Notes under the pieces: model-generated
What the model was told of the DNA's origin: nothing
The model's database searches: none
Seen by the model: only the letters and a program-made list of their open reading frames with translations
Shown: piece after piece, positions 1-64,000 of the stretch
How positions within the stretch are numbered: position 1 is the first letter of the stretch
Layout of the letters: each line of letters starts with the position of its first letter
Program-made: the position numbers and the translations under genes
NCBI GenBank assembly: GCA_036567745.1
Contig: DATCTW010000045.1
Coordinates: forward strand, 74,471 to 138,470
Origin: Ignavibacteria bacterium
Lineage (GTDB): Bacteria; Bacteroidota; Ignavibacteria; DATCTW01
DNA length: 64,000 nt
Reading direction: 5' to 3'

Positions 1-201
1 ATGTCTCTCTTTGAATAGCTTTTTGAAGTGGTTTTAATCCCTTTCTTTGCGAAAACAAAGTCATAATTTATCTCTCCATTACTGAGGCAATTTTATACAA
101 CAGCTCGCAAGTTGTTGAAGACGGACCAAAGGTGGATTTTGGAAGAGGAGCGATAGGGAACAACTCCCAGCAACTTGCTGTTATCGAAAGTTGTGCCAAA
201 A

Positions 202-993
202 TCATATTACATCAAACAATGTTCTTTGTTTTTCTGATTTTATCAAATTATTATTTATTTCTTTTGTTTTTCCTTCTAATCTTTGTAGTATAGTTGTATA
301 GTATTCTTTTGAGATTTCAATAGTAATATAATTTCTCTTTAATTTTTTTGCTACATATGCCGTAGTTCCAGTCCCACCAAATGGATCTAATATAATATCC
401 TTTTCATTAGAACTTGCTTTAATTACTAATTCTAATAAATCCTCAGGCATCTGACAAGGATGCTCACCTATTCGCTCTTTAAAAGTTCCACAAACTCTTG
501 AAAATTGCCATACATCATCCGGTACCTTTCCTAATGGATTAGCTCTTTTATCGTTATAAATTAATTGTCTAGCTGATGGAATTCTTATATCATTATCATT
601 AAAAATAAAATTTTCTTTATCTTTAACAAAATAAAGTATATGAGTATGAGATCTATTAAATTTTTTTCTTTGATTTTGTCCAAAAGTATAATACCAAATA
701 ATCCAGTTCCTAAAATAAAATCCTTTCTTTTTGAGAATTATATTTATTTCAGCAGCAAATTCATCTCCTATAGCAATATAAATTGATCCATTATTTTTTA
801 AAATTCTGTAACATTCACTAATCCATCTATCAGACCATTTATAATATTCATCATAAGGCATATTGTCATTATGCAAATCATATTTTATTCCTATGTTAAA
901 AGGTGGATCAGCGAATATTAAATCAACAGAACCTTTTGGGATATTATTCATAATTTCTATACAATCACCTAAATATACTTTATTTATTTCCAA
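202..993 (-). CDS. Type II DNA methyltransferase, beta-class, likely N6-adenine (N4-cytosine not excluded)
   Basis: Motif IV ADPPF lies near the N-terminus and an AdoMet motif I-like DPFGGTGTT near the C-terminus; this is the permuted beta-class order. Length is 263 aa. The gene overlaps the upstream nuclease ORF by 14 nt on the same strand. Confidence 0.85.
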   Translation of the reverse strand: MEINKVYLGDCIEIMNNIPKGSVDLIFADPPFNIGIKYDLHNDNMPYDEYYKWSDRWISECYRILKNNGSIYIAIGDEFAAEINIILKKKGFYFRNWIIWYYTFGQNQRKKFNRSHTHILYFVKDKENFIFNDNDIRIPSARQLIYNDKRANPLGKVPDDVWQFSRVCGTFKERIGEHPCQMPEDLLELVIKASSNEKDIILDPFGGTGTTAYVAKKLKRNYITIEISKEYYTTILQRLEGKTKEINNNLIKSEKQRTLFDVI

Positions 994-1864
994 TATTTTC
1001 TTCTCCTCCTATATTAAATAATTCACACGGATTAATTTTAAATTGTAACTTGGTTGGATCTGGGGTTCCTCCTTTTCTTTGGAGGGTAATTCTGCCAATA
1101 TACAAACTACCTCGTGGTGAAATTTTTATTTCACCACTACCAAAAAAATTAATAGCAGTATTAATATCTTTAAGAATCCATGTTGTCGTATTTTCTTTTT
1201 TGTTAAACCGAGTTATTAAAATCCAATTAGCTGATAACCCTCCTCTTCCTTTTAGAATATCATTTACAATCAATAATCGATTATTTTCAAAAAAATTAAT
1301 AATTTTTTCTTGTATATTTTTAGGCATTTCATTAAAAAATATTCTTCTCTTGTCTTTTAACTTTATTTTTCTAATTTTGTTATTAAATAATTCTGGTTTA
1401 TTTTCTCCAGTAAAAAGTTTTAACCAAAAAGCAATTTCATCACAAAAATTCCACATTTTTTTATATTCATCAACAGATCTTTTATCAATTTGATTATAAT
1501 TAGCATCAGAATTTGCTTTTTTCAATGAAATATTTTCAATTTTTAAAATATTCCCAATCTTAATTCTAATTTTTATTTGAGCATCTGCTTTTTTGAATTT
1601 GATTAACTCTTCAAAATCATCTTCTTTTAATTCATATTCTGCTAATTTTTTTATATTAATTGTAGTTGGAATTTGAACAGCATCAACTGAAGTAATTTTA
1701 TTAACATTGTAACCCATAATTTCAAGCCATAATTTAGCTTCTTCATCTTTTAACCAATTATTAAATTTTTTGCAGATTTCAATTTCGTTTGCAAATCCAC
1801 CTTTAGCAGTAATAGATCCTATTTCTCTTCTATTCATTTTTAACCTATTTTGATTTTGGTACAA
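980..1864 (-). CDS. Putative Type II restriction endonuclease partnered with the downstream methyltransferase
   Basis: The ORF sits directly upstream of the MTase on the same strand with a 14-nt overlap, as expected for an R-M operon. I recognise no family motif. The called start at 1864 is a TTG; an ATG at 1837 (MNRREIGS...) is an alternative start. Confidence 0.5.
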   Translation of the reverse strand: MYQNQNRLKMNRREIGSITAKGGFANEIEICKKFNNWLKDEEAKLWLEIMGYNVNKITSVDAVQIPTTINIKKLAEYELKEDDFEELIKFKKADAQIKIRIKIGNILKIENISLKKANSDANYNQIDKRSVDEYKKMWNFCDEIAFWLKLFTGENKPELFNNKIRKIKLKDKRRIFFNEMPKNIQEKIINFFENNRLLIVNDILKGRGGLSANWILITRFNKKENTTTWILKDINTAINFFGSGEIKISPRGSLYIGRITLQRKGGTPDPTKLQFKINPCELFNIGGEENIGNK

Positions 1865-1962
1865 TTCCCACAGAACTCCTTCATAGACGACAGTGTCGCA
1901 TTTCTTCCATATATGTATGGATAAAGGGCGATATCATCTATCCAACTTTTTAATTTAATCAT
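1840..1962 (-). CDS. Small upstream ORF (40 aa, MIKLKSWIDDIALYPYIYGRNATLSSMKEFCGNCTKIKIG), copy 1
   Basis: ATG at 1962 (minus) is preceded by AGGAG 6 nt upstream. The stop TAA (1840-1842) lies 2 nt before the ATG at 1837 of the nuclease gene. A paralogous copy sits at 3923-4015. Not in the ORF track because it is under 60 aa. Confidence 0.3.
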   Translation of the reverse strand: MIKLKSWIDDIALYPYIYGRNATLSSMKEFCGNCTKIKIG

Positions 1963-1985
1963 GTTTAATCTCCTTGTAAGATTTT
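1866..1985 (-). repeat. Duplicated leader segment A (RBS plus N-terminus of the small ORF), copy 1; about 80% identical to 3920-4037
   Basis: Direct alignment of aactccttcatagacgacagtgtcgcatttc...catgtttaatctccttgtaag against 3920-4037. Confidence 0.8.
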
Positions 1986-2123
1986 TTCTAAGTTGTAATA
2001 GATAAAAGATTTAAATCTATTATTGCTGTATTTTTTTAAAAGGAGTTCTTTTCTTAAATCTTCAAAGTTATAAACAGATAAATTTACCACTTAACTATAT
2101 TTTACACTTTTATTTATATTATA

Positions 2124-2188
2124 ATTTTACAAAAAAAAATCTGGAAAAGCAATATTTTTATGAATAGTATTTTCGATGAAGTGATTAT
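2124..2188. repeat. 65-bp block B (attttacaaaaaaaaatctggaaaagcaatatttttatgaatagtattttcgatgaagtgattat), copy 1
   Basis: Base-for-base identical to 4253-4317. It has the same orientation and the same relative position upstream (minus-strand sense) of segment A. Confidence 0.85.
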
Positions 2189-2225
2189 TAAAATGGATCG
2201 ATAGCTAATATTCGGTAACTTGCAG

Positions 2226-3266
2226 TTAGACGTTGGCCATCTCTTTTTTTTCTATTATTAAATTAATTATTTCTTTTAAAATTTCTAAAAAAACTTCAAT
2301 TTCTTTTTCACTGTAATCTTTGTTTATTAACCATTTTAGATTATCACCTGCATTAGTAAATAATCCGGTTTTTTCTAATTTATTTCTATAAATATCAACA
2401 ATTTTTTCTGAATCTTCAACTTTTTTTATTATATTTTCAAAACCAGTATAAATACTTTGTTTAAATACACAATTAGGAGGATAACCAAATAATAAAGCAA
2501 TTTTTTCATTATTGAAAATAGTATTTAATGAAAATCCTTTTGAACCCCAAATAAAATGTAATTTTTTAGATTTTGCAAATTCAAATAATTTTGAAAAAAC
2601 TTTCTGTCCATTTTTATCGAGGGATTTGATAAACTCATTTTCATTAACTTTTGGTAGTGAGGCAGATTTAATTTCTTGTTTTTTATATTCTTCATCACCA
2701 ATTACATAATCTAATGTAATTATTTTTTCGCCTGATTTTGTTTGAAAATATTTAAATTCAAGGCAATTTATATTAATTCCATTTTTTCTTAAAAAAGTTG
2801 CGGTTTGTTTTATTTCTTTTGTAATATTTTGAGCAACAATTAATAAAATTAATTTTTTATTGAATGATACATTTTCATTATTTTGAAAAAATTGTTGATG
2901 ATAATCTTGGAGATCAACTTCATCCCCAAAGTAATTTTTAAATATATCGTTTAGTTGGCTGTAATCTAAATTTTCAATAAATGACGCATATTCTAATATT
3001 TGAGCAACAGTATCTCTCGGAGTTCTATCTCTTTTCAATTCAATAATAACAGTATTTCCGTTTTTATCAACCCCTAATAAATCAATAAATGAATTTAAGT
3101 TGGTAGTAACTTGTCTGCCAATAATTAAAACATTACTTTTTTCAAAAAAATATTCAGGATTTTTTTCTAATAGTATTTCTAAATCTTGCTCAATATTATC
3201 TTTTTTAAATAATTCTTCTTTATATTCTGATAATTTTCCATCTTTATTGATTGTAAATAATTTCAT
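2226..3266 (-). CDS. NucS/DUF91-like PD-(D/E)xK nuclease-domain protein with an uncharacterized C-terminal domain
   Basis: Residues ~45-100 (VLIIGRQV...IDLLGVDKNGNTVIIELKRDR...VAQILEYASFI) match the RecB-like nuclease core of DUF91/NucS: E/D...D...ELK...QxxxY. The remaining ~230 aa are unrecognised. The gene lies between two R-M systems. Confidence 0.55.
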   Translation of the reverse strand: MKLFTINKDGKLSEYKEELFKKDNIEQDLEILLEKNPEYFFEKSNVLIIGRQVTTNLNSFIDLLGVDKNGNTVIIELKRDRTPRDTVAQILEYASFIENLDYSQLNDIFKNYFGDEVDLQDYHQQFFQNNENVSFNKKLILLIVAQNITKEIKQTATFLRKNGININCLEFKYFQTKSGEKIITLDYVIGDEEYKKQEIKSASLPKVNENEFIKSLDKNGQKVFSKLFEFAKSKKLHFIWGSKGFSLNTIFNNEKIALLFGYPPNCVFKQSIYTGFENIIKKVEDSEKIVDIYRNKLEKTGLFTNAGDNLKWLINKDYSEKEIEVFLEILKEIINLIIEKKEMANV

Positions 3267-3455
3267 TTATATCAACTCCAAAAAGTGGTGGTATGTATTT
3301 AACTTTTGGGGGCTTTGCATTTGGGAGAGTTTCAAAGCACAAAACATTCAAACAAGCAGAGACTTTGATAGAAGCACAAAGCTTTATTTAATCACTGAAC
3401 CACCACTTATAAGTAAGTTGTGTTGTAAGCCGTTTTTATTCGTCCATTAAATGCT

Positions 3456-3780
3456 CTAAGTCGTTTTTTTTTCGTTTCCAATTCCTTTTGGATTTGGCCC
3501 AAATACATTTATTCCAATTTCACTATCAGCGAAAAGCATCCATAAAAAGTAAAATGGAATAATTTGATACCAACCATTATTACCTATGTCATGGCATCTT
3601 TTTGCACCTTGTGATAGCAAAAACCAAATGGCTGGAATTGATAGTAAGTACATAATGTCTTCTTCTAAATCAGCATACAGGATAAATAGATAAGCTATAA
3701 AATTGTAAGCAAAATAATATTACTTAGCCAGAATTCAGTTCTTGTGATACGTCCTTCAAATGAAAATGGTTTTTTAAACA
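3456..3780 (-). pseudogene. DUF805-family small membrane protein gene disrupted by a frameshift
   Basis: The N-terminal piece MFKKPFSFEGRITRTEFWLSNIILLTIL ends in a stop. The rest continues in another frame: ...AYLFILYADLEEDIMYLLSIPAIWFLLSQGAKRCHDIGNNGWYQIIPF...GPNPKG, which is the DUF805 RRxHDxGxSGWW...GPN signature. The frame switch is near 3700-3715. Confidence 0.5.
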
Positions 3781-3922
3781 TAGCTTTTTGATCCTAATTG
3801 TTAAACATTTAGTCTTTTATGTAATTACTTTTTGTAAAGTCTGCATGTATAAACCTCAATTTTATCAAGTGTTAATTTGTCTCTGTGTTTGTCTAGTTCG
3901 CATAAGCTGTCTTTCAAAAAGG

Positions 3923-4015
3923 CTATAACTCCTTCATAGATGACAGTATCGCTTTTTGTCCACATATGTATGGATTAAGGGCGATGTTATCTATCCAACT
4001 CATAAGCTTAATCAT
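3923..4015 (-). CDS. Small upstream ORF copy 2 (30 aa, MIKLMSWIDNIALNPYICGQKAILSSMKEL)
   Basis: Paralog of 1840-1962 with an AGGAG RBS. A premature stop makes it shorter than copy 1. It lies upstream of the DUF805 pseudogene. Confidence 0.25.
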   Translation of the reverse strand: MIKLMSWIDNIALNPYICGQKAILSSMKEL

Positions 4016-4252
4016 GTTTAATCTCCTTGTAAGGTTTGGTCTAAAGGGTCTTTTATCCTTACGATGTTTCTTGATTTCATAAACAAATATTTTTTTAAGC
4101 AATGTGTATTAAAATATAACAAGGGTTTTTGGATATAAATAATAATACTCTCTATATATTATTTATACCTTTCAACATTTTTTTTTCTTTAAGATATAAT
4201 GAAGAGTTGTTTACTGCTTTCCTTTTTTCAATTTTATTTTTTTTATGTTATT

Positions 4253-4317
4253 ATTTTACAAAAAAAAATCTGGAAAAGCAATATTTTTATGAATAGTATT
4301 TTCGATGAAGTGATTAT
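4253..4317. repeat. 65-bp block B, copy 2
   Basis: Identical to 2124-2188. Confidence 0.85.
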
Positions 4318-4473
4318 GAAAAATGTAGCTCGAAGAGTTAATATATAGTATAATTTCGATAAAGAGATCACCAAAAAAGTGAAGAGATAAAATGCGAAAA
4401 AGTATTTTATTGTTGGTATAGATTTATTTTCTATTGTTCAATTTCTTATTAAAGGCAGGACTTTAATTTTTAT

Positions 4474-7113
4474 TTATCCAAAGCTCTCTTCAATAATCTT
4501 TTTTTCTTCTTCTGTTATACCATAAATTTGATAGACAAGCTCATCAATTTCTGCATCGGTTTTTTTTATTTCTTCTTCAATTTTTGCTCTTTCATCTGTC
4601 TTCTTGTCTCCGATTTCGTTAAGGCGTTTGTTGAGAGAAAGCATTTTATCAACAAAATGGATTATTTTATCTTGTTCAGCAATAGACAATATTTTAATAG
4701 GAAATTTTTTTGCATTAGCTATTAATATTTTTTGAAAAAGATTTTTTGTAGGGTCTAAATATTTCTCTTTGTGATAGTAAGTTATTAATTTAGAGTTTAA
4801 TATAGCGAGAATATATTTTATTTTAACTTTAGTTTCATCTTTTGACAAAATATTAAATCCTATTTGCGAATTATATAGTTCCTCATTTGTATAACCTGCG
4901 TATATTCTTGGTGGTTTTCCGCTGATTATTTGCCTCACAACAATACGAGGTTTTGTAAAGAATCTCTTTTCTCTCGGAGCGCCTAACCAATTACCATAAC
5001 TAATATATTCTTTTTTATCCCAGTAAATACCATATCTAATAATATTTTCTCCAGAAAGTAGAGGTTTAAAGGTTTCATTCTTTTTTGTTTGAGAATGAAA
5101 AACCCTATTTTTTATTTGTTGTTCAGAATGTCCTTTATATTTATCATATGGGGTTAGACCAAGTGAAAAATCACATATTTCTATAAGATTTGTATTTTTC
5201 TCTTCTATTTTCGCGAGTATCTTTTTTACAATTGTATTTATTGTAATGTTAAAGTTAAAGTTTTCAGCTTCCCATACATTTTGATTGTAATATGTAATTT
5301 TTGGACAATTATCTTTTTTAATCCTGTTAATTGATATTTCTCTAGGATAAAGATAGACTTCACATTCTTCTGATTTCTTTTTCTTAGTTTTTTTATAAAT
5401 CAAAATAACTGTCTCAATTTTAACTCCCTCAAAAATATTATCTGGTAATCTTACAATCTTTTTAAGATTAGTATTAAATAATAACAATTTTCTTATTTTG
5501 GTATAAGACTCGTTATACAGTATTGAATTAGGTATAATAAAACCAAAGTAGCCCCCATCCTTTAATAAAGCTAAAGATTTTTCAACAAAAGTAGAATACA
5601 AATTCATTCTATTTTCTACAGTATTATAATTTTCAAAAAGGAATTTTACTATTTTAGGATCAAGTTGTTTTATATCAACATACGGTGGATTCCCAATTAC
5701 AACATCAAACCCACCTTCTTGCATAACTTTTTTAAATTCTTCTTCCCATTTAAAAGCTTTATCTCCTGCTATTGAGGGGTCATCAATTAATGAGTTCCCG
5801 CATTTTATGTTTTCCTGAAGTAATGGAAGGCGTTGCCCTTTTTCTGCAATCTTTAACAAAAGGTTAAGCTGTGCTATCTCTACCGCCTGTTTATCTAAAT
5901 CCACACCGAAAATGTTATTTTTGAGTATTTTTACTTTTGATGTGAATGGCAGACCTGTTTTAAAATCTATTTGTGTCTGTGAATAGTTTTTATCATGCTT
6001 CGCATAATATTCATTCAAAACATCGAAAGCTTTTATCAAGAATGAGCCAGAGCCACAAGCAGGATCTAAAACCCTTATTTTTTCAGGATTAACTTTTTTT
6101 TCTTTAAGCAGTTCCCCCAAAGTATTCCTTACGATATAATCTACAATATAAGTGGGAGTATAATAAATTCCTTGCTCTTTTCTGTGTGCGTGGTTTTCTG
6201 TAAGCTTTGCTCTTTTCTCACTTTTCTTTAAGATATGGCCAAGATACTGCTCGTAAATGTTACCTAAAATATCTGCTTCAATGGCTGAAAAATCATAAGA
6301 AACAGATTTGTCTTTTGTAAAATAAAGTCCTTCAATAATTTCGTGCAAAACTTCGTTGTCTATATCCAAATTGTCGCATAAATGATTTGCAAAAATTTTG
6401 CTGTTATAATTTTTGTCAAAATAGGCAAAAACCTCTCTCAAACTTTTTATTAACTGCCCTCTGCCTTTGCTTTCCCATTCCCTAAAGCTGGAAATCAAGG
6501 TTTTTGCTTCAAGCTCCCTATCTTCGCAGTTTCTGATAAAAATTAATCTGTCTAAAATTCTTTGAACAGCTTCATCTAAATCTTCTTCTGTGAGGTTTTT
6601 GTTTAATTTAGTTATATTCTTTAAAAGCAATTCCCTGAATCTTGTAAAATCTGCCAAAAGCTGTTTATCAACAGAAATCTTTTTTGTTTTCTTACCCCAT
6701 TTCTCTGCCTCTTTATCTATCAATCCCTGTTCAAAACTTTCTTTTGATAAAAGAGACAATTCGCTGAACCTATCTAAAAACTCCTGGCAGGGAATTGTTT
6801 TAAGATGATTCTGCAATGGATTAGAAGTTTTCCATTCAGCATTAAAGATTTTTACGCTTTCAAAGTTAGTAAGAATAGCCCAAGTGCAACCTTTATGCCA
6901 AGCATAATTTATTGCCTGTTCAATAAATTTAGGATTGTCCAAATCTTCTTTTAGAGATTTTGCTTCCAAAAAGAATTTTGGAATACCGTTAATTCTGAAA
7001 CCATAATCAACTCTTTTTTTGGAAACTTTTTCTTCAGCAGTAACCTCGTTTGAATCTTCAGTATTCCACCCTAACGCACGAAATAGAGGTAGAATAAAAT
7101 CCTTTTTAGTCAT
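4474..7113 (-). CDS. Type IIG/IIL single-chain restriction-modification enzyme (N-terminal PD-ExK nuclease, gamma-class N6-adenine MTase, C-terminal target-recognition region)
   Basis: N-terminus VDYGFRINGIPKFFLEAKSL is a D...EAK nuclease motif. Motif I is VLDPACGSGSFL and motif IV is VVIGNPPYV. The 879-aa size is comparable to MmeI-type enzymes. No separate S subunit, R subunit or BREX partner genes are nearby. Confidence 0.75.
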   Translation of the reverse strand: MTKKDFILPLFRALGWNTEDSNEVTAEEKVSKKRVDYGFRINGIPKFFLEAKSLKEDLDNPKFIEQAINYAWHKGCTWAILTNFESVKIFNAEWKTSNPLQNHLKTIPCQEFLDRFSELSLLSKESFEQGLIDKEAEKWGKKTKKISVDKQLLADFTRFRELLLKNITKLNKNLTEEDLDEAVQRILDRLIFIRNCEDRELEAKTLISSFREWESKGRGQLIKSLREVFAYFDKNYNSKIFANHLCDNLDIDNEVLHEIIEGLYFTKDKSVSYDFSAIEADILGNIYEQYLGHILKKSEKRAKLTENHAHRKEQGIYYTPTYIVDYIVRNTLGELLKEKKVNPEKIRVLDPACGSGSFLIKAFDVLNEYYAKHDKNYSQTQIDFKTGLPFTSKVKILKNNIFGVDLDKQAVEIAQLNLLLKIAEKGQRLPLLQENIKCGNSLIDDPSIAGDKAFKWEEEFKKVMQEGGFDVVIGNPPYVDIKQLDPKIVKFLFENYNTVENRMNLYSTFVEKSLALLKDGGYFGFIIPNSILYNESYTKIRKLLLFNTNLKKIVRLPDNIFEGVKIETVILIYKKTKKKKSEECEVYLYPREISINRIKKDNCPKITYYNQNVWEAENFNFNITINTIVKKILAKIEEKNTNLIEICDFSLGLTPYDKYKGHSEQQIKNRVFHSQTKKNETFKPLLSGENIIRYGIYWDKKEYISYGNWLGAPREKRFFTKPRIVVRQIISGKPPRIYAGYTNEELYNSQIGFNILSKDETKVKIKYILAILNSKLITYYHKEKYLDPTKNLFQKILIANAKKFPIKILSIAEQDKIIHFVDKMLSLNKRLNEIGDKKTDERAKIEEEIKKTDAEIDELVYQIYGITEEEKKIIEESFG

Positions 7114-7527
7114 CTCCTCATTGTATTTACTGACTCTTTTTTCTTCTACAACTTTGTCATATTTCTCTAAAAGATTTCTGATTTCTTGTTTTATAGTTTC
7201 CTCCCAGAATAAATTGTTTATATAAATAATATTTTATAACCCAAAAATCAAGGAAAAGAATATCCCCTTTAATTTTTTATCAGTTACAACTTTTAAAGAG
7301 TAGCTGATTCACTATAAAAAAATATTAATAAATATATTTTTTTAACTAAACTTTCTATATATAATAAAGTTAAATAAAACTAATAGATTGGAATATTTTG
7401 GGGCATTTACAAGGTTTCAATATTAGAAATATAGATTAAAAATAACATTGATCAAAAAAAATATTTAAATATTATTAGTATAAAACTTATTAAATAACAG
7501 ATTATATACTTTATAGGGAGATTTTTT

Positions 7528-9159
7528 ATGAATTTTAAAAATTTATCACTATCAGCAAAAGTTTTGGCTGGTTTTATAATTATTGCCTTGATAGCATCAA
7601 TTAATACTTACATTAATTTATTATCAGCTAAAGCCAGTAATAACATAACACAGCAAATCATCAAAATCAGAACACCTAAAATTATTGATTTACTAAATAT
7701 AAAATTCAATATTTCAGAAATAAAATCTTATAGAAGAACATTTATTTCACGAGAAATGTCTATAAATGATAGAGAGAAACAATATGGTAAAATGGAGAAT
7801 AATTTTATATCTTTAAGAAAATCTTATGATAGCTATGATAAAACAGAAAAAAGGGAATTTGCTTATAAAAACTGGGAATTATTTAAAACTAATTTTAAAA
7901 TATGGGAACAACTCCATAATAAATTCATTTCAAAATCAAAGGAACTTGATAATGCATTAAAATTAAACCATAGTAATGTTGATAATTTATACAAAGAATT
8001 AGCGCAAATAACATTAGTTGAATTGGCAGAATATACTTCTAAAATGGAGAGTATTATTGATGAATTAGTAAATTATAATTTTGAAATGAATAAACAGGAA
8101 AGCGATTTAGCAGATAAAAAAATAAGTAATACTAGTACTATAACCATTATTTTAGCTATTATATTATTTATTATTGCAATTTCGTTAGGTTTATATATTT
8201 CAAGAAATGTTATAAAAAAGCCAATATCTGATTTAATAAATGCAATAAAAAAAGTGATACAGGGTGATTTTACAACACAAATAGAGATTAAAAATAAAGA
8301 TGAAATCGGAAGAATATCTGAAATGATAAATGATTTGATAAAATCGAGAAAAGATGAAATTACAGATTTACTTAAAAGAAGTGAAACAATTATAAATGCA
8401 AGCAAAAGACTGTTGAATGTTAGTATAAATGTACAGGAAAATTCTGAAAAATTAAATGAACAGACTTCCATTACAGCGGCATCAAGCGAACAGGTTTCGA
8501 CAAATATTTCTACAGTATCAAGTGCGGCAGAGGAGATGGCTTCAAGTGTAAAAGAAATTGCAAAAAATACAAATACTGCCTCATCAATATCAAATGATGC
8601 TGCAAGTAAAGCAACAGTTGCTGGTGAAGTAATAGATAGACTTGGAAAAAGTTCATCAGAAATTGGTAATATTGTTAAAGCAATAAACACAATAGCAGAA
8701 CAAACAAACCTTTTAGCTCTTAATGCAACAATTGAAGCAGCAAGAGCCGGAGAGAGTGGTAAAGGTTTTGCAGTTGTAGCTAACGAAGTAAAAGAGCTTG
8801 CCAAAGAAGCTGGTAAAGCTACAGAAGATATTTCCAATAGAATTAAAATGATACAGGAAGAGAGCAATAATGCAATAAATGTTATAAAAGAAATTATTGA
8901 AAGCATCACACAAATTAATGACATATCAAATACTATTGCTTCGGCTGTTGAGGAGCAAACTGTAACAACTTCAGAAATTACCCGAAACTTATCTGAAGCC
9001 ACTAAAGGAGCTTCTACAGTTGCGGAAAGTAATGCTGAAATTTCTAAAACAGTAGAAGATTACAGAAATATGTCAACACAAATAAAAGATGATGCGCATA
9101 ACCTTGAAGAGATAGCTACTTCACTAAAGCAACATCTAGTTAGTAGTTATAAAATTTAA
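7528..9159 (+). CDS. Methyl-accepting chemotaxis protein
   Basis: Contains an N-terminal TM segment, a second TM segment plus HAMP region around residue 200, and an MCP signalling domain ([33 protein letters not shown]). Confidence 0.9.
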
Positions 9160-9171
9160 TGAATTTTCTTT

Positions 9172-9205
9172 CCCTGCAACTTACAGGTTGCAGGGAAATT
9201 TTATT
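9172..9205 (+). terminator. Rho-independent terminator after the MCP gene
   Basis: Hairpin ccctgcaacttacaggttgcaggg followed by a T-rich tail. Confidence 0.6.
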
Positions 9206-9425
9206 TAAAAATATTAAACTTTTATATTAATAATATCATACCATTTTGTAGTATAAAAAATAAGATTTTTTTTATCTCACTTTTAACTTTCTGCTACAAG
9301 TCTGAGAAGCAAGCTTTAAAGTTTCATAAATTTAGATTTTTTTACTGACTAGTTTTAATAATTTTTACAAAAAAAGTAAAATTAATCAGAAATTTAATAT
9401 GTAGGTTTAAGAATGGGATATTTAG

Positions 9426-9499
9426 TGGGCCCTGTAGGACTCGAACCTACGACCCACAGATTATGAGTCTGTTGCTCTAACCAACTGAGCTAAGGGCCC
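9426..9499 (-). tRNA. tRNA-Met (anticodon CAT; elongator Met or Ile2/lysidine type not distinguishable)
   Basis: The reverse complement GGGCCCTTAGCTCAGTTGGTTAGAGCAACAGACTCATAATCTGTGGGTCGTAGGTTCGAGTCCTACAGGGCCCA folds as a cloverleaf with a GGTTCGAGTCC T-arm and a CAT anticodon. Confidence 0.85.
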
Positions 9500-9558
9500 G
9501 ATTCTTATCTTTTAGTTTTGTAATATAAAATATTTTTTTTGGATAATCAATAGAAAAA

Positions 9559-11064
9559 TTATTCTTTTATAATTTCCTTTATTGATTTTATACCTCTTCT
9601 GTTGAAATAAGGTATAAGGTGTCTTGAACTTGGGTTTTTAGAAGGTTTATAACCAAAATATTTTTCCTCCTCTTTCTGGGTCAACCACCCATTAAAGTGT
9701 TTAACTGCTTCCATACCAACTAATTGCCCAATTGAAAAATTAAATTCTTTATCAATTTCGTCAAGTGTTTTTACTTCTCTTTTACCATAGTAAATATCTT
9801 GCCATATTTTTTTTGCAATTTTTTTCATTATTTCTCGTAATTCGGTAATATTATAATCACTTATTGTAGTGAAAGGATGTTCAAGGTCAGGAAAATGTTT
9901 TATGCTAAGAATTTCTGCATTATCTAAATGAGCCAAAACAAATGCTTTTTCAATCATTTTTTCTAATTGTCTAACGTTTCCTTCCCAATCAAAAGTTTCC
10001 ATTTTTTTTAATACTTCATTATCGATATCAAGTATATTTTGATTTAAATAATGGTATTTAAAGAGAAAATATTTTACCAGAATTTTGATATCTTCTTTAC
10101 GTTCGTTGAGTGAGGGTAATTCGATTTTACAACCATCTAATCTATAAAACAGATCTTTTCTGAATTTGCCTTCTTCTACATATTTATAAATATCTACATT
10201 AGTTGCTGCTATTATTCTTACATCGTCAATATTAATTGTAGTATCTGATCCAATTGGTTGAATTTCTTTTTCCTGTAAAATTCTTAGTAGCTTAACTTGA
10301 AGGTATAATGGAAGTTCTCCAATCTCATCAAGAAATAGGACACCGCCTTTAGCTGATTTGAAAGCGCCATCTCTATCTTTTCTGGCATCTGTAAATGCTC
10401 CTTTTACATAACCGAATAATTCTGATTCAATTAATGTAGGAGGTATAGCAGCAATATTTAATCCAATAAACTTATTCCTTTTTCTTATTTGGCTGTACTT
10501 ATGTATTGATCTGGCAACTAATTCTTTTCCAGTACCGGTTTCGCCAAAAATAAAGACAATTGGAGGATTGTTTTCATGATCGACCTTTGCATAAAGTCTG
10601 ATTAATTTTTTAATATTTTTAATTTTTGCTGATTCACCTTTAAGAAAATTAGGATTTTCATCATTATCTTTTGCATATCTTAGAATGTGTTCTGCTTCTT
10701 CATAATCAATATTATCTTTAATAAAATAATCATAAATGTTTTTACCTGATAACCCTGATATTTCTAAAAATGTTTTTGGGGAATCATCAACAGTGAAAAT
10801 AATTACTTTTATATCTTTAAATTCTGAATTTTTTAATTGTAATAAAACATCCTTGCCTTGTAAAGATTGATTTTTAAAATTCAAATCAAGAATAATTATC
10901 TTAATATCTTTTTCTTTTTTTAGAATAGGTAAAACTTGATCGGAATATTTAGTCCAAATAAAATGGAATTCATCAGAGAAATATTTTTTAAATCTCTTTT
11001 CCCAATTGTTTTCAATGTATTCATCATCAGCACAAAGAACTTTTATCTTATTGTTTGAGTTCAT
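9559..11064 (-). CDS. Sigma-54-dependent transcriptional activator (receiver-like N-terminus plus AAA+ sigma-54 interaction domain)
   Basis: Walker A GETGTGKE, GAFTDA (the GAFTGA variant), Walker B VLFLDEIGEL and the arginine finger region are present. The N-terminal ~120 aa is receiver-like. No canonical Fis-type HTH is evident at the C-terminus. Confidence 0.8.
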   Translation of the reverse strand: MNSNNKIKVLCADDEYIENNWEKRFKKYFSDEFHFIWTKYSDQVLPILKKEKDIKIIILDLNFKNQSLQGKDVLLQLKNSEFKDIKVIIFTVDDSPKTFLEISGLSGKNIYDYFIKDNIDYEEAEHILRYAKDNDENPNFLKGESAKIKNIKKLIRLYAKVDHENNPPIVFIFGETGTGKELVARSIHKYSQIRKRNKFIGLNIAAIPPTLIESELFGYVKGAFTDARKDRDGAFKSAKGGVLFLDEIGELPLYLQVKLLRILQEKEIQPIGSDTTINIDDVRIIAATNVDIYKYVEEGKFRKDLFYRLDGCKIELPSLNERKEDIKILVKYFLFKYHYLNQNILDIDNEVLKKMETFDWEGNVRQLEKMIEKAFVLAHLDNAEILSIKHFPDLEHPFTTISDYNITELREIMKKIAKKIWQDIYYGKREVKTLDEIDKEFNFSIGQLVGMEAVKHFNGWLTQKEEEKYFGYKPSKNPSSRHLIPYFNRRGIKSIKEIIKE

Positions 11065-11896
11065 AGTTCAGAATTCCTATAATATTCTCAAGTTTGGTTT
11101 TAATATTATTTACAGTATCGGTTAAAGTATTTTTGTCATTAATTAGTTTATCATCAATTTTCTTATTATTTTTAAAATGTTCTATTAATTCATAAAGATT
11201 ATCAAGAAGTATTTTTAAATCATTTAAGTTTTGTCTTGTTTCAGCATCTATTATGGTTTTATTATTTTCTATAATGGTGTTTAGGGAATTAATTTTATCT
11301 AAAACATTATTTTTAAGAGTTGCTGGATCAAAAAATAGTTCTAATTTATTATTTTTAGGATTGTTGAGGTAATTATTGATACTTGCATTTAAATCAGGTA
11401 TTAATTGAGAAATTTTATTTAAAAGGTCATGTTTAAATGATCTTAATGATTTAATCAATTCAGAAAATTTTTCTTTTTTAAAGTTATCAGTAATTTTTAG
11501 TTTGGTTTTATCTAAAAAAATTTTCTTAATTTTTTCTGTATCAAATGGGTAATGTAGAAAATAATTTTTATCATATTTAAGCCATTTGTTTTTAAGATAG
11601 AATTTAATGTTTTCTTCATTTTCATATGAAAAGAAAACAATCTGATAATTTTCTCCAAATTTATGAAAGTTTGTTTTGATAAATTCTAAACCACCTCTTT
11701 CATACTCGTATTTAAAGGTATCATTTATAAAGCTTGTATTGATGAATAATATTACATCTTCTATGATATCAAATAGTTTATTTTGATTTTCGCTTTCGAT
11801 TAATTCAATTGAGAGTTCAGGAAAATGTTTTAAGATTTGTTGATAAAAAAAATTAGAATTATCTAAAATAATAGTTTTTCTTTGATCCATTAGCAA
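11048..11896 (-). CDS. Hypothetical protein (operon member)
   Basis: 282-aa ORF whose stop overlaps the downstream activator gene start by 17 nt. No recognised motif. Confidence 0.4.
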   Translation of the reverse strand: MLMDQRKTIILDNSNFFYQQILKHFPELSIELIESENQNKLFDIIEDVILFINTSFINDTFKYEYERGGLEFIKTNFHKFGENYQIVFFSYENEENIKFYLKNKWLKYDKNYFLHYPFDTEKIKKIFLDKTKLKITDNFKKEKFSELIKSLRSFKHDLLNKISQLIPDLNASINNYLNNPKNNKLELFFDPATLKNNVLDKINSLNTIIENNKTIIDAETRQNLNDLKILLDNLYELIEHFKNNKKIDDKLINDKNTLTDTVNNIKTKLENIIGILNYELKQ

Positions 11897-11898
11897 TA

Positions 11899-12558
11899 TT
11901 ATATTTTATTGATTAGTTGTTCGTATTTTAACGTAGATTTATTTATAAATTTTAGCATACTATCTATTTCAATTGAATTATCATTCTTAATAAAACTATC
12001 GAATGGTAAGATTTTATTATTACAGTTTAAAAGTTTTATAAATTTGCAGAATTCTTCATAAATATTAATAATTTCTGATAAAGACGAATGCTCATAATTA
12101 AAGATTATTTTTTTTCTATACTCAAATAATTTATCAAGGTTTAAGAACTTTTCACCAGGATATAAGTACTTAAAGTCTATATTTGCGAAATTGTTTTTTA
12201 ATAAAAAGATTAAAAAATCAGTAATTTGATTTTCTAATAAAGAATCATTTATTTCGCAGATATTCGACTCTATTAAATTAAATCCTTTTATACCTCCGCT
12301 ATAAAGAACAAGAGGAACAGAATATTTTTTAGCCTCAATGGTAAAAATTGGTTCAGAATAATCCCCAATGTTATCACTGCTATGAATAAAAGCTAGATTG
12401 TAATCATTTATTGGAAAAAACAAACCTTCATTGTTTTTGCGATTTTGTGATGCATGAATTGTAAGTTCGCTAATTGGGATTTCTTCTCTAATCGATTTTA
12501 CAATTCTTTGTATTCTTTTACCTGACTCTCCGCCATCAATTATTATTATTTTAAACAT
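11899..12558 (-). CDS. Hypothetical protein (operon member)
   Basis: 219-aa ORF with a 2-nt gap to the downstream gene and an 8-nt overlap with the upstream gene. Confidence 0.4.
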   Translation of the reverse strand: MFKIIIIDGGESGKRIQRIVKSIREEIPISELTIHASQNRKNNEGLFFPINDYNLAFIHSSDNIGDYSEPIFTIEAKKYSVPLVLYSGGIKGFNLIESNICEINDSLLENQITDFLIFLLKNNFANIDFKYLYPGEKFLNLDKLFEYRKKIIFNYEHSSLSEIINIYEEFCKFIKLLNCNNKILPFDSFIKNDNSIEIDSMLKFINKSTLKYEQLINKI

Positions 12559-13747
12559 TTAACAGTTCACCTGAAGAAGATTTTGGTTTAGGTAATAAAA
12601 ATGTTAAAGTAATTTTTAAATCTTTTAGATGATTACTATTGGTTGTTATATCATTATAAATATTATAAGAAATACCATTACCCTCATATATCACTGAACA
12701 ATATTTATCAAAAGCTTTTTTAATTGAAGATAAACCTGGAGTTAAATGCATAAAAGCTTCTTGAGGGTTAAAAGAGTTGCCATTAGCCTCTATAGTTAGA
12801 ATAACTTTAGAGTTTATTGATTCAACAGTAGTTTTTACATAATTATTTTGATCGAAGGTTTGAAAATTATGTCTTGCAATATTTTCGTAAATTGTTTTTA
12901 AACCAATTAATATTCTTTCTTTTTCGCAATAAATTCTGGGGATAGTTGTATTAATGTTATTAGTAACTTGAACGTTTTTATTAAATAATGGTTCCTGACA
13001 TGATTTTAAGATATCCTCTGTAAATTCTAATCTAAAATATGATTTAAAGGAAATCATTTCTTCTTGAGATGGGTATTCATATCGAATTTTATTTAGATAA
13101 TTCTCGATTAGTAATTTTGAATGCTCAGTGATATATTGTTTTTCTATAGAATTATTAAAAAAGTTAAAAGTCTGATCAAGATATTTTAACATTTTTTGAT
13201 GATCATAGTTAGAGTGGGTTAGCTTATAAAAACCGATATTTTCATCATTACCATAATTATAGGAATCAAAAAGTTTGAAGAAGAAAACAACAAGATTTAT
13301 TCTGTTTTTTAATACCTCATTAATGCAATTTTCCAAAGTTTCTTTAAAAAGTTCATTCATGTAGGCTTTTTTTAATCGATGATTAATCAAACCTTTCTTA
13401 ATAAATTCTTCTTCAATTTTAAATCTACTTGGGTCTTCTTCTTTTTGAGCAGAGTACCAAATAATTTGTGTTTGAGAATTAATTTCTTTTGCTTTTTTGA
13501 TTATTTCAAAACCAGCATTTTTATCTTCATTAAATTGGTTTTCAGAAAAGTCAATATCACAAACAACGATATCGAAATAATCATGTTTTCTTGAGGATTC
13601 AATTAATTTTGTAATAGCATCCTGAGCGGATTCACTTTCGTGAAAATCAGTATCATAGTTTGATGAAAAATAAAGGTTAAAATAATCTATAAAATCTTCT
13701 CTACAAGAAAGAAGATCTTCAGCAATTAAAATTTTAAGCTTTTCCAT
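12551..13747 (-). CDS. Response-regulator receiver domain fused to a GHKL/HATPase-like domain
   Basis: N-terminus KILIAEDLL...DIVVCDIDF...IIKKAK is receiver-like. The C-terminus VILTIEANGNSFNP...GLSSIKK resembles HATPase_c G1/G2 boxes, with no recognisable HisKA H-box. Confidence 0.55.
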   Translation of the reverse strand: MEKLKILIAEDLLSCREDFIDYFNLYFSSNYDTDFHESESAQDAITKLIESSRKHDYFDIVVCDIDFSENQFNEDKNAGFEIIKKAKEINSQTQIIWYSAQKEEDPSRFKIEEEFIKKGLINHRLKKAYMNELFKETLENCINEVLKNRINLVVFFFKLFDSYNYGNDENIGFYKLTHSNYDHQKMLKYLDQTFNFFNNSIEKQYITEHSKLLIENYLNKIRYEYPSQEEMISFKSYFRLEFTEDILKSCQEPLFNKNVQVTNNINTTIPRIYCEKERILIGLKTIYENIARHNFQTFDQNNYVKTTVESINSKVILTIEANGNSFNPQEAFMHLTPGLSSIKKAFDKYCSVIYEGNGISYNIYNDITTNSNHLKDLKITLTFLLPKPKSSSGELLNV

Positions 13748-16700
13748 TTTATTGGTATAAAAACATTAGTTGTAGTAAAATTGTTAATTCTATCTGGATA
13801 TACTTTCATATTCCAATTTAATCTTTCATTGCATCTTAGGATAACCTTTATTCCAAGGTGCTGGCTTTTTGACATTTTTATAGATTGATCTTCAATATTT
13901 TCATTGACTAATTTTTCCCATTCCTCAGATATTACTTTATTATTCTCTATTTGTAAGAGACAGTAATTATTGTCTATCATCATGGTTTTAATTTTAACAT
14001 AAGGAGAATCTTGATTGGTGTTTACAAAAGAATTTTTTAGTAAATCTTTTATTATAAGAGCGGATATTCTTTTTGAAGTTTCAATTGTAATAGTGTCATC
14101 TAATTCAAAAATAGGTTTTAAGTTTTTCACATTATTTTTATGTGTTAGATTCGAAAAACGAAGAGTATCAATTCCATCTTTAATTAAACGAACTTGTTCG
14201 TGTATGATATCACTTAAATTAATAGTACCAATATTTTTACTGATATCCTTAATATTAGAAAGGAAAAGATCAATAAGGTCTGATACCTCATTTAAGTAGT
14301 TCATTGATCTATCGATGTATTTGAAGATTTGTCTATCTTGCATGAACTTTTCAAATCTTGAAATATCGGGAATATACTTTTCTATATCATTTTTATTTTT
14401 TAGATGAGAATTTATTAATGAGATTGAGTTTTTTGATGCTCCAATATTTGTGTTTAAAGAGTGAGCTAATTGATCTATTAGTGTTTCCCATTCAGCTTTT
14501 TTGGCCAGGTCTTTGTTCTCTTCAATTTTTATTTCCATTGCTTTTTTGGCAAAATGATTAGATTCGAGGAAGAAAAAAGCACTTTGGCCATGATACTTCT
14601 GATATGAAATTATTTTATCTGCATATTCTTTTAGTAAATTAGAAAATCTTGAAAAGAAATTGTATCTATTTGCAGTGTTAATTGATAGTTCAGAATAAAT
14701 AAAAAGAGAAGATAAAAATTTTTTCTCCAATTGAAACGGATTATTGAAGTAAGAATTTATATCAGATAATTTTACTCTTTCTTTTATCTCAACTCCTCTT
14801 TCTTTTAAAAAAAGGAGTATCTCATTGTAAGTATTATCAAAAATCTCATTAGATGTATTTTCTTTTGAGTATACAAGATAAATCGATTTAAACAAATTCA
14901 AGTTTTTTATATTATCATATTGATATTTTAATAGCTCAGCATTTTCAGTAAATATGACACAAATTTTATTAATAATATCTTCAGATATAAAATTATTTTT
15001 GATGATTTCTATCTTATCATTTACTAAAGATTTGATAACGTTTTTTAAGTTCGTATTTTTATATGATATATTATTAATTACAATATCAATTGTCGATAGA
15101 TATTCTAATAATATTTCTTTATGATTTTCAGCTCTGAAATCAGATATTAATAATATTTTTTCAGGTTTATTGTTATATTCCCATAAAAAATCAATATATT
15201 CTTTTTGCCAGATATGAACTAAAGGGAATCGATTTTTGTAAAATTCATTTAGGGTACTATTAAACAAGTTATTTAAATTCTTGCTTTCCAGATTTATTAA
15301 ATCAAAGTAAATATCACAGACTTTTTGTTTTAACCATGAGGTTAATTCATACTCGTCTTTTATTTTTTCAGGGAATGGTAAGTTTTCAAAGAAGGATTTA
15401 ATAAAATGAAAACAATTCTCTTCAAATTTGTCATTCAAATAGCAAGTTTCAACTAATTCGGTAATTTGAAAGAGAAGATTATTTGAATTTAAATAATTAA
15501 GATACTCAACATAATCATAAGGTGTAATCCTGATAGTATTAAGTCTAATTACAATTAAGTGTTTATCAGGTAAAGAGTTGTTAAATATTGAAGGAGCTAT
15601 ACACCAAGCTATTGCTATCTTGTTTTTTTCATCTGCAATTTTAAAAGCAATTAAAATATCATTTTCATGAATAAGATTTTGAGAAAATGAATTTAATGGT
15701 TTTTTTTCAATAACTTTAGCTTTTATAATATCTGGGAAATTACCAAATCGAATTACCTCTTCGGTTATTACTGGTATGTAATCTGATTTTTGAATGAACT
15801 GGTCATAACTATTAATCGAATAACCTTTGTAATCTTTTCCAAGAAAAACTGAATTGATGATATCATTACTAGAGAAATGTTTTTGTTTTGTAATTTCGAG
15901 TTTCTTGTTAAAAAATTCTTTTCGATAAAAAAGAGGGTTTAAAACGCCAGCATTTAAAATTTCTTGTTTTTTTGGTAGATTCAACTCAATTTTGCCAACA
16001 TAAAAATTGTTATGTTGAGGATCAATTCCTATAAAACTGTTTTCGTATTTTCTGGATTCAATAATTTTGTTGAATTCATCAAATTTAGCTAAATCGAAGA
16101 GTAAGTCAATCTCTTCAAGAATATTTTTATCAACAATTAAATTTTTATCAATAGAGTTAAAGTCAATAGGATCAATTAATTTTGTTTGTGAATCTTCTTT
16201 TTTTAGTCCGCCATAATATTTAGAATCAAAATCCTCATTTTTTACCAAGCAATTTATAGTAAGAGAAATTGTGTCGATTTGTAAATTTTTTGAATATTTA
16301 GATTCAAGAAATTTTAATTTTAAATTATTAAAAAAATATGTTTTATGTTCGAAAAATCTTTGAGCTATCAGGCCATTTTTTCTAATAATTTCTCCATTAT
16401 GGTTAGGAGTATGATAATCAATATTAAAAATAACGCCAAAATTATTAATTAATGAATTTAAGATTGTGTTTGAAAGGAAATGGTTTTTTATATTTGTGAT
16501 TAGAATCTTTGTGTTTTCATTTGTTTCAAAATATTTATTAATAAGAGGCAGTTCGTTTTTTAATATTAAAATATCATGTTCATTCAGGTTTAGAGGTTGG
16601 TTAATTTCAATAATATTTAATATTGCTTCCAATTTATGAAGAAGATTGTAAAACAAACCAAGGCATAAACCTTTTACTATAGTAAGATTTTTTGTGTCAA

Positions 16701-17460
16701 ATGTGATTTTTTTTGGATATGAATTAGTAAAGAAAATAAAAGCAAATAACTCCAATTCAAGTGAATTGCAATAAATGGAACTACTTTTATTTATTCTTAG
16801 ACATTCGATGAACTTTGCTTCAACATACTTTGTACTTAATTTTTTCTCAAAAATAAATTGTTCTAATTCTTGATCTACTTTGATATTATTATTTTTATTT
16901 TTCGCCTCTTTCCCAATTTGAATTTCTGAAAAATCGAACTTTTGTAATTCTCTAATTATTACTGATAAATTTTCTTCTGAAATATTGAATAATGAGGGAG
17001 ATAAAATATGATACTTATTATTAAAGTTTGATATACAATTTTTGAATTCTTGAGTGTTTATTACTGTTGTAGTTTGAATTCTAATAAACCGCCTATCATC
17101 GAGTAGTTTTATAAGCAAAATATCAAAAAATATTTCTTCTAATTCGTTTGGGTTAATGATTGTACTCAAGAATTTTTTAAGATGAACTAGACGTTCAACT
17201 ACTCTAATTCTTTTTCTAGCAATTTGAATATCATAATTATATAATTCAAATTTCAGTATATCAATTTCTCGATTTGACACTATCGCATTTCTCCAGAAAG
17301 CTCTAACACTAAAAATAAACAAAATAGTAAAAAAAGTCAAATAAAATAAAATAATAATTTTTAGAATTGTAATGGTTTTGAATTTTATCTTTGCAAAAAG
17401 AAAAAATATTTTATATAATTTAAATAATAAATAGGAATAACTATGAGTAAAAGAGTTCAA
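13726..17460 (-). CDS. Very large (1244 aa) putative sensor histidine kinase with an uncharacterized ~950-aa N-terminal region
   Basis: TM segment near residues 25-55. The C-terminal ~250 aa carry an H-box-like LIDQLAHSLNTNIGASKNS and HATPase-like N/G boxes (LIIKDLLKNSF, IENN, QHLGIKVILR). The rest is unrecognised. Confidence 0.55.
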   Translation of the reverse strand: MNSFTHSYSYLLFKLYKIFFLFAKIKFKTITILKIIILFYLTFFTILFIFSVRAFWRNAIVSNREIDILKFELYNYDIQIARKRIRVVERLVHLKKFLSTIINPNELEEIFFDILLIKLLDDRRFIRIQTTTVINTQEFKNCISNFNNKYHILSPSLFNISEENLSVIIRELQKFDFSEIQIGKEAKNKNNNIKVDQELEQFIFEKKLSTKYVEAKFIECLRINKSSSIYCNSLELELFAFIFFTNSYPKKITFDTKNLTIVKGLCLGLFYNLLHKLEAILNIIEINQPLNLNEHDILILKNELPLINKYFETNENTKILITNIKNHFLSNTILNSLINNFGVIFNIDYHTPNHNGEIIRKNGLIAQRFFEHKTYFFNNLKLKFLESKYSKNLQIDTISLTINCLVKNEDFDSKYYGGLKKEDSQTKLIDPIDFNSIDKNLIVDKNILEEIDLLFDLAKFDEFNKIIESRKYENSFIGIDPQHNNFYVGKIELNLPKKQEILNAGVLNPLFYRKEFFNKKLEITKQKHFSSNDIINSVFLGKDYKGYSINSYDQFIQKSDYIPVITEEVIRFGNFPDIIKAKVIEKKPLNSFSQNLIHENDILIAFKIADEKNKIAIAWCIAPSIFNNSLPDKHLIVIRLNTIRITPYDYVEYLNYLNSNNLLFQITELVETCYLNDKFEENCFHFIKSFFENLPFPEKIKDEYELTSWLKQKVCDIYFDLINLESKNLNNLFNSTLNEFYKNRFPLVHIWQKEYIDFLWEYNNKPEKILLISDFRAENHKEILLEYLSTIDIVINNISYKNTNLKNVIKSLVNDKIEIIKNNFISEDIINKICVIFTENAELLKYQYDNIKNLNLFKSIYLVYSKENTSNEIFDNTYNEILLFLKERGVEIKERVKLSDINSYFNNPFQLEKKFLSSLFIYSELSINTANRYNFFSRFSNLLKEYADKIISYQKYHGQSAFFFLESNHFAKKAMEIKIEENKDLAKKAEWETLIDQLAHSLNTNIGASKNSISLINSHLKNKNDIEKYIPDISRFEKFMQDRQIFKYIDRSMNYLNEVSDLIDLFLSNIKDISKNIGTINLSDIIHEQVRLIKDGIDTLRFSNLTHKNNVKNLKPIFELDDTITIETSKRISALIIKDLLKNSFVNTNQDSPYVKIKTMMIDNNYCLLQIENNKVISEEWEKLVNENIEDQSIKMSKSQHLGIKVILRCNERLNWNMKVYPDRINNFTTTNVFIPIKWKSLKF

Positions 17461-20400
17461 AAGAATATGAAATTTAACAAAAGCGGAATAAATGCTGATA
17501 TTGAAATTATTCCGATGCCTTCAATTATTATCGATCTTAAACTAAGTATTATTAAAAGAAATAAAGATTGGGAAAGGTCTATAGGGAGGTTCTTTAGTGG
17601 CTCTAAACTCAAATTAACTATACAAAATGAAAGTGAATTATTAAATGTTTTTTCGAAAATTAAAGATAAAGATACTACTTTAAAATCTGCTTTAGAGATT
17701 TTGCAAAGCGATGAAAAAAAATTGTTATTTAATGCATTGATAAAATACATTAGAACAATTGGTAAACAAAAATATTATTTAATATGTATTGAGACTAATT
17801 ATCGAGAAAGCAAATCAGTTATTTGTGATTTCAATGAAGAGTTTAAGAGATTTTATAATAATATTCCTGGTGCAGTATATAAATATATAGTTCAGAAGAA
17901 AGGAACATCTTACTTTGAATATGTAAGTGAAGGAATAGAGAAAGTTTTTGGAATAGAAGCAAAAGAATTAATGAAAGATTCTTCTTTAATCTTTAATCGT
18001 GTTCATCCTGATGATAGGGAAAGAATTACAAAATCTTTTGTAAAGTGTATGGAAGAACTAAGTGTCTGGAAAGATGAATATAGAGTAATGATATCTGAAA
18101 ATAACACAATCTGGGTTGAAGGTCATTCTACTCCTATAAAAGCTAATGATGGGAGTATTATTTGGTATGGTTATGTTAGGGATATCACAGCAGAAAAAGA
18201 AACCTTATTACAATTAAGGAAATTGAATACTGCAGTTGAGCAAAGTTCAGCCACTGTAGTAATAACAGATCTTAAAGGTAATATTGAATATGTTAATAAA
18301 AAATTTGAAGAGACTACAGGTTACACTATAGAAGAAGTTAAAGGGCAACATACAAGAATTTTAAAATCCGGAGAAAAAAATCCCGAAGAATATAAAGAAT
18401 TATGGGAAACGATTTCAAGTGGAAAGTCATGGAAAGGGGAATTTCATAATAAAAGAAAAAACGGAGAATTTTATTGGGAAAAAGCTATTATATCTCCAAT
18501 TTTTAATGAAAAAAACGAAATCATTAACTTTTTAGCAATAAAAGATGATATAACACATCAAAAAGAAATTGAATTAGCATTACAAAAAAGTGAACAAAGG
18601 TATCGAAGAATATTTGAATCAATAAATGATATATTTTATCAAACAGATGAAAATAAAACTATTATAACTGTATCACCTTCTATTCAAAAAGTGCTAGGTT
18701 GGAATCCAGAGGAAATAATAGGTAAGAAGGTAGATGAATTTTATAAAAACAAAGAACAACAAGAAAAGCTGTTCAATGAATTGTATTCTACTGGGGCTGT
18801 AAATGATTTTGAAGTTATATTAAAAGATAAAAGTAATAATACTAAAATTTTATCTTTATCTGCTAAGGTGTTATATAATGATAAAAACAAATATATTGGT
18901 ACTGTAGGAATTGTTCGTGATATTACTCAAAGAAAAGAAATTGAGGCTATGATTGCAAATCAAAATGCTTTTTTGAATAGTTTGTTAGATTCTATACCAG
19001 ATATTGTTTTTTATAAAGATTTTAATAGTGTATATCTTGGTGGAAACAAAGCTTTTTTTGATTTTGTAGGAAAACCCAAAGAAGAAATTATTGGCAAAAC
19101 AGATTTAGATATCTTTGAAATTGAGAAAGCTAAATCATTTATAGAAAGTGATAAAAAAATTATTTCTGAAAATTCTAAAATGACAATAAGCTTGTGGGTT
19201 GTAGATAGGAATGGAAATAAAGTATATTTGGAAACAATAAAAACGGCATATTATGATTCCAAAGGTAGAGCCCTTGGTATAATAGGTATTAGTAGAGATA
19301 GAACAGAAAGCAAAAAGTTTATTGAAGCGCTCGAGGAAAGTGAACAGTATCAAAAATCTTTACTAGAGCACCTATCTTCTGGTGTAATTATTATTGACCC
19401 GATAACAAAAGAAATTGAAAACTTAAATCCTGCTGCAGAAAAAATGATTGGAAGCTCCAGAGATGAGATACTTGGTAGAAAATGTTCTATGTTTATGTGT
19501 TCAAAAGATGAGATATGCCCTGTTGATAATTATGATAAAAATGTTGCACAATTTGAAACTACGATTCAAAGAAGTGATGGGAGATTGCTCCCAATTTATA
19601 AATCAGTTAGCCCCATAATAATTAAAGGTAAAAAAAAGTATATCGATAATTTTATTGATATTTCTGAAATAAAAAAGTTGCAAGAAGAACTAAGGCTAAA
19701 TGAAGAAAAATATAGATTGCTTGCTGAAAACGTTTCTGATATAATTTGGGTTTATGATTATGAAGATAAAAAGTATTTGTACGTAAGTCCTTCAGTATAT
19801 AAAATTAAAGGATTTTCACCTGAAGAATTTATGAATTTAAAACTCGAAGATAATATTAGCAAAGAGTGTTTTGAGCATGTGAGTAGAAAGAATCAAGAGA
19901 GATATGAGAGATTTATTTTGGATAAGAATCAAATTTCATACATTGATGAATTAGTACATATTAGAAAAGATGGATCAACTTTTGAAGCTGAAACAACCAG
20001 TTCGTTTTATTTGGATCCAGAAACTAAACATGTAAACTTAATAGGAGTAACAAGAGATATTTCTAGTAGAAAAGAAGCAGAAAGGAAATTGTTTAAAACG
20101 AATCAGGAGCTAAAAGAATTAAATGCTATGAAGGATAAACTTTTTTCAATTATTGCACATGATTTACGAAATCCTTTTAGTATAATTATTGGCTTCATAG
20201 ATCTACTAAAGTATAATTTTGACAAATATTCTCCTGAAAAAAGAGAAGAAATTATTGATACCTTAAAGAATACAACACAAAGAGTATATACACTTTTAGA
20301 AAACCTTTTAGCCTGGTCAAAATCTCAAAGTAATAATTTAGTTCTAAATCCAGCATTATATTTGGCTGAGGATATAATTACTCAATTGCTTAATGAAGTA

Positions 20401-20808
20401 AGACCTAATAGTAGCAAAAAAAATATTAGAATTGAAACAAAATACAACTTGGGGCAAACAGTTTATGCTGATAAACAACTATTGTTAACCATTTTAAGAA
20501 ATCTTACTACTAATGCTATTAAATTTACTCCAAAAGAAGGGAAAATTACAATTTCAATAAATGATGAAGAAAATTTTACAAAAATATCGGTTGAAGATAC
20601 AGGTATAGGAATTCCAGAAGAAGAGATACCCAAAATATTTAGTATTGATAATAAATTTAAGAGGAAAGGTACTGAAGGAGAGCCCTCCAGTGGTTTAGGA
20701 TTACTTCTTTGCAAGGAATTTATTGAGAAACATGGAGGGAAAATTTGGGTTGAAAGCAAAATTAATGAAGGAAGTAAATTTATTTTTACTTTACCTAAAG
20801 AAAATTAA
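17443..20808 (+). CDS. Multi-PAS/PAC sensor histidine kinase
   Basis: Several PAS/PAC repeats with recurring RDITxRKxxE motifs, an H-box IAHDLRNPFSII and an HATPase domain (NLTTNAIKFT, DTGIGIP, GLGLLLCKEFIEKHGG). It is divergent from the 1244-aa gene; the called starts overlap by 18 nt, so the true starts are probably internal. Confidence 0.9.
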   Translation: MSKRVQKNMKFNKSGINADIEIIPMPSIIIDLKLSIIKRNKDWERSIGRFFSGSKLKLTIQNESELLNVFSKIKDKDTTLKSALEILQSDEKKLLFNALIKYIRTIGKQKYYLICIETNYRESKSVICDFNEEFKRFYNNIPGAVYKYIVQKKGTSYFEYVSEGIEKVFGIEAKELMKDSSLIFNRVHPDDRERITKSFVKCMEELSVWKDEYRVMISENNTIWVEGHSTPIKANDGSIIWYGYVRDITAEKETLLQLRKLNTAVEQSSATVVITDLKGNIEYVNKKFEETTGYTIEEVKGQHTRILKSGEKNPEEYKELWETISSGKSWKGEFHNKRKNGEFYWEKAIISPIFNEKNEIINFLAIKDDITHQKEIELALQKSEQRYRRIFESINDIFYQTDENKTIITVSPSIQKVLGWNPEEIIGKKVDEFYKNKEQQEKLFNELYSTGAVNDFEVILKDKSNNTKILSLSAKVLYNDKNKYIGTVGIVRDITQRKEIEAMIANQNAFLNSLLDSIPDIVFYKDFNSVYLGGNKAFFDFVGKPKEEIIGKTDLDIFEIEKAKSFIESDKKIISENSKMTISLWVVDRNGNKVYLETIKTAYYDSKGRALGIIGISRDRTESKKFIEALEESEQYQKSLLEHLSSGVIIIDPITKEIENLNPAAEKMIGSSRDEILGRKCSMFMCSKDEICPVDNYDKNVAQFETTIQRSDGRLLPIYKSVSPIIIKGKKKYIDNFIDISEIKKLQEELRLNEEKYRLLAENVSDIIWVYDYEDKKYLYVSPSVYKIKGFSPEEFMNLKLEDNISKECFEHVSRKNQERYERFILDKNQISYIDELVHIRKDGSTFEAETTSSFYLDPETKHVNLIGVTRDISSRKEAERKLFKTNQELKELNAMKDKLFSIIAHDLRNPFSIIIGFIDLLKYNFDKYSPEKREEIIDTLKNTTQRVYTLLENLLAWSKSQSNNLVLNPALYLAEDIITQLLNEVRPNSSKKNIRIETKYNLGQTVYADKQLLLTILRNLTTNAIKFTPKEGKITISINDEENFTKISVEDTGIGIPEEEIPKIFSIDNKFKRKGTEGEPSSGLGLLLCKEFIEKHGGKIWVESKINEGSKFIFTLPKEN

Positions 20809-20893
20809 TTAAAAATTATTTTGTACATTAAAAAAGTAAATTTGAAAATAATTATATCTTGGTGGATTATACTAATATTTAATAAAAGGGAAT

Positions 20894-21883
20894 GTGAAAA
20901 TGATTGAAAAAATTAATTGGGGTATAATGGGTGCTGGCAGGATATCCCGCACGTTTGTTAATGATTTAAAATTTCTCTCAAATGCGAATGTGGTTGCGGT
21001 AGCATCAAAAGACAATCAAAAAGCAAAAGAATTTTCTTCTGATTTTAATATTAAATATTATTATGATAGCTACAAAGAAATGGTAAAGAATGATGAGATC
21101 GATGTTATATACATAGGTACTACTCATAACTATCATTATGAAAATATAATGTTATGTATAGAAAATAATAAAGCTGTTTTATGTGAAAAACCATTTACTG
21201 TAAATAGTAAAGAGGCATTGCAAGTTATTAGTAGAGCAAAGGAAAAAAATGTTTTTGTATTGGAAGCTATGTGGTCTAGATATACACCAGCATATAAAAA
21301 GATTAGAGAAATTATTGAATCTGGTTTGATTGGAGACATAAAATTTATGTATGCTGATTTTGGTTTTGAAGCCCCTGATGATCCTCAACATCGAGCTTTT
21401 AATCCTACTCTTGCTGGCGGTAGCCTTTTAGATGTTGGAATATATCCAATATCTTTTGCCTATTGGATTTATAAAAAGAATCCCATTATTATAGAGACAT
21501 TAGCTAATATTGGTAAAACAGGTGTGGATGAAGATGCAGGTATTATATTTAAATATGATGATGGGGCAATGGCTATGCTTTCCTCTTCAGTTAGGGTGCA
21601 TACACAAAAAGAGGCTATTGTAATTGGCAAAAAGGGCTCTATTAGAATACACTCACCATTTTTTCACTCAAGGAGAATGAGTATAAATATTGGTGATACT
21701 ATTACTGATTATTATTTTGATTACCCCGGACTTGGTTATCATTTTGAAGCTGAACATGTAATGCAATGTTTAAGAGAAGGGAAAAAAGAGAGTGAGATAT
21801 TAACTCTTAACGAAACATTGGAGATAATGAAAACTTTAGATGTTATTCGTAATAAATGGGGGATGAAATATCCTTTTGAATAA
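20894..21883 (+). CDS. Gfo/Idh/MocA family oxidoreductase
   Basis: N-terminal Rossmann fingerprint INWGIMGAGRISRTF. The EKP motif (LCEKPF) is typical of the family. Confidence 0.85.
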   Translation: MKMIEKINWGIMGAGRISRTFVNDLKFLSNANVVAVASKDNQKAKEFSSDFNIKYYYDSYKEMVKNDEIDVIYIGTTHNYHYENIMLCIENNKAVLCEKPFTVNSKEALQVISRAKEKNVFVLEAMWSRYTPAYKKIREIIESGLIGDIKFMYADFGFEAPDDPQHRAFNPTLAGGSLLDVGIYPISFAYWIYKKNPIIIETLANIGKTGVDEDAGIIFKYDDGAMAMLSSSVRVHTQKEAIVIGKKGSIRIHSPFFHSRRMSINIGDTITDYYFDYPGLGYHFEAEHVMQCLREGKKESEILTLNETLEIMKTLDVIRNKWGMKYPFE

Positions 21884-21889
21884 TAAAAA

Positions 21890-24292
21890 TTAATTTTTCG
21901 GACTAATTATTAATTTTTTAAAAGAAGAATTTTTAATTATTGATGGATTAATTGAAATTGGTATAAGTTTATTCTCTAAAAGTATTTTAACTTGATTTGA
22001 ATAAAAAGGGCTCAAAGGTTGACCGGAAATGCCCGTTGATATTACCAAATAGGTGTTTTGAGGATATGACATATCACAAATATATTTAGCTGCTAAACTA
22101 ATCTCTTGATAGAATTGTGAGTTGTTATAAATTTTATCATAATTTATTATTAAGCTTTTACCATTCAAATTAAAAGGGCCAATATTAAATATTGGTTGAA
22201 GCTCTTTGATTTCGCCAAAATAGTGATTATAATAAATTTTGTGTAATTCACCCCAAATCCAATTTTTAGGTTCAGAACCAAACAAATTTTTTAAGTATTG
22301 AATAGCATCTTTTAGGCTAGTTACATAAATTTCTTCCATTGTTTCCACTTTTTGAGTAGTATTAATATTATCAAACCATATATTGTTTTTTTTGGTAATA
22401 TTCAAGAGGGTGTTTTCAATATTTGTAGTTGGATTTTTAGTATATTCAAGTGATAATTCAGGACCCAGTTCATCTTCTAAAGTATTTTTATATAAATAAA
22501 AAATAAAAGTATTGTAAAGGGTAGCTGAAATAGAAGATTTATCCATTGTGCAATCCCAATTCTTAAAATAAGTGTAAATCTGATTAAAGTATTCAACGTT
22601 TAAGTTTTTCTCTAAAATGTTCATTATATAGTGTAATATTAATTTAGCTGTGGGGGAATATATATCATTTTGAATATTTTGAATATCTTCAAAAGATAAT
22701 TCATTTTTTTGTTCAATAAGTGACTTTAATCTTTCTGATGAGTAGAATTGATTTGAAACATATTGCGAGAAATCTGTTTTTGTTGATAATAAATATCCAT
22801 TAGGTGGATTTATTGTTATTGGTGAATTAGATAAATCATTAATAGTTGAAATTGGAACATTGCTTGAGCCTTCGAGTGTAATATCACTTAAAGAGCTTTT
22901 TTGATAAATAAATCCAGTAGTTTTTACTCCGATATTGTTCTTATCGCATAAGCAAAAATTCAGTGCTGGTACTTTAACATGTTTTAAAGCATCTTCTTGT
23001 TCAATTATTGTTTTTGAATTTAATAAAAGATAAAACCCTAGCAAATCGTCGCTTACTTCATTCCCAACCCATTTGAATGAAATATGTTCACCTTTTAAAG
23101 GAGTAGATTCCATATCATGTTTGTTTTTATTTTTATATTCTATGCTGATTTTTGGTTCTTCAAAATTTGAGATTATTGGTCCTTCAGCAGTTTCAAAAAT
23201 TGAAAAATCAACTGATGAATAATCATTTAAATAAATTTTTTCGGTATTAATTTTTAGATTTAACCAATTATTATCATGTTTATATTTATTTAAGCCTATA
23301 GAATCAATTTGTTCAATTATAAAATTGCAATTATCATTATATAAATTAGAAATGCTCCAAGATGAAAAACCGTTATTCCCAACTAAAATTGCTGGTATTC
23401 CGGGTATTCCCAATCCCGAAACATCAAATTTATTCGAGTGTAAAGATATTTCATACCATATTGAAGGTGTTGTAGATAGTGAATATAAATTTGAAGCTAA
23501 GATTGGTGATCGATTCTTTGATTTAAAGTTACTAACTACAAATGAATAATTTTCATAGTTAGAATAAAAACCAGTATAATGACAGATATCTTGATAAATA
23601 TTGAAAAGTTTGTAAAAAAAATCCTTATTGTGTATCGTAATAAAATTCTGGTAATTTGTATTTAGTAATTCGTTAGAACGTTGAACGCCTACTTTTTCAA
23701 TTACATTATGTTCAATAATTTTATTTATAAAAGAAGAATGCATTAATAATGAAAATAATCTTAAAATTATAATGCTATGCTCAGGTTTCCATTGTTCGGG
23801 TTCGTATTTCAGGAAGTCAAATTCGAGTGGTAGTTTTTTTTGATTTCTTTTTATAAATGCATTTATACCATCAGAATAAGCTTGTAAAATATTTCTTGAT
23901 TGAGGAGATAAACTGTTGACTATTTTATTTGCTGTTCTATTAATGCCAATTGCCTTTATTAAAGCATCAATCTCTATTGTTTTCATCCCAAAGACTTCAC
24001 TTAATCTACCTTCGCCGGTTCTTCTTAAAATATCCATTTGCCAAAGTCTATCTTGAGCTGAAACATAACCATAAGAAAAAAATAAATCATATTCATTATC
24101 AGCAATTATTTGTGGAATTCCATAATCATTTCTGTAAATGGTAATCTCACTTTTTACACCCTCAAGAGCAATACTTCCTTCATTCTGAGGTAATGATTTC
24201 ATTAATAATTTATACAAGAAAAAAAGAGAAATAACTATAATTACTATTATACTAAAAAAAGAACCGATTAAAATAATTTTATTTTTATTCAT
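21890..24292 (-). CDS. Penicillin acylase / Ntn-hydrolase family protein (possible acyl-homoserine-lactone or beta-lactam acylase), secreted
   Basis: N-terminal signal/TM segment. The DRLWQMDILRR motif is characteristic of the penicillin amidase family. Length 800 aa. Confidence 0.85.
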   Translation of the reverse strand: MNKNKIILIGSFFSIIVIIVISLFFLYKLLMKSLPQNEGSIALEGVKSEITIYRNDYGIPQIIADNEYDLFFSYGYVSAQDRLWQMDILRRTGEGRLSEVFGMKTIEIDALIKAIGINRTANKIVNSLSPQSRNILQAYSDGINAFIKRNQKKLPLEFDFLKYEPEQWKPEHSIIILRLFSLLMHSSFINKIIEHNVIEKVGVQRSNELLNTNYQNFITIHNKDFFYKLFNIYQDICHYTGFYSNYENYSFVVSNFKSKNRSPILASNLYSLSTTPSIWYEISLHSNKFDVSGLGIPGIPAILVGNNGFSSWSISNLYNDNCNFIIEQIDSIGLNKYKHDNNWLNLKINTEKIYLNDYSSVDFSIFETAEGPIISNFEEPKISIEYKNKNKHDMESTPLKGEHISFKWVGNEVSDDLLGFYLLLNSKTIIEQEDALKHVKVPALNFCLCDKNNIGVKTTGFIYQKSSLSDITLEGSSNVPISTINDLSNSPITINPPNGYLLSTKTDFSQYVSNQFYSSERLKSLIEQKNELSFEDIQNIQNDIYSPTAKLILHYIMNILEKNLNVEYFNQIYTYFKNWDCTMDKSSISATLYNTFIFYLYKNTLEDELGPELSLEYTKNPTTNIENTLLNITKKNNIWFDNINTTQKVETMEEIYVTSLKDAIQYLKNLFGSEPKNWIWGELHKIYYNHYFGEIKELQPIFNIGPFNLNGKSLIINYDKIYNNSQFYQEISLAAKYICDMSYPQNTYLVISTGISGQPLSPFYSNQVKILLENKLIPISINPSIIKNSSFKKLIISPKN

Positions 24293-24635
24293 AAAATCTT
24301 CATAGAATTTTATGCAATTTAATAAAATATTATATGCTAATCAATATGATAATTTACAAAAATTAGTTAATTCAATAATATACTCATTTACTTTTATTCA
24401 TTATAAGTAATTTGTTATAAACATTATTCAATAATATGAATATATGTCATAATAAATATGAAAATATGGCTTATATGACTATATTTCTTATTTTATAAGA
24501 ATTATTGTCATTGTATTAAAACAGCATTTTAAAATATAAATTATTATATATCAATATTTTATATATTTGGCATAATCTTTGAAGTATATAGAGTGAAAAT
24601 GAAATAAATAATATACTAAAAGGAGGTGTTGAGCC

Positions 24636-25076
24636 ATGTTAGTTAGATTAAATAATCCATTCAAAACATTCGAAAGCTTTTTCAATACCAGAGATAGTAT
24701 CGATAGACTTTTCGATTCGTTTTTCAATGATTCTACCCGTTATGTCAATAATAGTAGAATCCTGAGAACTTCAATTGCAGATCAAAAAGATAGTTACTTA
24801 ATGTATGTAGAGGTTCCAGGTTGTTCTAAAGAGAATATAAAATTATCTGTTAAAAATGATGTTGTTACAATATCTGCAAAGAGGGAACCAGAAAAGATTG
24901 ATGAAAAAACTAACGTTATACGTAATGAAAGATTATTTGGTGAATTCGAAAGAAGTTTTCAATTGCCATCAGAAGTGAAGGTAGATAAAGTTGAAGCTGA
25001 ATTTAAAGATGGTTTATTGAAAGTTGTGTTACCTAAAGAAGATAAAGCATTACCAAAAGAAATAACAATTAAATAA
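24636..25076 (+). CDS. Hsp20/alpha-crystallin family small heat-shock protein (1 of 3 tandem)
   Basis: Alpha-crystallin domain pattern: VEVPGCSKENIKLSVKNDVVTISAKRE...FERSFQLPSEVKVDKVEAEFKDGLLKVVLPK. Confidence 0.85.
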   Translation: MLVRLNNPFKTFESFFNTRDSIDRLFDSFFNDSTRYVNNSRILRTSIADQKDSYLMYVEVPGCSKENIKLSVKNDVVTISAKREPEKIDEKTNVIRNERLFGEFERSFQLPSEVKVDKVEAEFKDGLLKVVLPKEDKALPKEITIK

Positions 25077-25094
25077 GGAAGGAGGTGTTGGGTT

Positions 25095-25478
25095 ATGAAA
25101 AAGGAAGATAACAAAATCCAACGATACGATACTGAGGAAGTATTAGCTCAAAAAAATTATAGATTAGCTGTGCCTTTTGCAGATATATTTGCATCAGAAA
25201 ACGGATACAGAATAGATGTAGATATGCCAGGAGTATCCAAAGATAAATTCAGTGTAAAAGTTGATCATGATGAACTTTTGGTAAAAGGCGAAATAGATAA
25301 AACCATCGAAAAAGAGTATTACTTCAATGAGATGAATTATTCTGGTTTTGAAAGGACTTTTGTTCTTCCCGCTGATGTCGATATTGATAAAATTGAAGCA
25401 TCTTACAATAATGGGGTTCTTTCAATAACCTTGAACAAGAAAGAAGAGTATAAACCTAAATTAATTGAAATTAAATGA
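25095..25478 (+). CDS. Hsp20 family small heat-shock protein (2 of 3)
   Basis: DMPGVSKDKFSVKVDHDELLVKGE...FERTFVLPADVDIDKIEASYNNGVLSITL. Confidence 0.85.
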   Translation: MKKEDNKIQRYDTEEVLAQKNYRLAVPFADIFASENGYRIDVDMPGVSKDKFSVKVDHDELLVKGEIDKTIEKEYYFNEMNYSGFERTFVLPADVDIDKIEASYNNGVLSITLNKKEEYKPKLIEIK

Positions 25479-25536
25479 CTTTCTTTTTAAATAAATTAAT
25501 TTTAAATTAATAAATTTTAAAAGGAGGGATTGAGCT

Positions 25537-25983
25537 ATGTTACTGGCAAAGTATAAAAATCCGCTTGATCTTCAAAGAAGATTCAAAGATGAATTTGATA
25601 AATTCTTTGAAACTTTCTTTAGAGATTCTGAATTACTTCCAGGTTCCTTATATGCTCTTTCACCCAAAGCTGATGTAGAAGAAACAGATACTGAATATAA
25701 AGTATATGTAGAAATTCCTGGTGTTGATAAAAAGGATATTAAGATTCATCTGGAAAATAATGCTCTAGTGATTAAAGGTGAGAAAAAACAATCTAAGGAA
25801 GTAAAAGAAGATAATTACTTATGCTGTGAACGTAGTTATGGTTCATTCCAGAGAACCTTTGAGTTTCCAGGAAATGTAAAATCAGATAAAGTTGAAGCTG
25901 AATATAAAGATGGTGTACTAACTGTAGTAGTTCCAAAAGCTGAAGAATCAAAGAGAAAAGAAATTGAGATTAAAGTGAAATAA
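25537..25983 (+). CDS. Hsp20 family small heat-shock protein (3 of 3)
   Basis: EIPGVDKKDIKIHLENNALVIKGEKK...FQRTFEFPGNVKSDKVEAEYKDGVLTVVVPK. Confidence 0.85.
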   Translation: MLLAKYKNPLDLQRRFKDEFDKFFETFFRDSELLPGSLYALSPKADVEETDTEYKVYVEIPGVDKKDIKIHLENNALVIKGEKKQSKEVKEDNYLCCERSYGSFQRTFEFPGNVKSDKVEAEYKDGVLTVVVPKAEESKRKEIEIKVK

Positions 25984-25995
25984 AAATGTTCATGC

Positions 25996-26031
25996 TATAG
26001 AGCGGGATAAACACCCGCTCTATATTTTTTT
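25996..26031 (+). terminator. Rho-independent terminator after the Hsp20 array
   Basis: Hairpin atagagcgggataaacacccgctctat followed by an 8-T run. Confidence 0.7.
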
Positions 26032-26045
26032 TAAAAGGAGTAAAT

Positions 26046-26369
26046 ATGCCTATTTACGAGTATCATTGTGATAATTGTAACTACGATTTTGAATTGTTGC
26101 AAAGTGTAAAAGAAAGTCATTCTGCTATTTGTCCTATCTGTAATAAAACTGCAAATAAAAAAATATCTTTACCTGGTGGTTTAGTATTTAAAGGTTCAGG
26201 TTTTTATATTACAGACTATAGCAAATCTAATGGTAATGGTGGTTCACATTCTTCTATTACAGATAATAATAATGGTAAAAAGAATAAAACATCAGGGAAT
26301 GGTTCTGATAATGGTAATGGTAAGAAATCAAGTGAAAAACAATCAAAAATAGAAACAACATCAAAATAA
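26046..26369 (+). CDS. FmdB-family zinc-ribbon protein with a Gly/Asn/Ser-rich tail
   Basis: MPIYEYHCDNCNYDFELLQS...CPICN has two CxxC pairs at the N-terminus, matching the FmdB regulatory zinc-ribbon signature. Confidence 0.75.
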   Translation: MPIYEYHCDNCNYDFELLQSVKESHSAICPICNKTANKKISLPGGLVFKGSGFYITDYSKSNGNGGSHSSITDNNNGKKNKTSGNGSDNGNGKKSSEKQSKIETTSK

Positions 26370-26375
26370 TTTTTA

Positions 26376-26870
26376 ATGCTTTTAATAAGCCATACCTCTA
26401 TGGGAATTTTAATTGCTTCCTGTTCGGCAAATCCTTTTACAGGAAGCATTATGGCTTTTTTTAGTCATTATTTATTAGATATTATTCCTCATGAACCACA
26501 AGAAGAGCTTTTTTTTGTACCACCTAAAAATGAGGGCTGGTCTGAAGAAATTAAAACAAAGCTTAAAAAAAGACAAAAATCTTCAATTTTTGATTTTATA
26601 TTTTCAATTCTACTAATTTTATCCTACCTTTTAATAACACGTGAGAATGAATTGTTTAAAATTATTCCTTTATTTTTGATAATATTTTTTAGTGTTTTAC
26701 CAGATATCCTAACTATATTATATTTGCGGTATCCATTTAAATTATTAAAAGAACATTATAAGTTTCATTATATTATTCATAACATTATTCCAATCAAAAT
26801 GTCATATTTTTTTGCTACCACATATCAGGTAGTTTTTTCTTTATTACTTTTATGGTTAGCAGTAATTTAA
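26376..26870 (+). CDS. Hypothetical integral membrane protein
   Basis: Multiple hydrophobic segments. The start lies 7 nt after the upstream stop. Confidence 0.4.
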   Translation: MLLISHTSMGILIASCSANPFTGSIMAFFSHYLLDIIPHEPQEELFFVPPKNEGWSEEIKTKLKKRQKSSIFDFIFSILLILSYLLITRENELFKIIPLFLIIFFSVLPDILTILYLRYPFKLLKEHYKFHYIIHNIIPIKMSYFFATTYQVVFSLLLLWLAVI

Positions 26871-26871
26871 T

Positions 26872-27459
26872 ATGAGCAAGATTAGAAGTTTTGAGGAAAA
26901 TGTAACAAAATTATTGAATTTATCTGAAAATTCGAATAATTATTTTTTGTTAAAAAAAACTTTAGATTTTGTAGTAATTGTTCATTATAACCATTTACTA
27001 TTCAATGGAGATAGTTTAATTGACCATTCAATTTCTGTTTCTTCTATTTTATTAAACGAAGTAAAAATTTTCGATATTGATATAATATGTGCAGCATTAT
27101 TGCATGATGTTTTTGAAAAAAGCGATATTAATAAAGATTATTTCAAAGAAATCTTTGGTGAAAAAATTTTTTTTATGGTAGATATATTAACAAAACATCA
27201 TTATTTAGGTATAAATGAAAGAGAAAGAACTATTAATTATGTAAAAAGAATAAAAGAGGCAGGTATTGAATGTAGTATAATAAAATTAGCGGATAGATTG
27301 GATAAATTGAGAAGACTTGTAAAAACAAATAATGGGAAAACAGATAATTATATTAGTGATACAGCTCAAATATATTCAATTTTAGCTAATAATTCTAACG
27401 ATATGAGAGTGATAATGCTATGGAAAATGATTAATGATGTGATAAATAAAATTAATTAA
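26872..27459 (+). CDS. HD-domain phosphohydrolase (RelA/SpoT-HD-like, possible small alarmone hydrolase)
   Basis: H...HD metal-binding signature (HSISVSSILL...ALLHDVFEKSD...KLADRLD). The gene overlaps the upstream stop (TAATATG). Confidence 0.6.
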   Translation: MSKIRSFEENVTKLLNLSENSNNYFLLKKTLDFVVIVHYNHLLFNGDSLIDHSISVSSILLNEVKIFDIDIICAALLHDVFEKSDINKDYFKEIFGEKIFFMVDILTKHHYLGINERERTINYVKRIKEAGIECSIIKLADRLDKLRRLVKTNNGKTDNYISDTAQIYSILANNSNDMRVIMLWKMINDVINKIN

Positions 27460-27565
27460 ATTTAAAAATTTTATTGACAATAGAATTAAAATTATTTAAA
27501 TTTACATAAATCAATTTATTGTTTTTGTTCTTTAATAATTTTTTAAATTTAACCTTGGAGGTAAA

Positions 27566-27853
27566 ATGGCTAAACCAATGTCAAAAGCTGCTATAATAAG
27601 TTATTTAGCTGAAAAACTTGATCTACAAAAAAAAGTAGTGAATAGTTTTTTGGAGGAGTTTACCAAATTAGCTTATAAAGAAGCTAAAAATTCATTTACA
27701 ATACCAGGAATTGGTAAACTTGTTTTAGTAAAGAGAAAAGCAAGAAAAGGAAGAAATCCTGCCACTGGTGAAGTTATAAATATTCCTGCAAAAACAGTTG
27801 TTAAATTCAAAGTTTTAAAAGCATGCAAAGATGCTGTTTTACCAAAAAAATAA
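27566..27853 (+). CDS. HU/IHF family DNA-binding protein
   Basis: 95 aa with GIGKLVLVKRKARKGRNPATGEVINIPAKTVVKFK, the beta-arm signature of HU. Confidence 0.85.
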   Translation: MAKPMSKAAIISYLAEKLDLQKKVVNSFLEEFTKLAYKEAKNSFTIPGIGKLVLVKRKARKGRNPATGEVINIPAKTVVKFKVLKACKDAVLPKK

Positions 27854-27885
27854 TTTTTTTGGTGATATTTATAAATATATTTAAA

Positions 27886-27916
27886 AAGCCGACAATTATG
27901 TTGGCTTTTTTATTTA
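27886..27916 (+). terminator. Rho-independent terminator after the HU gene
   Basis: Hairpin aaagccgacaattatgttggcttt followed by a T-run. Confidence 0.7.
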
Positions 27917-27966
27917 TCTTGATAATCAAAATAAAAAATGTGATTTTTTATTTTATTTGAAATAAT

Positions 27967-29055
27967 ATGAAAGATGAAATCTACATCAAAGAATGTATAG
28001 AATTAGCCCAAAAGGGTATTGGCAAGGTCTCACCTAACCCTCTAGTAGGCTGTGTGATTGTAAAAGATGGCAAAATTATTTCTAGAGGTTATCACTCAGA
28101 GTTTGGTAAGGATCATGCAGAAGTAAATGCTATAAAGAATGCTAAGGGTGTTGACTTAACCGGGGCAACTGTATATGTAAATTTAGAGCCTTGTTCAATA
28201 TATTCTAAAACTCCACCTTGCTGTGATTTATTGATTGAAAAAAAAGTTAGTAGAGTGGTGTGTGGTACAAAAGATTATAATCCTTTAATTAATGGCAATG
28301 GTATAAAAAAACTTAGAAAAGCTGGTATAGATGTAAAAGTAGGAGTATTAAAGGATGAGTGCTTAAGATTAAATGAAAAATTCTTTAAATATGTAAAAAC
28401 AAAAATGCCTTATGTAACCTTGAAAATTGCTCAAACACTTGATGGGAAAATTTCTTCTGGATATTACGATAAAAATAAAATATCTTCTTTGGAATCACAA
28501 AAATATGTTCATAGATTAAGATTAGAGAATGATGCTATTTTGGTAGGGAGTGGAACAATAAAGAAAGATAATCCATATTTAACTTTAAGACATGTAAAAG
28601 GTCGCCAACCATATAGAGTTATACTTAATTCTAATTTTGATATAAGTTTGAAGTCAAATGTTTTAAATGATGATTTTGTAGATAAAACTATTTTAATCGT
28701 TTCTAACAATTCGTATAAAAATAAAATTAAGATGATTGATAAATTAATAAATAAAGGAGTGAGGGTTTATCCTTTAAAATTAATGAGAAATGATTTATTT
28801 GATTTATACGAAGTTCTTGAATTGCTTGCAAAGATTGAGATTTCTTCAGTTTTAGTAGAAGGGGGGAGTAAAATATTTACGCAGTTTGTTTTACAGAAAT
28901 GTTTTGATGAAATTAACATGTTTATATCTCCAAAAATATATGGTAAGGGTATTTTTTCGATTGATCCCGAAATAAATAAGTTTATAAATTTACAATTTAA
29001 GAAATACAATTATAAGTTAATTGGGGACGAAATACTTTTTAATGGAAAGATTTAA
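27967..29055 (+). CDS. ribD: Bifunctional riboflavin biosynthesis deaminase/reductase RibD
   Basis: Cytidine/dCMP-deaminase zinc motifs HAEVNAI and LEPC in the N-terminal half, plus a C-terminal RibD reductase-like region. Length 362 aa. Confidence 0.85.
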   Translation: MKDEIYIKECIELAQKGIGKVSPNPLVGCVIVKDGKIISRGYHSEFGKDHAEVNAIKNAKGVDLTGATVYVNLEPCSIYSKTPPCCDLLIEKKVSRVVCGTKDYNPLINGNGIKKLRKAGIDVKVGVLKDECLRLNEKFFKYVKTKMPYVTLKIAQTLDGKISSGYYDKNKISSLESQKYVHRLRLENDAILVGSGTIKKDNPYLTLRHVKGRQPYRVILNSNFDISLKSNVLNDDFVDKTILIVSNNSYKNKIKMIDKLINKGVRVYPLKLMRNDLFDLYEVLELLAKIEISSVLVEGGSKIFTQFVLQKCFDEINMFISPKIYGKGIFSIDPEINKFINLQFKKYNYKLIGDEILFNGKI

Positions 29056-29971
29056 TAAAAAATATTTTATTTTATTTAGCATTAGTTTAATTGTAATTAA
29101 TTTTATACATTTTTCATGTTCAATTTTTGAGAAAGAGATGGAGAATAAATACTTAAATACAAAAGAAGAAGTGCAAAAACTATTATCCTCTTCAAGTGGT
29201 ACATACTCTGTTGCTTTCAAAGACTTACAAAATGGTGAAGTGATTTTAATTAATGAACAAATTTACTTTCATGCTGCAAGCACAATGAAAACCCCGGTAA
29301 TGATAGAGGTTTTTAAACAAGCTCAATTTGGGAAATTTAATTTAAGTGATTCTGTTGAGGTAAAAAACGATTTTAAAAGCATCGTAGATGGTTCAAGTTT
29401 TAGTATAGATAAAAATGATGATAGTGAAAAAGATTTATATAATTTGATTGGAAGAAAAACTACATTTTATGATTTAATTACAAGAATGATAACTATTAGC
29501 AGTAACCTTGCTACTAATATATTAATAGAAATTGTAGGTCCAGATAATGTTACTGAAAGTATGAGGCAATTGGGTGCAAATATGATAAAGGTGTTAAGAG
29601 GGGTTGAGGATAGCAAGGCGTATAATAAAGGTTTGAATAATATTACTACTGCATTTGATTTGATGATTATATATGATAAAATTGCAAAAGGTGAAATACT
29701 TTCTGAAGAAAATCATAAAAAGATGATAGACATCTTATTAAATCAAAAATTTAATGATATAATACCCGCAAAGTTACCAAAAGGTATAAAGGTGGCTCAT
29801 AAAACAGGTTCAATAACAAATGTAGAACATGATTCTGGTATAGTATTTTTACCAGATGGAAGAAAATATGTTTTAGTTTTGCTTTCAAAAGATTTACCAA
29901 ACAATAATTATGGTAAAGAGGTGCTTTCAAAAGTATCAAATATAATTTATGAAAATTTATATAAAAATTAA
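29021..29971 (+). CDS. Class A beta-lactamase-like serine hydrolase (secreted or lipoprotein)
   Basis: The SxxK active site (ASTMKT), an SxN-like SSN, and KTG (AHKTGS) are in canonical order. The N-terminal hydrophobic leader ends in FSCS. The called start overlaps ribD by 35 nt, so the true start is probably an internal Met (29042 or later). Confidence 0.7.
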   Translation: MGTKYFLMERFNKKYFILFSISLIVINFIHFSCSIFEKEMENKYLNTKEEVQKLLSSSSGTYSVAFKDLQNGEVILINEQIYFHAASTMKTPVMIEVFKQAQFGKFNLSDSVEVKNDFKSIVDGSSFSIDKNDDSEKDLYNLIGRKTTFYDLITRMITISSNLATNILIEIVGPDNVTESMRQLGANMIKVLRGVEDSKAYNKGLNNITTAFDLMIIYDKIAKGEILSEENHKKMIDILLNQKFNDIIPAKLPKGIKVAHKTGSITNVEHDSGIVFLPDGRKYVLVLLSKDLPNNNYGKEVLSKVSNIIYENLYKN

Positions 29972-29982
29972 AAAGTAAAATT

Positions 29983-30618
29983 ATGTTTACAGGAATAATA
30001 GAAGAAATTGGGGTTGTTAAATCAATAAAAAATATTGGTGGTGGTAAAAGAATAGCTATTCAATGTACTGAGATATTAAAAGATTCAAAGGTTGATGACA
30101 GTATAAGTGTAAATGGTATATGCCAAACTATCGTAAAGATTGATAGTAACTGCTTTGAATTTGATTCAGTTGAAGAAACATTAAAGAAAACAACAATAAA
30201 ATATTGGTCAGAAAATTATAAAGTAAACCTGGAAAGGGCACTTAAACTTTCAGATAGATTAGGTGGGCATTTAGTTTTAGGGCACGTTGATACTATCGGA
30301 AGAATAAGCCATATAAAAGATTTAGCTTCTTCGAAATTATTCGAGATATCATATCCATCAGAATACAACAAATACGTTATTCCAAAAGGTTCAATAACCA
30401 TTAATGGTATAAGTCTAACAATAGCAGAGTCTAATGAAAGTGCTTTTGTCGTTTCAATTATACCGCATACTATTAGTAAAACCACATTAAAAGATATAAA
30501 AATAGGTGATTTTGTAAACTTAGAGTTTGACATTATAGGTAAATACATAGAAAAATTATTGCAAAGAAATTCTTCACCAAATTTAACATTAGATAAGCTT
30601 GAAGAAATGGGTTTTTGA
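29983..30618 (+). CDS. ribE: Riboflavin synthase alpha subunit
   Basis: MFTGIIEEIGVV start and duplicated lumazine-binding half-domains. Length 211 aa. Confidence 0.9.
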   Translation: MFTGIIEEIGVVKSIKNIGGGKRIAIQCTEILKDSKVDDSISVNGICQTIVKIDSNCFEFDSVEETLKKTTIKYWSENYKVNLERALKLSDRLGGHLVLGHVDTIGRISHIKDLASSKLFEISYPSEYNKYVIPKGSITINGISLTIAESNESAFVVSIIPHTISKTTLKDIKIGDFVNLEFDIIGKYIEKLLQRNSSPNLTLDKLEEMGF

Positions 30619-30885
30619 TTATAAACCTAAATTGATCCACAAGGATTATCTTAAAATTTATATTTTATCATTAATAACAAAAAGTAATTTATGGTAAAAT
30701 GTTCTAACTTTACATTTTCCCTGTGAATATTTAAAAATTATCAGAAGTAGCTCTAATACCAAATTTTTATTTAACCTATAATAGTCTTTGAATTTAAACA
30801 AATCACTTAATATTAATCATTTTTAGTAAAATGATTATCATTGAAACTTTATTTATATTTCGGCATATTTTTATGAAATAGTGAG

Positions 30886-31899
30886 GTGATAATGATAAAT
30901 GTTACATTAATACCAGGTGATGGAATTGGACCAGATATTACTTTAGCAGCACAAAAAGTAATAGAAGCTGCTGGTGTAAAAATTAATTGGGAAGTGGTTG
31001 AAGCAGGTTTAACCGCAATTGAGAAATATAAAGATCCATTACCAGATTTTGTATTGGATTCTATTCAAAGGAATTGTGTAGCCTTAAAGGGCCCTTTAAC
31101 AACTCCTGTTGGTCATGGTTTTAGGAGTGTTAATGTTGCTTTAAGGCAAGAGTTTGATCTATATGCGAATGTTCGACCAGTAAAGTCTATTCCAGGGGTT
31201 AAAACTAATTATAATAATATTGATCTTGTTGTAATAAGAGAAAATACAGAAGGTTTTTACTCTGGATTGGAACATTACATTGATCCAAAGAAAAAAATTG
31301 CTGAAAGTATAGGAATTGTAACAAGAACTGGTTCAGAGAGGATAGTTAGATACGCTTTCAATTATGCAAAAGAGAATAATAGGAAATTAGTTACTGCTGT
31401 TCATAAAGCCAATATTCTAAAGTATACAGGTGGTTTATTTTTAAATGTTGCAAAGGAAGTTGCTTCTGAATTCCCTGAAATTAACTTCAATGATAAAATC
31501 ATTGATGCTACAGCAATGCAGCTGGTAACTGACCCAACAAAATTTGATGTTATTGTAACAACGAATTTATTTGGGGATATAATTTCAGATTTAACAGCAG
31601 GGTTAGTTGGTGGTTTAGGTTTTGCCCCCGGTGGTAATTTGGGATATGATGTTGCAATTTTCGAGGCTGTTCATGGGTCTGCACCTGATATTGCAGGTAA
31701 AGATTTAGCAAATCCTACCGCAATAATTTTTGCAGCAGTGATGATGTTACGGCATTTAAAACTATTTGAGCCTGCTGAAAGGATAGAAAAAGCTATAATG
31801 AAAATTATTAGTGAAGGTAAATATGTAACTAAAGATATAAATCCGGAAAGATATGTAGGAACTCGTGAGTATACAGATAGATTATGTGAACTATTGTAA
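30886..31899 (+). CDS. Isocitrate/isopropylmalate dehydrogenase family enzyme, most likely NAD-dependent isocitrate dehydrogenase
   Basis: GDGIGPDI near the N-terminus. NLFGDIISDLTAGLVGGLGFAPGGNLG matches the IDH-type active-site loop. Length 337 aa. Confidence 0.8.
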   Translation: MIMINVTLIPGDGIGPDITLAAQKVIEAAGVKINWEVVEAGLTAIEKYKDPLPDFVLDSIQRNCVALKGPLTTPVGHGFRSVNVALRQEFDLYANVRPVKSIPGVKTNYNNIDLVVIRENTEGFYSGLEHYIDPKKKIAESIGIVTRTGSERIVRYAFNYAKENNRKLVTAVHKANILKYTGGLFLNVAKEVASEFPEINFNDKIIDATAMQLVTDPTKFDVIVTTNLFGDIISDLTAGLVGGLGFAPGGNLGYDVAIFEAVHGSAPDIAGKDLANPTAIIFAAVMMLRHLKLFEPAERIEKAIMKIISEGKYVTKDINPERYVGTREYTDRLCELL

Positions 31900-32077
31900 T
31901 TTTTGTAACAATTCATAAGATTTTGAGTTATTTTACTAACTTAAGATATAATATATCTAATCTCTATTAAATAAATTAGTATTTTTATAAACTTGAATCT
32001 CTATTTTGAAATTTTCGTATATATATATAAATTAATATCAATATTTTGATTTATGAAGTGATTATTCTGGAGGAATA

Positions 32078-32713
32078 ATGAGAAATTATAAAAGTCTTTG
32101 GACAATTGGTTTTGGAATTTTTTTTGTTTTGATTGGTACTTTGATATTACTCGATAATCTTGATATTTTGTACTTTCGAACAGTATGGAGTTTTTTCTGG
32201 CCACTTTTACTTATTATTATAGGCTTAATAATGGTATTTAAAAAAAGTAGGACTGAGATTATTTCTGAGGAAGAGACTAATACTGAAATCAATGAGAATA
32301 CAGAGGAGGATACTTATTCAAATAGATATCAAAGAACGACTGTGATAAATGAAAACCAACAAACTCATTACTTTGGGAATGTTAATTATTCTTCTCAGGA
32401 TAAAAATTTTTCTGGTTTAAATTTGAGTAATATTTTTGGTGATATTCTTGTTGATATTTCTAACATAGATTTTGATTCAGGAGAAAAATTTGTTAATGTT
32501 AATGGAATATTCGGTTCTATAAAAATTTTATTACCTAAAAACATACCTGTAAAGTTTATTGGTAGCACTCTTATTGGTTCTGTAAAGTTTTTAGATAAAG
32601 ATAAAGATGGATTGCTAGTAAGCTTAAATTCTGAAACTTTAGATTTTGAAGAAGCAGCTAAAAAAATTATAATAAGAGCATCTATTGTGTTTGGTGATAT
32701 TGTTTCTGAATAA
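32078..32713 (+). CDS. Membrane protein with a LiaF/DUF4097-like C-terminal beta-rich domain
   Basis: Two N-terminal TM helices, then a repetitive hydrophobic-spaced region typical of cell-envelope stress (LiaF-like) proteins. The assignment is tentative. Confidence 0.4.
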   Translation: MRNYKSLWTIGFGIFFVLIGTLILLDNLDILYFRTVWSFFWPLLLIIIGLIMVFKKSRTEIISEEETNTEINENTEEDTYSNRYQRTTVINENQQTHYFGNVNYSSQDKNFSGLNLSNIFGDILVDISNIDFDSGEKFVNVNGIFGSIKILLPKNIPVKFIGSTLIGSVKFLDKDKDGLLVSLNSETLDFEEAAKKIIIRASIVFGDIVSE

Positions 32714-32718
32714 ACCTG

Positions 32719-33702
32719 ATGGTAATTGGAAAAATACAAATAGAAAAAGGTGTTTTGCTTGCTCCAATGGATGAAGTAACTGATTCTTCATTTCGAAGAA
32801 TTTGTAAAAGATTTGGAGCAGATATTGTCTATTCAGAATTTGTCAGTTCTGAAGGATTGATTAGAGATGCAAGAAAAAGTATAAAAAAGATACTTTTTCT
32901 TGAAGAGGAAAGACCTATTGGTATTCAAATAGTTGGTAATAATATTGAATCAATGCTTAATGCTGCAAGAATAGCAGAAAGTTATAACCCAGATTTTATT
33001 GATATTAACTGTGGATGCCCAGTAAAAAAGGTGGCAGGTAAAGGTAGTGGAGCTGGACTATTAAAAGATTTACCTAACTTGCGAAAAATAATTGATGCCA
33101 TTGTAAAGAATGTTGCTATACCTGTTACAATTAAAACAAGATTGGGTTGGGATTCTAGTAATATCAATATTATTGAAGTAGCAAAGATGTCAGAAGATTT
33201 AGGAGTGCAGGCGATTTCTGTTCATTGTCGTACTGGTGTTCAAGGATATAAAGGAAACGCAGATTGGAGTTGGATACCAAGGATAAAATCAGCAGTAAAA
33301 ATACCTGTAATAGCTAATGGAGATATTCTTTCACCTCTTGATGTTGAATATCTGTTTAATAATACAGGTTGTGATGCTGTAATGTTAGGCAGAGTTACAA
33401 TTGGTAATCCATGGATATTCAAAAAAGTAAAACACTATCTAAAAACCGGGGAAATATTACCAGAAGTAGATATTTTTGAAAGAATAAAGATTTGTATTGA
33501 ACATTTGAAGTTATCTGTTGAATCTAAAGGGGAACGAGGAGGTGTTATAGAGTTCAGAAAGTTTTATGCCGGTTATTTAAGAGATCAAAAACATATTGCC
33601 AAAATAAGAAACGAGTTGATGAAATACACAGAATTAAATCCAATTCTTGAAATATTAGAAAATTATGTTCAAGCATTGAAAAAAGATTATGAGTTGCGAT
33701 AA
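32719..33702 (+). CDS. dusB: tRNA-dihydrouridine synthase (DusB-like)
   Basis: LAPMDEVTDSSFRRICKRFGADIVYSEFVSSEGL plus the conserved catalytic Cys region NCGCP. Confidence 0.9.
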   Translation: MVIGKIQIEKGVLLAPMDEVTDSSFRRICKRFGADIVYSEFVSSEGLIRDARKSIKKILFLEEERPIGIQIVGNNIESMLNAARIAESYNPDFIDINCGCPVKKVAGKGSGAGLLKDLPNLRKIIDAIVKNVAIPVTIKTRLGWDSSNINIIEVAKMSEDLGVQAISVHCRTGVQGYKGNADWSWIPRIKSAVKIPVIANGDILSPLDVEYLFNNTGCDAVMLGRVTIGNPWIFKKVKHYLKTGEILPEVDIFERIKICIEHLKLSVESKGERGGVIEFRKFYAGYLRDQKHIAKIRNELMKYTELNPILEILENYVQALKKDYELR

Positions 33703-33737
33703 TTTCATAAAATGATATTTACAAATTTTTAGATATT

Positions 33738-34943
33738 ATGTTGAAAAAAATAAAATCACCTCATCAAATCCTTCTTGTTCTTACTCTCATTCATTTTATA
33801 AATTATGTAGATAGACAGGTAGTATTTCCTTTATTTGTTTTTCTTAAACCTGAGTTTAATTTATCTGATTTTGAATTGGGTCTATTAGGTTCAGCTTTTA
33901 TTATAGTGTATTCATTTGCTTCGATTCCTCTAGGTATATTAGCAGACAAAGTTAAAAGAAATAAGATTATTGGTTTTGGAGTTTTATTATGGAGTGTTGT
34001 GACTTTTCTTACGGGTTTTGTTAAGAATTACATACAACTTTTTCTTACAAGAGCTTTGGTAGCAATTGGAGAAAGTTCTTATGCACCTGCTGCTACTTCA
34101 ATTTTAGGAGATGTTTTTCCAGAATCTCATCGTTCACGTATAATGGGAATTTATAATATTGGTCTCTACCTTGGTGGAGCAGTTGGAATGATATTTGCTG
34201 GAATTATTGGAGAAAAATTTGGTTGGAGATCTGCTTTTCTTATTGTGGGTATTCCTGGTATAATTCTTTCGTATTTTGCATTTAATATTTATGAACCTGA
34301 AAGAATAGTTTCTAATCATAAACCAATAATTTTTGAAATTAAAGAATTATTTAGAATACCGACTTATATTTTTATTTTAATTGGAGCTACTTTTATTGCT
34401 TTTTCATCCGGGTCAATTTTAAGTTGGATTACAGTGTACACTATCAGGTTTCAATCTTTTCAGTTAAAAGAGGCTTCATTAATAGTTGGATTTCTAGCGA
34501 TAATTAGTGGTGTATTGGGAGTGATATCAGGTGGTGTAGTGAGTGATATTTTAAAAAATAGGTATAATAAAACAAGAGCTCTCATAATAGGTTTTTCATT
34601 ACTTTTATCTGTGCCATTTTTTTTGTTTGCTTTGTCAGCAAAAAGTAAGATAGACTTTTTAATTGGATTATTTATTACTTCTTTTTTTATGAGTTGGTAT
34701 TTTGGTCCTTTAATAGCTTTAATTCAGGAAGTAGTTTCTTCAAATGTTAAAGCTACTGCAATAGCTTTTTATTTCTTTTTTATTCATATTTTTGGAGATG
34801 CTTTTGCACCATCAATTATTGGTTTTTTTTCAGATTTATATAGTCTAAGATTAGCGATGTATTTACCTGTAATAACAAATTTATTAAGTGGAATAATATT
34901 TTTATATACAATTAAAAAAGAAAATCAATATTATCAAAAATAA
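33738..34943 (+). CDS. MFS transporter
   Basis: Twelve predicted TM segments. The loop 2-3 motif GILADKVKRNKII is characteristic of MFS transporters. Confidence 0.85.
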   Translation: MLKKIKSPHQILLVLTLIHFINYVDRQVVFPLFVFLKPEFNLSDFELGLLGSAFIIVYSFASIPLGILADKVKRNKIIGFGVLLWSVVTFLTGFVKNYIQLFLTRALVAIGESSYAPAATSILGDVFPESHRSRIMGIYNIGLYLGGAVGMIFAGIIGEKFGWRSAFLIVGIPGIILSYFAFNIYEPERIVSNHKPIIFEIKELFRIPTYIFILIGATFIAFSSGSILSWITVYTIRFQSFQLKEASLIVGFLAIISGVLGVISGGVVSDILKNRYNKTRALIIGFSLLLSVPFFLFALSAKSKIDFLIGLFITSFFMSWYFGPLIALIQEVVSSNVKATAIAFYFFFIHIFGDAFAPSIIGFFSDLYSLRLAMYLPVITNLLSGIIFLYTIKKENQYYQK

Positions 34944-35180
34944 AAATATTTGATAATCAGATAAAATTATAATATAAATTTTTAAAATATTTATTTTTTG
35001 TATAAATTAAGAAATAATATATATATAAATTTTACAAAAATTTATATGTTTTTTCTTCTAATTTCATAACCTATAGATTAACATAATATATAATTTTTAT
35101 ATATTTTTATTTTCGGGGCAGAAAATAGAAGTAATTTTTTAAAAGTGAAGAATTTTTTTAAAAATCAAAAAAAATATATT

Positions 35181-35217
35181 GACTTTTTCATAAAAAATGA
35201 TATATTTGTAGTTCTAT
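35181..35217 (+). promoter_or_regulatory. Candidate promoter for the tRNA/rpmG/secE-nusG cluster
   Basis: TTGACT ...16 nt... TATATTTG (Bacteroidota-type TAnnTTTG -7 element) a few nt upstream of the first tRNA. Confidence 0.3.
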
Positions 35218-35222
35218 TAAGT

Positions 35223-35295
35223 GCTGGCGTAGCTCAGTTGGTAGAGCAGCTGACTTGTAATCAGCAGGTCAGGAGTTCAAGTCTCCTCGCCAGCT
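35223..35295 (+). tRNA. tRNA-Thr (anticodon TGT)
   Basis: GCTGGCGTAGCTCAGTTGGTAGAGCAGCTGACTTGTAATCAGCAGGTCAGGAGTTCAAGTCTCCTCGCCAGCT forms a cloverleaf with anticodon loop CTTGTAA. Confidence 0.9.
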
Positions 35296-35321
35296 CAGGT
35301 TCTTTAAATAAAAAAAGAAAT

Positions 35322-35405
35322 GGGTGGACGCCGGAGTTGGAGAGCCGGGGCGGACTGTAAATCCGTTGGCGAACGCCTTTGGGGGTTCGAATCCCTCGCC
35401 ACCCA
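35322..35405 (+). tRNA. tRNA-Tyr (anticodon GTA), long variable arm
   Basis: Anticodon loop CTGTAAA, long variable arm GGCGAACGCC and T-loop GGTTCGAATCC. The exact 5' end is uncertain by 1 nt because of an A-G mismatch at the acceptor base. Confidence 0.8.
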
Positions 35406-35417
35406 CAAAATTCTCCT

Positions 35418-35491
35418 GCGGGAGTAACTCAGTTGGCTAGAGTCACAGCCTTCCAAGCTGTTGGTCGCGGGTTCGAGTCCCGTCTCCCGCT
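35418..35491 (+). tRNA. tRNA-Gly (anticodon TCC)
   Basis: GCGGGAGTAACTCAGTTGGCTAGAGTCACAGCCTTCCAAGCTGTTGGTCGCGGGTTCGAGTCCCGTCTCCCGCT. Confidence 0.9.
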
Positions 35492-35501
35492 CAGACCATA
35501 T

Positions 35502-35574
35502 GCTCATGTAGCTCAGTTGGTAGAGCACGTCATTGGTAATGACGAGGTCACGGGTTCAAATCCCGTCGTGAGCT
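35502..35574 (+). tRNA. tRNA-Thr (anticodon GGT)
   Basis: GCTCATGTAGCTCAGTTGGTAGAGCACGTCATTGGTAATGACGAGGTCACGGGTTCAAATCCCGTCGTGAGCT. Confidence 0.9.
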
Positions 35575-35603
35575 CTTTATTAAAAATTGGAGTGTAAAAA
35601 AAA

Positions 35604-35753
35604 GTGAGAGATATTATAACATTAGAATGTACTGTATGTAAGAGAAGAAATTACACCACCACAAAGAATAAGAAAAAACAAACCGGAAGAGTAGAATATA
35701 AAAAGTATTGTCCCTGGTGTAATAAAAGAACCTCTCATAAAGAGACTAAGTAA
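35604..35753 (+). CDS. rpmG: 50S ribosomal protein L33
   Basis: GTG start; 49 aa [49 protein letters not shown] with the C-x2-C...C-x2-C zinc ribbon. This is the classic position between tRNA-Thr and tRNA-Trp. It is not in the ORF track because it is under 60 aa. Confidence 0.8.
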
Positions 35754-35758
35754 ATCTT

Positions 35759-35831
<73 letters not shown>

Positions 35832-35856
35832 TTAAAATAGTAGATGGAATCAAAAT

Positions 35857-36039
35857 ATGAAAAAGAAAATAATCGATTTTTTCTCTGATATTGTAAAAGA
35901 AATGAAAAAGGTTACCTGGCCAAAAAAAGAAGAGCTCAGGGAATCTACTATTATAGTTATAGTTTCATGTTTGGTAATTTCAGTTTTTATTTATGTAGTT
36001 GACCAGATAATAGGTCAAATTGTAAAAATTTTGTTATAG
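35857..36039 (+). CDS. secE: Preprotein translocase subunit SecE
   Basis: 60 aa with a single C-terminal TM helix, immediately upstream of nusG. Confidence 0.85.
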   Translation: MKKKIIDFFSDIVKEMKKVTWPKKEELRESTIIVIVSCLVISVFIYVVDQIIGQIVKILL

Positions 36040-36044
36040 GTTGA

Positions 36045-36587
36045 ATGGAAAGCAAAGCTAAAAACTGGTACGTGGTTAAAACCTATTCCGGGCATGAGAA
36101 TAAAGTTAAATCTTATATTGAAAACGAATCTCGTTTACAGGGGTTATCGGATAAAGTTACTCAGGTTTTAATTCCATCTGAAAAAGTTTTTGAAGTAAAG
36201 AATGGAAAGAAAAGGACAAAAACCAGAAGCTTTTTCCCGGGATACGTATTGGTTGAAGCTGAATTAGATAAAGATGTAAAGCATTTAATACTTAATACCC
36301 CTTCGGTATTATGTTTTGTTGGTCCAAAGAATGAACCAACACCTTTACATCCAGATGAAGTTACTCGTATATTGGGTAAGATGGATGAAAAGAGGAATGT
36401 AGAACTTTCAGCTGTTCCTTATCATATTGGCGATCCTGTAAAAGTTATTAGTGGTCCATTTAATAACTTTAATGGTGTTATACAGGAAGTACACGAAGAA
36501 AAGATGAAAGTAAAAGTTATGGTTAGTATTTTTGGAAGAAAGACTCCGGTAGAGTTAGATTTTAGTCAAGTTGAATTAGAAAGTTAA
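36045..36587 (+). CDS. nusG: Transcription termination/antitermination factor NusG
   Basis: NGN domain (KNWYVVKTYSGHENKV) plus a KOW motif (GDPVKVISGPFNNFNGVIQEV). Confidence 0.9.
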   Translation: MESKAKNWYVVKTYSGHENKVKSYIENESRLQGLSDKVTQVLIPSEKVFEVKNGKKRTKTRSFFPGYVLVEAELDKDVKHLILNTPSVLCFVGPKNEPTPLHPDEVTRILGKMDEKRNVELSAVPYHIGDPVKVISGPFNNFNGVIQEVHEEKMKVKVMVSIFGRKTPVELDFSQVELES

Positions 36588-36618
36588 AATTAGAAACATA
36601 GAATAGAAGGTATTTAGT

Positions 36619-37044
36619 ATGGCAAAGAAGATAACGGGATATGTAAAACTTCAGATACCTGCAGGACAGGCAACCCCTGCACCACCAGTTGGTCCGGCTC
36701 TTGGTCAGAAGGGTATAAATATTATGGAGTTCTGTAAGCAGTTTAATGCAAGAACTCAGGGGCAGCAGGGATTAATTATACCGGTTGTTATTACAGTATT
36801 TAATGATAAATCATTTTCCTTTATTACAAAAACACCTCCTGCTTCAGTTCTAATTATGAAAGAATTAAAATTAGAAAAAGGATCTGCTGAACCAAATAGA
36901 ATAAAAGTTGGTAAAATAACTAAAGAGCAGATTAGAAAGATTGCTGAAGCAAAGATGAAAGATTTAAATGCATCATCAATTGAAAGTGCTATGAGTATGA
37001 TAGCCGGTACTGCTCGCAGTATGGGAGTATTAGTTGAAGGATAA
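36619..37044 (+). CDS. rplK: 50S ribosomal protein L11
   Basis: [30 protein letters not shown] signature. Confidence 0.95.
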
Positions 37045-37072
37045 TTATTAATAAAAAATAAAGAATAAAGTT

Positions 37073-37780
37073 ATGCGAAAGAGAAGCAAAAGATATAATG
37101 AAATGGTTAAAAAAATTGATCTGAAGAAAGAGTACTCTATTTCTGATGCAGTTAAAAATTTAAAAACTTTTGCTACTGCTAAGTTTGATGAAACTGTTGA
37201 TATTGCAGTCAATCTTGGTGTTGACCCTAAGAAATCAGATCAAATGATAAGAGGTACAGTATCCTTGCCACATGGTATTGGAAAAACTGTAAGGGTGTTA
37301 GTTCTTTGCAAACCAATTAAAGAGCAAGAAGCAAAAGATGCTGGTGCAGATTATGTTGGTTTAGAGGAATATATTAAAAAGATACAAGAAGGTTGGACAG
37401 ATATAGATGTAGTGATTGCAACACCTGATGTTATGGCAGAAGTAGGTAAGCTTGGTAAAATTTTAGGTACTAAAGGTCTTATGCCAAATCCAAAAAGTGG
37501 TACAGTAACTCAGGATGTTGGAAAAGCTGTTAAAGAAGTAAAAGCTGGAAGAATTGAGTTTAGAGTTGAAAAGGCTGGTATAGTACACGCTGGAATTGGT
37601 AAAATTAGCTTTGATGAAAATAAAATAACTGATAATATTAATGCTTTTCTAACAACATTATTAAAGATGAAACCAGCAACAGTTAAAGGTCAATACGTAA
37701 AAGCTATTACTGTTTCAACCACAATGGGTCTTGGAATAAGAATTAGTAAAAACGAATTACAAGCATTAATGAATAAATAA
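37073..37780 (+). CDS. rplA: 50S ribosomal protein L1
   Basis: KFDETVDIAVNLGVDPKKSDQMIRG signature. Confidence 0.95.
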   Translation: MRKRSKRYNEMVKKIDLKKEYSISDAVKNLKTFATAKFDETVDIAVNLGVDPKKSDQMIRGTVSLPHGIGKTVRVLVLCKPIKEQEAKDAGADYVGLEEYIKKIQEGWTDIDVVIATPDVMAEVGKLGKILGTKGLMPNPKSGTVTQDVGKAVKEVKAGRIEFRVEKAGIVHAGIGKISFDENKITDNINAFLTTLLKMKPATVKGQYVKAITVSTTMGLGIRISKNELQALMNK

Positions 37781-37856
37781 AATTGAATTACGCACTCATT
37801 TTAATATAAAGTAATTTCTGGTGGCTTCTACCCAGAAATTTTTATAAGAGGATAAT

Positions 37857-38381
37857 ATGAATAAAGAAGAAAAAGCTCAAGTTGTTCAGGAATTAGTCGA
37901 AAAAGTAAATAAAGCTAGCAGTATGGTTATTACTGATTTTGCTGGTTTAACGGTTGAGCTTTCAAATCAGCTTAGAAAAGAGTTTCGCAGTAGTAATATT
38001 GAATACAAAGTAGCAAAAAATACTCTTTTCAAAAGAGCTATCAGTGAAATCGAGAATTACGACAAAGTTGCAGAATATTTTAAGGGACAAACTGGAGTAG
38101 CATTTGGTTATGATGATCCAGTAGAATCTCTTAGAATTCTGAAAAAATTTGTCGATAAAAACAATAAACCTACTGTCAAAGCAATTTACTTTGAAAAAAA
38201 TGTTTATCCTGGTGATAAACTTGAAGAATTATCTAAACTTCCTTCGAAGAAAGATCTATATGCATCTATCATTGGAAGTATTCAGGCACCAGTTGCCGGT
38301 GTTCCATCTGTAATTAATTCAGTTATTGGCGGTTTAATTAATGTGATTGAAGCCGTTGCAAAAAAGAATGAAGAAAAATAA
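37857..38381 (+). CDS. rplJ: 50S ribosomal protein L10
   Basis: Position and the typical L10 N-terminal domain. Preceded by a hairpin-containing leader (37816-37840). Confidence 0.9.
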   Translation: MNKEEKAQVVQELVEKVNKASSMVITDFAGLTVELSNQLRKEFRSSNIEYKVAKNTLFKRAISEIENYDKVAEYFKGQTGVAFGYDDPVESLRILKKFVDKNNKPTVKAIYFEKNVYPGDKLEELSKLPSKKDLYASIIGSIQAPVAGVPSVINSVIGGLINVIEAVAKKNEEK

Positions 38382-38403
38382 TTTAAAGTTAGGAGAAAAA
38401 TAA

Positions 38404-38793
38404 ATGTCTGCAATAGTAGAAGAATTAGTAGAAAAAATAGGTAATCTTACCTTATTAGAAGCTTCTGAATTAAAGAAAGCTCTAGAAGATAAATTTGGTG
38501 TAACAGCTGCAGCCCCAATGGTAATGGCTGGAGCAGCAATGCCTCAGGCTGGTGGAGCGGCTCCACAAGCTGAAGCTGAAAAAACAGAATTTGATGTTAT
38601 TTTAACAGATTTCGGTTCACAAAAAATCAATGTAATTAAAGTTGTTAGAGCCGCAACAGGTCTTGGCTTAAAAGAAGCAAAAGATCTCGTTGAAGGTGTT
38701 CCAAAACCAGTAAAAGAAGGCTTACCAAAGGCTGAAGCTGAAAAGCTTAAAAAAGAACTCGAAGAAGCTGGTGCTAAAGCTGAAATTAAGTAA
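38404..38793 (+). CDS. rplL: 50S ribosomal protein L7/L12
   Basis: Ala/Pro-rich hinge and C-terminal [20 protein letters not shown]. Confidence 0.95.
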
Positions 38794-38824
38794 TATATTT
38801 TACTAAATTTTTGAGGGGGCGTTT

Positions 38825-38866
38825 CGGGATGAAGGTAATTCATCCCGTCGTCTTTATTTTTTTTAT
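38825..38866 (+). terminator. rplL-rpoB intergenic attenuator/terminator hairpin
   Basis: cgggatgaaggtaattcatcccg followed by tcgtctttatttttttt. This is the classic partial terminator between rplL and rpoB. Confidence 0.6.
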
Positions 38867-39034
38867 TATAAGAAACTAATTTAATAATATTTAAAAGAAT
38901 AAATAATGACCAAATACTTGGTCCTTATAAGTATATTCTTCAATTCGATTGCCCCAATATACTATTTTTTTACTTTTCCTTGTTGGTGTATCTTTGAAAG
39001 TGTTTTATTTAAAAATAAATTATGAGGTGCTGGT

Positions 39035-42000
39035 TTGAAAGGTCAATTTGATGTAGATATAAGTAAAAATGGTAATAGGAGGATTTCTTTTGCAAAGATA
39101 CCGGTCACCATTGATTTTCCTGATTTATTAAGTGTTCAAAAGGAATCTTTTGAAGCTTTTCTTCAGGAAAAAGTTCCAGCTAATAAAAGAAAACCTAAAG
39201 GTTTGCAACAGGTTTTCCTCACTAATTTCCCAATTACTGATACTCGTGAAAATTTCAGATTAGAGTTTATTGAATATTACGTTGATAAACCAAAATATTC
39301 AATAATTGAGTGTCAGGAAAGGGGTTTGACTTATGCTGTGCCTTTGAAAGCTAAATTAAGATTATCCAGTAAAGCTGAAGAAGGTGAAGATTATATTGAA
39401 ACTATTGAGCAGGATGTATATCTTGGTAATTTACCGTATATGACTGAAAGAGGTACATTCATAATCAATGGCGCAGAAAGAGTTATAGTAAGTCAGTTGC
39501 ATAGATCCCCTGGAGTATTCTTTGGTGAGTCAATTCACCCAAATGGAACAAAAATGTATTCTGCAAGAATAATCCCATTTAGAGGTTCATGGGTTGAATT
39601 TGCAACAGATATAAATAATGTGATGTATGCTTATATCGATAGAAAAAAGAAATTCCCTGTTACAACCTTATTAAGAGCATTGGGTTATTCTTCTGATGAT
39701 GATCTTTTGAAATTGTTCGATCTCGTAGAGGAAGTAAAATTAGATTCAATTGATCTTAAGAGCTTAATTGGAAGAAAAGTCTGTAGTGATATAGTTGATC
39801 TTAAAACCGGTGAAGTATTTATAAACAAGGATCAGGTTTTAAAAGAAGAAGATGTTAAGAAATTAAAAAAAGCTCAAGTAAAGAAAACTATTAAATTATT
39901 TAAACAGGAAGATACTGAATCTTCTATCATTGCTAATACAATTCAAAAAGATATTGCTAGTTCAGAAGCAGATGCACTTGAAGCCATTTATAAGCAATTA
40001 CGTGCTGGTGATGCACCTGATCTTGATACTGCTAAAAATCTTATAGATAAATTATTCTTTAATCCAAAAAGATATGATTTAGGTGATGTTGGAAGATATA
40101 GAATTAATTCAAAATTAAACTTAAATATAGATCCTGAAGTTACTACTCTTACAAAAGAAGATATAATTGGAATTATCAAATACCTCATAAAATTACAAAG
40201 TGGACAAGCTCAAGTTGACGATATAGATCATTTAGGTAATCGTAGAGTTAGAACAGTAGGTGAGCAATTAGCTGCTCAATTTAATATTGGTCTTGCAAGA
40301 ATGGCGAGAACCATAAAAGAGAGAATGAATTTACGTGATGTAGAGAATTTTACTCCTATGGAGCTTGTTAACGCAAGGACAATATCGAGTGTAATTAATG
40401 CATTTTTTGGTACAAATCAACTTTCTCAATTTATGGATCAAACTAACCCATTAGCCGAAATGACTCATAAGAGAAGGATGAGTGCTTTGGGTCCAGGTGG
40501 ATTGTCAAGAGAAAGAGCTGGTTTTGAGGTACGTGACGTTCATTACTCTCATTATGGAAGATTATGCCCAATAGAGACTCCTGAAGGTCCAAATATTGGA
40601 TTAATCTCCTCTTTGTGTATTCATGCAAGAGTAAATGAATTTGGTTTTATTGAAACACCTTATAGAAAAGTTAAAAACGGTAAAGTGACAGATGAAATTG
40701 AGTATTTAACAGCTGAAAAGGAAGATCCATTTAAAATTGCTCAAGCAAATACAAAAGTAGATAAAACTGGTAAAATAATAGATGAGAAAATAAAATGTAG
40801 GCTTGAGAGTGATTATCCATTAGCAAAAAGAGAAGAAATTGCTTATATGGATGTTGCTCCAAATCAAATAGTAAGTCCAGCTGCTGCACTTATACCATTC
40901 CTCGAACATGATGATGCTAATAGGGCTCTTATGGGCTCTAACATGCAACGTCAAGCTGTACCATTATTAAAACCCACTTCTCCTATAGTAGGTACAGGAC
41001 TTGAGGAGGTAATTGCAAGAGATTCAAGAACATTGATTATTGCAGAAGAAGATGGAGTTGTTGAAGAAGTTGATGCTAATAGAATAGTAATGCTTTACAA
41101 TTTGAGTGAGAAGAGTTCTGAAGCATTAAAATCATTTGAAGATAAGAAACGGGTAGAATACAAGTTAATGAAATTTTTCAGAACAAATCAAGATACCTGC
41201 ATTAATCAAAGACCTATAGTAAAGAAAGGGCAAAAAGTTAAGAAAGGAGAAGTATTAGCTGATGGTTGTGCAACACAAAATGGTGAGTTAGCTCTTGGTC
41301 AAAATATGCTAGTAGCTTTTATGCCCTGGAATGGATACAATTTTGAGGATGCTATTATTGTAAGTGAAAGAGTTGTTGCAGAAGATAGATATACTTCGAT
41401 ACATATAGAGGAATTTGAATTACAGGTTAGAGATACAAAACGTGGTGAAGAAGAATTAACCAGAGAAATTCCAAATGTTAGTGAAGAAGCAACTAAAAAT
41501 CTTGATGAAAATGGAATTATACGTGTTGGATCTGAAGTAAATGAAGGTGATATACTTATTGGAAAGATTACACCAAAGGGTGAAACAGAGCCAACTCCAG
41601 AAGAAAAATTGTTAAAAGCAATTTTTGGAGAAAAAGCAGGTGATGTAAAAGATGCTTCTTTAAAGGCACCTCCGGGAATGAAAGGTATAGTAATTGCTAC
41701 CAAACTATTCACCAGAAAGAAAAAAGATGCTGAGTCTAAGAAAGAAGAAAAGAAAAAACTTGATGCTATAGATAAAAAAAGAAGAAAAGATCTAAAAGAT
41801 TTACTTGATCTTCTATCAAAGAAATTGGATTTACTTCTTGCTGGAGAAAAATCTCTTGGAATAAGAAATAATGATGGTGAAATGGTATTCAGAAGAGATT
41901 TTACTTTCAAAGAAGATACCTTCCAAACAATTGAAAGTGATATTGAAAATCTGAATATTGAGAATGATTGGGTAGAGGATAAAAAGAAAAACAAGCTTAT

Positions 42001-42829
42001 CAAAGAAATTTATGAAAATTACTTCAAAAAAAAGGAAGATATAGAAGAAGAATCTAAACGTGAGAAAAACAAAATTATTGTTGGAGATGAGTTACCTCCT
42101 GGTATAGTTCAATTAGCAAAAGTATATGTTGCTAAGAAGAGAAAACTCTCAATTGGTGATAAAATGTCTGGTAGGCATGGTAATAAAGGTGTTGTTTCAA
42201 AGATAGTACCAGTTGAAGACATGCCATTTTTACCTGACGGAACTCCTGTAGATTTTGTTTTGAACCCATTAGGTGTGCCTTCCCGTATGAACTTAGGCCA
42301 ACTATTTGAGGTTGCCTTAGGTTGGGCTGGAGCAAAGTTAGGTGTTAAATATGCTACACCAATTTTTGATGGTGCAAGCTGGGAGGAAGTTCAGGAGGAA
42401 TTGAAAAAAGCCGGTTTAAATGAGAACTCCAAAACAGTTTTGTATGATGGTAGAACAGGTGAAAAGTTTGATCAAGAAGTTACTGTAGGTAACCTATATT
42501 TGATGAAACTATCACACCTTGTTGATGATAAGATACACGCTCGTTCAATCGGTCCATATTCTTTAATAACTCAACAGCCATTAGGTGGTAAAGCTCAATT
42601 TGGTGGTCAGAGATTTGGAGAGATGGAAGTTTGGGCTCTCGAAGCATATGGTGCGGCAAATATACTTCAGGAAATATTAACTGTAAAAAGTGATGATGTT
42701 ACTGGCCGTGCAAAAGTATATGAAGCTATTGTAAAAGGTGAAAATTTACCAGAAGCAAGTATACCAGAATCGTTTAATGTTTTAGTCAGAGAACTTATGG
42801 GATTAGGATTGGATGTAAAGATTGAATGA
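39035..42829 (+). CDS. rpoB: DNA-directed RNA polymerase beta subunit
   Basis: TTG start with a GAGGTG RBS. Conserved blocks are present throughout, e.g. [15 protein letters not shown] and [13 protein letters not shown]. Confidence 0.95.
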
Positions 42830-42876
42830 TTGGAAAGCGTGTTTAATTCTTTAATTAATTTTGAAAAGGAGTATTT

Positions 42877-45800
42877 ATGCCATATAACATACAAGACGCA
42901 GGTAAAAAGACTTTTAGTAAGATTATAATAAGTCTTGCTTCTTCAGATACGATAATTGGTCGTTCTCATGGAGAAGTTACGAAGCCTGAAACTATTAACT
43001 ATAGATCTTTCAGGCCAGAAAAAGATGGTCTTTTCTGTGAAAAAATATTTGGTCCAGTAAAAGATTGGGAATGCCATTGTGGTAAGTATAAGAGAATTAG
43101 ATACAAAGGCATTGTTTGTGATAGATGTGGTGTTGAGGTTACACAGAAAAGTGTTAGACGTGAGCGAATGGGTCATATTGCTCTTTCTGTACCTGTTGTT
43201 CATATCTGGTATTTTAGATCTCTTCCAAGTAAAATTGCTTACGTATTAGGAATAGGGACAAAAGATTTAGAGAAAATAATTTATTATGAATCCTATGTAG
43301 TTATACAACCTGGTCCTACTCCGTTAAAACCAAAGACACTTATTTCAGAAGAAGAATACTTCCAGATAAGGCAAGATCTTGGGGAGAAAAATGAATTACT
43401 CGATAATGATGATCCAAACAAGTTTATCGCTCAAATTGGTGGTGAAGCTATAAAGAATCTTTTAAAAAGAGTTGATATAGAAGCTCTTGCTCTTGAATTA
43501 AGAGAATCTCTAAAGGAAGAAACATCATTACAAAAGAAGACTGAGGCTCTTAAGAGATTAAAAGTAGTTGAAGCATTCAGAGAAAAAGAAGGATTGCCGG
43601 TTAACAAACCTGAATGGATGGTTTTAGATGTTATTCCTGTAATTCCTCCAGAGTTAAGACCTTTGGTACCACTCGAAGGGGGAAGATTTGCTACCAGTGA
43701 TTTAAATGATCTTTACAGAAGAGTTATTATTAGAAATAATCGTCTAAAAAGATTAATAGATATCAAAGCACCTGAAGTAATATTAAGAAATGAAAAACGA
43801 ATGCTTCAGGAAGCAGTTGATTCTTTATTTGATAATAGCAGAAGGTTGAATGCTGTAAGAAGTGATAATAATCGCGCTTTGAAATCACTTTCTGATATGT
43901 TGAAAGGTAAACAAGGTAGATTCAGACAAAATCTTTTAGGAAAACGCGTTGATTATTCTGGCCGTTCAGTTATTGTAGTTGGACCTGAATTAAAACTTCA
44001 TGAATGCGGTATTCCTAAAGAAATGGCTCTTGAATTATTCAAACCTTTTGTAATAAGAAAATTGATTGAAAGAGGCATTGTAAAGACTGTAAAAAGTGCT
44101 AAAAAGATTGTTGAAAGAAGAAGCCCTGATGTATGGGATATTCTTGAGAAAATTATTGATGGGCATCCAGTTCTGTTAAATAGAGCACCTACGTTACATA
44201 GATTAGGTATTCAAGCATTTCAACCGGTATTGGTAGAAGGTAGAGCAATAAGATTGCACCCATTAGTTTGTACAGCATTCAATGCGGATTTTGATGGTGA
44301 TCAAATGGCTGTTCACGTGCCACTATCTTATGATGCTCAGCTTGAAGCCTCAATATTAATGCTTTCAAGTCATAATATATTATCACCTCAAAATGGTAAA
44401 CCTATTTGCGTTCCAAGTCAGGAAATAGTGTTAGGTTGCTATTATATTACAAAGGCTAGACCTGGTGATTCAGAAAAGCTAAAAATGTTTTCTTCTCCAC
44501 AAGAAGTCATTATCGCTTATGATCACGGTGTAGTTGATTTGCATGAAAAAATAAAAGTAAGAATAAATAATGAAATTGTTAATACAACTACAGGAAGGGT
44601 AATTTTCAATCAAATTTTACCTGAAGGAATAGAATTTATAAATGAAGTATTAACAAAGAAAAAATTAATCCAGATTATTGCACGCGTATTTAGAAAAGTT
44701 GGTAATCTTAGGACAGCCGAATTTTTAGATAAGTTAAAAGATCTTGGTTTTTCTTATGCTACTAAAGGTGGTTTATCAGTAAGTATTGCCGATATAGAGA
44801 TACCAAAAGAAAAAACTGAAATTATTGCTAAGGCACAAAAAGATGCTGATAAAGTTCAGGATCAATACCTTAATGGTTATCTAACTGCAGGTGAAAGATA
44901 TAATAAAATTATTGATATCTGGACTTATGCTACAAATAGAGTATCAGATAGATTATTTGAATCTCTTTCTAAATCCAGAAACGGATTTAATTCATTGTAT
45001 ATGATGGTTGATTCCGGTGCTAGAGGTTCAAAAGAACAGGTAAGACAGTTAGCAGGTATGCGTGGTTTGATGGCTAAACCACAAAAGAGTTTAACAGGCC
45101 AAACTGGTGAACTCATTGAAAACCCAATCATTGCTAATTTCCGTGAAGGATTGTCAATTCTTGAATACTTTATTTCCACACACGGAGCAAGAAAAGGTTT
45201 GGCAGATACCGCATTAAAAACAGCAGATGCTGGTTACTTAACAAGAAGGTTAGTTGATGTTGCTCAGGATGCTATTATTTCAATGAAAGATTGTGGTACA
45301 ATTCGTGGTGTTCTAACTGGTGCATTGAAAGAAGGTGAAGACGTTAAAGAGCCATTAGCAGAACGTATTCTTGGAAGAATTTCAGTTAATGATGTCTATG
45401 ATCCATTAACTAATGAGCTTATTGTAAAAGCTGGTCAAATGATTGATGAAGATATTGCCACAAGAATAGCTGAAACATCTATAGAAGCTGTTGAAATAAG
45501 ATCAGTACTAACCTGTGAAGCTAAACGTGGTATTTGCGCAATGTGTTATGGAAGAAATCTTACTACTCAAAAACTCGTTGATATAGGAGAAGCTGTTGGA
45601 ATAATTGCTGCTCAGTCAATTGGTGAGCCAGGTACACAGTTAACTCTGAGAACATTCCATACTGGTGGAACAGCAAGCTTAATTGCTGCTCAATCACAGA
45701 TTACGACTAGATTTGAAGGAAAGATAAAATACGAAGGTCTTAAACTAGTAAAACATGATAGTGGTGAAACAATAAGAACAGTAGTTATCGGAAGAAGTGG

Positions 45801-47148
45801 TGTAATAAATATTTTAGATTCTGATAATAGAGTTATCTTTAAATATGATGTTCCTTATGGTTCGAATCTGTTGGTTAAAGATGGTGATATGGTTAAAAAA
45901 GGTGATATTCTTTATGAGTGGGATCCTTACAATGCTATGATAATTTCTGAACATGGAGGAACAGTTGAGTATAAAGATCTTAAGGAAAATATCACCTATC
46001 GTGAAGCTGCAGACGAACAAACTGGGCACGTATCAAAAGTTGTAATTGATTCTAAAGATAAGAACCTAGTACCAACAATTAATATCTGGAAAGGCGAAAA
46101 ACTTGTTGCAAGTTATACCATTCCAACAAAAGCTCATTTAACCGTTGATGATGGAATGGAAATAACCGCTGGTACAGTTCTTGCAAAGATAGCAAGAGAT
46201 TCTGGTAAAACTCGTGATATTACCGGTGGTTTACCAAGAGTAACTGAACTATTTGAAGCAAGAAGCCCACTTGATCCAGCTATTATTTCTGAAATTGATG
46301 GAGTAGTAAGCTTTGGTGCTCAGAAGAGAGGAACAAAAGAAATAATAATTACAAGTTTAGACGGTAAAGATACTAGAAAATATCTTGTTCCACTTGCAAA
46401 GCATATCTTAGTACAAGAAAATGATATAATTAAAGCTGGTGAAAGAATTTCTGATGGTGCAATAGATCCTCATGATTTATTAAGAATAAAAGGTGTTGGT
46501 TACGTTCAAGAATATCTTGTAAATGAGATTCAAGAAGTTTATCGTATGCAGGGCGTACAGATAAATGATAAACACATAGAAATTATTGTAAGACAAATGT
46601 TGCAAAAGGTTAAAGTAGTAGATCCAGGTGATACTCATTTCCTTGAGGGTGATCTTGTTGATAAAAATAAGTTTATCGAGGAGAATGAAAGCCTTAATAC
46701 TAAAGTATATATTACAAGTAAAGGTGATTCTAAATTCAAAAATGGCCAGTTAGTAAATAAGCGTAAAGTTCGTGAAGCTAATATGGACCTTGCTAGGAGG
46801 AATAAAAAGATTATTGAATTTAGAGAAGCTGAACCTGCAACATTTGAGTATATACTTCTTGGAATTACATCTGCATCTCTATCTACTGAAAGCTTTATCT
46901 CGGCTGCTTCTTTCCAGGAAACAACAAAAGTATTGACAGATGCTGCTATTGAATCCAAAGTAGATAATTTATTAGGATTAAAAGAAAACGTAATAATGGG
47001 TCATCTAATTCCAGCTGGTACTGGTCTAAAGAAATTTAGAAATATTATCGTAACCACAGAAGAAGATGAAAGAAGAAAAGCAGAGGAAGAAGCGAAAGAG
47101 TCTGTTGAGATGGAGCTTGATAATGAAGAAGTGGAATCTGAAAATTGA
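42877..47148 (+). CDS. rpoC: DNA-directed RNA polymerase beta-prime subunit
   Basis: Zinc-finger [23 protein letters not shown] and catalytic [12 protein letters not shown]. Confidence 0.95.
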
Positions 47149-47161
47149 TTAATAATTTTTA

Positions 47162-47196
47162 GGGGGTTAATTTATTTAACCCCCTTTTCTTTCTTT
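47162..47196 (+). terminator. Rho-independent terminator after rpoC
   Basis: gggggttaatttatttaaccccc followed by a T-rich tract. Confidence 0.7.
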
Positions 47197-47248
47197 ATTG
47201 GGGGATATTTTCATTTAATAATTCTTTTTATTAATTCTTCAAAGTAAA

Positions 47249-49438
47249 ATGCCTTTTCTCAAAGATTTGAATAATGCGCAGCGTGAAGCTGTAATGGCAA
47301 TAGATGGTCCTGTAATGATAATTGCAGGTGCAGGAAGTGGAAAAACAAGAGTATTAACCTATAGAATCGCATATCTAATTCAAAAAGGAGTTTATCCTGA
47401 AAATATCCTTGCCTTAACTTTTACCAATAAAGCTGCTAATGAAATGAAAGAAAGAATAAAGGGTCTTATTGGTAGAAAAGCTGATGGTTTATGGATGGGG
47501 ACATTTCATTCAATATTTGCACGAATTTTAAGATTTGAATGTGAAAGGTTAGGATATGGTAAAAATTTCAGTATAACAGATACAGATGATGGACTTGCAT
47601 TAATAAAAAATATAATGGCTATTCTTAATATTCCTACTGATACTTTTAGCCCGTATTCAATACAATCAACTATAAGCAAAGCAAAGAATAAACTATTAAC
47701 ACCTGAGGACTTTTCAAATAAATCCGGTAATATTTATGAATTAAAAGTTGCTGAGATATTTAAAGAATATCAAATTAGATTAAAAAGTAGCAATAGTATG
47801 GATTTTGATGATTTATTATTGTTACCTATAAAACTATTTTCAAATTACCCAGAAGTGTTAGACAAGTATCATAGAATTTTTAAATACATTCTTGTAGATG
47901 AATATCAGGATACTAATCGTGCACAATATGTATTATTAAAAATGTTAGCAGCAAAGACAAGAAATTTATGTGTTGTTGGAGATGATGCTCAAAGTATATA
48001 TTCTTTTAGAGGTGCAGAAATTCAAAACATAATGGATTATCAGTTAGATTTTAAAGATCATAAATTATTTAGATTAGAGCAAAACTATCGTTCAACAAAA
48101 AAAATACTTGATGCTGCTCACTGTGTAATAAAAAATAATAGATTCCAAATAAAAAAGAAATTGTGGACTGAAAATTCCGAAGGAGATGATATTGTCCTTT
48201 TAGAATGTATGGATGAAAAAGATGAAGGTCAACAAATAGTAAAGAATATTCAATTTTTAATAAAAAAAGATAAATATCCTCTTAATGCTTTCGTAATTTT
48301 ATATAGAACGAACGCTCAATCAAGAGCTATTGAAGAGGCATTAAGAAGATCTGGACTGCCATACATTATTATTGGTGGTATTAAATTTTACGAAAGAAAA
48401 GAGATAAAAGACATATTGGCGTATTTAAAATTAATTTCAAATACGAAAAATAATGAAGCTTTCGATAGAATTATTAATTATCCTATAAGGGGTATTGGAG
48501 AAACTTCAATTGTCAAAATTAAACAACATGCTTTTTATAATCAAATTTCTTTTTTTGAGGCTCTTGAAAGAATAGATGAAATAAGTAGCCTTCAAGATAA
48601 AATTAAAGCTAATTGTAAGATGTTTGTTCATCTTATTCACAAATATGTTGGATTAAAGGATGAAATGTCTTTAACAGAACTTGTTAGTTCTTTGATAAAT
48701 GAATTACAGATAATTAATGAATATAAATTGCAAGGTACTCCAGAAGCATTATCAAGAATTGAAAATATACAAGAGTTTTTATCAGGTGTAACTGATTTTG
48801 TTAAAACGAGAAAAGATGCTACCCTTGAAACTTTTTTACAAGAAGTATCACTTCTTTCGGATATTGATAATTTAGAAAATTCAAAAAATGCTATTACATT
48901 AATGACTATACATTCTTCAAAAGGTTTAGAATATCCAGTTGTGTTTATTGCTGGTCTAGAAGAAAATCTATTCCCACACGTAAATTCTCTTGAAAGTGCC
49001 AAAGATATTGAAGAGGAAAGAAGATTATTTTATGTGGCAATTACAAGAGCTCAAAAAAGACTATTTTTATCTTATGCAAGAATGAGATACAAATATGGTA
49101 CTACAGTAAGTCAAAAGATTTCTCGTTTTATTGACGAAATTGAAGAGAGTTTAATACAGAGAAGTGGCTATGTTGGAAGAATGAATGAGAAAAAATCAAA
49201 TGTTGGTCCAAATGATGTAAAATGGATAAAATTACCTGAAAATAATACTCTTGAAAAAAAGAAAATCGTTCAAAAAAAATATCAAGTTGGTCAAGAGGTT
49301 GTACATTCAGTTTTTGGTGAAGGAATAATACTTCAAGTAATTGGTTTTGATAGTGACATAAAATTAATAGTGGACTTTGCAAACCATGGAAGAAAAACCT
49401 TAATGGCACAATATGCGAATTTAGTGATAAAAAATTAG
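47249..49438 (+). CDS. pcrA: UvrD/PcrA-family ATP-dependent DNA helicase
   Basis: Walker A AGAGSGKTRVL, the DEYQDTN motif and a C-terminal UvrD_C region. Length 729 aa. Confidence 0.9.
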   Translation: MPFLKDLNNAQREAVMAIDGPVMIIAGAGSGKTRVLTYRIAYLIQKGVYPENILALTFTNKAANEMKERIKGLIGRKADGLWMGTFHSIFARILRFECERLGYGKNFSITDTDDGLALIKNIMAILNIPTDTFSPYSIQSTISKAKNKLLTPEDFSNKSGNIYELKVAEIFKEYQIRLKSSNSMDFDDLLLLPIKLFSNYPEVLDKYHRIFKYILVDEYQDTNRAQYVLLKMLAAKTRNLCVVGDDAQSIYSFRGAEIQNIMDYQLDFKDHKLFRLEQNYRSTKKILDAAHCVIKNNRFQIKKKLWTENSEGDDIVLLECMDEKDEGQQIVKNIQFLIKKDKYPLNAFVILYRTNAQSRAIEEALRRSGLPYIIIGGIKFYERKEIKDILAYLKLISNTKNNEAFDRIINYPIRGIGETSIVKIKQHAFYNQISFFEALERIDEISSLQDKIKANCKMFVHLIHKYVGLKDEMSLTELVSSLINELQIINEYKLQGTPEALSRIENIQEFLSGVTDFVKTRKDATLETFLQEVSLLSDIDNLENSKNAITLMTIHSSKGLEYPVVFIAGLEENLFPHVNSLESAKDIEEERRLFYVAITRAQKRLFLSYARMRYKYGTTVSQKISRFIDEIEESLIQRSGYVGRMNEKKSNVGPNDVKWIKLPENNTLEKKKIVQKKYQVGQEVVHSVFGEGIILQVIGFDSDIKLIVDFANHGRKTLMAQYANLVIKN

Positions 49439-49514
49439 TGATTTATGAAAAATAATGTAATTGATTTTAAAAAATTTTTTTCTTAAAATACATCGATAAA
49501 CTATTAAATAATAA

Positions 49515-50840
<1,326 letters not shown>

Positions 50841-50860
50841 ATTTATTAAGTATACTTTTA

Positions 50861-50904
50861 AGGGTTTGTCCGATAAAATACGGATAAACCCTAATTGTTT
50901 TTTT
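50861..50904 (+). terminator. Rho-independent terminator after eno
   Basis: agggtttgtccgataaaatacggataaaccct followed by a T-run. Confidence 0.65.
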
Positions 50905-50917
50905 AGGAAGGGTTTCA

Positions 50918-52327
50918 ATGTCTGATATTACTTTTGGTACTGATGGGTGGCGAGGTGTAATTGCCAAAGATTTTACATTTGAGAATATAGAAAAAGTTTC
51001 ATACTCAACGGCTGAATATTTTATTAAAAATCCAAAAATATCAAATGGAGTAGTTGTTGGCTATGATGCCAGGTTTTTATCAAAAGAATTTGCTGAAACA
51101 GTCTCGATTATATTAGCAAGTAGGGGTATAAAAGTTTTCCTTTCTGATTCAATTGTTTCTACTCCAATGGTTTCACTTGGAATTATTAAATTGAAAGCCG
51201 TTTATGGAATAATGATTACTGCAAGCCATAATCCACCCAAATATAATGGTTTTAAGATTAAAGCAGATTATGGTGGACCTGCAAGAAGAGAAGATATTGC
51301 TGGGGTAGAAAACTATTTGGATTATGTTGAAAAGAGTTATCATCGTTTAAAAAAGAAATATCATCTTTCAATAAATGAGCTTGTAAAGAAAAAATTAATA
51401 AAATATGTTGATTTGAAAGATATTTACAAAAAAGATCTGAAAAATAAATTTGACATTGAACTATTTTCTAAAAATGGAATAAAAGTATTATATGACCCAA
51501 TGTATGGCTCTGGGCAAGGATTTTTCAGGGATTTTATTCCTGAGTTTGATGAAATACATGGAATTTATAATCCTTCTTTTAACAATACTAATCCTGAGCC
51601 ATTAGCAGTGAATTGCAAAGATACTATAGAGAAGATAGTAAACGAGAAATATGATTTAGGAATTGTAAACGATGGTGATGCTGATAGAATTGGAGCTATA
51701 GATGAAAAAGGTAATTTTATTAGTACACAGCAACTTTTTCCAATATTTTTAAAATATCTTGTAGAGAATAATGGTTTAACTGGTGATGTTGTAAAAACTG
51801 TTTCTGTTTCAGATTATGTAACAAGAATTTGTGATAAACATAATATATTGTATTATGAGACACCCGTAGGCTTTAAGTATATTGCTGAATATATGGTTTC
51901 TCAAAATGTGTTAATCGGTGGAGAAGAATCTGGTGGAATTGGTATGAAAACTCATATTCCTGAAAGAGATGGTATTTATAATGGTTTATTTTTAGCAAAA
52001 ATTATGATTGAAAGGAAAAAAACTTTAAGCCAATTGGTATCAGAGATAGAAGAAGAATATGGAAAATTATATTATGATAGAATAGATGTTCATACAACTG
52101 AAGATGTAAAAGAAAGAGTAATTAAAGCTTGCAAAAGCAATCCACAATTTATTGGTGGATTTAAAGTAAAATCTTATTCAAAGATAGATGGTTTTAAGTT
52201 TATTTTTGATGATGGGTGGCTCCTTATTCGCTCTTCAGGCACTGAGCCAATTTTAAGGTTTTATGCTGAAGCAACTAAAATGGAAAAAGTACAAAGACTT
52301 CTAAAAGCTGCTCTTAAGTTACAATGA
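50918..52327 (+). CDS. Alpha-D-phosphohexomutase family enzyme (phosphoglucomutase/phosphomannomutase)
   Basis: Active-site serine loop TASHNPPKYNGFK, metal-binding DGDADR and sugar-binding GEESGG. Confidence 0.85.
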   Translation: MSDITFGTDGWRGVIAKDFTFENIEKVSYSTAEYFIKNPKISNGVVVGYDARFLSKEFAETVSIILASRGIKVFLSDSIVSTPMVSLGIIKLKAVYGIMITASHNPPKYNGFKIKADYGGPARREDIAGVENYLDYVEKSYHRLKKKYHLSINELVKKKLIKYVDLKDIYKKDLKNKFDIELFSKNGIKVLYDPMYGSGQGFFRDFIPEFDEIHGIYNPSFNNTNPEPLAVNCKDTIEKIVNEKYDLGIVNDGDADRIGAIDEKGNFISTQQLFPIFLKYLVENNGLTGDVVKTVSVSDYVTRICDKHNILYYETPVGFKYIAEYMVSQNVLIGGEESGGIGMKTHIPERDGIYNGLFLAKIMIERKKTLSQLVSEIEEEYGKLYYDRIDVHTTEDVKERVIKACKSNPQFIGGFKVKSYSKIDGFKFIFDDGWLLIRSSGTEPILRFYAEATKMEKVQRLLKAALKLQ

Positions 52328-52336
52328 GTTAATTTA

Positions 52337-54322
52337 ATGGAAGAAATTTTAATAGAAGACAAAAAAAGAATAGGAATCATTGAAAAACTAATCATCATTA
52401 TGATGTTTATTGTAGCATTTATTGGTATAATGATTAGTGAAATTGAACTAAAAATTATTTCTGGTTTGTTATTCATTACTGGAGGTTTATTCTTATTCTT
52501 TTCCATAAAAGAAAAGCGAAAAAAACAATCTAATAATGATCAGAAAATTCAAAGCAAAGATGATACTACAGAAAATATTTATAATAATTTAAGCTCTTCA
52601 GATGATTCTTTTGAAGAAGACCATAGTGATGATTTTGTGATTGTGAAATCAATCCCTAATCATAAGAAGAAAAAGAGTTTTGAAGATCCTAATCAAATTA
52701 CTATAAATGAAAATATATCTAAAGAAAAGACAATCGATGATAATATCGAAATAGAAAATAATATTGATTCTAACAACATTTCTACTAATGTAAAAACAAA
52801 TAATGTTACTAAAACATCAACATTTGATTTAAAAAAGAACAATATTGTTTTCACAAAGGACCCAAAATCTGAATTTGGTACTTTTTTGAATAATATTCTA
52901 TCAATAATTAAAGAGACTGTTTTTGCTCATTCTGTTTTATTTTTTTGGGTAGATTTAGAAAGAAAAGCTATAGTATTTGATTCCTGTGTAACTTCGAGTT
53001 CTAATATCTCATTAAATAAAAAAGATAATTTAGAATTTGGTGACAATCTAGTTAGTAAAGTAGCACTTAGTGGCAAAGCTGAAATTGTTACAAATATCAA
53101 TCCTGATTCAATAAAAGATCTATTATGTTACTATAAAGACAATGAAAATATTCATTCGGTTATTGCTATTCCAATATTTTTTGAAGATTCTATTGTAGCT
53201 GTATTGGTAGTAGATAGTTTGGAAGAAGATGCTTATGGGCCAGAAACTATCAACCAATTGAATTCTTTTATAACTTTACTATCATCACTAATAAATTATA
53301 GCACTGAGAAATATGAATATTACAATGATTCAAGAATCTTAAAAAAATTGGAATCGATTTATAATTTAATTTATGAAGAAAATAATGTAGACAAGTTTAT
53401 TTTAAATGTATCTAAAGAAATTAGAGAGTTAATTGATTGGGATTATTCAGCATTGATATTAAATGAATCTGATGATTGGATTGTAGTGGACGTAAATAAA
53501 AGAGATCCATTGAAATCCTATGCTTATACTAAAATGAAAATTGATATTAACAATAGTTTAGTTGGTAATTCTATAAAGGAAAATAAATTTACCATTGTTG
53601 AAGATATTACAAAAGCTGGGGCACCAAGATTTAACCAGAGTGAAAAGATTTTAAATAATGGTTCTTTAATTATAATGCCTATCTATTCCTTAACAAGAAC
53701 TTTTGGTGCAATGATATTTGAGATTTCTAAAATTGGTTTTTATACAACAGAAGATGCAAATTTATTAAATAAAATTTGTAAGTTTATAGCTTCATATTTA
53801 GAAATTGTTACTTTAAAAAGTTATATAGATAATAATATAACTATAGATGAAGATACAGGTATATATAAACAGGAAATTTTTTTACAGAAAATTACTGATG
53901 AATTGAAAAGAAACTCTGATTATAATCTTGGGGGTGTTCTCTTGCTTCTTTCAATTGATAAGCAAGATGAACTAATCTATAGGTATGGTATATCAGGTTT
54001 TAATACAATATTGTTAAGCGTTGTTAATATTCTCAATGGTTTTATCCCTTCCTATGATATACTTGGAAGAGTTGATAAAAATGTAATAGGAATCTTTAGA
54101 ATAGGGTTAAATATTGATGATGGCAAAGTATTTGCAGAAAAAGTAAGAAAATCAATAGCTGCAAATATAATTAATTTAGATTCAAAAAGTTTTTCAGTTA
54201 CAGTTAGTATTGGATTTGTAGAGGTACAAAAATTTGATAACAGCTATGAAATGATAGATAATTGTAAGAAAATACTCAATATAGCTTTACAAGAAGGTGG
54301 AAATAGAGTAAAAATTAACTAA
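52337..54322 (+). CDS. Membrane-anchored GAF-domain protein with a degenerate GGDEF-like C-terminal domain
   Basis: Two N-terminal TM helices and an acidic/low-complexity linker. The C-terminal ~170 aa follow the layout of a diguanylate-cyclase fold, but the GG(D/E)EF motif is replaced by RVDKNVIGIF. Confidence 0.5.
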   Translation: MEEILIEDKKRIGIIEKLIIIMMFIVAFIGIMISEIELKIISGLLFITGGLFLFFSIKEKRKKQSNNDQKIQSKDDTTENIYNNLSSSDDSFEEDHSDDFVIVKSIPNHKKKKSFEDPNQITINENISKEKTIDDNIEIENNIDSNNISTNVKTNNVTKTSTFDLKKNNIVFTKDPKSEFGTFLNNILSIIKETVFAHSVLFFWVDLERKAIVFDSCVTSSSNISLNKKDNLEFGDNLVSKVALSGKAEIVTNINPDSIKDLLCYYKDNENIHSVIAIPIFFEDSIVAVLVVDSLEEDAYGPETINQLNSFITLLSSLINYSTEKYEYYNDSRILKKLESIYNLIYEENNVDKFILNVSKEIRELIDWDYSALILNESDDWIVVDVNKRDPLKSYAYTKMKIDINNSLVGNSIKENKFTIVEDITKAGAPRFNQSEKILNNGSLIIMPIYSLTRTFGAMIFEISKIGFYTTEDANLLNKICKFIASYLEIVTLKSYIDNNITIDEDTGIYKQEIFLQKITDELKRNSDYNLGGVLLLLSIDKQDELIYRYGISGFNTILLSVVNILNGFIPSYDILGRVDKNVIGIFRIGLNIDDGKVFAEKVRKSIAANIINLDSKSFSVTVSIGFVEVQKFDNSYEMIDNCKKILNIALQEGGNRVKIN

Positions 54323-54336
54323 TTAAGGAGATATAA

Positions 54337-54534
54337 ATGGCAAAACAACAATCATTTGCTGATAAAGCAGCAAAAGCTGGAAAAGAAAAAGGCGTAAAAT
54401 GTCCAAAATGTGAAAATATTAAACAGCCATTATTGGTAGTACAAGCTATAAAAAATGAAAAAAATGGCTCTACTGGTTTTTTGAAGAGAAGAGTGGCTGT
54501 TTGCAAATGTAACGAACAAGAAATATACGGATAG
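54337..54534 (+). CDS. Small zinc-ribbon protein (hypothetical)
   Basis: 65 aa with CPKCEN...CKCNEQ cysteine pairs. Good RBS AAGGAGA. Confidence 0.45.
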   Translation: MAKQQSFADKAAKAGKEKGVKCPKCENIKQPLLVVQAIKNEKNGSTGFLKRRVAVCKCNEQEIYG

Positions 54535-54542
54535 TTCTATTA

Positions 54543-55709
54543 ATGGGTAAGTGCATAGTATTAGTACTAGATGGGCTTGGAGTAGGTGAGTTACCAGATG
54601 CATCTTTATATAACGATAAAGGGTCTAATACTATGTACAAGATTTCTTGTGCAAAGAAATTAAATATACCCAATTTATTATCTCTAGGTTTAAGGAACGT
54701 TTCTCTTTTAGAAAATGTTTTATTTAATGGAGTAGTTATTGGTAGTTATGGAAAAATGGAAGAAAAAAGTGCTGGTAAAGATAGCACTACTGGCCATTGG
54801 GAAATAGCTGGTTTAATACTTGATAAACCATTTCCAGTCTTTCATTCTTTTCCAGATACAATAATTAATTCATTTATAGAAAAAACAGGAATAAACGGAA
54901 TTTTAGGAAATTATCCAGCATCAGGAACTGAAATAATTAATAAGTTGGGTGATGAACATTATAAAACCAAAATGCCGATAATATATACATCTGCTGATTC
55001 AGTCTTTCAAGTAGCTGCTTCAGAAGAGGTTTTTGGGTTGAATAATCTTTATCACCTTTGTGAAGTTGCAAGAAATGAAATATTAGTAGGAGAATATGCA
55101 GTTGCAAGAGTAATTGCTCGTCCTTTTATTAAAGAAGGTAATTCTTATGTAAGAACTGCAAATAGAAGAGATTTTTCTCTTAAACCTTTTAATAGAACAA
55201 TGCTTAATTATTTGCAAGATTTTGGAATTAAAACCTATGGAATTGGTAAAATTGATGATCTTTTTGCTGGATATGGACTTGATATTAAACTTCATACAAA
55301 ATCTAATTCTGAAGGGATAGATACAACTATTAATTTGATTAAAGATATTAAGTCAGGTTTTATTTTTGTAAATCTTGTTGATTTTGATATGCTTTATGGT
55401 CATAGAAATGACGCATTAGGTTTTGCCGAAGCACTTGAGTATTTCGATTATAAATTATCTGAAATAATTAGTTCTTTAGGTGAAAAAGACCTTTTAATTA
55501 TAACAGCAGATCATGGTAATGACCCTGCAGATATTAGTACTGACCATACAAGAGAATACGTTCCGTTATTAGTTTATTCTAAAGAACATAAAAATCCTAA
55601 AAATTTAGGAGTTAGAACTTCATTTTGTGATGTAGCAAAGACTGTTTTAGAATATTATAATATTGAAAACAGTTTATTTGGTGAAAGCTTTTTAAAATAT
55701 TTAAATTAA
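54543..55709 (+). CDS. deoB: Phosphopentomutase
   Basis: MGKCIVLVLDGLGVGELPDA N-terminus and the metal-site ADHGNDP near the C-terminus. Confidence 0.85.
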   Translation: MGKCIVLVLDGLGVGELPDASLYNDKGSNTMYKISCAKKLNIPNLLSLGLRNVSLLENVLFNGVVIGSYGKMEEKSAGKDSTTGHWEIAGLILDKPFPVFHSFPDTIINSFIEKTGINGILGNYPASGTEIINKLGDEHYKTKMPIIYTSADSVFQVAASEEVFGLNNLYHLCEVARNEILVGEYAVARVIARPFIKEGNSYVRTANRRDFSLKPFNRTMLNYLQDFGIKTYGIGKIDDLFAGYGLDIKLHTKSNSEGIDTTINLIKDIKSGFIFVNLVDFDMLYGHRNDALGFAEALEYFDYKLSEIISSLGEKDLLIITADHGNDPADISTDHTREYVPLLVYSKEHKNPKNLGVRTSFCDVAKTVLEYYNIENSLFGESFLKYLN

Positions 55710-55762
55710 TGTGAAACTTTTTATAAAATTTTACGTATAATTAAGGATAGGGGTAAAAGCAT

Positions 55763-56038
55763 TTGGTATTAGGAAAAGTAATCGGTACTGTATGGGCTAC
55801 AAGAAAAGATGAAAATCTTGTAGGGTTAAAATTTTTAATCGTACGCCAGCTTGATTTAGACTATACTGAAAAAGACCAATTTATGGTAGCTGCTGATAGT
55901 GTTCAAGCTGGAGTAGGTGACGTTGTACTTGTAGCTACAGGTAGTTCAGCAAGACAAACAGCAATTACTAAAAACAAATCAATTGATGCAGTAATAATGG
56001 CAGTTGTAGATAAACTTGATTTGGGGAAAAAGGAATAA
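55763..56038 (+). CDS. Bacterial microcompartment vertex (pentamer) protein, EutN/CcmL/PduN family
   Basis: GKVIGTVWATRKDENLVGLKFLIVRQ...AADSVQAGVGDVVLVATGSSARQ matches the EutN_CcmL fold consensus. Confidence 0.8.
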   Translation: MVLGKVIGTVWATRKDENLVGLKFLIVRQLDLDYTEKDQFMVAADSVQAGVGDVVLVATGSSARQTAITKNKSIDAVIMAVVDKLDLGKKE

Positions 56039-56312
56039 TATGTTTTTCGCTGAAATTATTGGAACAATTTGGGCTACAAGAAAAGACGAAAACTTGAAAT
56101 CTTTTAAGTTACAAATAATACAACCAATTAATGGTAAAAGAGAAAAGGTTGGTTCACCGATAATTGCTGTAGATACAGTCGGTGCAGGAGTAGGTGAAAC
56201 TGTATTTTATATTACAGCTGCAGAGGCTGTGATTCCTTTGCCAGTAAATATGGCCCCTGTGGATGCATCTATTGTTGGGATAGTTGATAGGATTGATTTA
56301 GAAAACTTTTGA
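56016..56312 (+). CDS. Second EutN/CcmL-family microcompartment vertex protein paralog
   Basis: AEIIGTIWATRKDENLKSFKLQIIQP...AVDTVGAGVGETVFYITAAEA. Overlaps the first paralog by 23 nt. Confidence 0.75.
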   Translation: MIWGKRNNMFFAEIIGTIWATRKDENLKSFKLQIIQPINGKREKVGSPIIAVDTVGAGVGETVFYITAAEAVIPLPVNMAPVDASIVGIVDRIDLENF

Positions 56313-56350
56313 TTGATGAAAGAAAATTTTTTTAAAGGAGTGATAAATTA

Positions 56351-57214
56351 ATGAAAATAAGCAAGCAATATACTAATCGGGAAAGTCAGTCATTAGATCG
56401 ATATTTACAAGAAATTGGGAAAGTAGAATTACTTAGTCCCGAAGAAGAAATTGAACTTGCTCGAAAAATTAAAAAAGGTGGTCCAGAGGCTGAATTAGCT
56501 CTGGAAAAACTAACAAAAGCGAACCTTAGGTTCGTTGTAAGTGTTGCAAAGCAATATCAAAACCAGGGTTTATCTCTGGGAGATTTAATTAATGAAGGGA
56601 ATTTAGGCTTAATAAAAGCCGCAAAAAGATTTGATGAAACAAGAGGATTTAAATTTATCTCTTATGCTGTATGGTGGATAAGGCAATCAATATTGCAGGC
56701 ATTAGCTGAACAATCAAGAATAGTTCGTTTGCCTTTGAATAGAGTTGGTGCATTAAACAAGATTGGGAAGAAATTCTCCGAATTAGAACAAGAATTTGAA
56801 AGAGAACCTTCCGCTACAGAATTAGCTGAAGAATTAGATATGACTCTCTTTGAAGTTGCTGATACCTTAAAGATTTCAGGTAGACATTTATCTATGGATG
56901 CACCTTTTTCACAGGGTGAAGATAATAGGTTATTGGATGTTATTCAAAATGATCAGCAACCATTACCAGATAGTGGTTTGATGAATGAATCTCTAAAAAT
57001 TGAGGTTCGTCGTGCTCTTGCTACTCTTAGCGAAAGAGAAGCTGAAGTAATAAGATTATATTATGGGTTGGATAGAGAACATTCATTAACACTTGAAGAA
57101 ATAGGAGAGAAATTCAATCTAACTAGAGAAAGAGTAAGACAGATAAAAGAAAAAGCAATAAGAAGGTTAAGACATGCATCAAGATCTAAAACATTGAGGT
57201 CTTATTTAGGATAA
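56351..57214 (+). CDS. rpoD: Primary RNA polymerase sigma-70 factor (short Bacteroidota-type RpoD lacking region 1.1)
   Basis: Region 2 ([35 protein letters not shown]), region 3, and region 4 HTH ([27 protein letters not shown]). Length 287 aa. Confidence 0.85.
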
Positions 57215-57237
57215 TTATTCGTTTTGAATTAAAATTT

Positions 57238-57268
57238 AACCCCTCATTTATAGAGGGGTTTTTTATTT
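57238..57268 (+). terminator. Rho-independent terminator after rpoD
   Basis: aacccctcatttatagaggggtt followed by ttttattt. Confidence 0.7.
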
Positions 57269-57493
57269 AAAAGAAAAATTACGATAATATTATAATTAAA
57301 ATAGTTTTTCTTCAATGAATAAATTTTATTGAGGTTTTGGATTGATTTTTACTTATAAAACTTATATTTTAATTAAAAAAGTAGAAGTACAAATGTAAAA
57401 TAAAAGTTTAACATTCTTGTTTTTTTCAATGATTTTAGTTATAATTATACTATAATTTTTTATTTACATCAATCTTTCTATAGGAGAACTAAC

Positions 57494-59611
57494 ATGCCAG
57501 AGAATAATGAAAGAGGTAATTTAGAAAATTTAAAGCTTAGTCTTGAGCAATGGATGAAATCGGTAAAGGCTTTAAGATCAATGCTAGATGATTATTCAAA
57601 TTCTAAACTTATTATGCCAGGTTCTTCTAAGTATAAGGATATTCGAAATGAGATTGATGTTGCATTAAATGCATGTGAATCAGCGATAAATAAATCTAAA
57701 TCAATTGCTCAAGATATTTCAAACATTGAGGAGACGATAGATAAGGTAGATGAAGAAAGGTTGATGGTATCTTCTGATTTGAATAAAGTAGAAGATGAAA
57801 TAATGAAAAAAAATTCTGAATTAGCATTAATTCAGAATACAATTTTACAGAAAGAGAAAATTATTGAAGATTTAGATGCTCAAAAGAAAGAAATCGAAGA
57901 AATAATTAAAAAGAAAAATGAAGATATATTAAAAAAAGAAGAAGAAATTACTAAATTACTATTAAGTATAACAGAACAAGAAGAAGCTATAAATAAAAAA
58001 TTTAAAGAAGTCGAAGATTATAATAAAAAAGTAAAAGATCTACAGAATAAATTAAATAATCTTGAATCCACTATAAAAGCAAAAGAAACCGAATTACAAT
58101 CTTATGATGGTTTAAAAGAGAAAAAAGAATTAGAAATAGAAGAAGCTTTAAAAGAGAAAAAATCAGAATTTGAATCACTTCAAAAAGTAATTGAAACATT
58201 GAAAGAAGAAGTTGATTCCTTAAATCGTAAAAAAACTACTGCTGAAATTGAGTTAAGAGATATACTTAAAGAAAAAGAAGAAAAAGAGGATATAGCTTTA
58301 CAACTCAACAAAAAAGTATTAGAAAACGAAAAAATAATTAGCGATGATTATAATAAAATTAAAGAGCTAAATAAACAATTAGAAGATATTGATTTTCAAA
58401 TAAAGGCTATTACTGATAAGTATAATTCAAAGTTAATTGAATTAGATGAATTAGATGAACAATTGAATAAAAAGAAAACAGAACTTGAGAATATTGAAAA
58501 GGAAATAGAATACAAATCTCATAATATGGATACTGAAATTCAGAAAAAATTAGATGAAGTTAAGAACGAAATAGTAGAAAAAGAGAAGGAAATTGAAAAG
58601 CTTAACTCAGTTATTCAGGATAAAAAGAATAAAATTTTAGACATAGAAAATGAAATCAAAAGCTATGAAAAAATTATTGAAGAGAAAAAGCAACTAGTTC
58701 AACAAGAGGAAAATAAAATAGACGATTTTAATAAAATTTTAGATGATAAGAAAAAAGATCTAGATGCTTTTGATGAGGAAATTTTAGAAAAGAGAAAAGA
58801 GAAAGATGAAATAGAGAAACTTATATCAGAAAAGAAAAAAGAGTATAATTTACTTCTGAAAGATCTTGAAAAATTGAGTGCTTATGAAGAAGAAAAGCAA
58901 TCTAAATTAGCTGAATATCATGAGTTAGAAAAAAGAATTGAAGATTTAGAAAATACAATTAGTACAAAAGAATCTTATGCTGGAGTAATTCAAAGAGAAA
59001 TTGAACAGAATAGAGACTATCTTGAACTGCTAAAAGCTGCAAAAAGAGAGTTTTTAGAACTTAAACCAAAAGTTGAAGACCTATCGACACAAAAAAGTAT
59101 TCTAGATTCTGAATTTGTTTCATTAAAAGAGAATTTAAATATAGCTAAATTGCAGTTACAAGATTTAGAAGCAAGGAAATCTGAAATAGAACAAATTGTT
59201 GATTCTTTAGAAAAAACCAGGGTTAGGTATGAAGGGGAAATTGAAAGCTTAAGTATTAAATTGGATAATATGCGAGCTGAGGTTGTATCAATTGAAGAAT
59301 TAAATAAGAATTTGGAAGAAAGAACAAAGGATCTTGAGAAAGTAAAAAATGAATATTTATATCAAAAAGAAAAAATCGAAAGTATTGTAATAAATTATAA
59401 AAATGAATTGAATCAGTTAATAGAGCAGATTAATAATCTTAAAAATGAGAAGAATAAACTTGAAGATGATTTATTCAAAAAGCAAAATGAAATAAATTTA
59501 TTAAATCAAGAAATTAATAGTAAACAGAAAGAAAAAGAAAAGCTTATTATTGAAATCTCTCAATATAAAGATGAATATCTTGCCTTGAGAAAGAAAAAGG
59601 ATAATAATTAA
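57494..59611 (+). CDS. K/E-rich long coiled-coil protein (705 aa), function unknown
   Basis: Almost entirely heptad-like K/E/L/I/N repeats. No Walker or other catalytic motifs. Confidence 0.6.
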   Translation: MPENNERGNLENLKLSLEQWMKSVKALRSMLDDYSNSKLIMPGSSKYKDIRNEIDVALNACESAINKSKSIAQDISNIEETIDKVDEERLMVSSDLNKVEDEIMKKNSELALIQNTILQKEKIIEDLDAQKKEIEEIIKKKNEDILKKEEEITKLLLSITEQEEAINKKFKEVEDYNKKVKDLQNKLNNLESTIKAKETELQSYDGLKEKKELEIEEALKEKKSEFESLQKVIETLKEEVDSLNRKKTTAEIELRDILKEKEEKEDIALQLNKKVLENEKIISDDYNKIKELNKQLEDIDFQIKAITDKYNSKLIELDELDEQLNKKKTELENIEKEIEYKSHNMDTEIQKKLDEVKNEIVEKEKEIEKLNSVIQDKKNKILDIENEIKSYEKIIEEKKQLVQQEENKIDDFNKILDDKKKDLDAFDEEILEKRKEKDEIEKLISEKKKEYNLLLKDLEKLSAYEEEKQSKLAEYHELEKRIEDLENTISTKESYAGVIQREIEQNRDYLELLKAAKREFLELKPKVEDLSTQKSILDSEFVSLKENLNIAKLQLQDLEARKSEIEQIVDSLEKTRVRYEGEIESLSIKLDNMRAEVVSIEELNKNLEERTKDLEKVKNEYLYQKEKIESIVINYKNELNQLIEQINNLKNEKNKLEDDLFKKQNEINLLNQEINSKQKEKEKLIIEISQYKDEYLALRKKKDNN

Positions 59612-59638
59612 TAAATGTAAAGGGGGATATAGTATTTA

Positions 59639-61741
59639 ATGCAAAACATATCAAATTCCTTATCTAATGTATTAAAAAATTGGTTTGATGCACTAAAACC
59701 TCTCTATAGCCAGTTAAATACATTTGTTAAACAGGATAAAATAAGTTCTGATGTTGCAAAAAATATTATACAGCTGATGAAGGAGGCTAGTATTGCATGT
59801 CAAAAGGTTTCAGATAAAGAATATGAACTTATTACATCTTCAAACCAACTTGATAATTTAATATCTAATTTAGAAAAACAAAAAAATGAACTTATTTCGA
59901 GTATAAATATATTAGAGTCAAAGAAAAATGAGATTGAGTTAGAATTTGCGAATATTGAGTCAAAACTTCGAGAATATACAGATTCATTAAATAAACTGAT
60001 ATCTGATAAAAATATTTTAAGTGATGAGATAGAAAAGAAAAAAGATGAAGAGTACGACATTGATAATTTAATAAATGAAAAGAAATCATATTTAAAAGAC
60101 TTAGAAGAACAAATAATAAAAAAACAATCTGAATTCGATAAATTAAGATCTGATTTTGATGAAGAGTTAAATCGAGAAGCAATTATTGAGGAAAAAGATA
60201 GGTATAAGTATTCTAAAGCTAAAGTTGAAATAATGGAAATGTTATTCCCGATTTTAGCTAAAGAAGCACCTCAATTGGAGAAAGTATGGAATTTATTAGA
60301 AGACATTATTTATACTTATGATATCGATCTTATTCATGAAAAAATTAGAAATATTAAAGAGATAGTATTATCATTAAATCTAGGAAAAGATATTGAAATA
60401 AAAGAACAAAAAGAAATCAGTACTTCTGAAAGTGAAATAAAAGTCAGTGAATTACAATCAGAGATTAGAAACCTTGAAGAAAAGTCTGAAAAATTAAAAT
60501 CTTTAATTTCAGTCTTAAGTATCGAGATTCAAAATAGGAAAAGAAAATCAGATGAGCTATCTGGAAGAATAGATGAGAAAAATTTTGCTTTACAGAAAAT
60601 GGAACAGTATTATCAGGATTTGAGAAATACTATTGATAATTTTGAAAATGAATATAAAGATATTGTTGAAAAATTTTCTGAATTTAATAATTTAAGAAAT
60701 TTAAATGAGTCATTGTCTAATATATCTCATCTCTCTAGAGAATTTTATTTTGATGAATTTTATAATAAACTACAATCATTTTATCAAGAAAGTTACGAAA
60801 GGGTATCTACTGATTTAAATAATAGTTACGAAAAATTAAGAAATCAGGAAAAATTAATAGGTCTAAAACAAAAAGAATTAAATATAATTGAAGAAAGAAT
60901 CAATAGAGAATATCCTAATTATGAACTTAAGATATCCAATTTACAATTAAGACTTCAAAGAAAAGAAAAAGATATTGAAATATTAAATAAGAGTTTAAAT
61001 GAAAGTAATGAGAAATTAAATTTATTAGAGAATGAAATAGATAGGTTAAAAATTGAAAAGAAGGAATTAGAAGAACAAAATAATAATTTAAATGTTAGAA
61101 TATCTGAATTAGAAAATGAAGTAAGAAATAAAATACAAGAAACTCAAACGTTAGTGTATCAAGTTAAAGATAATGAGTTAAAGATTCAAAATCTTGAAAA
61201 TGAAAAGAAGTTGGTTGAAGAAGAATTAGATAATATAAGTATAAAAGCTAAAGGTTATGAAACGTTATTGGCTGATTATAAAGCACGATTAGAACAAAAT
61301 GAAAAACAAATTGATGAGCTAAATCAAAGAATTATTGAACTAACTCAATTAAGTGATATTACAAATGAGAAACTCATTCAAGCTAATGAGCTTTCTTTTC
61401 TTAAGGATAAAGAAATTGAAAATCTAAAAAAACAGATCAAAAACATTGAAGTTACAAATCTTGAACTTATTGATGATAATGAAAATTATCGTAAAGAGAT
61501 TAAAAGAATACAAAATCTTTTAGATGAAAAAATTATTGAAGAGGAAAAATTAAGAGAAGAATTAGCTTCGCTTTCAAAGAGAAAAAATGACGGAGAGAAA
61601 GCAATACTTGAACTAGAAAAAGTTAATACATCACTAGCTTCACAAATCAGGAGAAGAGAAAACCTAATTGAAGAGTTAGAAAACGAAATTAAAAAATTAA
61701 AAGAAAAATTAAATGAAAATATTGAACAAATAAATAGATAA
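59639..61741 (+). CDS. K/E-rich long coiled-coil protein (700 aa), function unknown
   Basis: Same composition. The N-terminal ~60 aa are less repetitive. Confidence 0.6.
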   Translation: MQNISNSLSNVLKNWFDALKPLYSQLNTFVKQDKISSDVAKNIIQLMKEASIACQKVSDKEYELITSSNQLDNLISNLEKQKNELISSINILESKKNEIELEFANIESKLREYTDSLNKLISDKNILSDEIEKKKDEEYDIDNLINEKKSYLKDLEEQIIKKQSEFDKLRSDFDEELNREAIIEEKDRYKYSKAKVEIMEMLFPILAKEAPQLEKVWNLLEDIIYTYDIDLIHEKIRNIKEIVLSLNLGKDIEIKEQKEISTSESEIKVSELQSEIRNLEEKSEKLKSLISVLSIEIQNRKRKSDELSGRIDEKNFALQKMEQYYQDLRNTIDNFENEYKDIVEKFSEFNNLRNLNESLSNISHLSREFYFDEFYNKLQSFYQESYERVSTDLNNSYEKLRNQEKLIGLKQKELNIIEERINREYPNYELKISNLQLRLQRKEKDIEILNKSLNESNEKLNLLENEIDRLKIEKKELEEQNNNLNVRISELENEVRNKIQETQTLVYQVKDNELKIQNLENEKKLVEEELDNISIKAKGYETLLADYKARLEQNEKQIDELNQRIIELTQLSDITNEKLIQANELSFLKDKEIENLKKQIKNIEVTNLELIDDNENYRKEIKRIQNLLDEKIIEEEKLREELASLSKRKNDGEKAILELEKVNTSLASQIRRRENLIEELENEIKKLKEKLNENIEQINR

Positions 61742-61744
61742 ATT

Positions 61745-62527
61745 ATGGAAGAAATTATTAACAATGAAGAATTGGAAAATCAGAGTCTTTTAAATAATGA
61801 TATGAATGAACCTATTGAAGATGAGATAAAATCATTGGATGAGCAAACTATAAAAGAAAAAATTGAATATTTTGAGAAAAAAATTGAAGAGCAAAACGAA
61901 ATTCAAAAAAAGTTAATAGAAAATGCTGAAGAGAAAGAAATTGAAAAAAATATTGACTCAAATAGTGATAAAAGAGAGAATCATGACAATAAAATTGTGG
62001 AGTTTCATCAATTAAATACTCGTTTAGAACGATTACATCAGGACATAAAAATATGTGAACTTTATAAAAAAAGCCTTGAAGTTGAAATCAAAGATTATAA
62101 ATCAATAATATCAAAAATTAATGAATACGAAAACAAATTAAATTATCTAAAGACTGAAATTGTTGATCTGGAAAATAAAAGAGATTCATTGAAAGTTACT
62201 AATATTACCCTAAGTGAAGAAAATGAAAAGTTACAGAAATTTAATGAAGAGTTAAAGAGCGGAATTGAAAATATCTTAAAATCATTTAAAGAAAGAGAAG
62301 AATTTATAAACATTGTAAAGAAAGATATTGAATTAATGAAAAGGGAAATTAGTGATTTAACAAAAATTAAAAGTAATTTGCTTTATGATATATCAAATTT
62401 AAAAAGGGAAGTTGAAGAAAGAACACAAAAAATTGATCAGTTGAAATTAGAGCATAGTAGTTTGCTTGATAAGATCGATGAAGAATTACAAAAATTAAAA
62501 GCTGAACTAGAAAGTAAAATAAATTAG
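61745..62527 (+). CDS. K/E-rich coiled-coil protein (260 aa), function unknown
   Basis: Starts 4 nt after the previous stop. Same composition. Confidence 0.55.
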   Translation: MEEIINNEELENQSLLNNDMNEPIEDEIKSLDEQTIKEKIEYFEKKIEEQNEIQKKLIENAEEKEIEKNIDSNSDKRENHDNKIVEFHQLNTRLERLHQDIKICELYKKSLEVEIKDYKSIISKINEYENKLNYLKTEIVDLENKRDSLKVTNITLSEENEKLQKFNEELKSGIENILKSFKEREEFINIVKKDIELMKREISDLTKIKSNLLYDISNLKREVEERTQKIDQLKLEHSSLLDKIDEELQKLKAELESKIN

Positions 62528-62552
62528 GATGGAGTAAGTGATTACTCCATCC
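62527..62552. terminator. Bidirectional terminator hairpin between convergent genes
   Basis: ggatggagtaagtgattactccatcc with a T-run on the plus side. Confidence 0.6.
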
Positions 62553-62561
62553 TTGCATTTT

Positions 62562-64000
62562 TTACCTTCTGGTTAATTCCATTTCACCAGTCATCTCTTT
62601 ACCTTCACGCAACCAAATAACAGTTACTTTATCTCCGGGTTTAAAATCTCCGAGTGCGAATGTATAATCATATAAATTTTTTATGGTTTTGTTCCCAAGC
62701 TTTATGATGATGTCACCAGCTTTTAAACCAGCTTTGCTTGCAGGAGAGCCATCTCTTGTACCCTGAATCTTTACACCATTTGTTTCTTCGCTGAAATCTG
62801 GTATAATACCTGTAGATACTCTGACACCAGGCATATCTCTTCTTGAGAAACTATCAGATTTTGCTTTAACAAACTCAATTTTTGATTTTTCATTACTGAG
62901 ATCAGTTAGAACATTTTTTGCTAATTCAAGGATCGATTTTGTTCCGATAACATTAATTTTATCCCATGTATCAGATGGTTTATGATAATCGGGATGTAAA
63001 TCGGTAAAGAACATCATTACTGGAATATTTTTACCGTAGAATGATGAATTATCACTCGGACTAAAACCATCGTTGTTTGTTTTTAAATTAAATATTGAAT
63101 CTTTATTATACTTATTCAGTAAATTAATAAAAATTGGAGAAGATCCAGCTCCATTCACTATAAGTTTGTTATCTTTAAGTCTACCAATCATATCCATATT
63201 AATCATAGCTACTGTTTTTTCAAGAGGTACTAATGGATTTTTCACATAGTATGAAGAACCTAATAATCCTTCTTCTTCACCTGAAAAAGCCATAAAAATA
63301 AGTGTTCTTCCGATTTTATCTTTATTAGCACTAAAATATTGTGCGAGTTCTAATACGCCGGAAGTACCTGAGGCATTATCATCTGCGCCATAGTGAATAG
63401 CTTTTTTATCTGGTTCTACTGAGCCAGATCCGCCCAAACCAAGATGATCATAATGAGCGCCAATTATAATATATTCATTTTTTAAATTTGGATCATTCCC
63501 TTCAATATAGCCAATTACATTAAAAGTTTTTGCCTTATTTTCAATAATCTCTACCCATAAATCTGTTTGTAATTTATTAAAATTTACTTGAATGGGTTTG
63601 TTTTCAGTATTGATTTTTTTAGTCAATAAATCTAAATCCATTTTTTGAGATTTAAAAATATCTTTAGCAAGTTTATATGTTATTTGTATTATTGGAATAC
63701 CCACTTTTGATGATGATCTTTCAGATCTAATTTTTGGTAAGATATCCTTCTCATCAGCAGTTGGTATTTTTACAAAAATGATAGCTTTTGCGCCTTTATC
63801 TCTTGCAATAGTTGCTTTATATCTAATATTATCATATCTAAAATATTTTTTGCTACTATCGTTTTCTGGATAACCGGAGAGAATAATAACAATTTTATCC
63901 TTTACATCTATGGAAGCGTAATCATTATAGGTAGAATCTGGTAAAGATATTCCATAACCAGCAAAAATGAGTTCAGCTCTTACTTTTCCTGAAGATGAGC
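62562..64000 (-). CDS. PA-domain M28-family aminopeptidase with a C-terminal PDZ domain (5' end beyond the window)
   Basis: M28 zinc ligand blocks (GAHYDHLGLG, FSGEEEGLLGS, MDMIGR). The C-terminal PDZ is GLKAGDIIIKLGNK. The reading frame stays open upstream through 63705-64000 (PA-domain-like ...KIVIILSGYPEN...ARDKGAKAIIF). The listed M at 63704 is actually GTG/Val inside the ORF. Confidence 0.75.
   Translation of the reverse strand, partial: SSSGKVRAELIFAGYGISLPDSTYNDYASIDVKDKIVIILSGYPENDSSKKYFRYDNIRYKATIARDKGAKAIIFVKIPTADEKDILPKIRSERSSSKVGIPIIQITYKLAKDIFKSQKMDLDLLTKKINTENKPIQVNFNKLQTDLWVEIIENKAKTFNVIGYIEGNDPNLKNEYIIIGAHYDHLGLGGSGSVEPDKKAIHYGADDNASGTSGVLELAQYFSANKDKIGRTLIFMAFSGEEEGLLGSSYYVKNPLVPLEKTVAMINMDMIGRLKDNKLIVNGAGSSPIFINLLNKYNKDSIFNLKTNNDGFSPSDNSSFYGKNIPVMMFFTDLHPDYHKPSDTWDKINVIGTKSILELAKNVLTDLSNEKSKIEFVKAKSDSFSRRDMPGVRVSTGIIPDFSEETNGVKIQGTRDGSPASKAGLKAGDIIIKLGNKTIKNLYDYTFALGDFKPGDKVTVIWLREGKEMTGEMELTRR

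Follow-up and report, generated by a model that had tools for sequence, protein, structure and literature searches.

Remnants of a tyrosine recombinase in the repeated leaders of a tRNA-Met-adjacent defence island

How do several restriction and nuclease genes come to stand side by side behind copies of the same short leader? The question is raised by a 64-kb stretch of DNA (the window) from a Bacteroidota/Ignavibacteria MAG, in which a first-pass annotation had described three nuclease or restriction-modification (RM) modules and a decayed DUF805 gene on one strand. Genes were called by Pfam and PADLOC profile matches, and all four genes and the pseudogene were recovered in this way (Table 1).

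Results

Layout of the island

The island adjoins tRNA-Met, and the variable region begins 19 nt beyond the 3' end of the tRNA. The IIG coding sequence reaches ~7200, upstream of the ATG at 7113 and without a canonical start codon; with this extension the PADLOC profile matches from position 7, at 429 vs 412 bits. Directly joined to it is a GGGAG Shine-Dalgarno (SD) in the segment P0, which also holds a B-like promoter motif (7231-7263) and whose counterpart in the related strain L009 stands upstream of another first module. The DUF805 pseudogene carries one frameshift only, and Logan contig L008 has the identical sequence. The NucS_C-like nuclease is a PADLOC candidate single-gene defence system, and the REase, with a possible alternative TTG start at 1864, belongs to a family of ~278-aa proteins of 65-72% identity spread widely across phyla. 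The last module is the AbiJ_NTD4/PDC-S32 gene, which runs off position 1, so that the island extends beyond the window edge: window 1-3295 matches L009 16679-19979 at 97.8%, and the gene at L009 19916-20755 is hit by PF18863 and, at 1e-93, by PDC-S32.

Table 1. Positions in the window of the island's genes, repeated blocks and recombinase remnants.
Feature	Position	Strand	Evidence
AbiJ_NTD4/PADLOC PDC-S32 gene, 5' end	1..64	-	ATG at 64-62; match to L009
N6/N4 (N6_N4) DNA MTase of HinP1I-type RM pair	202-993	-	PF01555 3e-61 (Pfam), MTase_II 2e-74 (PADLOC)
R.HinP1I-family REase, 285 aa from ATG at 1837	980-1837	-	PF11463 5e-56
Small ORF 1, 40 codons, MIKLKSWIDDIALYPYIYG..., in segment A1	1840-1962	-	Homologs by HMMER
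Recombinase ghost 1 ("spacer" ORF1)	1965..2090	-	tblastn with L032 recombinase
Block B1	2124-2189, extended 2108-2193	-	65/66 identical to B2
NucS_C-like PD-(D/E)xK nuclease	2226-3266	-	PF01939 7e-7; PADLOC PDC-S11 4e-45
DUF805 pseudogene	3456-3782	-	PF05656 on 65-aa C-terminal ORF; frame analysis
Small ORF 2, 30 codons, in segment A2	3923-4015	-	
Recombinase ghost 2	4027..4131	-	tblastn
Block B2	4253-4318	-	65/66 identical to B1
B2 and ~140-nt upstream flank common to island variant 3	4253..4459	-	
Type IIG RM enzyme	4474-7113	-	Pfam Eco57I/N6_Mtase/TaqI_C/HSDR_N
P0, conserved island-entry segment	7201..7298	-	87.8% identical to L009 11801-11898
tRNA-Met	9425..9499	-	

The repeated leader holds recombinase remnants

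The duplicated unit that had been claimed, made up of block B, a spacer, an RBS and a small ORF, is real: it measures ~320-400 bp and is present exactly twice in the window. The extended version of block B covers 86 nt at 95% identity between copies, and segments A1 (1874-1991) and A2 (3927-4044) are 86% identical over 118 nt; two copies of each were found where 0 are expected by chance, and the spacers of ~130 and ~208 nt are hardly alignable. Both small ORFs are preceded by AAGGAGAT-N5-ATG. A generic repeat scattered through the genome had been named as one of two findings that would undo this picture; in exact-core scans neither block B nor segment A was found outside this locus of this lineage, and the wider family of the unit was detected at the peptide level only.

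At that level, 1.84 billion proteins were searched by HMMER with the 40-aa ORF, and three true homologs (P0255-P0257) emerged, which share the first 30 residues and diverge thereafter. In two intact relatives (L031 and L032), one of them with a cluster mate in a candidate division WOR-3 MAG, a tyrosine recombinase ends 3 nt upstream of the homolog. That of L032 is a 382-aa protein with Phage_int_SAM_4 and Phage_integrase domains, scoring 232.5 bits (cut-off 220) with NF040815 ("site-specific tyrosine recombinase/integron integrase"). When the whole window was searched by tblastn with the recombinase, the top two matches were the two spacers. In ghost 1, positions 1992-2069 match residues 106-131 at 58% identity (E 3e-8 vs the leaders alone, 4.7e-4 vs the whole window), and the tail LEKILQGD, whose stop codon is 3 nt away from the ATG of the small ORF, corresponds to the recombinase C-terminus; the counterpart of this ghost in L009 is frameshifted. 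Ghost 2 matches the last 35-37 codons, i.e., box II and the ...RIKDPLDQTLQGD tail with its stop (38% identity over 37 aa, residues 345-379), with an E value of 1.6e-5 vs the leaders and 0.058, a weak value, window-wide; L032 has CCTTTAGACCAAA at the same position. The two ghosts keep the correct order, each running to the stop codon ahead of the small ORF. What remains in the spacers is an Xer/integron-integrase-type tyrosine recombinase gene that has lost different parts in each copy, and the small ORF is the conserved region found 3 nt after the recombinase stop in the two intact relatives. The unit is not supported as primarily a leader, and the recombinase that the first-pass annotation advised seeking outside the window has left its remnants inside the leader itself.

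Similarity ends at a fixed nucleotide

At seven junctions in five contexts and three lineages, similarity ended at the same point, directly after ...TATGAAKGAGTT, and six aligned sequences all lost similarity at one column. The junction follows ...TATGAAGGAGTT in both window copies, at 1874 in A1 and at 3927 in A2. Beyond it stand a HinP1I-type RM, the DUF805 pseudogene, a BslI-type RM and two unrelated sequences, with a distance from unit to cargo start of 2 to ~140 nt. L031 and L032 are identical at 452/460 positions up to ATGAATGAGTTA and then at 58/200, which equals random. The last ~24 nt before the junction (GCGACACTGTCGTCTATGAA) are conserved as DNA, ending 6 nt short of the fixed point, and belong to a set of TGTCGTCTAT inverted repeats with a 1-nt spacer, vs 6-8 bp in classical tyrosine-recombinase core sites. 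Two 21-bp palindromes lie in the intact site, which has a strong fold when single-stranded (z -4.5 to -4.9; 0/200 shuffles). The far ends of the cargo yielded neither a reciprocal half-site nor a second copy of the core. We infer that the fixed junction was the strand-exchange site of the recombinase.

Related strains carry different modules at the same locus

When island content and boundaries were compared across related genomes, as had been suggested, three different module sets were found at the tRNA-Met-adjacent locus. In variant 3 (L018/L029), which is of the same lineage, the unit precedes a BslI-type MTase. This variant matches window 4459-4238 at 95% (L018) and window 4664-4238 at 94.6% (L029), and it is hybrid in make-up, the crossover lying at the right edge of B. 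The A alleles form mosaics, an AlwI-type RM occupies the place of the IIG enzyme in a strain variant, and differences between IIG alleles are confined to the TRD region. In another phylum, different sequences again follow the homologous units.

Could homologous recombination alone have produced this variation? The locus would then be an ordinary hypervariable RM/defence locus with B and A as passive anchors, the ghost a leftover of some old, unrelated integrase, and the shared junction point the outcome of common descent from one truncated sequence. The hybrid variant and the mosaic A alleles are as this account would have them; RM allelic substitution and IIG TRD substitution, both seen here, are known classes (PMC2853133); and no active recombinase was found in the window or fetched flanks. 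However, homologous exchange keeps junctions and cannot create five right-hand partners at the same nucleotide; two of the five partners lie in a different phylum, adjoining an intact recombinase; and the 24 nt before the junction are kept as DNA, next to synonymous sites that are almost saturated. We regard this account as unlikely.

Peptide, DNA and block B are under constraint

Between A1 and L032, codons 1-21 have a pS of 0.73 and a pN of 0.20, and codons 22-29 a pS of 0.00. Relative to the L029 allele, codons 1-19 of small ORF 1 show 6 synonymous and 0 nonsynonymous changes (Fisher p 6e-6). This ~110-bp region is dual-coded, the first ~21 codons as peptide and the last ~24 nt as DNA. Purifying selection on the peptide suggests that the small ORF has its own function, one outside the explanation given by our model. 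Block B1 differs from the L029 allele at 1/63 positions vs 37/250 in the rest of the unit (p 0.002); it contains a TTTCCA-18-TATAAT promoter match (2147-2118), a consensus that may not be this host's, and B and P0 have in common a 32-nt motif with three occurrences in the window, all at module heads. Block B is probably a retained promoter for the downstream module, and it now also looks like a homologous crossover point.

These constraints invite a regulatory reading, in which a promoter and a translated uORF adjust the expression of toxic defence genes, for instance through a delay of the REase, and recur because they are useful. All alleles have a strong SD and an ATG, the selection acts on the peptide itself and is relaxed in small ORF 2, the copy ahead of the pseudogene (pN/pS 0.27-0.33), the stop of small ORF 1 lies 2 nt upstream of the REase ATG, and the copy-1 leader RNA folds with z -3.6, pairing AGAACUCCUU with AAGGAGUUCU. 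That RNA structure, however, is not kept in copy 2 or L018 (z -1.3 and -0.7), the distance to the cargo start varies over the range given above, the ORF in intact relatives is coupled to the recombinase and not to cargo, and distant HinP1I and BslI RM homologs are without any such leader. Regulation as the reason for the recurrence of the unit is in our view quite improbable.

Discussion

The reading that we consider reasonably probable from these comparisons is that recombination sites bound the modules of this defence island, that its recombinases are dead and that it was put together one module at a time at those sites. Each "leader" would be the relic of a recombinase module of the Xer/integron-integrase clade, its recombinase gene cut by different internal deletions to a ghost of 26-37 codons, the "spacer", followed by the ~110-bp region that in relatives sits 3 nt past the recombinase stop and whose first ~21 codons would encode a conserved, translationally coupled micropeptide. 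Successive site-specific joining would have built the island from IIG, DUF805 with PDC-S11, and HinP1I RM with the AbiJ-like gene. Since no recombination was observed and no intact recombinase was found in the window or fetched flanks, this step is placed in the past by historical inference. Any integrative element inserted at different places also gives a conserved end and then variable DNA, so that both a capture platform taking up cargo downstream of the recombinase and a tandem row of mini integrative elements that each have their own recombinase and site at the end would fit.

It seems very improbable that the unit is a MITE-like non-autonomous mobile element with a promoter, or an assembly artefact from a repeat among co-occurring strains. 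Unit boundaries are discrete on both sides, and those Logan contigs of SRR2059973 whose sequence is the same as the window's (L001, L008) break inside B, so that the tandem order rests on the window assembly. The unit is nevertheless without terminal inverted repeats or target duplications, its copies are confined to one locus, and left and right contexts change independently, not together. Against an artefact, each type of junction can be found in independent assemblies (L008, L009, L010, L018, L020, L021 and L029), and B stands on either side of the DUF805-NucS segment however the graph is resolved.

Least probable of all, and largely refuted, is a canonical integron or CALIN with attC-bounded promoterless cassettes captured by IntI: the relatives' recombinase matches TIGR02249 at 1e-64, the junctions read GTT and L009 has hairpins with GCATAAT...GTTATGC and GTCTAAT...GTTAGGC ends, but the score of 218.8 is below the cut-off of 265 with profile positions 180-235 (the IntI insert) unmatched, the recombinase is co-oriented with its cargo of multi-gene units, B does not fold (z +1), A is without R''/R' boxes, no attC-type R''/R' site bounding the cargo was found, and the homology break upstream of NucS lies ~10 nt beyond GTTA. 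The cassette-style assembly first proposed for this island therefore stands in part: a recurring discrete unit does bound modules, head different cargo and form junctions at the same nucleotide, and the strict "integron-like" version is not supported by the insert, score, attC, folding and orientation results just given. With integrons, including chromosomal integrons storing defence cassettes, the locus shares the recombinase clade, a fixed joining point beside the recombinase gene (G-TT) followed by unrelated cargo in different genomes, anti-phage cargo and a site that forms a hairpin when single-stranded. It differs in having its site on the 3' side of the gene, in overlap with a coupled ORF of 30 codons, in cargo units of one to three genes, and in a recombinase that is dead and twofold in the window.

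Tycheposon-type arrays are an example of tandem accretion of integrase-bearing genomic islets beside tRNA genes. Our island likewise starts close to a tRNA gene, with small tandem modules, decayed recombinase genes and strain-variable content. Unlike in such islets, the ghosts are not beside the tRNA and the joining site is the 3' side of the recombinase gene, not a tRNA fragment; no repeats of the tRNA-Met 3' end were found at the island.

Allelic substitution, Type IIG TRD substitution and insertion with long target duplication have been described as RM-linked rearrangement classes (Furuta, Abe and Kobayashi 2010, PMC2853133). Each of the three can be seen here, including a segment flanked by long direct repeats. 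These repeats are no fresh target duplication, however (B identical, spacers unalignable, A 86%); they are homologous recombinase relics with different deletion histories, and the segment between them is without an RM pair. In Bacteroidota genomes, tyrosine recombinase homologs are associated statistically with restriction enzymes within 10 kb, according to the S1 Fig text of PMC13552941; that study used Tsr25-type baits and gives no site or mechanism, whereas the recombinase here is a different protein, Xer/IntI-like, and the joining point is mapped.

In the order of events favoured by site-specific assembly, the recombinases would have died in place, with block B kept under selection. Today, B and A may serve mainly as homology patches for the exchange of modules between strains through ordinary homologous recombination.

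Organization of the island and its duplicated unit

The host is an uncultured bacterium of ~25% GC whose ribosomal proteins bear Bacteroidota or Ignavibacteria names in NCBI MAGs, and the island begins 19 nt beyond a tRNA-Met gene. The genes listed by the first-pass annotation are all present on the minus strand (window 1-7300), and its description of a duplicated block followed by a divergent spacer and a small ORF was likewise borne out. The two copies of block B are identical at 65 of 66 positions and those of segment A, which holds the RBS and the small ORF, are 86% identical; the spacers between them are of unequal length and almost unalignable. B and A each occur twice in the 64 kb window, both times within the island (0 expected by chance), and all alleles of the small ORF carry AAGGAGAT-N5-ATG. 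The tandem order of the modules rests on assembly through a 65-bp exact repeat.

Features of the island and its surroundings in the window
Feature	Position	Strand	Remark
AbiJ_NTD4/PDC-S32 gene	begins at 64	minus	runs off window
N6/N4 MTase	202-993	minus	
R.HinP1I-family REase	980-1837	minus	
Segment A, copy 1	1874-1991		
Block B, copy 1	2124-2189		
NucS_C-like nuclease	2226-3266	minus	matches PADLOC candidate system PDC-S11
DUF805 gene	3456-3782	minus	broken, one frameshift
Segment A, copy 2	3927-4044		
Block B, copy 2	4253-4318		
Type IIG enzyme	4474-7113	minus	
P0, island-entry segment	7201-7298		
Methyl-accepting chemotaxis gene	7528-9159	plus	between tRNA-Met and P0 (7299-9406)
tRNA-Met	9425-9499		
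Four co-oriented genes	9559-17460		282, 219, 398 and 1244 aa

Upstream of its ATG the Type IIG frame remains open for ~29 codons that still show homology to the family profile (window 7113-7236). This extension holds no ATG, GTG or TTG and joins P0 directly after the GGGAG Shine-Dalgarno sequence of P0, so either translation begins at a non-canonical codon (ATA or ATT) or the enzyme lacks part of its N-terminus. The four co-oriented genes adjoin a sigma-54 activator; no Pfam match is on record for them in related contigs, and the 282-aa gene has none here either.

The spacers are remnants of a tyrosine recombinase gene

The sole peptide search that worked was an index-free HMMER comparison of the 40-aa ORF with 1.84 billion proteins, which returned three true homologs (37, 44 and 94 aa) that have their first 30 residues in common and then diverge; one has a cluster mate from a MAG of candidate division WOR-3. 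In L031 and L032, two distant contigs with intact relatives of the unit, the small ORF begins 3 nt past the stop codon of a tyrosine recombinase gene. The L032 recombinase is complete (382 aa, with Phage_int_SAM_4 and Phage_integrase domains) and, at 232.5 bits, exceeds the cut-off of 220 set for the NCBIfam model 'site-specific tyrosine recombinase/integron integrase'. Its two best matches in the whole window are the two spacers. The spacer of copy 1 retains residues 106-131 (NFEDLRKELLLKKYSNNRFKSFIYYN, 58% identity) joined to the final few codons, and that of copy 2 retains the last 35-37 codons (ending in RIKDPLDQTLQGD and the stop), matching L032 residues 345-379, a match that is weak taken alone. 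Both ghosts, as we call these remnants, are in frame with the stop codon preceding the small ORF and keep the order of the intact gene. The unit is thus composed of a recombinase relic and the recombinase-adjacent region, and the matches to the L032 protein show that the 'divergent spacer' goes back to one kind of recombinase gene, shortened by different deletions in the two copies.

Judged from sequence, the spacers are pseudogene relics of an Xer/IntI-clade tyrosine recombinase, as their homology in gene order indicates, and segment A is the region that follows such a gene. The intact catalytic domain (RKHRH-Y) is gone, with 26-37 codons left that are interrupted by stops and frameshifts. 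The nearby recombinase that had been suggested earlier survives only in this form: no recombinase gene was called in any flank, and the ORFs of suitable size in the window included none. Searches of viral contigs with the recombinase and the A core gave nothing, or a single chance match, and homologs on Bacteroidota plasmids (39% identity to the recombinase) had no comparable architecture in the one context inspected.

A reading of spacer ORF1 as an N-terminal SAM-like fragment is right for copy 1; copy 2 keeps the C-terminal end instead. An alternative frame in copy 2 (window 4040-4102) resembles recombinase residues 182-197 (FVYEIKKHRKDKRP versus FIYEVKRPRSDRKLP, E 1.3), which is probably a coincidence, as it overlaps the better-placed C-terminal match. 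The A-run of ghost 1, A7 in the window, is A8 in four contigs of related strains, L009, L010, L020 and L021 (L009 17930-17950 corresponds to window 2030-2040), with the residual frame shifted; the T9 run within B is of constant length among alleles.

A nucleotide-precise boundary lies at the end of the small-ORF region

L031 and L032 are identical at 452 of 460 positions up to ATGAATGAGTTA and only 29% identical thereafter, this junction being located 90 nt 3' of the recombinase stop codon. In a six-way alignment similarity was lost at the same column in every sequence, after ...TATGAA(K)GAGTT. The A region ends at a nucleotide-precise variability boundary in seven junctions from five contexts and distant lineages, a small sample drawn from three lineages. 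The cargo genes adjoining L031 and L032 have no Pfam match, and no reciprocal site was identified at cargo ends.

Between the window and L032, synonymous sites of the small ORF are near saturation over codons 1-21 (pS 0.73, pN 0.20), whereas codons 22-29 show zero synonymous change. By this comparison, the first part of the small-ORF region is conserved as peptide and the last 24 nt (GCGACACTGTCGTCTATGAA) as DNA; the core constrained at the DNA level adjoins the variability boundary. Within the lineage, copy 1 of the window and the island variant V3 differ by 6 synonymous and 0 nonsynonymous changes in codons 1-19 (p 6e-6), and in codons 20-28 pN/pS is ~1 or above. Small-ORF alleles that have intact cargo give pN/pS values of 0-0.14 among themselves, comparison with L032 gives 0.27, and constraint is relaxed in the allele preceding the DUF805 pseudogene. 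In intact elements the A region contains a pair of 21-bp palindromes made up of the 10-mer TGTCGTCTAT and folds as single-stranded DNA (z ~ -4.7). The window retains part of the second palindrome, and the first is degraded (z -2.3).

Whole modules differ between strains at one locus

We recovered the same locus in related strains by look-up of the conserved sigma-54 activator adjoining the tRNA. The flank formed by activator and tRNA-Met is 99-100% identical between strains, but the island interiors differ. V1, the window, has the IIG-type interior. V2 (L009, L010, L020 and L021) runs from tRNA-Met through an AlwI-type RE with two MTases, a 332-aa gene, PDC-S11, B, A, a HinP1I RM and PDC-S32 to housekeeping genes, and V3 (L018 and L029) has a IIG gene that differs in its target-recognition region, followed by the same 140-nt flank, B, A and an intact BslI-type MTase. 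The comparison of related genomes proposed in the first-pass annotation reveals three module sets at one locus, which is polymorphic for whole modules, and from their contents the unit heads three different cargoes within one lineage. Conserved flanks around unrelated contents in same-lineage strains place it among hypervariable defence/RM loci (classes of PMC2853133). V3 follows copy 2 through B and then continues with a copy-1-type spacer, and A of V2 contains patches of the A2 allele; both indicate ongoing homologous exchange inside the blocks.

Among the RM-linked rearrangement classes of Furuta et al. (PMC2853133), allelic substitution and IIG TRD substitution are seen here. The third, insertion with long target duplication, is defined by flanking repeats that correspond to one copy in a genome with the empty site, and by an insert holding R and M genes. 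Single-copy arrangements do occur in L009 and L029, but with other neighbours; the spacers of the repeats differ, and the insert here is DUF805 plus PDC-S11, with no RM pair.

Several further differences were observed between strains. The IIG genes (window 4664-5680, L029 119-1285) are 95-97% identical at both ends and have no DNA similarity over ~1 kb spanning the TaqI_C-type specificity region, which looks like a target-recognition-domain swap between the window and V3. The BslI-type MTase is frameshift-split in L018 (159-1403) and intact (414 aa) in L029 (2021-3265), contigs that are 99.95% identical, and the split is either strain variation or an assembly error. In L009 the chemotaxis gene is absent and P0 comes ~160 nt after the tRNA. 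L009 also has a 42-nt direct repeat starting GCCTAACACC, with one copy after the AlwI module and another after the AbiJ-like gene, perfect inverted repeats of 13 bp (GTTATGTGCAATT / AATTGCACATAAC) around the 332-aa gene, which has no family match, and two ~100-nt hairpins (z ~ -2) with attC-like end motifs; all are absent from the window (L009 15436-15495, 16530-16680, 20788-20829 and 11900-12005).

Block B resembles the island-entry segment

Window copy 1 and V3 differ at 1 of 63 positions in B and at 37 of 250 in the rest of the unit (Fisher p 0.002). The right half of B resembles P0 (local alignment p ~0.005), a conserved segment ahead of the first island gene in V1 and V2, and the derived 32-nt motif occurs in the whole window only at P0, B2 and B1, where a Markov model expects 0.15. 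Copy 1 contains a TTTCCA-18-TATAAT match, and B is probably a retained promoter. Neither a structural role for B, in RNA or in single-stranded DNA, nor a terminator function found support. The folding of B does not exceed that of shuffled sequence (z +1.0 to +1.2), and a plus-strand ORF starting in B (MNSIFDEV...) is not conserved.

Occurrence of the unit elsewhere

Exact scans with the A core (23- to 26-mer) and B core (26- to 35-mer) found neither in viral contigs or in 185,579 species genomes. A degenerate B core gave three true matches in JGI metagenomes, all at this locus, and three chance matches; coverage of that scan was partial, since the pattern-bearing L009 and L029 contigs were not returned, and absence there is weaker evidence than it looks. 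Rfam matched the tRNA alone and nothing in the unit; the peptide of ORF1 fused to the small ORF matched nothing in Pfam, NCBIfam, PDB or a word-indexed search of 5.8 billion proteins; the 40-aa ORF is not on record by exact look-up; and plasmid and phage BLAST with leader or peptide gave low-complexity or chance matches only. Distant HinP1I and BslI RM loci have no such leader, so the arrival of the unit was separate from that of the RM genes.

Proposed history and alternatives

We infer that the variability boundary would be the crossover point of the recombinase, predicted to fall within GAAKGAGTT, and that the island would have grown through site-specific joining of modules. The recombinases would have decayed afterwards, with B surviving as a promoter, and present-day shuffling would proceed by homologous recombination. 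A broader proposal, which we advance tentatively and regard as doubtful, is a previously undescribed capture platform distinct from integrons. Its Xer/IntI-clade recombinase would lack the IntI insert and be co-oriented with the cargo, and directly 3' of the recombinase gene its site would overlap a translationally coupled ORF of 30 codons with a conserved peptide. Such a platform would gather anti-phage modules and would exist in at least two lineages at phylum level (Bacteroidota/Ignavibacteria-like and candidate division WOR-3), with its fossil state seen in the window. In one study, tyrosine recombinases are reported to be statistically associated with restriction genes in Bacteroidota (PMC13552941).

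Whereas such a platform would place cargo to the right of the recombinase, the arrangement may instead be one of tandem mini-elements, each ending with its own recombinase. Leader-peptide attenuation agrees with a short ORF that has a Shine-Dalgarno sequence and a constrained peptide, but conserved alternative RNA structures were not found (folding was significant for copy 1 alone, at z -3.6, against -1.3 for copy 2 and -0.7 for L018), and hand inspection of allele differences revealed no compensatory changes in the A hairpin pairs.

The integron-like assembly put forward in the first-pass annotation does not correspond to a canonical integron. An integron integrase has the IntI-specific additional domain and passes its family threshold; against TIGR02249 the L032 recombinase reaches 218.8, short of the cut-off of 265, and its match is split in two around uncovered profile positions 180-235 (the IntI-specific region), while the window has ghosts alone. 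In an integron every cassette carries an attC site at its 3' end, an imperfect hairpin (R'' RYYYAAC ... R' GTTRRRY); around the cargo of the window there is no R''/R' pair, and neither B nor the intergenic stretch 3290-3435 (z ~0) folds. Integrons have intI divergent from the array and attI 5' of intI, but the recombinase of L031 and L032 is co-oriented with the variable DNA. An attC reading of the GCCTAAC repeats in L009 was rejected, as they do not fold.

A tRNA-targeting island would repeat the tRNA 3' end at its distal boundary or between elements, but the last 16-25 nt of tRNA-Met, with 2-4 mismatches allowed, had no match in the island of the window or of L009. A MITE or IS origin is disfavoured by the lack of TIR or TSD at the unit ends on hand inspection and by the confinement to the island of the only two copies in the 64 kb.

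Implications

As this case shows, short 'unrecognisable' repeats in defence islands can be recombinase relics, and using the micro-ORF of such a relic as query leads to living relatives that DNA and word-indexed protein searches miss. One 90-nt stretch is under dual constraint, at the peptide level in the first two thirds and at the DNA level in the last third, which is unusual and open to direct testing; the joining site is mapped at single-nucleotide resolution, and L032 offers an intact recombinase for testing. The finding is of moderate interest, which would rise sharply if an L032-type recombinase acts at the mapped site. If the junction is a true recombinase crossover, it would represent a second route, besides integrons, for stringing defence genes together module by module.

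Follow-up and report, generated by a model that had tools for sequence, protein, structure and literature searches.

Why should a 40-codon open reading frame (ORF) with a strong ribosome-binding site end just two nucleotides before the start of a restriction endonuclease (REase) gene? The question arises in a 64,000-nt stretch of an Ignavibacteria contig, hereafter the window (positions count from its first letter, and all features located below lie on the reverse strand). An earlier note on this DNA did not recognise the arrangement, and suggested a leader peptide that delays or meters REase expression after transfer of the restriction-modification (R-M) system. The comparisons reported here point elsewhere: the locus is probably a decayed integron-type platform, made up of a recombinase end and an attI-like site, whose ORF feeds the cassette inserted behind it.

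The small ORF and its surroundings

The small ORF (copy A) occupies 1840-1962, with an ATG at 1962-1960, 40 codons and a TAA stop at 1842-1840, and encodes the peptide MIKLKSWIDDIALYPYIYGRNATLSSMKEFCGNCTKIKIG. Its Shine-Dalgarno (SD) sequence, AAGGAG (1970-1975), stands 7 nt before the ATG and within the final codons of a recombinase remnant. The TAA is followed by AA and then by the REase ATG (1837-1835), and every element of this arrangement described in the earlier note is present in the sequence.

The REase is the first gene of the cargo behind copy A. It is a 285-aa enzyme of the R.HinP1I family (980-1837; PF11463, E = 5e-56) and precedes a 263-aa N6_N4 DNA methyltransferase (MTase) with a TTG start (202-993; PF01555, E = 3e-61), which overlaps the REase 3' end by 14 nt and is called as the same gene in L004 (L numbers denote loci compared with the window). 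A formal alternative REase start is TTG 1864. Of 14 aligned homologues, 12 begin no more than one residue away from the ATG 1837 position (MNKxEIGS...), the remaining two have long unrelated N-terminal extensions, and the nearest relative, 99% identical, is called from the equivalent ATG. These N-termini do not support TTG 1864, and ATG 1837, on which the earlier note had built, can be taken as the real start. It is preceded by a weak AGGT SD only. Exact look-up of the REase from either start returned no record.

The second, divergent copy of the ORF that the earlier note had placed before a DUF805 pseudogene was found at 3923-4015 (copy B). It consists of the 30 conserved codons followed by TAG, which comes directly after the junction (GAGTTA|TAG); the stop lies about 140 nt from the next gene, the pseudogene itself (3456-3780, a PF05656 fragment), which is the cargo behind this copy. 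The two copies are 86% identical over a 118-nt repeat (1874-1991 / 3927-4044), with 15 differences within the 90 coding nt, and their alignment gives the 3 synonymous and 8 non-synonymous codon changes counted before. Homology between them breaks sharply past codon 30 (...TCTATGAAGGAGTT), so that the last 10 codons and the stop of copy A are outside the repeat. Codons 1-30 (1962-1873) thus form the conserved part, assigned below to the platform and its attI-type site, and codons 31-40 with the stop (1872-1840) are contributed by the inserted cargo.

A further repeat, missed by the earlier note, is found upstream of both copies. This block, D3 (2108-2193 / 4237-4322), measures 86 nt, with 95% identity and an uninterrupted match of 65 nt, and the spacer between it and the small ORF cannot be aligned across the two window copies. 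D3 contains sigma-70-like hexamers, either TTGCTT-17-TAAAAT with an upstream TG or TTTCCA-18-TATAAT. It also occurs in L006, L007, L015 and L016, and a variant follows the R-M operon of L004. D3 may be the platform promoter, although promoter-like matches in the region did not exceed background (55 against 45.5 +/- 5.3 in shuffles), in a scan that covered promoters other than the Bacteroidota type.

Distribution of the conserved block

Searches for the 90-nt block yielded 2 WOR-3 genomes and 13 metagenome contigs, as well as 21 called small proteins, and it occurs in Ignavibacteria, WOR-3 and other metagenome contigs; on this comparative evidence the repeat is not due to chance. The earlier statement that the ORF is conserved holds for its first 30 codons only, which are what is found in the other genomes and contigs. 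The peptide relatives were found by exhaustive HMMER search, a word-indexed protein search with the 40-aa peptide having given no candidates. An exact 22-mer scan of the GTDB species genomes gave 0 matches, a codon-aware degenerate pattern gave 2 in the same genomes, and a search of viral contigs gave 0. P0125 was rejected as a relative, being a repetitive translated sequence with a tandem LNPYCCGQQTST repeat. A covariance-model scan of 1-8000 with Rfam 15 (E <= 1) had no match on either copy, and none of the small ORFs between 2226 and 1837 matched Pfam.

In all lineages the start codon, ATG or GTG, is preceded at 5-8 nt by an SD-like GGAG core, and signals equivalent to the AAGGAG-N7-ATG of the window are seen in the WOR-3, G and L018 lineages. 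In one lineage (L012, L014, L017, L020, L021) a 2-nt insertion removes the start; the 90 nt are kept there, in front of three different cargoes.

This distribution bears directly on the proposal of a leader peptide dedicated to the R-M system and acting on REase expression in place of a C protein. Its attraction lies in the gene order, REase before MTase, in an ORF that ends 2 nt before the REase start, and in the lack of a C-protein gene, as no HTH C gene was found between 2226 and 1837 and no C-box. The same conserved ORF, however, stands before methylase-first operons and before genes unrelated to R-M. The outcome named in advance as refuting the idea, that related REases have no homologous small ORF upstream, is the one observed. 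There are 3342 HinP1I-family homologues, yet the small ORF is absent from the wider family and was found before this REase in its own Ignavibacteria lineage alone (L004, L005, L015, L016); it travels with the recombinase and attI block, and not with the REase family. Nor does the mRNA resemble an attenuator, since the fold of 1985-1806 (z = -1.7) has none of the typical alternative RNA structures and gives no indication that the REase start is hidden. The comparative data largely refute a dedicated R-M leader, which we regard as very improbable. No evidence of delayed or metered REase expression was found, and the conserved part of the ORF belongs to the recombinase platform; what stands of the earlier interpretation is a conserved ORF with its own SD and a stop 2 nt before the REase, and what falls is R-M-specific regulation.

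A fixed junction with variable cargo

Conservation of the block stops at GAGTT(A) in 13 aligned loci, in every lineage. In copy A the corresponding crossover core would be GAG|TTC (1873-1878, with G at 1876 and TT at 1875-1874), where homology to copy B and the other platforms ends. What follows differs from locus to locus, with 14 different downstream contexts when the further contexts of L024, L029 and L031 are included, and R-M systems are found in at least 6 of the 14. Behind the conserved 30 codons there are methylase-first R-M operons in L006, L011, L014, L024 and L031, a fused type IIG-like methylase in L018, and unrelated genes in L023, L029 and window copy B. The defence cargo comprises R-M systems, AbiJ-like, NucS-like and ATPase genes.

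The cargo of relatives terminates in attC-like foldbacks of 68-88 nt, and the inverse core at the cassette 3' end is exactly complementary to the 7-8 nt that begin with the junction GTT. In L018 the left junction GTTATATG pairs with CATATAAC, in L023 GTTAGCC pairs with GGCTAAC, and in both L024 and L029 GTTAGGC pairs with GCCTAAC; L029 has three attC-like sites in a row. Fold energies are significantly better than those of shuffled sequences in L018 (z = -4.2) and in L016 (z = -3.8), the latter from the same species as the window and 97.8% identical to it over 3.3 kb. The L023 foldback has the same end-to-end architecture with unexceptional energy (z = -0.75). Because of the fixed junction and of these attC-like cargo ends with a complementary inverse core in relatives, we interpret the 90-nt block as an attI-type site.

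Within the window the attC signature is partial and confined to one cassette, which carries a NucS_C-like gene (cassette 2226-3303; gene 3266-2226, PF01939). Its left boundary is G|TTAAAT (3303-3297), where homology with L016 breaks beside the attC-like foldback of that locus; a canonical inverse core, GTCTAAC, overlaps the stop codon of the gene, and the attI frame would stop in the cassette leader at a TAA directly before the ATG. At the 3' end of the REase-MTase operon no convincing attC-like foldback was found (candidates z = -1.35 and -0.12), and this operon is assigned as a putative cassette by analogy and by its junction. Short foldbacks after the MTase and NucS genes were not significant, no attC site follows the AbiJ-like gene of L015, and attC scanners (TAAC...GTTA with fold filters), which pick up the strongest sites only, returned nothing credible in the window. 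An element integrated in tandem with its own recombinase was considered as an alternative to cassettes. It may explain two platform remnants in one island, and was set aside given the attC-like ends and the exact core complementarity.

The recombinase and its remnants

Directly 5' of the 90-nt block there is always the stop codon of a tyrosine recombinase gene in the same orientation, akin to IntI and XerA, or a decayed remnant of such a gene. Intact recombinases of 391 or 371 aa are found directly upstream of the block in L009, L023 and L024. In the window the remnant before copy A (1992-2069) corresponds to residues 115-140 of the 391-aa L009 recombinase (BLASTP 58% identity, E = 2e-8) and also matches the recombinase genes of L009 and L023 at the DNA level; it lies within a spurious 41-codon ORF (2090-1965) that ends 2 nt before the small ORF. 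Before copy B a C-terminal remnant (4018-4122; ...SRNIVRIKDPLDQTLQGD*) likewise ends 2 nt before the small ORF, and the L006 copy, 89% identical to it, matches recombinase residues 349-388. Judged by these remnants, the recombinase is dead in this Ignavibacteria lineage, where it is reduced to residues 115-140 in copy A and to about 349-388 in copy B, so that the site would now serve as an expression adaptor only. Fusion of the recombinase to the ORF by a programmed frameshift or by readthrough was also considered, in view of an A7 run in the G and H lineages, an in-frame TGA in WOR-3 and a fused form (P0156). It was not adopted, as the frame relationship differs between lineages.

The best match of the recombinase among solved structures is VchIntIA (2a3v). 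Its score against the XerA-type family NF040815 is above the cutoff (232 vs 220), whereas that against TIGR02249 is below (219 bits vs 265). An additional domain around patch III is regarded as a mark of integron integrases (Messier and Roy, 2001, cited in PMC9668308). This IntI-specific insertion is absent, as 14 recombinase residues stand opposite the 56 residues 183-238 of VchIntIA and PF00589 matches without a break (209-370, profile positions 2-170 of 172). Because the insertion is absent, use of attC-type sites by this recombinase is putative. The neighbouring recombinase is the presumed user of the attI-like site, and a true IntI elsewhere could be responsible.

Stop-start geometry and probable translational coupling

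Past codon 30 the tail of the small ORF differs with each cargo, as the frame crosses the crossover and the cassette supplies the stop. The stop lies no more than 4 nt from the first gene start in 8 of 12 independent scorable contexts, and the other two frames together give 2 of 24 (Fisher p = 5.6e-4). The gaps are +2 in the window and in L018, +3 in L006, +4 in L011, +1 in L023, 0 in L029 and -4 in both L014 and L024. Stops in the attI frame are also near the gene start in internal cassettes (0, +6, -7, +15 and -20, and, less certainly and read by eye, +2 in the third cassette of L029), and part of the geometry may simply come from short, A/T-rich leaders. The mRNA fold (z = -1.7), with no indication of a hidden REase start, also speaks against a coupling role. 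Translational coupling is the best reading of this geometry.

In such a platform the block 1991-1873 would begin with the 3'-terminal codons of a tyrosine recombinase gene in the same orientation and continue with the attI-like site of that recombinase. The frame of the site would run over the crossover GAG|TT (codons 29-30) into any inserted cassette, the REase-MTase operon being inserted cargo that gives the last 10 codons and the TAA. Transcription would begin in the upstream block 2193-2108, and ribosomes would enter at the small ORF through its strong SD, translate its 40 codons, terminate 2 nt before the REase ATG and re-initiate there. The MTase is probably coupled in turn, because its start overlaps the REase end by 14 nt. 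The sequences themselves establish the anatomy, the homologies, the position of the junction, the attC-like ends of relatives and the stop-start geometry; from them we infer promoter activity, translation of the small ORF, coupling, and the adjacent recombinase as the enzyme of the site.

Both copies could instead be inert relics of dead recombinase genes and their sites, with a stop that lies near the REase by accident. The recombinase is after all reduced to fragments of 26-40 residues, the small-ORF region has diverged by 5.8% between the window and L004 when the R-M genes differ by about 1%, and copy B stops immediately, about 140 nt from its pseudogene. The first palindrome of the site (ATAGACGACAnTGTCGTCTAT) has also degenerated in the window lineage, yet the SD, ATG, open frame and D3 are retained. 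All five window-lineage variants (winA, L004, L015, winB, L006) keep the SD, ATG and open frame intact despite 6-17% divergence, D3 is 95% conserved next to a spacer that cannot be aligned, and the stop-start geometry recurs across lineages. Expression signals thus appear to be kept while recombination signals decay, and we consider inert relics quite unlikely.

Possible constraint on the encoded peptide

A different possibility is that the small ORF encodes a functional protein that acts in trans, with the role as a DNA site being secondary; such a protein might assist or regulate either the recombinase or cassette expression. The 30 conserved N-terminal residues read K.WIDD.vvY...GQKATLSSMNEL, and pN/pS is below 1 in 28 of 28 pairwise comparisons (0.19-0.89). 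Values of 0.2-0.9 suggest some constraint on the peptide itself, which a pure role in ribosome delivery would not require. The decay of the palindrome in the window lineage, from GACGACATTGTCGTC to GATGATATCGCCCTT, took three synonymous changes and two conservative ones (DDIVV to DDIAL) and preserves the peptide better than the symmetry of the DNA. In addition, four deep lineages retain the start codon and SD, and gene callers recognised 21 relatives.

Other features speak against this possibility. The C-terminal tail differs in each context, from 0 to 64 residues, variable columns are spread across all codon positions (14, 15 and 21), and the stretches without any variation fall on the two palindromic boxes and on the crossover core. 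The lineage of L012, L014, L017, L020 and L021 keeps the 90 nt without a start, and the peptide matches no Pfam family. A primary function in trans is therefore rated as unlikely, and the site with an embedded, cassette-feeding frame remains our preferred reading.

Comparison with known systems

The closest known analogue of the small ORF is ORF-11 in attI1 of class 1 integrons, where ORF-11, ORF-17 and ORF-18 have been described (Hanau-Bercot et al., 2002; reviewed in PMC8876359); the arrangement which the earlier note could not place thus has a close precedent. ORF-11 and ORF-18 extend across attI1 and end at a stop codon that belongs to the first cassette, whose translation they raise by termination-reinitiation (PMC8876359). 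The resemblance includes a short platform-encoded ORF with its own canonical SD and ATG, its overlap with the crossover, a stop supplied by the first inserted cassette and the closeness of that stop to the first cassette start codon; window copy B, which stops at TAG right after GTTA, is also like ORF-11. By analogy, the small ORF would raise expression of the downstream cassette. There are clear differences. The platform encodes 30 codons here rather than 11, and intI1 is divergent in class 1 integrons, whereas here the ORF follows a co-oriented recombinase and would be coupled to its stop. Unlike in attI1, conservation extends across phyla here and there are weak signs of constraint at the peptide level; the block and attI1 have no sequence similarity.

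In the 'inverted integrase' integrons of Treponema, Chlorobi and others, attI lies directly downstream of a co-oriented intI. Ghaly et al. (2022; PMC9668308) place attI immediately downstream of intI in archaeal integrons as well, and complete integrons in Ignavibacteriae are reported in PMC9024848. Such integrons share with the present loci a recombinase with attI directly downstream and a cassette array in the same orientation, insertion at G|TT, attC-type imperfect palindromes with an RYYYAAC inverse core and a GTTRRRY core, and common integrase-less decayed (CALIN-like) forms. They differ in that the recombinases here are without the IntI-specific additional domain and in that an R-M system very often takes the first position; an ORF embedded in attI is not mentioned in the passages of PMC9668308 and PMC9024848 covered here.

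Sedentary chromosomal integrons have been described as stores of anti-phage defence cassettes (bioRxiv 10.1101/2024.07.02.601686), and R-M systems on integrons have been noted (PMC3874152). The likeness lies in defence genes as cassettes and in island content that varies between strains. Platform and recombinase type differ, as do the short arrays here and the tRNA-Met-flanked island with two platform remnants. One edge of this variable island, which holds both copies, is at 9406, about 19 nt past the 3' end of a tRNA-Met gene (9425-9499; feature 9406-9499). L007 is 99.4% identical to the window up to that point and then has different cargo. Classical type II R-M control by C proteins, antisense RNA or methylase autoregulation (PMC3874152) likewise concerns expression of the REase gene. 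It differs from the present case, in which there is no HTH C gene or C-box and the upstream element is not R-M-specific.

Significance

The loci could tentatively be grouped as a distinct integron-like class that crosses phyla, with a Xer-type recombinase that lacks the I2 insertion of IntI and recombines folded attC-type sites, an attI site in a coupled 30-codon ORF and a first slot that prefers R-M systems, although we think such a class possible rather than likely. It may cover Ignavibacteria, WOR-3 and hot-spring or digester lineages, the conserved 30-codon ORF would be linked in translation to the recombinase as well as to the first cassette, and the peptide may be functional. If it is real, the I2 domain would be no prerequisite for attC-based cassette capture. 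Stabilisation of such arrays by post-segregational killing is a familiar idea, which recurrent R-M systems in the first slot would fit. A recombinase that works on attC-type sites without the IntI-specific helix would also bear on the evolution of integrases from Xer-like ancestors (compare PMC4792948).

The 90-nt block is a sequence signature that marks platforms even after loss of the recombinase, at loci which tools requiring the IntI-specific domain would probably call CALINs or miss. A ribosome-feeding ORF built into attI suggests a recurrent design of integron-type systems that is not restricted to clinical class 1 integrons. The seemingly unusual regulator of an R-M system would then be a trace of the building of a defence island, through cassette capture beside a tRNA-Met gene.

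The small ORF and the start of the restriction endonuclease

The small ORF preceding the restriction endonuclease (REase), copy A, runs for 40 codons on the minus strand, from an ATG at 1962 to a TAA at 1842-1840. It has a Shine-Dalgarno sequence (AAGGAG, 1975-1970, minus strand) and stops 2 bases ahead of the REase ATG at 1837, confirming what the earlier note had seen. The REase, also on the minus strand, belongs to the R.HinP1I family (PF11463), and an N6_N4 methylase follows directly on the same strand, its start overlapping the REase end. The small ORF might have been the REase N-terminus read in another frame from a TTG at 1864. However, 12 of 14 aligned homologues (family = 3342) start no more than one residue away from the site of ATG 1837 (MNKxEIGS...), the remaining two having long unrelated N-terminal extensions, and in P0001, a relative's protein 99% identical to the REase, the gene call begins at the equivalent ATG. 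TTG 1864 is therefore ruled out, which leaves the small ORF as a cistron of its own.

Copy B (4015-3923, minus strand) lies ahead of a DUF805 pseudogene. The ORF repeat (1874-1991 and 3927-4044) is 86% identical between the copies, and homology breaks off sharply past codon 30, at ...TCTATGAAGGAGTT. Upstream of both copies is a second repeat, D3 (2108-2193 and 4237-4322; 95% identity), with sigma-70-like hexamers. Because D3 is conserved and has a consensus match, though one that does not exceed background, we infer that it is a promoter. The spacers between D3 and the small ORF cannot be aligned with each other. Two short-read contigs of the same genome (L001 and L002, Logan, SRR2059973) break inside a 65-nt identical D3 run, at window 2159 and 4282-4288, and such islands will thus be fragmented in most assemblies.

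Relatives and the recombinase platform

A word-indexed protein search with the small ORF gave no match, but an exhaustive profile search found small ORFs with common first 30 residues, divergent thereafter. A codon-aware DNA pattern located the 90-nt block encoding these residues in two WOR-3 MAGs and 13 metagenome contigs, the MAG source of the window being Ignavibacteria/Bacteroidota; the pattern matched no viral contig. A second profile search yielded 21 called proteins and additional contexts. The same module stands ahead of another restriction-modification (R-M) system (N6_N4 methylase, HinfI REase and Mrr) in L006 and L007, and in L008 a tyrosine recombinase gene ends directly before the small ORF begins.

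L009, L023 and L024 carry intact recombinase genes (371-391 aa; PF13495 and PF00589) directly upstream of the block. Their products score above the cutoff of NF040815 ('XerA / integron integrase') and below that of TIGR02249, and their top solved-structure match is the Vibrio integron integrase 2a3v; aligned to it, they lack the IntI-specific insertion of about 40 residues. In the window, the copy A spacer encodes recombinase residues 115-140 (E = 2e-8; the DNA matches too), and copy B encodes C-terminal residues 349-388, ending ...RIKDPLDQTLQGD and a stop, as does its 89% identical relative in L006. The two modules thus derive from recombinase genes by independent deletions, and both keep the upstream block and the downstream site.

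The adjacent recombinase, which lacks the IntI-specific domain, may be the enzyme acting on these sites; that a Xer-type recombinase runs a platform using attC sites is a tentative and rather doubtful proposition. An attI directly downstream of intI is reported for archaeal integrons (PMC9668308), as are complete integrons in Ignavibacteriae (PMC9024848).

An A7 run (GAGGAGAAAAAAAGTGG) occurs at the recombinase/small-ORF junction, some 10 nt ahead of the small ORF in L011, L013 and L023, and also in L012, L014, L017 and L021. The two frames are split by a single TAA in one lineage and by TGA plus one codon in WOR-3, and are fused in the called protein P0156. Slippage or readthrough, which would extend the recombinase by the small-ORF peptide, was considered as an idea.

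The probable insertion site and attC-like cassette ends

The block behaves like an attI-type site and consists of two related palindromes, ATAGACGACAnTGTCGTCTAT and AAGGCGACAnTGTCGTCTAT, followed by a core. In alignment A5 every lineage is conserved through GAGTT(A) and unrelated past that point, even inside one lineage when the cargo differs. The cargoes of relatives end in imperfect foldbacks of 68-88 nt whose inverse core complements the left junction exactly: GTTATATG and CATATAAC in L018, GTTAGCC and GGCTAAC in L023, and GTTAGGC and GCCTAAC in both L024 and L029, the last being one of three consecutive such sites. Foldback energies were far better than those of shuffles in L018 (z = -4.2) and L016 (z = -3.8); the L023 foldback has the right end-to-end architecture with unexceptional energy (z = -0.75). 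This conserved junction with complementary foldback ends is the signature of integron cassettes.

L016 is from the window's species (97.8% identity across 3.3 kb) and has an attC-like site directly ahead of a NucS-like gene. Window homology breaks between G and TTAAAT (3303-3297), and the canonical inverse core GTCTAAC overlaps the NucS-like gene stop. This gene (2226-3266, minus strand) encodes 346 aa, of which only an N-terminal NucS_C-like nuclease domain is recognised (E = 7e-7); it acts like a cassette, being common to the window and L016 in differing upstream contexts.

No credible attC was found where the window's own REase-methylase unit ends. Past the methylase and NucS-like genes, 160-200 and 2195-2226 (minus strand) have a common motif, TAAC-WGCAAGTTRCYG...CTATCGMTCC; neither folds significantly, and they may be truncated attC sites. 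The attC-like sites of L018, L023, L024, L029 and L008 have a common central motif (GGTTCG...CCAAATGCC...), which fits the homogeneous attC families of sedentary integrons, and the L016 (Ignavibacteria) site is a different, A/T-rich version.

Probable coupling, and constraint on peptide or DNA

The block keeps the Shine-Dalgarno sequence and start codon in four deep lineages, with the frame open through the crossover and the stop codon provided by the cargo. The gap from this stop to the start of the first gene is +2 in the window and L018, +3 in L006, +4 in L011, +1 in L023, 0 in L029 and -4 in L014 and L024. It falls within 4 nt in 8 of 12 contexts, whereas the two remaining frames together give 2 of 24 (Fisher p = 5.6e-4). 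Cassettes in internal positions show a looser tendency, the window NucS-like gene having a gap of 0. ORF-11 and ORF-18 of attI1, as described in PMC8876359, overlap the crossover point, take their stop from the first cassette and raise its translation through coupling, the peptide sequence being of little import. The arrangement of the frame here matches theirs. The earlier note had proposed a leader peptide that delays or meters the REase after transfer. This is partly right in so far as the small ORF is probably coupled to the REase; specificity to R-M systems was a misreading, as the module also precedes other cargo and is tied to the recombinase platform.

Variable columns of the block fall on each of the codon positions (14, 15 and 21) and invariant runs on the palindromes and core. 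Nevertheless, every pairwise pN/pS falls below 1 (0.19-0.89), and the window lineage has lost the first palindrome through synonymous and conservative changes. The peptide itself may also have a function. Against it, one lineage in which a 2-nt insertion abolishes the start still keeps the 90 nt before three different cargoes; its recombinase is dead too. We conclude that constraint on a DNA site, with upkeep of an open, translated frame, would explain most of the pattern.

Cargo and genomic setting

Of 14 contexts, at least 6 have an R-M system as first-slot cargo. It comprises a HinP1I-like REase with N6_N4 methylase (window copy A), N6_N4 methylase with HinfI REase (L006) or MvaI/BcnI REase (L014), and an Eco57I-like methylase (L018). 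L011, L024 and L031 carry N6_N4 methylase with an unannotated partner gene, which would have to be a REase for them to score as R-M; including all three gives 7.

An AbiJ_NTD4 gene comes next after the window operon (via L015). In L004, from another sample, the same operon is followed by a D3-block variant (1820-1895), that is, a further platform module, in place of the AbiJ-like gene; its homology with the window ends at window 154-155, after ...GTTCCCT. A fused type IIG-like R-M protein of 879 aa (4474-7113, minus strand; HSDR_N, N6_Mtase/Eco57I and TaqI_C) is encoded directly upstream of module B. Two platform remnants sit within one array in the window. In parallel, L029 (6052-8720) holds a remnant inside an array, between attC-like sites, its small ORF having a replaced N-terminus and following an unannotated 281-aa gene. 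In L031 (1-7000) a remnant with methylase cargo adjoins a type III CRISPR-Cas locus (Cas10, Cas6).

The island begins 19 nt past the 3' end of tRNA-Met (window 9406-9499; L007 1-529), as determined by strain comparison, and its content differs among strains. L007 belongs to the same species; it has 99.4% identity as far as the edge and continues with the module and a HinfI-type R-M system. Past the same edge the window has an MCP gene, a type IIG R-M gene and others. The locus is a defence island beside a tRNA gene, variable among strains, and the feature within it is best described as the putative attI-type site of an integron-like platform in decay, into which a probable coupling ORF is built.

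Follow-up and report, generated by a model that had tools for sequence, protein, structure and literature searches.

Why do two copies of a short sequence in a bacterial chromosome agree base for base, when the duplicated segment beside them has diverged? The question is raised by a 65-bp block that occurs twice, 2.1 kb apart, in a stretch of 64,000 nucleotides that was analysed as a whole (hereafter the window). An earlier note on this DNA offered either recent gene conversion or recombination, or constraint on the sequence, as the cause. The evidence set out below suggests that both contribute, and that the block is the control region left over from a decayed recombinase gene.

A 65-bp repeat in a minus-strand defence island

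The window is chromosomal DNA of 28% G+C and carries nusG, rplKAJL, rpoBC and the enolase gene. Its 287-aa primary sigma factor, of the Bacteroidetes type, is 100% identical to a protein named "MAG TPA: Bacteroidota bacterium", and close relatives of this factor are labelled Ignavibacteria or Chlorobi. Between 202 and 7113, every gene lies on the minus strand. The genes around the repeat are as follows.

202–993, minus strand: N4/N6 DNA methyltransferase, partner of the endonuclease (PF01555, E = 3e-61; PADLOC MTase_II).
980–1837, minus strand: R.HinP1I-like endonuclease, cargo of module 1 (Pfam PF11463, E = 5e-56; PADLOC REase_II).
2226–3266, minus strand: NucS_C-domain protein, candidate defence gene PDC-S11 (PADLOC), between the modules.
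3456–3783, minus strand: frameshifted DUF805 pseudogene, cargo of module 2.
4474–7113, minus strand: Type IIG restriction-modification enzyme (Eco57I/MmeI-like), upstream of module 2.
9425–9499, minus strand: tRNA-Met.

An MCP protein gene lies at 7528–9159, for which a protein look-up returned no record, and an AbiJ-like gene comes next past the start of the window. Synteny among strains is lost 19 nt past the 3' end of tRNA-Met (9406/9405), and this break appears to be the boundary of the island. No direct repeat of the tRNA-Met 3' end that could act as an att site was found inside the island.

The two blocks, at 2124–2188 and 4253–4317, are identical over exactly 65 nt, as had been claimed, and the adjoining base is mismatched at either end. 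They form the core of an 86-nt homology (2108–2193 and 4237–4322) in which 82 positions agree (95%). Both copies are intergenic and have the same orientation, enclosing a 2,064-bp segment with the candidate defence gene. The description of the block as non-palindromic with a run of nine A also stands, since A9 occupies 2131–2139 and self-complementarity is not significant (z = 0.18 and 0.79). When up to three mismatches are allowed, the 64-kb window contains two copies, against an expectation of 0 from 100 shuffles. A common AT-rich repeat without positional association, the observation that the earlier note had named as speaking against a special role, is not what was found; the family is small, and all copies found have the same orientation and sit between the defence cassettes of one island. 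In 185,579 species genomes and in IMG/VR, a 22-mer from the block had no match; JGI metagenomes gave three, two of them the orthologous locus and one a chance match in an Lrp-like gene. Of the matches from the exact-pattern scans, L005 (metagenome) and L054 (viral) were rejected as chance matches inside genes, and blastn of plasmid and phage collections returned low-complexity matches only.

The 65-bp repeat is real in the sample and not the product of one assembly. An artefact such as collapsed or mis-joined contigs might be suspected in a metagenome-type assembly, the more so as the Logan contigs of SRR2059973 break at the repeat, but it is scarcely credible: the contigs stop exactly 30 nt inside either copy (L001 equals window 2159–4282 and L002 equals 4288–8474), as k=31 unitigs would if a true perfect repeat reached 31 nt or more, three other assemblies (the independent JGI contigs L006, L007 and L045) also join spacer 1, the block and the NucS-like gene, and the order of module 2 (upstream region, block, spacer 2, segment A) is contiguous in L057 and L058.

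The block and its neighbours form one module

The block, an "unalignable" spacer and a duplicated segment (segment A) had been treated separately in the earlier note. All three turned out to be a single recombinase-remnant unit, a module of roughly 330–480 bp that occurs twice in the window. On the minus strand, the order is block, remnant of a tyrosine-recombinase gene, segment A and unrelated cargo. The parts are located as follows.

2124–2188, minus strand: block copy 1, exactly identical to 4253–4317; hexamers and spacing read from the sequence.
1965–2090, minus strand: recombinase remnant of module 1, a 41-codon ORF with a GTG start.
1874–1991, minus strand: segment A copy 1, with an AAGGAG ribosome-binding site (RBS), a 40-codon ORF (1962–1840) and a hairpin.
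4318–4411, minus strand: upstream extension of module 2, kept with strains U and V and missing from module 1.
4253–4317, minus strand: block copy 2, matching the strain U copy (L058) at 64/65 positions.
4018–4236, minus strand: recombinase remnant of module 2, recognised by tblastn and by DNA homology to the intact gene.
3927–4044, minus strand: segment A copy 2, with a 30-codon ORF (4012–3923) and a hairpin (~3994–3936).

The segment A copies have diverged, as reported earlier, and their measured identity of 85.6% over 118 nt is slightly higher than the ~80% then given. Segment A carries the strong RBS AAGGAG and a small ORF of 30–40 codons. In copy 1, it includes an imperfect hairpin of ~60 nt at about 1941–1883, and the homology stops at ...TCTATGAAGGAGTT. 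The cargo behind the two copies differs, being the R.HinP1I-like restriction-modification (R-M) genes behind copy 1 and the DUF805 pseudogene with the NucS-like gene behind copy 2. The ATG of the R.HinP1I-like endonuclease lies 2 nt past the stop codon of the small ORF in segment A copy 1. Relative to the small-ORF start, block copy 1 lies at −162 to −226 and block copy 2 at −241 to −305. The upstream extension of module 2 is 86/89 identical to L058. Module 1 is without this extension, and the NucS-like gene abuts its block.

Two other views of these parts were rejected. The block and segment A are not parts of an R-M unit, being absent from 35 of 35 loci with R.HinP1I homologues (38–69% identity); the closest R.HinP1I homologue outside the species is 72% identical. 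A frameshift-corrected 62-aa reading of segment A has no homologue.

Remnants of a tyrosine-recombinase gene

A phmmer search with the 40-codon ORF of segment A against 1.84 billion representatives gave three true homologues, which share the first 30 residues only and then diverge. In three candidate-division WOR-3 MAGs (L055, L056 and L059), the homologue lies 4 nt past the stop codon of an intact 382-aa recombinase. The L056 tyrosine recombinase has the domains PF13495 and PF00589. It passes NCBIfam NF040815, "site-specific tyrosine recombinase/integron integrase" (XerA), with 232.5 against a cut-off of 220, remains below the integron-integrase cut-off of TIGR02249 (218.8 against 265, matched in two stretches), and scores 166 with NF011946, a model with an IntI-specific insertion and a cut-off of 435. 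By these curated cut-offs, the associated enzyme is classed as Xer/IntI-like and not as an integron integrase.

Both spacers contain pieces of this gene. In module 1, 2069–1992 corresponds to residues 106–131 of the L056 recombinase (tblastn E = 6e-5, 58% identity; reached by 0/500 shuffles), with the translation NFEDLRKELLLKKYSNNRFKSFIYYN, and the remnant then jumps from residue ~131 to the last ~8 codons (LEKILQGD*). In module 2, 4137–4027 corresponds to residues 343–379 (YIQ..RIKDPLDQTLQ; tblastn E = 8.6e-6 when the module sequences were searched and 0.01 for 8 kb). DNA homology to L056 covers segment A and continues into the recombinase gene at its 3' end. A Pfam search of the short remnant translations gave no match. 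On these alignments, the spacers are remnants of a tyrosine-recombinase gene, and the module is a relic of that gene with its flanks. Since the same large internal deletion, roughly residues 132–340, is common to both remnants, the relic lacked the middle of the gene before it spread. Module 1 is short of a further ~63–76 nt. No intact recombinase was found in the window's island.

The block itself could be what is left, past recognition, of an N-terminal extension of the recombinase, which would speak against a promoter. Its best match is to residues 50–79, and this score was reached by 15/500 shuffles for copy 2 (p = 0.03), 85/500 for copy 1 (0.17) and 319/500 for the strain U copy (0.64). 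Compared with box II or with the N-terminal part of the enzyme, the block showed no significant similarity. With nhmmer, no block-like DNA was found in L056 or L059.

The module in other strains

Strain U (L058) is assigned to the same species, since its region with the sigma-54 activator and tRNA-Met is 99.4–100% identical to the window. Its module lies 260 nt past tRNA-Met, is 89% identical to copy 2 over 479 nt, and is followed by a different R-M set, consisting of a methyltransferase, a TdeIII-like endonuclease and an Mrr_N protein. L057 shares this module and cargo, here behind an HNH gene. Strain S (L006, L007, L045 and L046) has module 1 only, and its interval between tRNA-Met and the NucS-like gene holds an AlwI-type R-M-M set; in the window, this interval is occupied by the MCP gene, the Type IIG enzyme, module 2 and the DUF805 pseudogene. 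The window and strain S lose synteny at about 3292–3295 and past 9406/9405, not at the block. Strain T (L043 and L044) has a further diverged copy of the block, 44 nt past a methyltransferase gene.

In every case, the module has the orientation of its cargo. The 5' limits of the modules vary, and all four independently truncated modules keep the block. The end of homology after segment A is constant, at ...GTC(G/A)TCTATGAA, mostly ...GGAGTT, with GTT at the point of divergence in four of five contexts. At least five architectures of the island were seen. From these comparisons, the modules appear to punctuate a strain-variable restriction-modification and defence island in an uncultured Bacteroidota/Ignavibacteria-like bacterium.

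Conservation and homogenisation of the block

Identities between module copies, part by part, were as follows.

Copy 2 and strain U: 89 nt upstream, 86/89; block, 64/65; spacer, 172/207; segment A, 99/113.
Copy 1 and copy 2: upstream not comparable (module 1 truncated); block, 65/65; spacer, 73/208; segment A, 95/113.
Copy 1 and its strain S orthologue: upstream not comparable; block, 62/65; spacer, 131/133; segment A, 105/112.

Between modules of different loci or strains, the block is kept at 98.5–100% with a spacer that is only 35–83% identical. At the 17% divergence of the spacer between copy 2 and strain U, at most one change in 65 nt has a binomial p of about 8e-5. Since this comparison is between genomes, beyond the reach of intragenomic conversion, the block is kept beyond the neutral expectation. 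The constraint is not absolute, because in strain S, a strain of 98% identity, the orthologous block differs at 3/65 positions where the two window copies agree. Three changes in the block compare with an average of 2.2% across the aligned 3.3 kb and with 1.5% in the spacer, and the changed sites fall in a patch at 2140–2264 that is hypervariable between strains. At the edge of the block, strain S agrees with copy 2 and copy 1 differs. The exact identity within the genome probably also stems from recent short-tract conversion or copying. Upstream in the minus-strand sense (plus coordinate 2188/2189), the identity stops at a rearrangement breakpoint, at which the NucS-like cassette joined module 1. 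Each of the two causes offered earlier retains some support: constraint from the block conserved across loci and strains, and recent homogenisation from the three positions at which strain S differs.

The same observations bear on the view that the block is functionless, i.e. a neutral part of a pseudogene module whose sequence passed between the two loci by very recent copying or gene conversion, so that its identity reflects age only. The strain S block, more changed than the aligned average, agrees with this view, as do the end of identity that is a breakpoint and not a functional edge and the pseudogene nature of the DUF805 gene behind copy 2. We nevertheless consider it unlikely, since the strain U block is conserved beside an 83% identical spacer, since the block is retained in all independently truncated modules, and since conversion would have had to occur repeatedly, both between and within genomes.

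A candidate promoter in the block

On the minus strand, the block consists of 36 A/T-rich bases, TTGCTT (2152–2147), a 17-nt interval with T9, and TAAAAT (2129–2124), the hexamer with which the block exactly ends. The block lies 34–98 nt, and TAAAAT 34–39 nt, upstream of a GTG at 2090, the start codon of the module 1 remnant ORF, which lies seven codons ahead of the first recognisable residue of the SAM-like domain. The tRNA promoters of the same window are alike, with TTGACT-N16-TATATT for tRNA-Thr and TTGATT-N17-TATATT for tRNA-Met. The four substitutions in the strain S and strain U copies spare both hexamers. The diverged strain T copy keeps AAAAATATTGCTTTTTCA.ATTTTTTTT, the part with the −35 hexamer and the interval, and is changed in the stretch just upstream.

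The match to sigma-70-type hexamers is 8/12, with 3/6 for TTGCTT. A promoter scan omitted TTGCTT-N17-TAAAAT, which fell below its threshold, and promoter-like sites are no commoner in the sequence than in shuffles (22 against 18.5). TAnnTTTG motifs of the Bacteroidetes type occur 20–75 nt upstream of several genes in the window. The block matches this motif at only 7/8 positions (TTTTTTTG), and a Bacteroidetes-type −33/−7 promoter in the block was rejected because of this match and of the wrong spacing. Since the sigma factor is of the Bacteroidetes type and the block has only this 7/8 match, the promoter could lie elsewhere. Another candidate, TAACTTTG at 2070–2063, lies inside the remnant coding sequence.

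With these points weighed together, we consider that the block provides the 5' regulation of the tyrosine-recombinase relic module, most likely as its promoter, and that constraint and recent homogenisation together explain its identity (probability about 0.6). The block would have been the promoter of the former recombinase gene. As the recombinase decayed, the promoter stretch and segment A would have been retained, and the gene body between them would have drifted. This retention could be explained if the block and segment A still transcribe the downstream cargo and start its translation. The block would then now serve segment A and the cargo by way of the AAGGAG RBS, the short ORF and the ATG of the endonuclease, and the perfect identity of the two copies would reflect constraint plus short-tract homogenisation or copying of recent date.

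Other readings of the block

The block could instead be a site at which the recombinase binds or recombines, for instance an arm-type site or the boundary of a cassette, with its two copies ending a 2.1-kb mobile segment. It does belong to a recombinase module, the direct repeats flank the 2,064-bp segment with the candidate defence gene, two direct TTCAT..AAAATA motifs occur in the block at a distance of 16 nt, and in strain T a copy lies directly behind R-M genes. This reading is nonetheless quite improbable. Neither an inverted repeat nor a core-like dyad occurs in the block; the modules differ in their 5' limits and have a precise boundary only after segment A; more than 1 kb would separate the block from segment A in an intact module; the synteny breaks between the window and strain S lie away from the block; and the island is without an intact recombinase. 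Terminal inverted repeats, as in a MITE, were also rejected, because the end-to-end match was reached by 1026/2000 shuffles for copy 1 and 155/2000 for copy 2.

A small RNA, for which the block had been proposed as a candidate, or a small protein is very unlikely. The RNA fold of the block with and without flanks is no better than shuffles on either strand (−5.3 and −1.8 kcal/mol for the block alone), Rfam 15 has no overlap with the block at E up to 10 (1500–5000) and finds only tRNAs at the gathering score in the whole window, and no conserved terminator was found next to the block. On the plus strand, an ATG at 2160 does open a short ORF (MNSIFDEV...) in both copies, but it runs for 14, 19 and 66 codons in copy 1, copy 2 and the strain S copy, diverges right past the block and has no RBS. 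On the minus strand, a hydrophobic 43-codon ORF (4374–4243) is open in copy 2 and strain U; however, copy 1 has no start codon for it, an RBS is missing, and two of the three differences between copy 2 and strain U alter the protein (Tyr to Asp; a C-terminal Lys extension), the third lying just upstream of the ORF. Its composition, rich in Phe, Ile and Leu, is that of a translated T-rich strand.

The comparison with attC and dif models that the earlier note had called for gave no attC-like or dif-like architecture. An attC site is a 57–141-nt imperfect palindrome folding into a two-armed stem. A strict R''/R' scan found one RYYYAAC...GTTRRRY pair in 8 kb (2231 to 2089). This pair brackets the block, and the associated recombinase is Xer/IntI-like, but its boxes are complementary at only 4/7 positions and L-box pairing is absent. 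The intervening 143 nt fold at −12 kcal/mol, and region 2100–2235 (136 nt) at −5.1 kcal/mol (z = +1.2), without a two-armed stem. A relaxed box scan with DNA folding of all cassette ends gave chance-like pairs only and no attC-like structure, and GCCTAAC...GTTGGGC in L045 was rejected as attC because it extends into the coding region. As a dif or Xer core, the block has neither inverted ~11-bp arms nor a CATAA-N6-TTATG-like dyad. An integron attC and a dif-like Xer site are accordingly both extremely unlikely identities for the block.

Taken as a whole, the module is a genuine trace left by mobile DNA and in other respects fairly ordinary. It provides an example for annotation, in which an identical short repeat beside a decaying duplicate would be the surviving control region of a dead recombinase gene. 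In principle, the 65-bp perfect direct repeats could allow RecA-dependent deletion of the 2.1-kb NucS-like segment; the deletion product was not seen among the contigs retrieved.

Comparison with known systems

Single-recombinase Xer modules have their site beside the gene, as in XerS/difSL, XerH/difH and archaeal XerA/dif. The best NCBIfam match of the L056 recombinase is the XerA model, above its cut-off, and the dyad-containing segment A lies directly beside the recombinase gene. This likeness concerns segment A and not the block, and the hairpin of ~60 nt differs from a 28–31-bp dif. Unlike these modules, those described here have variable DNA past segment A and occur several to an island.

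Putative mobile promoters are near-identical upstream sequences of unrelated genes in one genome, defined by at least 80% identity over at least 50 nt, a −150 to −50 window and non-homologous adjacent coding sequence, and the paper leaves selection or recent duplication open as the cause of identity (Nijveen, Matus-Garcia and van Passel 2012; PMC3575422). The block is similar in its 86-nt homology at 95%, 65 nt of it exact, upstream of unrelated cargo. In contrast to such promoters, it lies 162–305 nt from the small-ORF start, outside the −150 to −50 window, and the adjacent segment A is homologous, so the duplicated-region filter of that work would remove the block.

An integron platform consists of intI, attI, the Pc promoter and cassettes. 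"Inverted integrase" integrons, with intI and cassettes co-oriented, have reportedly been described. The modules resemble a platform in the Xer/IntI-like recombinase (PF13495 and PF00589), the structured site and the unrelated genes that start from a fixed position. The cargo, which consists of defence genes, could be expressed from a promoter located in the recombinase gene or ahead of it. The modules differ in that the recombinase is under the cut-off and decayed in the window's genome, attC sites are missing, and the cargo consists of multi-gene operons. Because the enzyme fails the IntI cut-off and attC sites are absent, the module is not filed as an integron. It is still conceivable, although rather unlikely, that the modules are integron-like, attC-less cassette platforms, in which the recombinase, co-oriented with its cargo, inserts R-M and other genes at the segment A hairpin and the block is a Pc-like promoter. 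The crossover would then occur at or next to the GTT after ...TCTATGAAGGAG, and selection would keep the Pc-like block after decay of the recombinase. If true, this would account for the presence, in two phyla, of five different cargos at a single fixed junction. Segment A, if it is a site-specific insertion point, would represent a new route of defence-gene exchange; its 26-mer was not found in viral contigs.

The nearest known situation seems to be the tRNA-adjacent genomic island, in which decayed integrases are left between cargo blocks. Such islands grow by tandem accretion of integrative elements, which leaves integrase-gene remnants and repeated junctions. Unlike them, the window's island has no direct repeat of the tRNA 3' end, its recombinase is Xer/IntI-like and not a classical tRNA-targeting integrase, and its precise junction is downstream of the recombinase gene, at segment A, and not between tRNA and integrase. 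It shares with them a start close to the tRNA gene, 19 nt past the tRNA-Met 3' end, defence cargo enclosed by two decayed, directly oriented tyrosine-recombinase genes, and a strain-variable architecture. The result marks a compact, strain-variable R-M island at the tRNA-Met of an uncultured digester bacterium.

Possible exchange of the restriction-modification cassette, and the island boundary

The R.HinP1I-like endonuclease and methyltransferase pair (stretch 259-1866) differs by only about 0.4% between the window's strain (W) and the related strain S, whereas the difference amounts to about 3% in the NucS-like gene and about 8-10% in segment A1. Divergence stays low only as far as the junction with segment A, a pattern that suggests a recent exchange of the restriction-modification cassette between strains.

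A hypervariable patch at window 2140-2264, with about 25 differences between W and S over 125 nt, takes in the upstream part of the 65-bp block (2140-2188) together with the 38-nt gap and reaches into the NucS-like gene, where it includes the final 13 codons. Both of its flanks differ by 1-3% in the same comparison, and the patch may be an imported recombination tract.

Homology between W and S resumes about 30 nt before the start codon of the NucS-like gene (window 3295-3301; about 16675 in L045, a contig of strain S), and a GTTRRRY heptamer is located at this point in both strains (GTTAAAT in W and GTTAGGC in S). No attC-like fold was found beside the heptamer at these two positions, and its presence there may be due to chance.

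When W and S are compared with two further strains, U and V, synteny breaks 19 nt past the 3' end of tRNA-Met (window 9405/9406; L045 11660; 530 in L058, a contig of strain U). At least five island architectures exist within one species, and the MCP gene (7528-9159) is present only in W. The DUF805 gene (window 3456-3783) is split by a frameshift: the part reading MFKKPFSFEGRITRTEFW... terminates at a stop codon, and a different frame encodes the 65 C-terminal codons. Either the gene is a pseudogene or the frameshift is an assembly error.

Sequence features of the block, segment A, and the recombinase remnant

A third, diverged copy of the block was observed in strain T directly downstream of the methyltransferase gene (1821-1894 of contig L043, which ends inside the T-run of this copy), where it occupies the place of the window's intergenic region between the methyltransferase and AbiJ-like genes. 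In the window, this region (60-200) has a G+C content far above its surroundings and contains the short dyads CAGCAAGTTGCTG and AACAACTTGCGAGCTGTTG; in strain T, its sequence is replaced from ...GTTCCCT onwards.

A 43-codon ORF rich in Phe, Ile, and Leu with a GTG/TTG start (window 4243-4374, minus strand; L058 about 840-975) coincides with the conserved block and its upstream extension in the module 2 version of W and in U. The ORF has no ribosome-binding site, copy 1 of the block has no start codon for it, and the T-rich composition of the strand probably accounts for this reading frame.

Segment A contains an imperfect hairpin of about 60 nt (1883-1941 and 3936-3994, minus strand; 8203-8268 in the WOR-3 contig L056), with z = -4.1, -3.0, and -1.9 in the three versions. 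The repeated 9-mers ATAGACGAC / GTCGTCTAT form the core of this hairpin, which is nested in a 30-codon ORF that is conserved, with 78% DNA identity, between the Ignavibacteria-like species and WOR-3 MAGs. Changes in the hairpin pairs are mostly single and wobble-compatible, and compensatory changes are few.

Within the recombinase remnant, a 22-nt near-palindrome, ATAATAGATTTAAATCTTTTAT (minus-strand reading), is located at window 2002-2023, about 25 nt upstream of the ribosome-binding site of segment A1. This near-palindrome of copy 1 is not conserved in copy 2.

Promoter and ribosome-binding motifs

TAnnTTTG motifs, which are of the Bacteroidetes -7 type, were observed at window 20837, 24562, 35201, 38989, and 42856, where they precede a dehydrogenase-like gene, an Hsp20 gene, the tRNA-Thr operon, rpoB, and rpoC by 20-75 nt. 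Despite these motifs, strong ribosome-binding sites of the GGAGG/AAGGAG form are present at many genes, an unusual trait in Bacteroidota proper.

Follow-up and report, generated by a model that had tools for sequence, protein, structure and literature searches.

A single gene lodged between two restriction-modification (R-M) systems in the genome of an Ignavibacteria bacterium raised the question of whether its product, a protein with a NucS-like nuclease core, acts as a defence nuclease on its own, and what its C-terminal region would contribute to such a role. The gene was analysed within a stretch of 64,000 nucleotides (assembly GCA_036567745.1, contig DATCTW010000045.1, positions 74,471 to 138,470 of the forward strand), hereafter called the window, in which all coordinates are counted. 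An earlier note on this DNA had described a NucS/DUF91-like core followed by an uncharacterised domain of 230 aa, and had suggested a stand-alone defence effector or an abortive-infection component.

The gene and the two halves of its product

The PDC-S11-type stand-alone nuclease gene occupies positions 2226–3266 (minus strand), where the open reading frame list gave a complete frame of 346 aa plus stop with an ATG start; coordinates and peptide strings were exactly as the earlier note had quoted them. GGAG at 3276–3279 (minus strand), 9 nt before the ATG, is a likely ribosome-binding site as read from the sequence. The protein matched HEY9187885.1 from an Ignavibacteria MAG exactly, a database entry named 'endonuclease NucS domain-containing protein'. 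Because the DNA is AT-rich, little could be learned from a promoter and terminator scan, which gave 22 sites vs. 18.5 expected and no terminators.

The N-terminal nuclease module (residues 1–195; positions 2682–3266, minus strand) was recognised by Pfam, NCBIfam and PDB matches. Pfam NucS_C covered residues 27–99 with a score exceeding the gathering score (E = 7e-7), and Pyrococcus abyssi NucS (2vld) and Thermococcus kodakarensis EndoMS (5gke) aligned over residues 26–98, with E26 pairing with E127 of the P. abyssi protein. The proposed NucS/DUF91-like core with its E...D...ELK...QxxxY motifs, which follow the pattern E...D...ExK...QxxxY of NucS/EndoMS, was therefore upheld. In this protein the catalytic core (residues 26–93; positions 2988–3191, minus strand) reads E26...D62...E76-L-K78...Q89xxxY93. 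All six residues were unchanged across an alignment of 48 close homologs, and they were the sole invariant columns among 57 distant relatives (~20–35% identity), so the catalytic residues are conserved at both distances. Judging from these profiles and alignments, the nuclease half is a NucS_C-like PD-(D/E)xK fold belonging to the NucS_C/Shedu clan. It is acidic, with a pI of ~4.9 and a family mean of 4.7.

Relatives bearing unrelated C-termini aligned with residues 1 to ~195 in phmmer searches, and in the AF2 secondary structure residues 140–189, which come after a two-helix insert (approximately residues 100–137), comprise the fourth core strand together with a helix and a beta-hairpin. The N-terminal module therefore ends near residue 195 rather than 115. 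Because the nuclease fold reaches that far, the uncharacterised C-terminal domain amounts to ~140 aa and not the 230 aa first proposed; the domain itself exists, while about 100 aa of the original estimate are nuclease fold. Structure prediction, which had been suggested as a check, was of moderate confidence for the nuclease half of the full-length AF2 model (pLDDT 50–75, pTM 0.47) and confident for the C-terminal domain, as described below.

Similarity to the NucS catalytic domain, together with the database name, would fit a housekeeping function in DNA repair, in which case the protein would be a NucS/EndoMS with shuffled domains whose substrates are mismatches or branched DNA. However, the alignments with the NCBIfam NucS equivalogs were confined to 80 residues (residues 18–99, model positions 122–200) and scored 39.1 and 24.6 bits, well short of the respective cut-offs of 216 and 252, and no profile assigned the whole protein to a housekeeping family. 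The NucS N-terminal DNA-binding/dimerisation domain was not found; the nuclease, which starts at approximately residue 20 and carries the two-helix insert, is N-terminal and that of NucS/EndoMS C-terminal, in agreement with the reversed order that had been noted. NucS/EndoMS proteins also have a conserved C-terminal sliding-clamp-binding tail. By inspection, no common motif unites the C-termini of the 48 homologs, which differ from one another in both length and sequence. Together with the patchy, laterally transferred distribution and the strain-variable island described below, this makes a repair function very improbable.

A linker (residues 196–205; positions 2652–2681, minus strand), marked by pLDDT values below 50 over residues 194–204, leads to the C-terminal domain (residues 206–346; positions 2229–2651, minus strand), which was delimited by its AF2 domain model and by conservation. 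When predicted alone, the C-domain reached a pLDDT of 93.9 and a pTM of 0.87, with the topology a-a-b-b-b-b-a-a-b-b-a. It is basic (pI 8.8 here), and the family mean pI is 8.3 vs. 4.7 for the N-module. Two motifs are conserved, W240-GSKGFSLN and FGYPP..KQSIYTGF, and the best-kept positions are W240, which is invariant, G241, G244, F245, S246, Y262, Q270, Y273 and K282. Mean pairwise identity was 27% for the C-domain vs. 41% for the N-module, with the N-module better conserved in 91% of pairs; the C-domain evolves faster than the nuclease module.

Searches of the structure and family catalogues returned nothing for this domain. Foldseek gave no match in the PDB (best E = 0.15), the C-domain profile matched neither PDB sequences nor Pfam, and no PADLOC model spans it. 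Compared by sequence and by Foldseek, it had no likeness to known reader folds (SRA, PUA/EVE/ASCH, YTH, winged helix). An origin as a degenerate second nuclease fold, through internal duplication, was rejected, since hhalign of the N-module against the C-domain gave a probability of 0.3%. Candidate stand-alone C-domain proteins were also discarded; the short 'C-only' matches still contain the end of the N-module, which suggests that they are fragments. As modelled, the C-domain is a discrete, confidently folded unit with no counterpart in Pfam, PADLOC or the PDB.

Genomic setting and distribution

The position of the gene between two R-M systems and next to a decayed gene, as the earlier note had it, was borne out on both sides. 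Downstream lie a HinP1I-like type II restriction endonuclease gene (980–1837, minus strand; Pfam R-HINP1I, E = 5e-56), whose likely ATG at 1837 gives the 285-aa product called in sister strains (L086), and the gene for its partner, an N6/N4 DNA methyltransferase (202–993, minus strand; Pfam N6_N4_Mtase, E = 3e-61). Immediately upstream is a frameshifted DUF805 pseudogene (3456–3781, minus strand), in which the DUF805 match is limited to the C-terminal 65 aa and the N-terminal part is encoded in a different frame, closed by a stop codon. Further upstream, a type IIG R-M enzyme is encoded at 4474–7113 (minus strand), comprising an HSDR_N nuclease, an Eco57I/N6_Mtase region and TaqI_C. The intergenic segment between the nuclease gene and the HinP1I-like gene (1874–2193) recurs as a second copy at 3927–4322, in blocks of 86–95% identity; the sister strains do not have this second copy, and no Rfam family was found in the repeated segment.

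Comparison with sister strains of the same species revealed which parts of the island are stable. The backbone is common to all, as is the block formed by the nuclease gene, the HinP1I-like endonuclease and the methyltransferase, followed by an AbiJ-like gene. The type IIG enzyme is strain-specific: where this genome has an MCP gene, the type IIG gene and the DUF805 remnant, the sister strains have an AlwI-type restriction endonuclease, two methyltransferases and a 332-aa protein of no known function. Homology detected by blastn extended over positions 1–3295 (97.8%) and 9406–12000 (99%) of the window, and from these limits the variable segment starts 20 nt from tRNA-Met (9425–9499) and ends 29 nt upstream of the nuclease ATG. 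The nuclease gene is thus located in a tRNA-Met-flanked island in which the upstream cassette differs between strains.

Outside this species, full-length homologs with 55–65% identity were found in Spirochaetota, Bacteroidota, Latescibacteria, Actinomycetota, Bacillota, Thermotogota, Omnitrophota, Desulfobacterota and Proteobacteria, and among archaea in Methanoperedens, ANME-1, Methanoregulaceae and Thorarchaeota. This level of identity over many bacterial phyla and archaea indicates lateral transfer. To describe their surroundings, the two nearest open reading frames of at least 150 aa on each side were collected at 48 loci, yielding 136 neighbouring proteins. No partner gene was conserved in this sample: each Pfam family occurred at most three times, and BLAST clustering of the 136 proteins connected near-identical genomes only. 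Recurrent downstream open reading frames of ~250 aa were considered as a partner and rejected, as they are not homologous among themselves. The absence of a conserved partner among these neighbours suggests that the nuclease gene works alone. Neighbours in several loci included integrases, IS transposases, R-M genes, Cas3/Cas8 of CRISPR-Cas systems, PDC-S05/S13, SIR2+DUF87 and SocA, and many homologs were flanked by housekeeping genes with no obvious island around them.

The same sample bears on a classical type II restriction endonuclease, for which a neighbouring methyltransferase would be the partner. N6_N4 methyltransferases do adjoin the gene here and in one further locus (L003); however, both already have restriction endonucleases, the HinP1I-like enzyme here and ThaI in L003. 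Over the 48 loci no methyltransferase was conserved, N6_N4 methyltransferases accounting for 2 of the 136 neighbours, and of the roles weighed here we consider this the least probable.

Mobility could also reflect a selfish function, with the protein serving a plasmid or phage as a nuclease for competition, addiction or degradation of host DNA. N-module homologs are present on 347 plasmids, Foldseek returned a full-length structural match in Gp54 of Bacillus phage G (E = 5.6e-10), two phage records contain weak N-module homologs, and the distribution of the family points to strong horizontal transfer. Against this, the close homologs at the 48 loci lie on chromosomes, with no partner genes from mobile elements conserved beside them, the plasmid copy that was examined sits in a type I R-M operon and hence in a defence context, and no PHROG family matched. 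A purely selfish role therefore seems improbable.

Domain exchange within the family and comparison with known systems

Database searches returned 1494 homologs at E ≤ 1e-3, and 3187 relatives were identified among 1.8 billion cluster representatives. The architectures were counted in the best 150 of these 3187 representatives, of which 44 combined the N-module with the same C-domain, 57 were full-length proteins joining the N-module to other C-terminal regions (~110–170 aa), and 13 were matches to the C-domain alone. The other C-terminal regions of the 57 proteins fell into 29 BLAST clusters (14 with at least two members and 15 singletons). Pfam named few of them, namely DUF5655 in six proteins, DUF7669 in three and DUF4268 in two; at least 25 alternative domains come in addition to these three. 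DUF4268 was seen in the sibling proteins P0150 and P0183 and in E. coli WP_032328845.1. When the present C-domain was compared with the other C-terminal regions by hhalign, real matches were restricted to divergent copies of the same domain; a cluster with a GapR-like element gave a weak match (probability 36%), and the DUF4268-type regions gave none (0.2%). The architecture is modular, with one conserved nuclease module and many unrelated C-terminal domains.

Exchange was also observed in the opposite direction, as the same C-domain (38–49% identity) occurs on other nuclease chassis. In P0213, a singleton, it is joined to an HSDR_N nuclease. In P0221 its companion is a T5orf172 domain that matches PADLOC PDC-S57 and PD-Lambda-1, and in P0269 a RAMA/DUF4357-like domain that matches PADLOC PDC-S14; both of these fusions were found in independent assemblies.

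Six PADLOC models of the candidate system PDC-S11 matched the protein, the best being PDLC04916 (E = 3.6e-45). The best alignments ended at residues 203–238 of 346 and thus covered the nuclease module and not the C-domain. Of the archetypes, the E. coli plasmid protein WP_032328845.1 (N-module plus DUF4268) matched PDLC04913 from end to end (1.8e-182), and a Klebsiella plasmid 'DUF91' protein matched PDLC04916 at 3e-108. The E. coli gene is X in a type I R-M operon with the order hsdM-hsdS-X-hsdR. Our protein resembles these archetypes in its homologous N-module (29.5% identity to the E. coli archetype over residues 3–196) and in being the product of a single gene of ~350 aa in a defence-island or R-M context, whereas the archetypes bear DUF4268 or another C-domain and the present protein a different one. 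The earlier suggestion of a stand-alone defence effector is consistent with the single-gene unit, the island and the PDC-S11 match; the defence role itself is a deduction from context and family membership, since PADLOC PDC entries are unvalidated candidates (PMC12813430).

A possible relative, offered here as a lead, is MdgA (modification defence gene A, Cell Host Microbe 2025), a validated single-protein phage-defence nuclease with DUF4268 that degrades glucosylated T4 DNA and not T4-GT7 DNA, and that also protects against Mu (PMC12366544). MdgA is inactivated by E77A, and its C-terminal DUF4268 was proposed to recognise the substrate (PMC12366544). The ExK glutamate of the E. coli PDC-S11 archetype is E77 (IIE77-N-K79), the counterpart of E76 here, and MdgA probably belongs to the N-module family, as judged from this shared residue number and not from sequence. 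Our protein shares with MdgA the plan of a single-protein nuclease with a C-terminal accessory domain, Glu77 corresponding to E76 by residue number alone; it differs in having no DUF4268 match, and for this reason its specificity, if any, need not be of the glucosyl-hmC or Mu type. DUF4268 also recurs as an accessory domain of the GmrSD type IV enzymes, and DNA binding has been predicted for it (PMC4619093, PMC5714182).

Type IV restriction enzymes in general (GmrSD, McrA/SRA-type fusions and RAMA/DUF4357-associated nucleases) offer a similar picture of a stand-alone nuclease with a swappable accessory domain and no cognate methyltransferase, and the fusions described above place the C-domain in one network with RAMA/DUF4357, T5orf172 and HSDR_N. 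In contrast to those enzymes, the C-domain here is unlike any known reader fold in the sequence and Foldseek comparisons.

Shedu (SduA, DUF4263) is the other system with comparable traits, being a one-protein immune nuclease with a NucS/EndoMS-related PD-(D/E)xK core and alternative sensor domains. EndoMS/NucS is the closest structural homolog of its nuclease, which is combined with 79 swappable families of sensor domains (10.1101/2023.08.10.552793, 10.1101/2023.08.10.552762). By analogy, the present protein could be a gated or abortive nuclease in which the C-domain is a regulatory sensor that restrains an indiscriminate nuclease, for example within an autoinhibited oligomer, until an infection cue arrives. 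Free DNA ends, phage proteins or stress signals are conceivable cues of this kind, and host DNA might be cut as well, resulting in abortive infection. The membership of the core in the Shedu clan agrees with this, as do the weak cross-matches of SduA_C to 6 of the 57 divergent N-modules, the combination of a conserved cutter with hypervariable appendages, as in the Shedu sensor families, and the AbiJ-like gene of the sister strains, two genes downstream past the HinP1I-like R-M pair. However, a Pfam search found no match to SduA_C/DUF4263 in the present protein at E ≤ 1, the order of the domains is reversed (the Shedu nuclease is C-terminal, after the variable sensor, and here it is N-terminal), and the sibling domain DUF4268 is tied to direct modification-dependent restriction. 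Nothing specifically favours the abortive infection that the earlier note had offered as an option over direct restriction. We regard gating as the main rival explanation, the less probable of two readings with which the present data agree; repair, type II and purely selfish roles are much less likely.

Proposed mode of action and its meaning

The reading we prefer, with a probability of approximately 0.55, is that the protein is a stand-alone, single-polypeptide nuclease directed against mobile elements, whose C-domain selects the target. Residues 1–195 would cut DNA, with D62, E76 and K78 serving metal-dependent phosphodiester hydrolysis in concert with E26 and Q89xxxY93. Residues 206–346 would form a targeting or sensor module, which most likely binds a feature of invader DNA. 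A modified base, an end or an unusual structure could be such a feature, and its binding would direct or license cleavage by the nuclease half. The logic would be that of type IV (modification-dependent) restriction, in an arrangement that is the mirror image of Shedu. Several observations argue for such a one-protein, restriction-like system: the intact active site, the exchange of C-domains both within the family and between chassis, the basic and faster-evolving character of the C-domain, the absence of a cognate methyltransferase or partner gene in the loci sampled, and the type IV associations of sibling proteins. Because the C-domain bears no detectable similarity to known DNA- or modification-binding domains, its ligand is a guess, and it could equally be a protein or a small molecule.

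A more specific version of the preferred reading is possible, and we propose it tentatively. The C-domain may be an undescribed, portable nucleic-acid reader fold that guides at least four unrelated chassis (NucS-like, HSDR_N, T5orf172/GIY-YIG-like and RAMA-associated) to modified or non-self DNA. If this were true, it would add a new specificity module to type IV-style restriction and, together with the sister C-domains, would delineate a large 'inverted Shedu' superfamily, made up of immune nucleases that act as single proteins.

The gene itself is a routine-looking member of a defence island, and the useful part of the analysis is the picture of its family. As far as sequence comparison can tell, the nuclease module and the candidate family PDC-S11 were already known, and what is new is the C-domain, which is absent from the catalogues searched. 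The family consists of one NucS-like cutter with dozens of interchangeable C-terminal domains, spread laterally over bacteria and archaea, and at least one of these domains, the present one, is confidently folded in prediction yet uncatalogued in Pfam, PADLOC and the PDB. The PADLOC candidate PDC-S11 also gains a concrete, testable mechanism. If the C-domains are specificity or sensor modules, they would constitute a natural library of the foreign-DNA features that bacteria recognise, and could supply new nucleases specific for DNA modifications or structures.

Strain-specific DNA upstream of the nuclease gene

Comparison of the window with the corresponding locus of a sister strain of the same species (L086, positions 4951–9971) delimited a strain-variable segment at 3296–9405. 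One edge lay 20 nt from a tRNA-Met gene (9425–9499) and the other 29 nt upstream of the ATG of the nuclease gene; it follows that transcription of this gene must start from a promoter in strain-specific DNA. The cargo of the segment in the window strain included a methyl-accepting chemotaxis protein (MCP) gene, the type IIG restriction-modification (R-M) enzyme and a DUF805 pseudogene. At the same place, the sister strains encoded two N6_N4 methyltransferases together with an AlwI-type restriction endonuclease (REase), and also a protein of 332 aa for which no Pfam match was found. The MCP gene (7528–9159, plus strand) was complete, with 4HB_MCP, HAMP and MCPsignal domains; it adjoined the R-M cassette within the strain-variable island, was absent from the sister strains and constituted an unusual cargo for a defence island. 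The DUF805 pseudogene (3456–3781, minus strand) was broken by a frameshift: its first 28 codons ran into a stop, whereas the 65 aa of the C-terminal part were encoded in a different frame.

A 98-bp segment immediately preceding the type IIG gene (7201–7298) was 88% identical to L086 5093–5190, which lies upstream of the AlwI REase gene of the sister strains, a gene unrelated to the type IIG gene. The two genes may thus have a promoter in common, or the segment may mark the boundary of a cassette.

A repeated intergenic segment around the nuclease gene

One intergenic segment occurred twice, at 1874–2193, between the nuclease gene and the HinP1I-like gene, and at 3927–4322, so that its copies flanked the block formed by the DUF805 pseudogene and the nuclease gene. 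The copies shared one identical 54-nt core and blocks of 86–95% identity, with a divergent AT-rich middle, and no Rfam family was matched. Only the downstream copy was present in the sister strains. The repeat may be a scar left by recombination, or the junction of a cassette. Each copy also carried a short minus-strand ORF (3925–4014 and about 1841–1961) with a strong AAGGAG-N7-ATG start; the products, of 30 and 40 aa, shared the pattern MIKL[MK]SWID[ND]IAL.PYI.G..A.LSSMKE.. and may be leader peptides, gene remnants or nothing.

tRNA genes and GC skew

Four tRNA genes were clustered within about 600 bp at 35223–35831 (plus strand). The cumulative GC skew, followed over about 7000–17500, had its minimum near 7–8 kb and rose steadily from about 17.4 kb, where divergent genes meet (13726–17460, minus strand; 17443–20808, plus strand). 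This pattern could reflect gene orientation or nearness of a replication origin.

Relatives on plasmids and in a phage

Homologs of the N-module (nuclease residues 1–195) were found on 347 plasmids, of which Klebsiella accounted for 219. A PDC-S11 archetype, a 387-aa protein combining the N-module with DUF4268, is encoded on the 113-kb E. coli plasmid NZ_CP022167.1 (6625–7788), where its gene interrupts a type I R-M operon, separating hsdS from hsdR. Because Gp54 of the jumbo phage Bacillus phage G (BFVD entry G3MBC4, 296 aa) matched the full-length predicted structure of the nuclease (Foldseek E = 5.6e-10, 14% identity), the structural comparison suggests that this two-domain nuclease type is also carried by phages.
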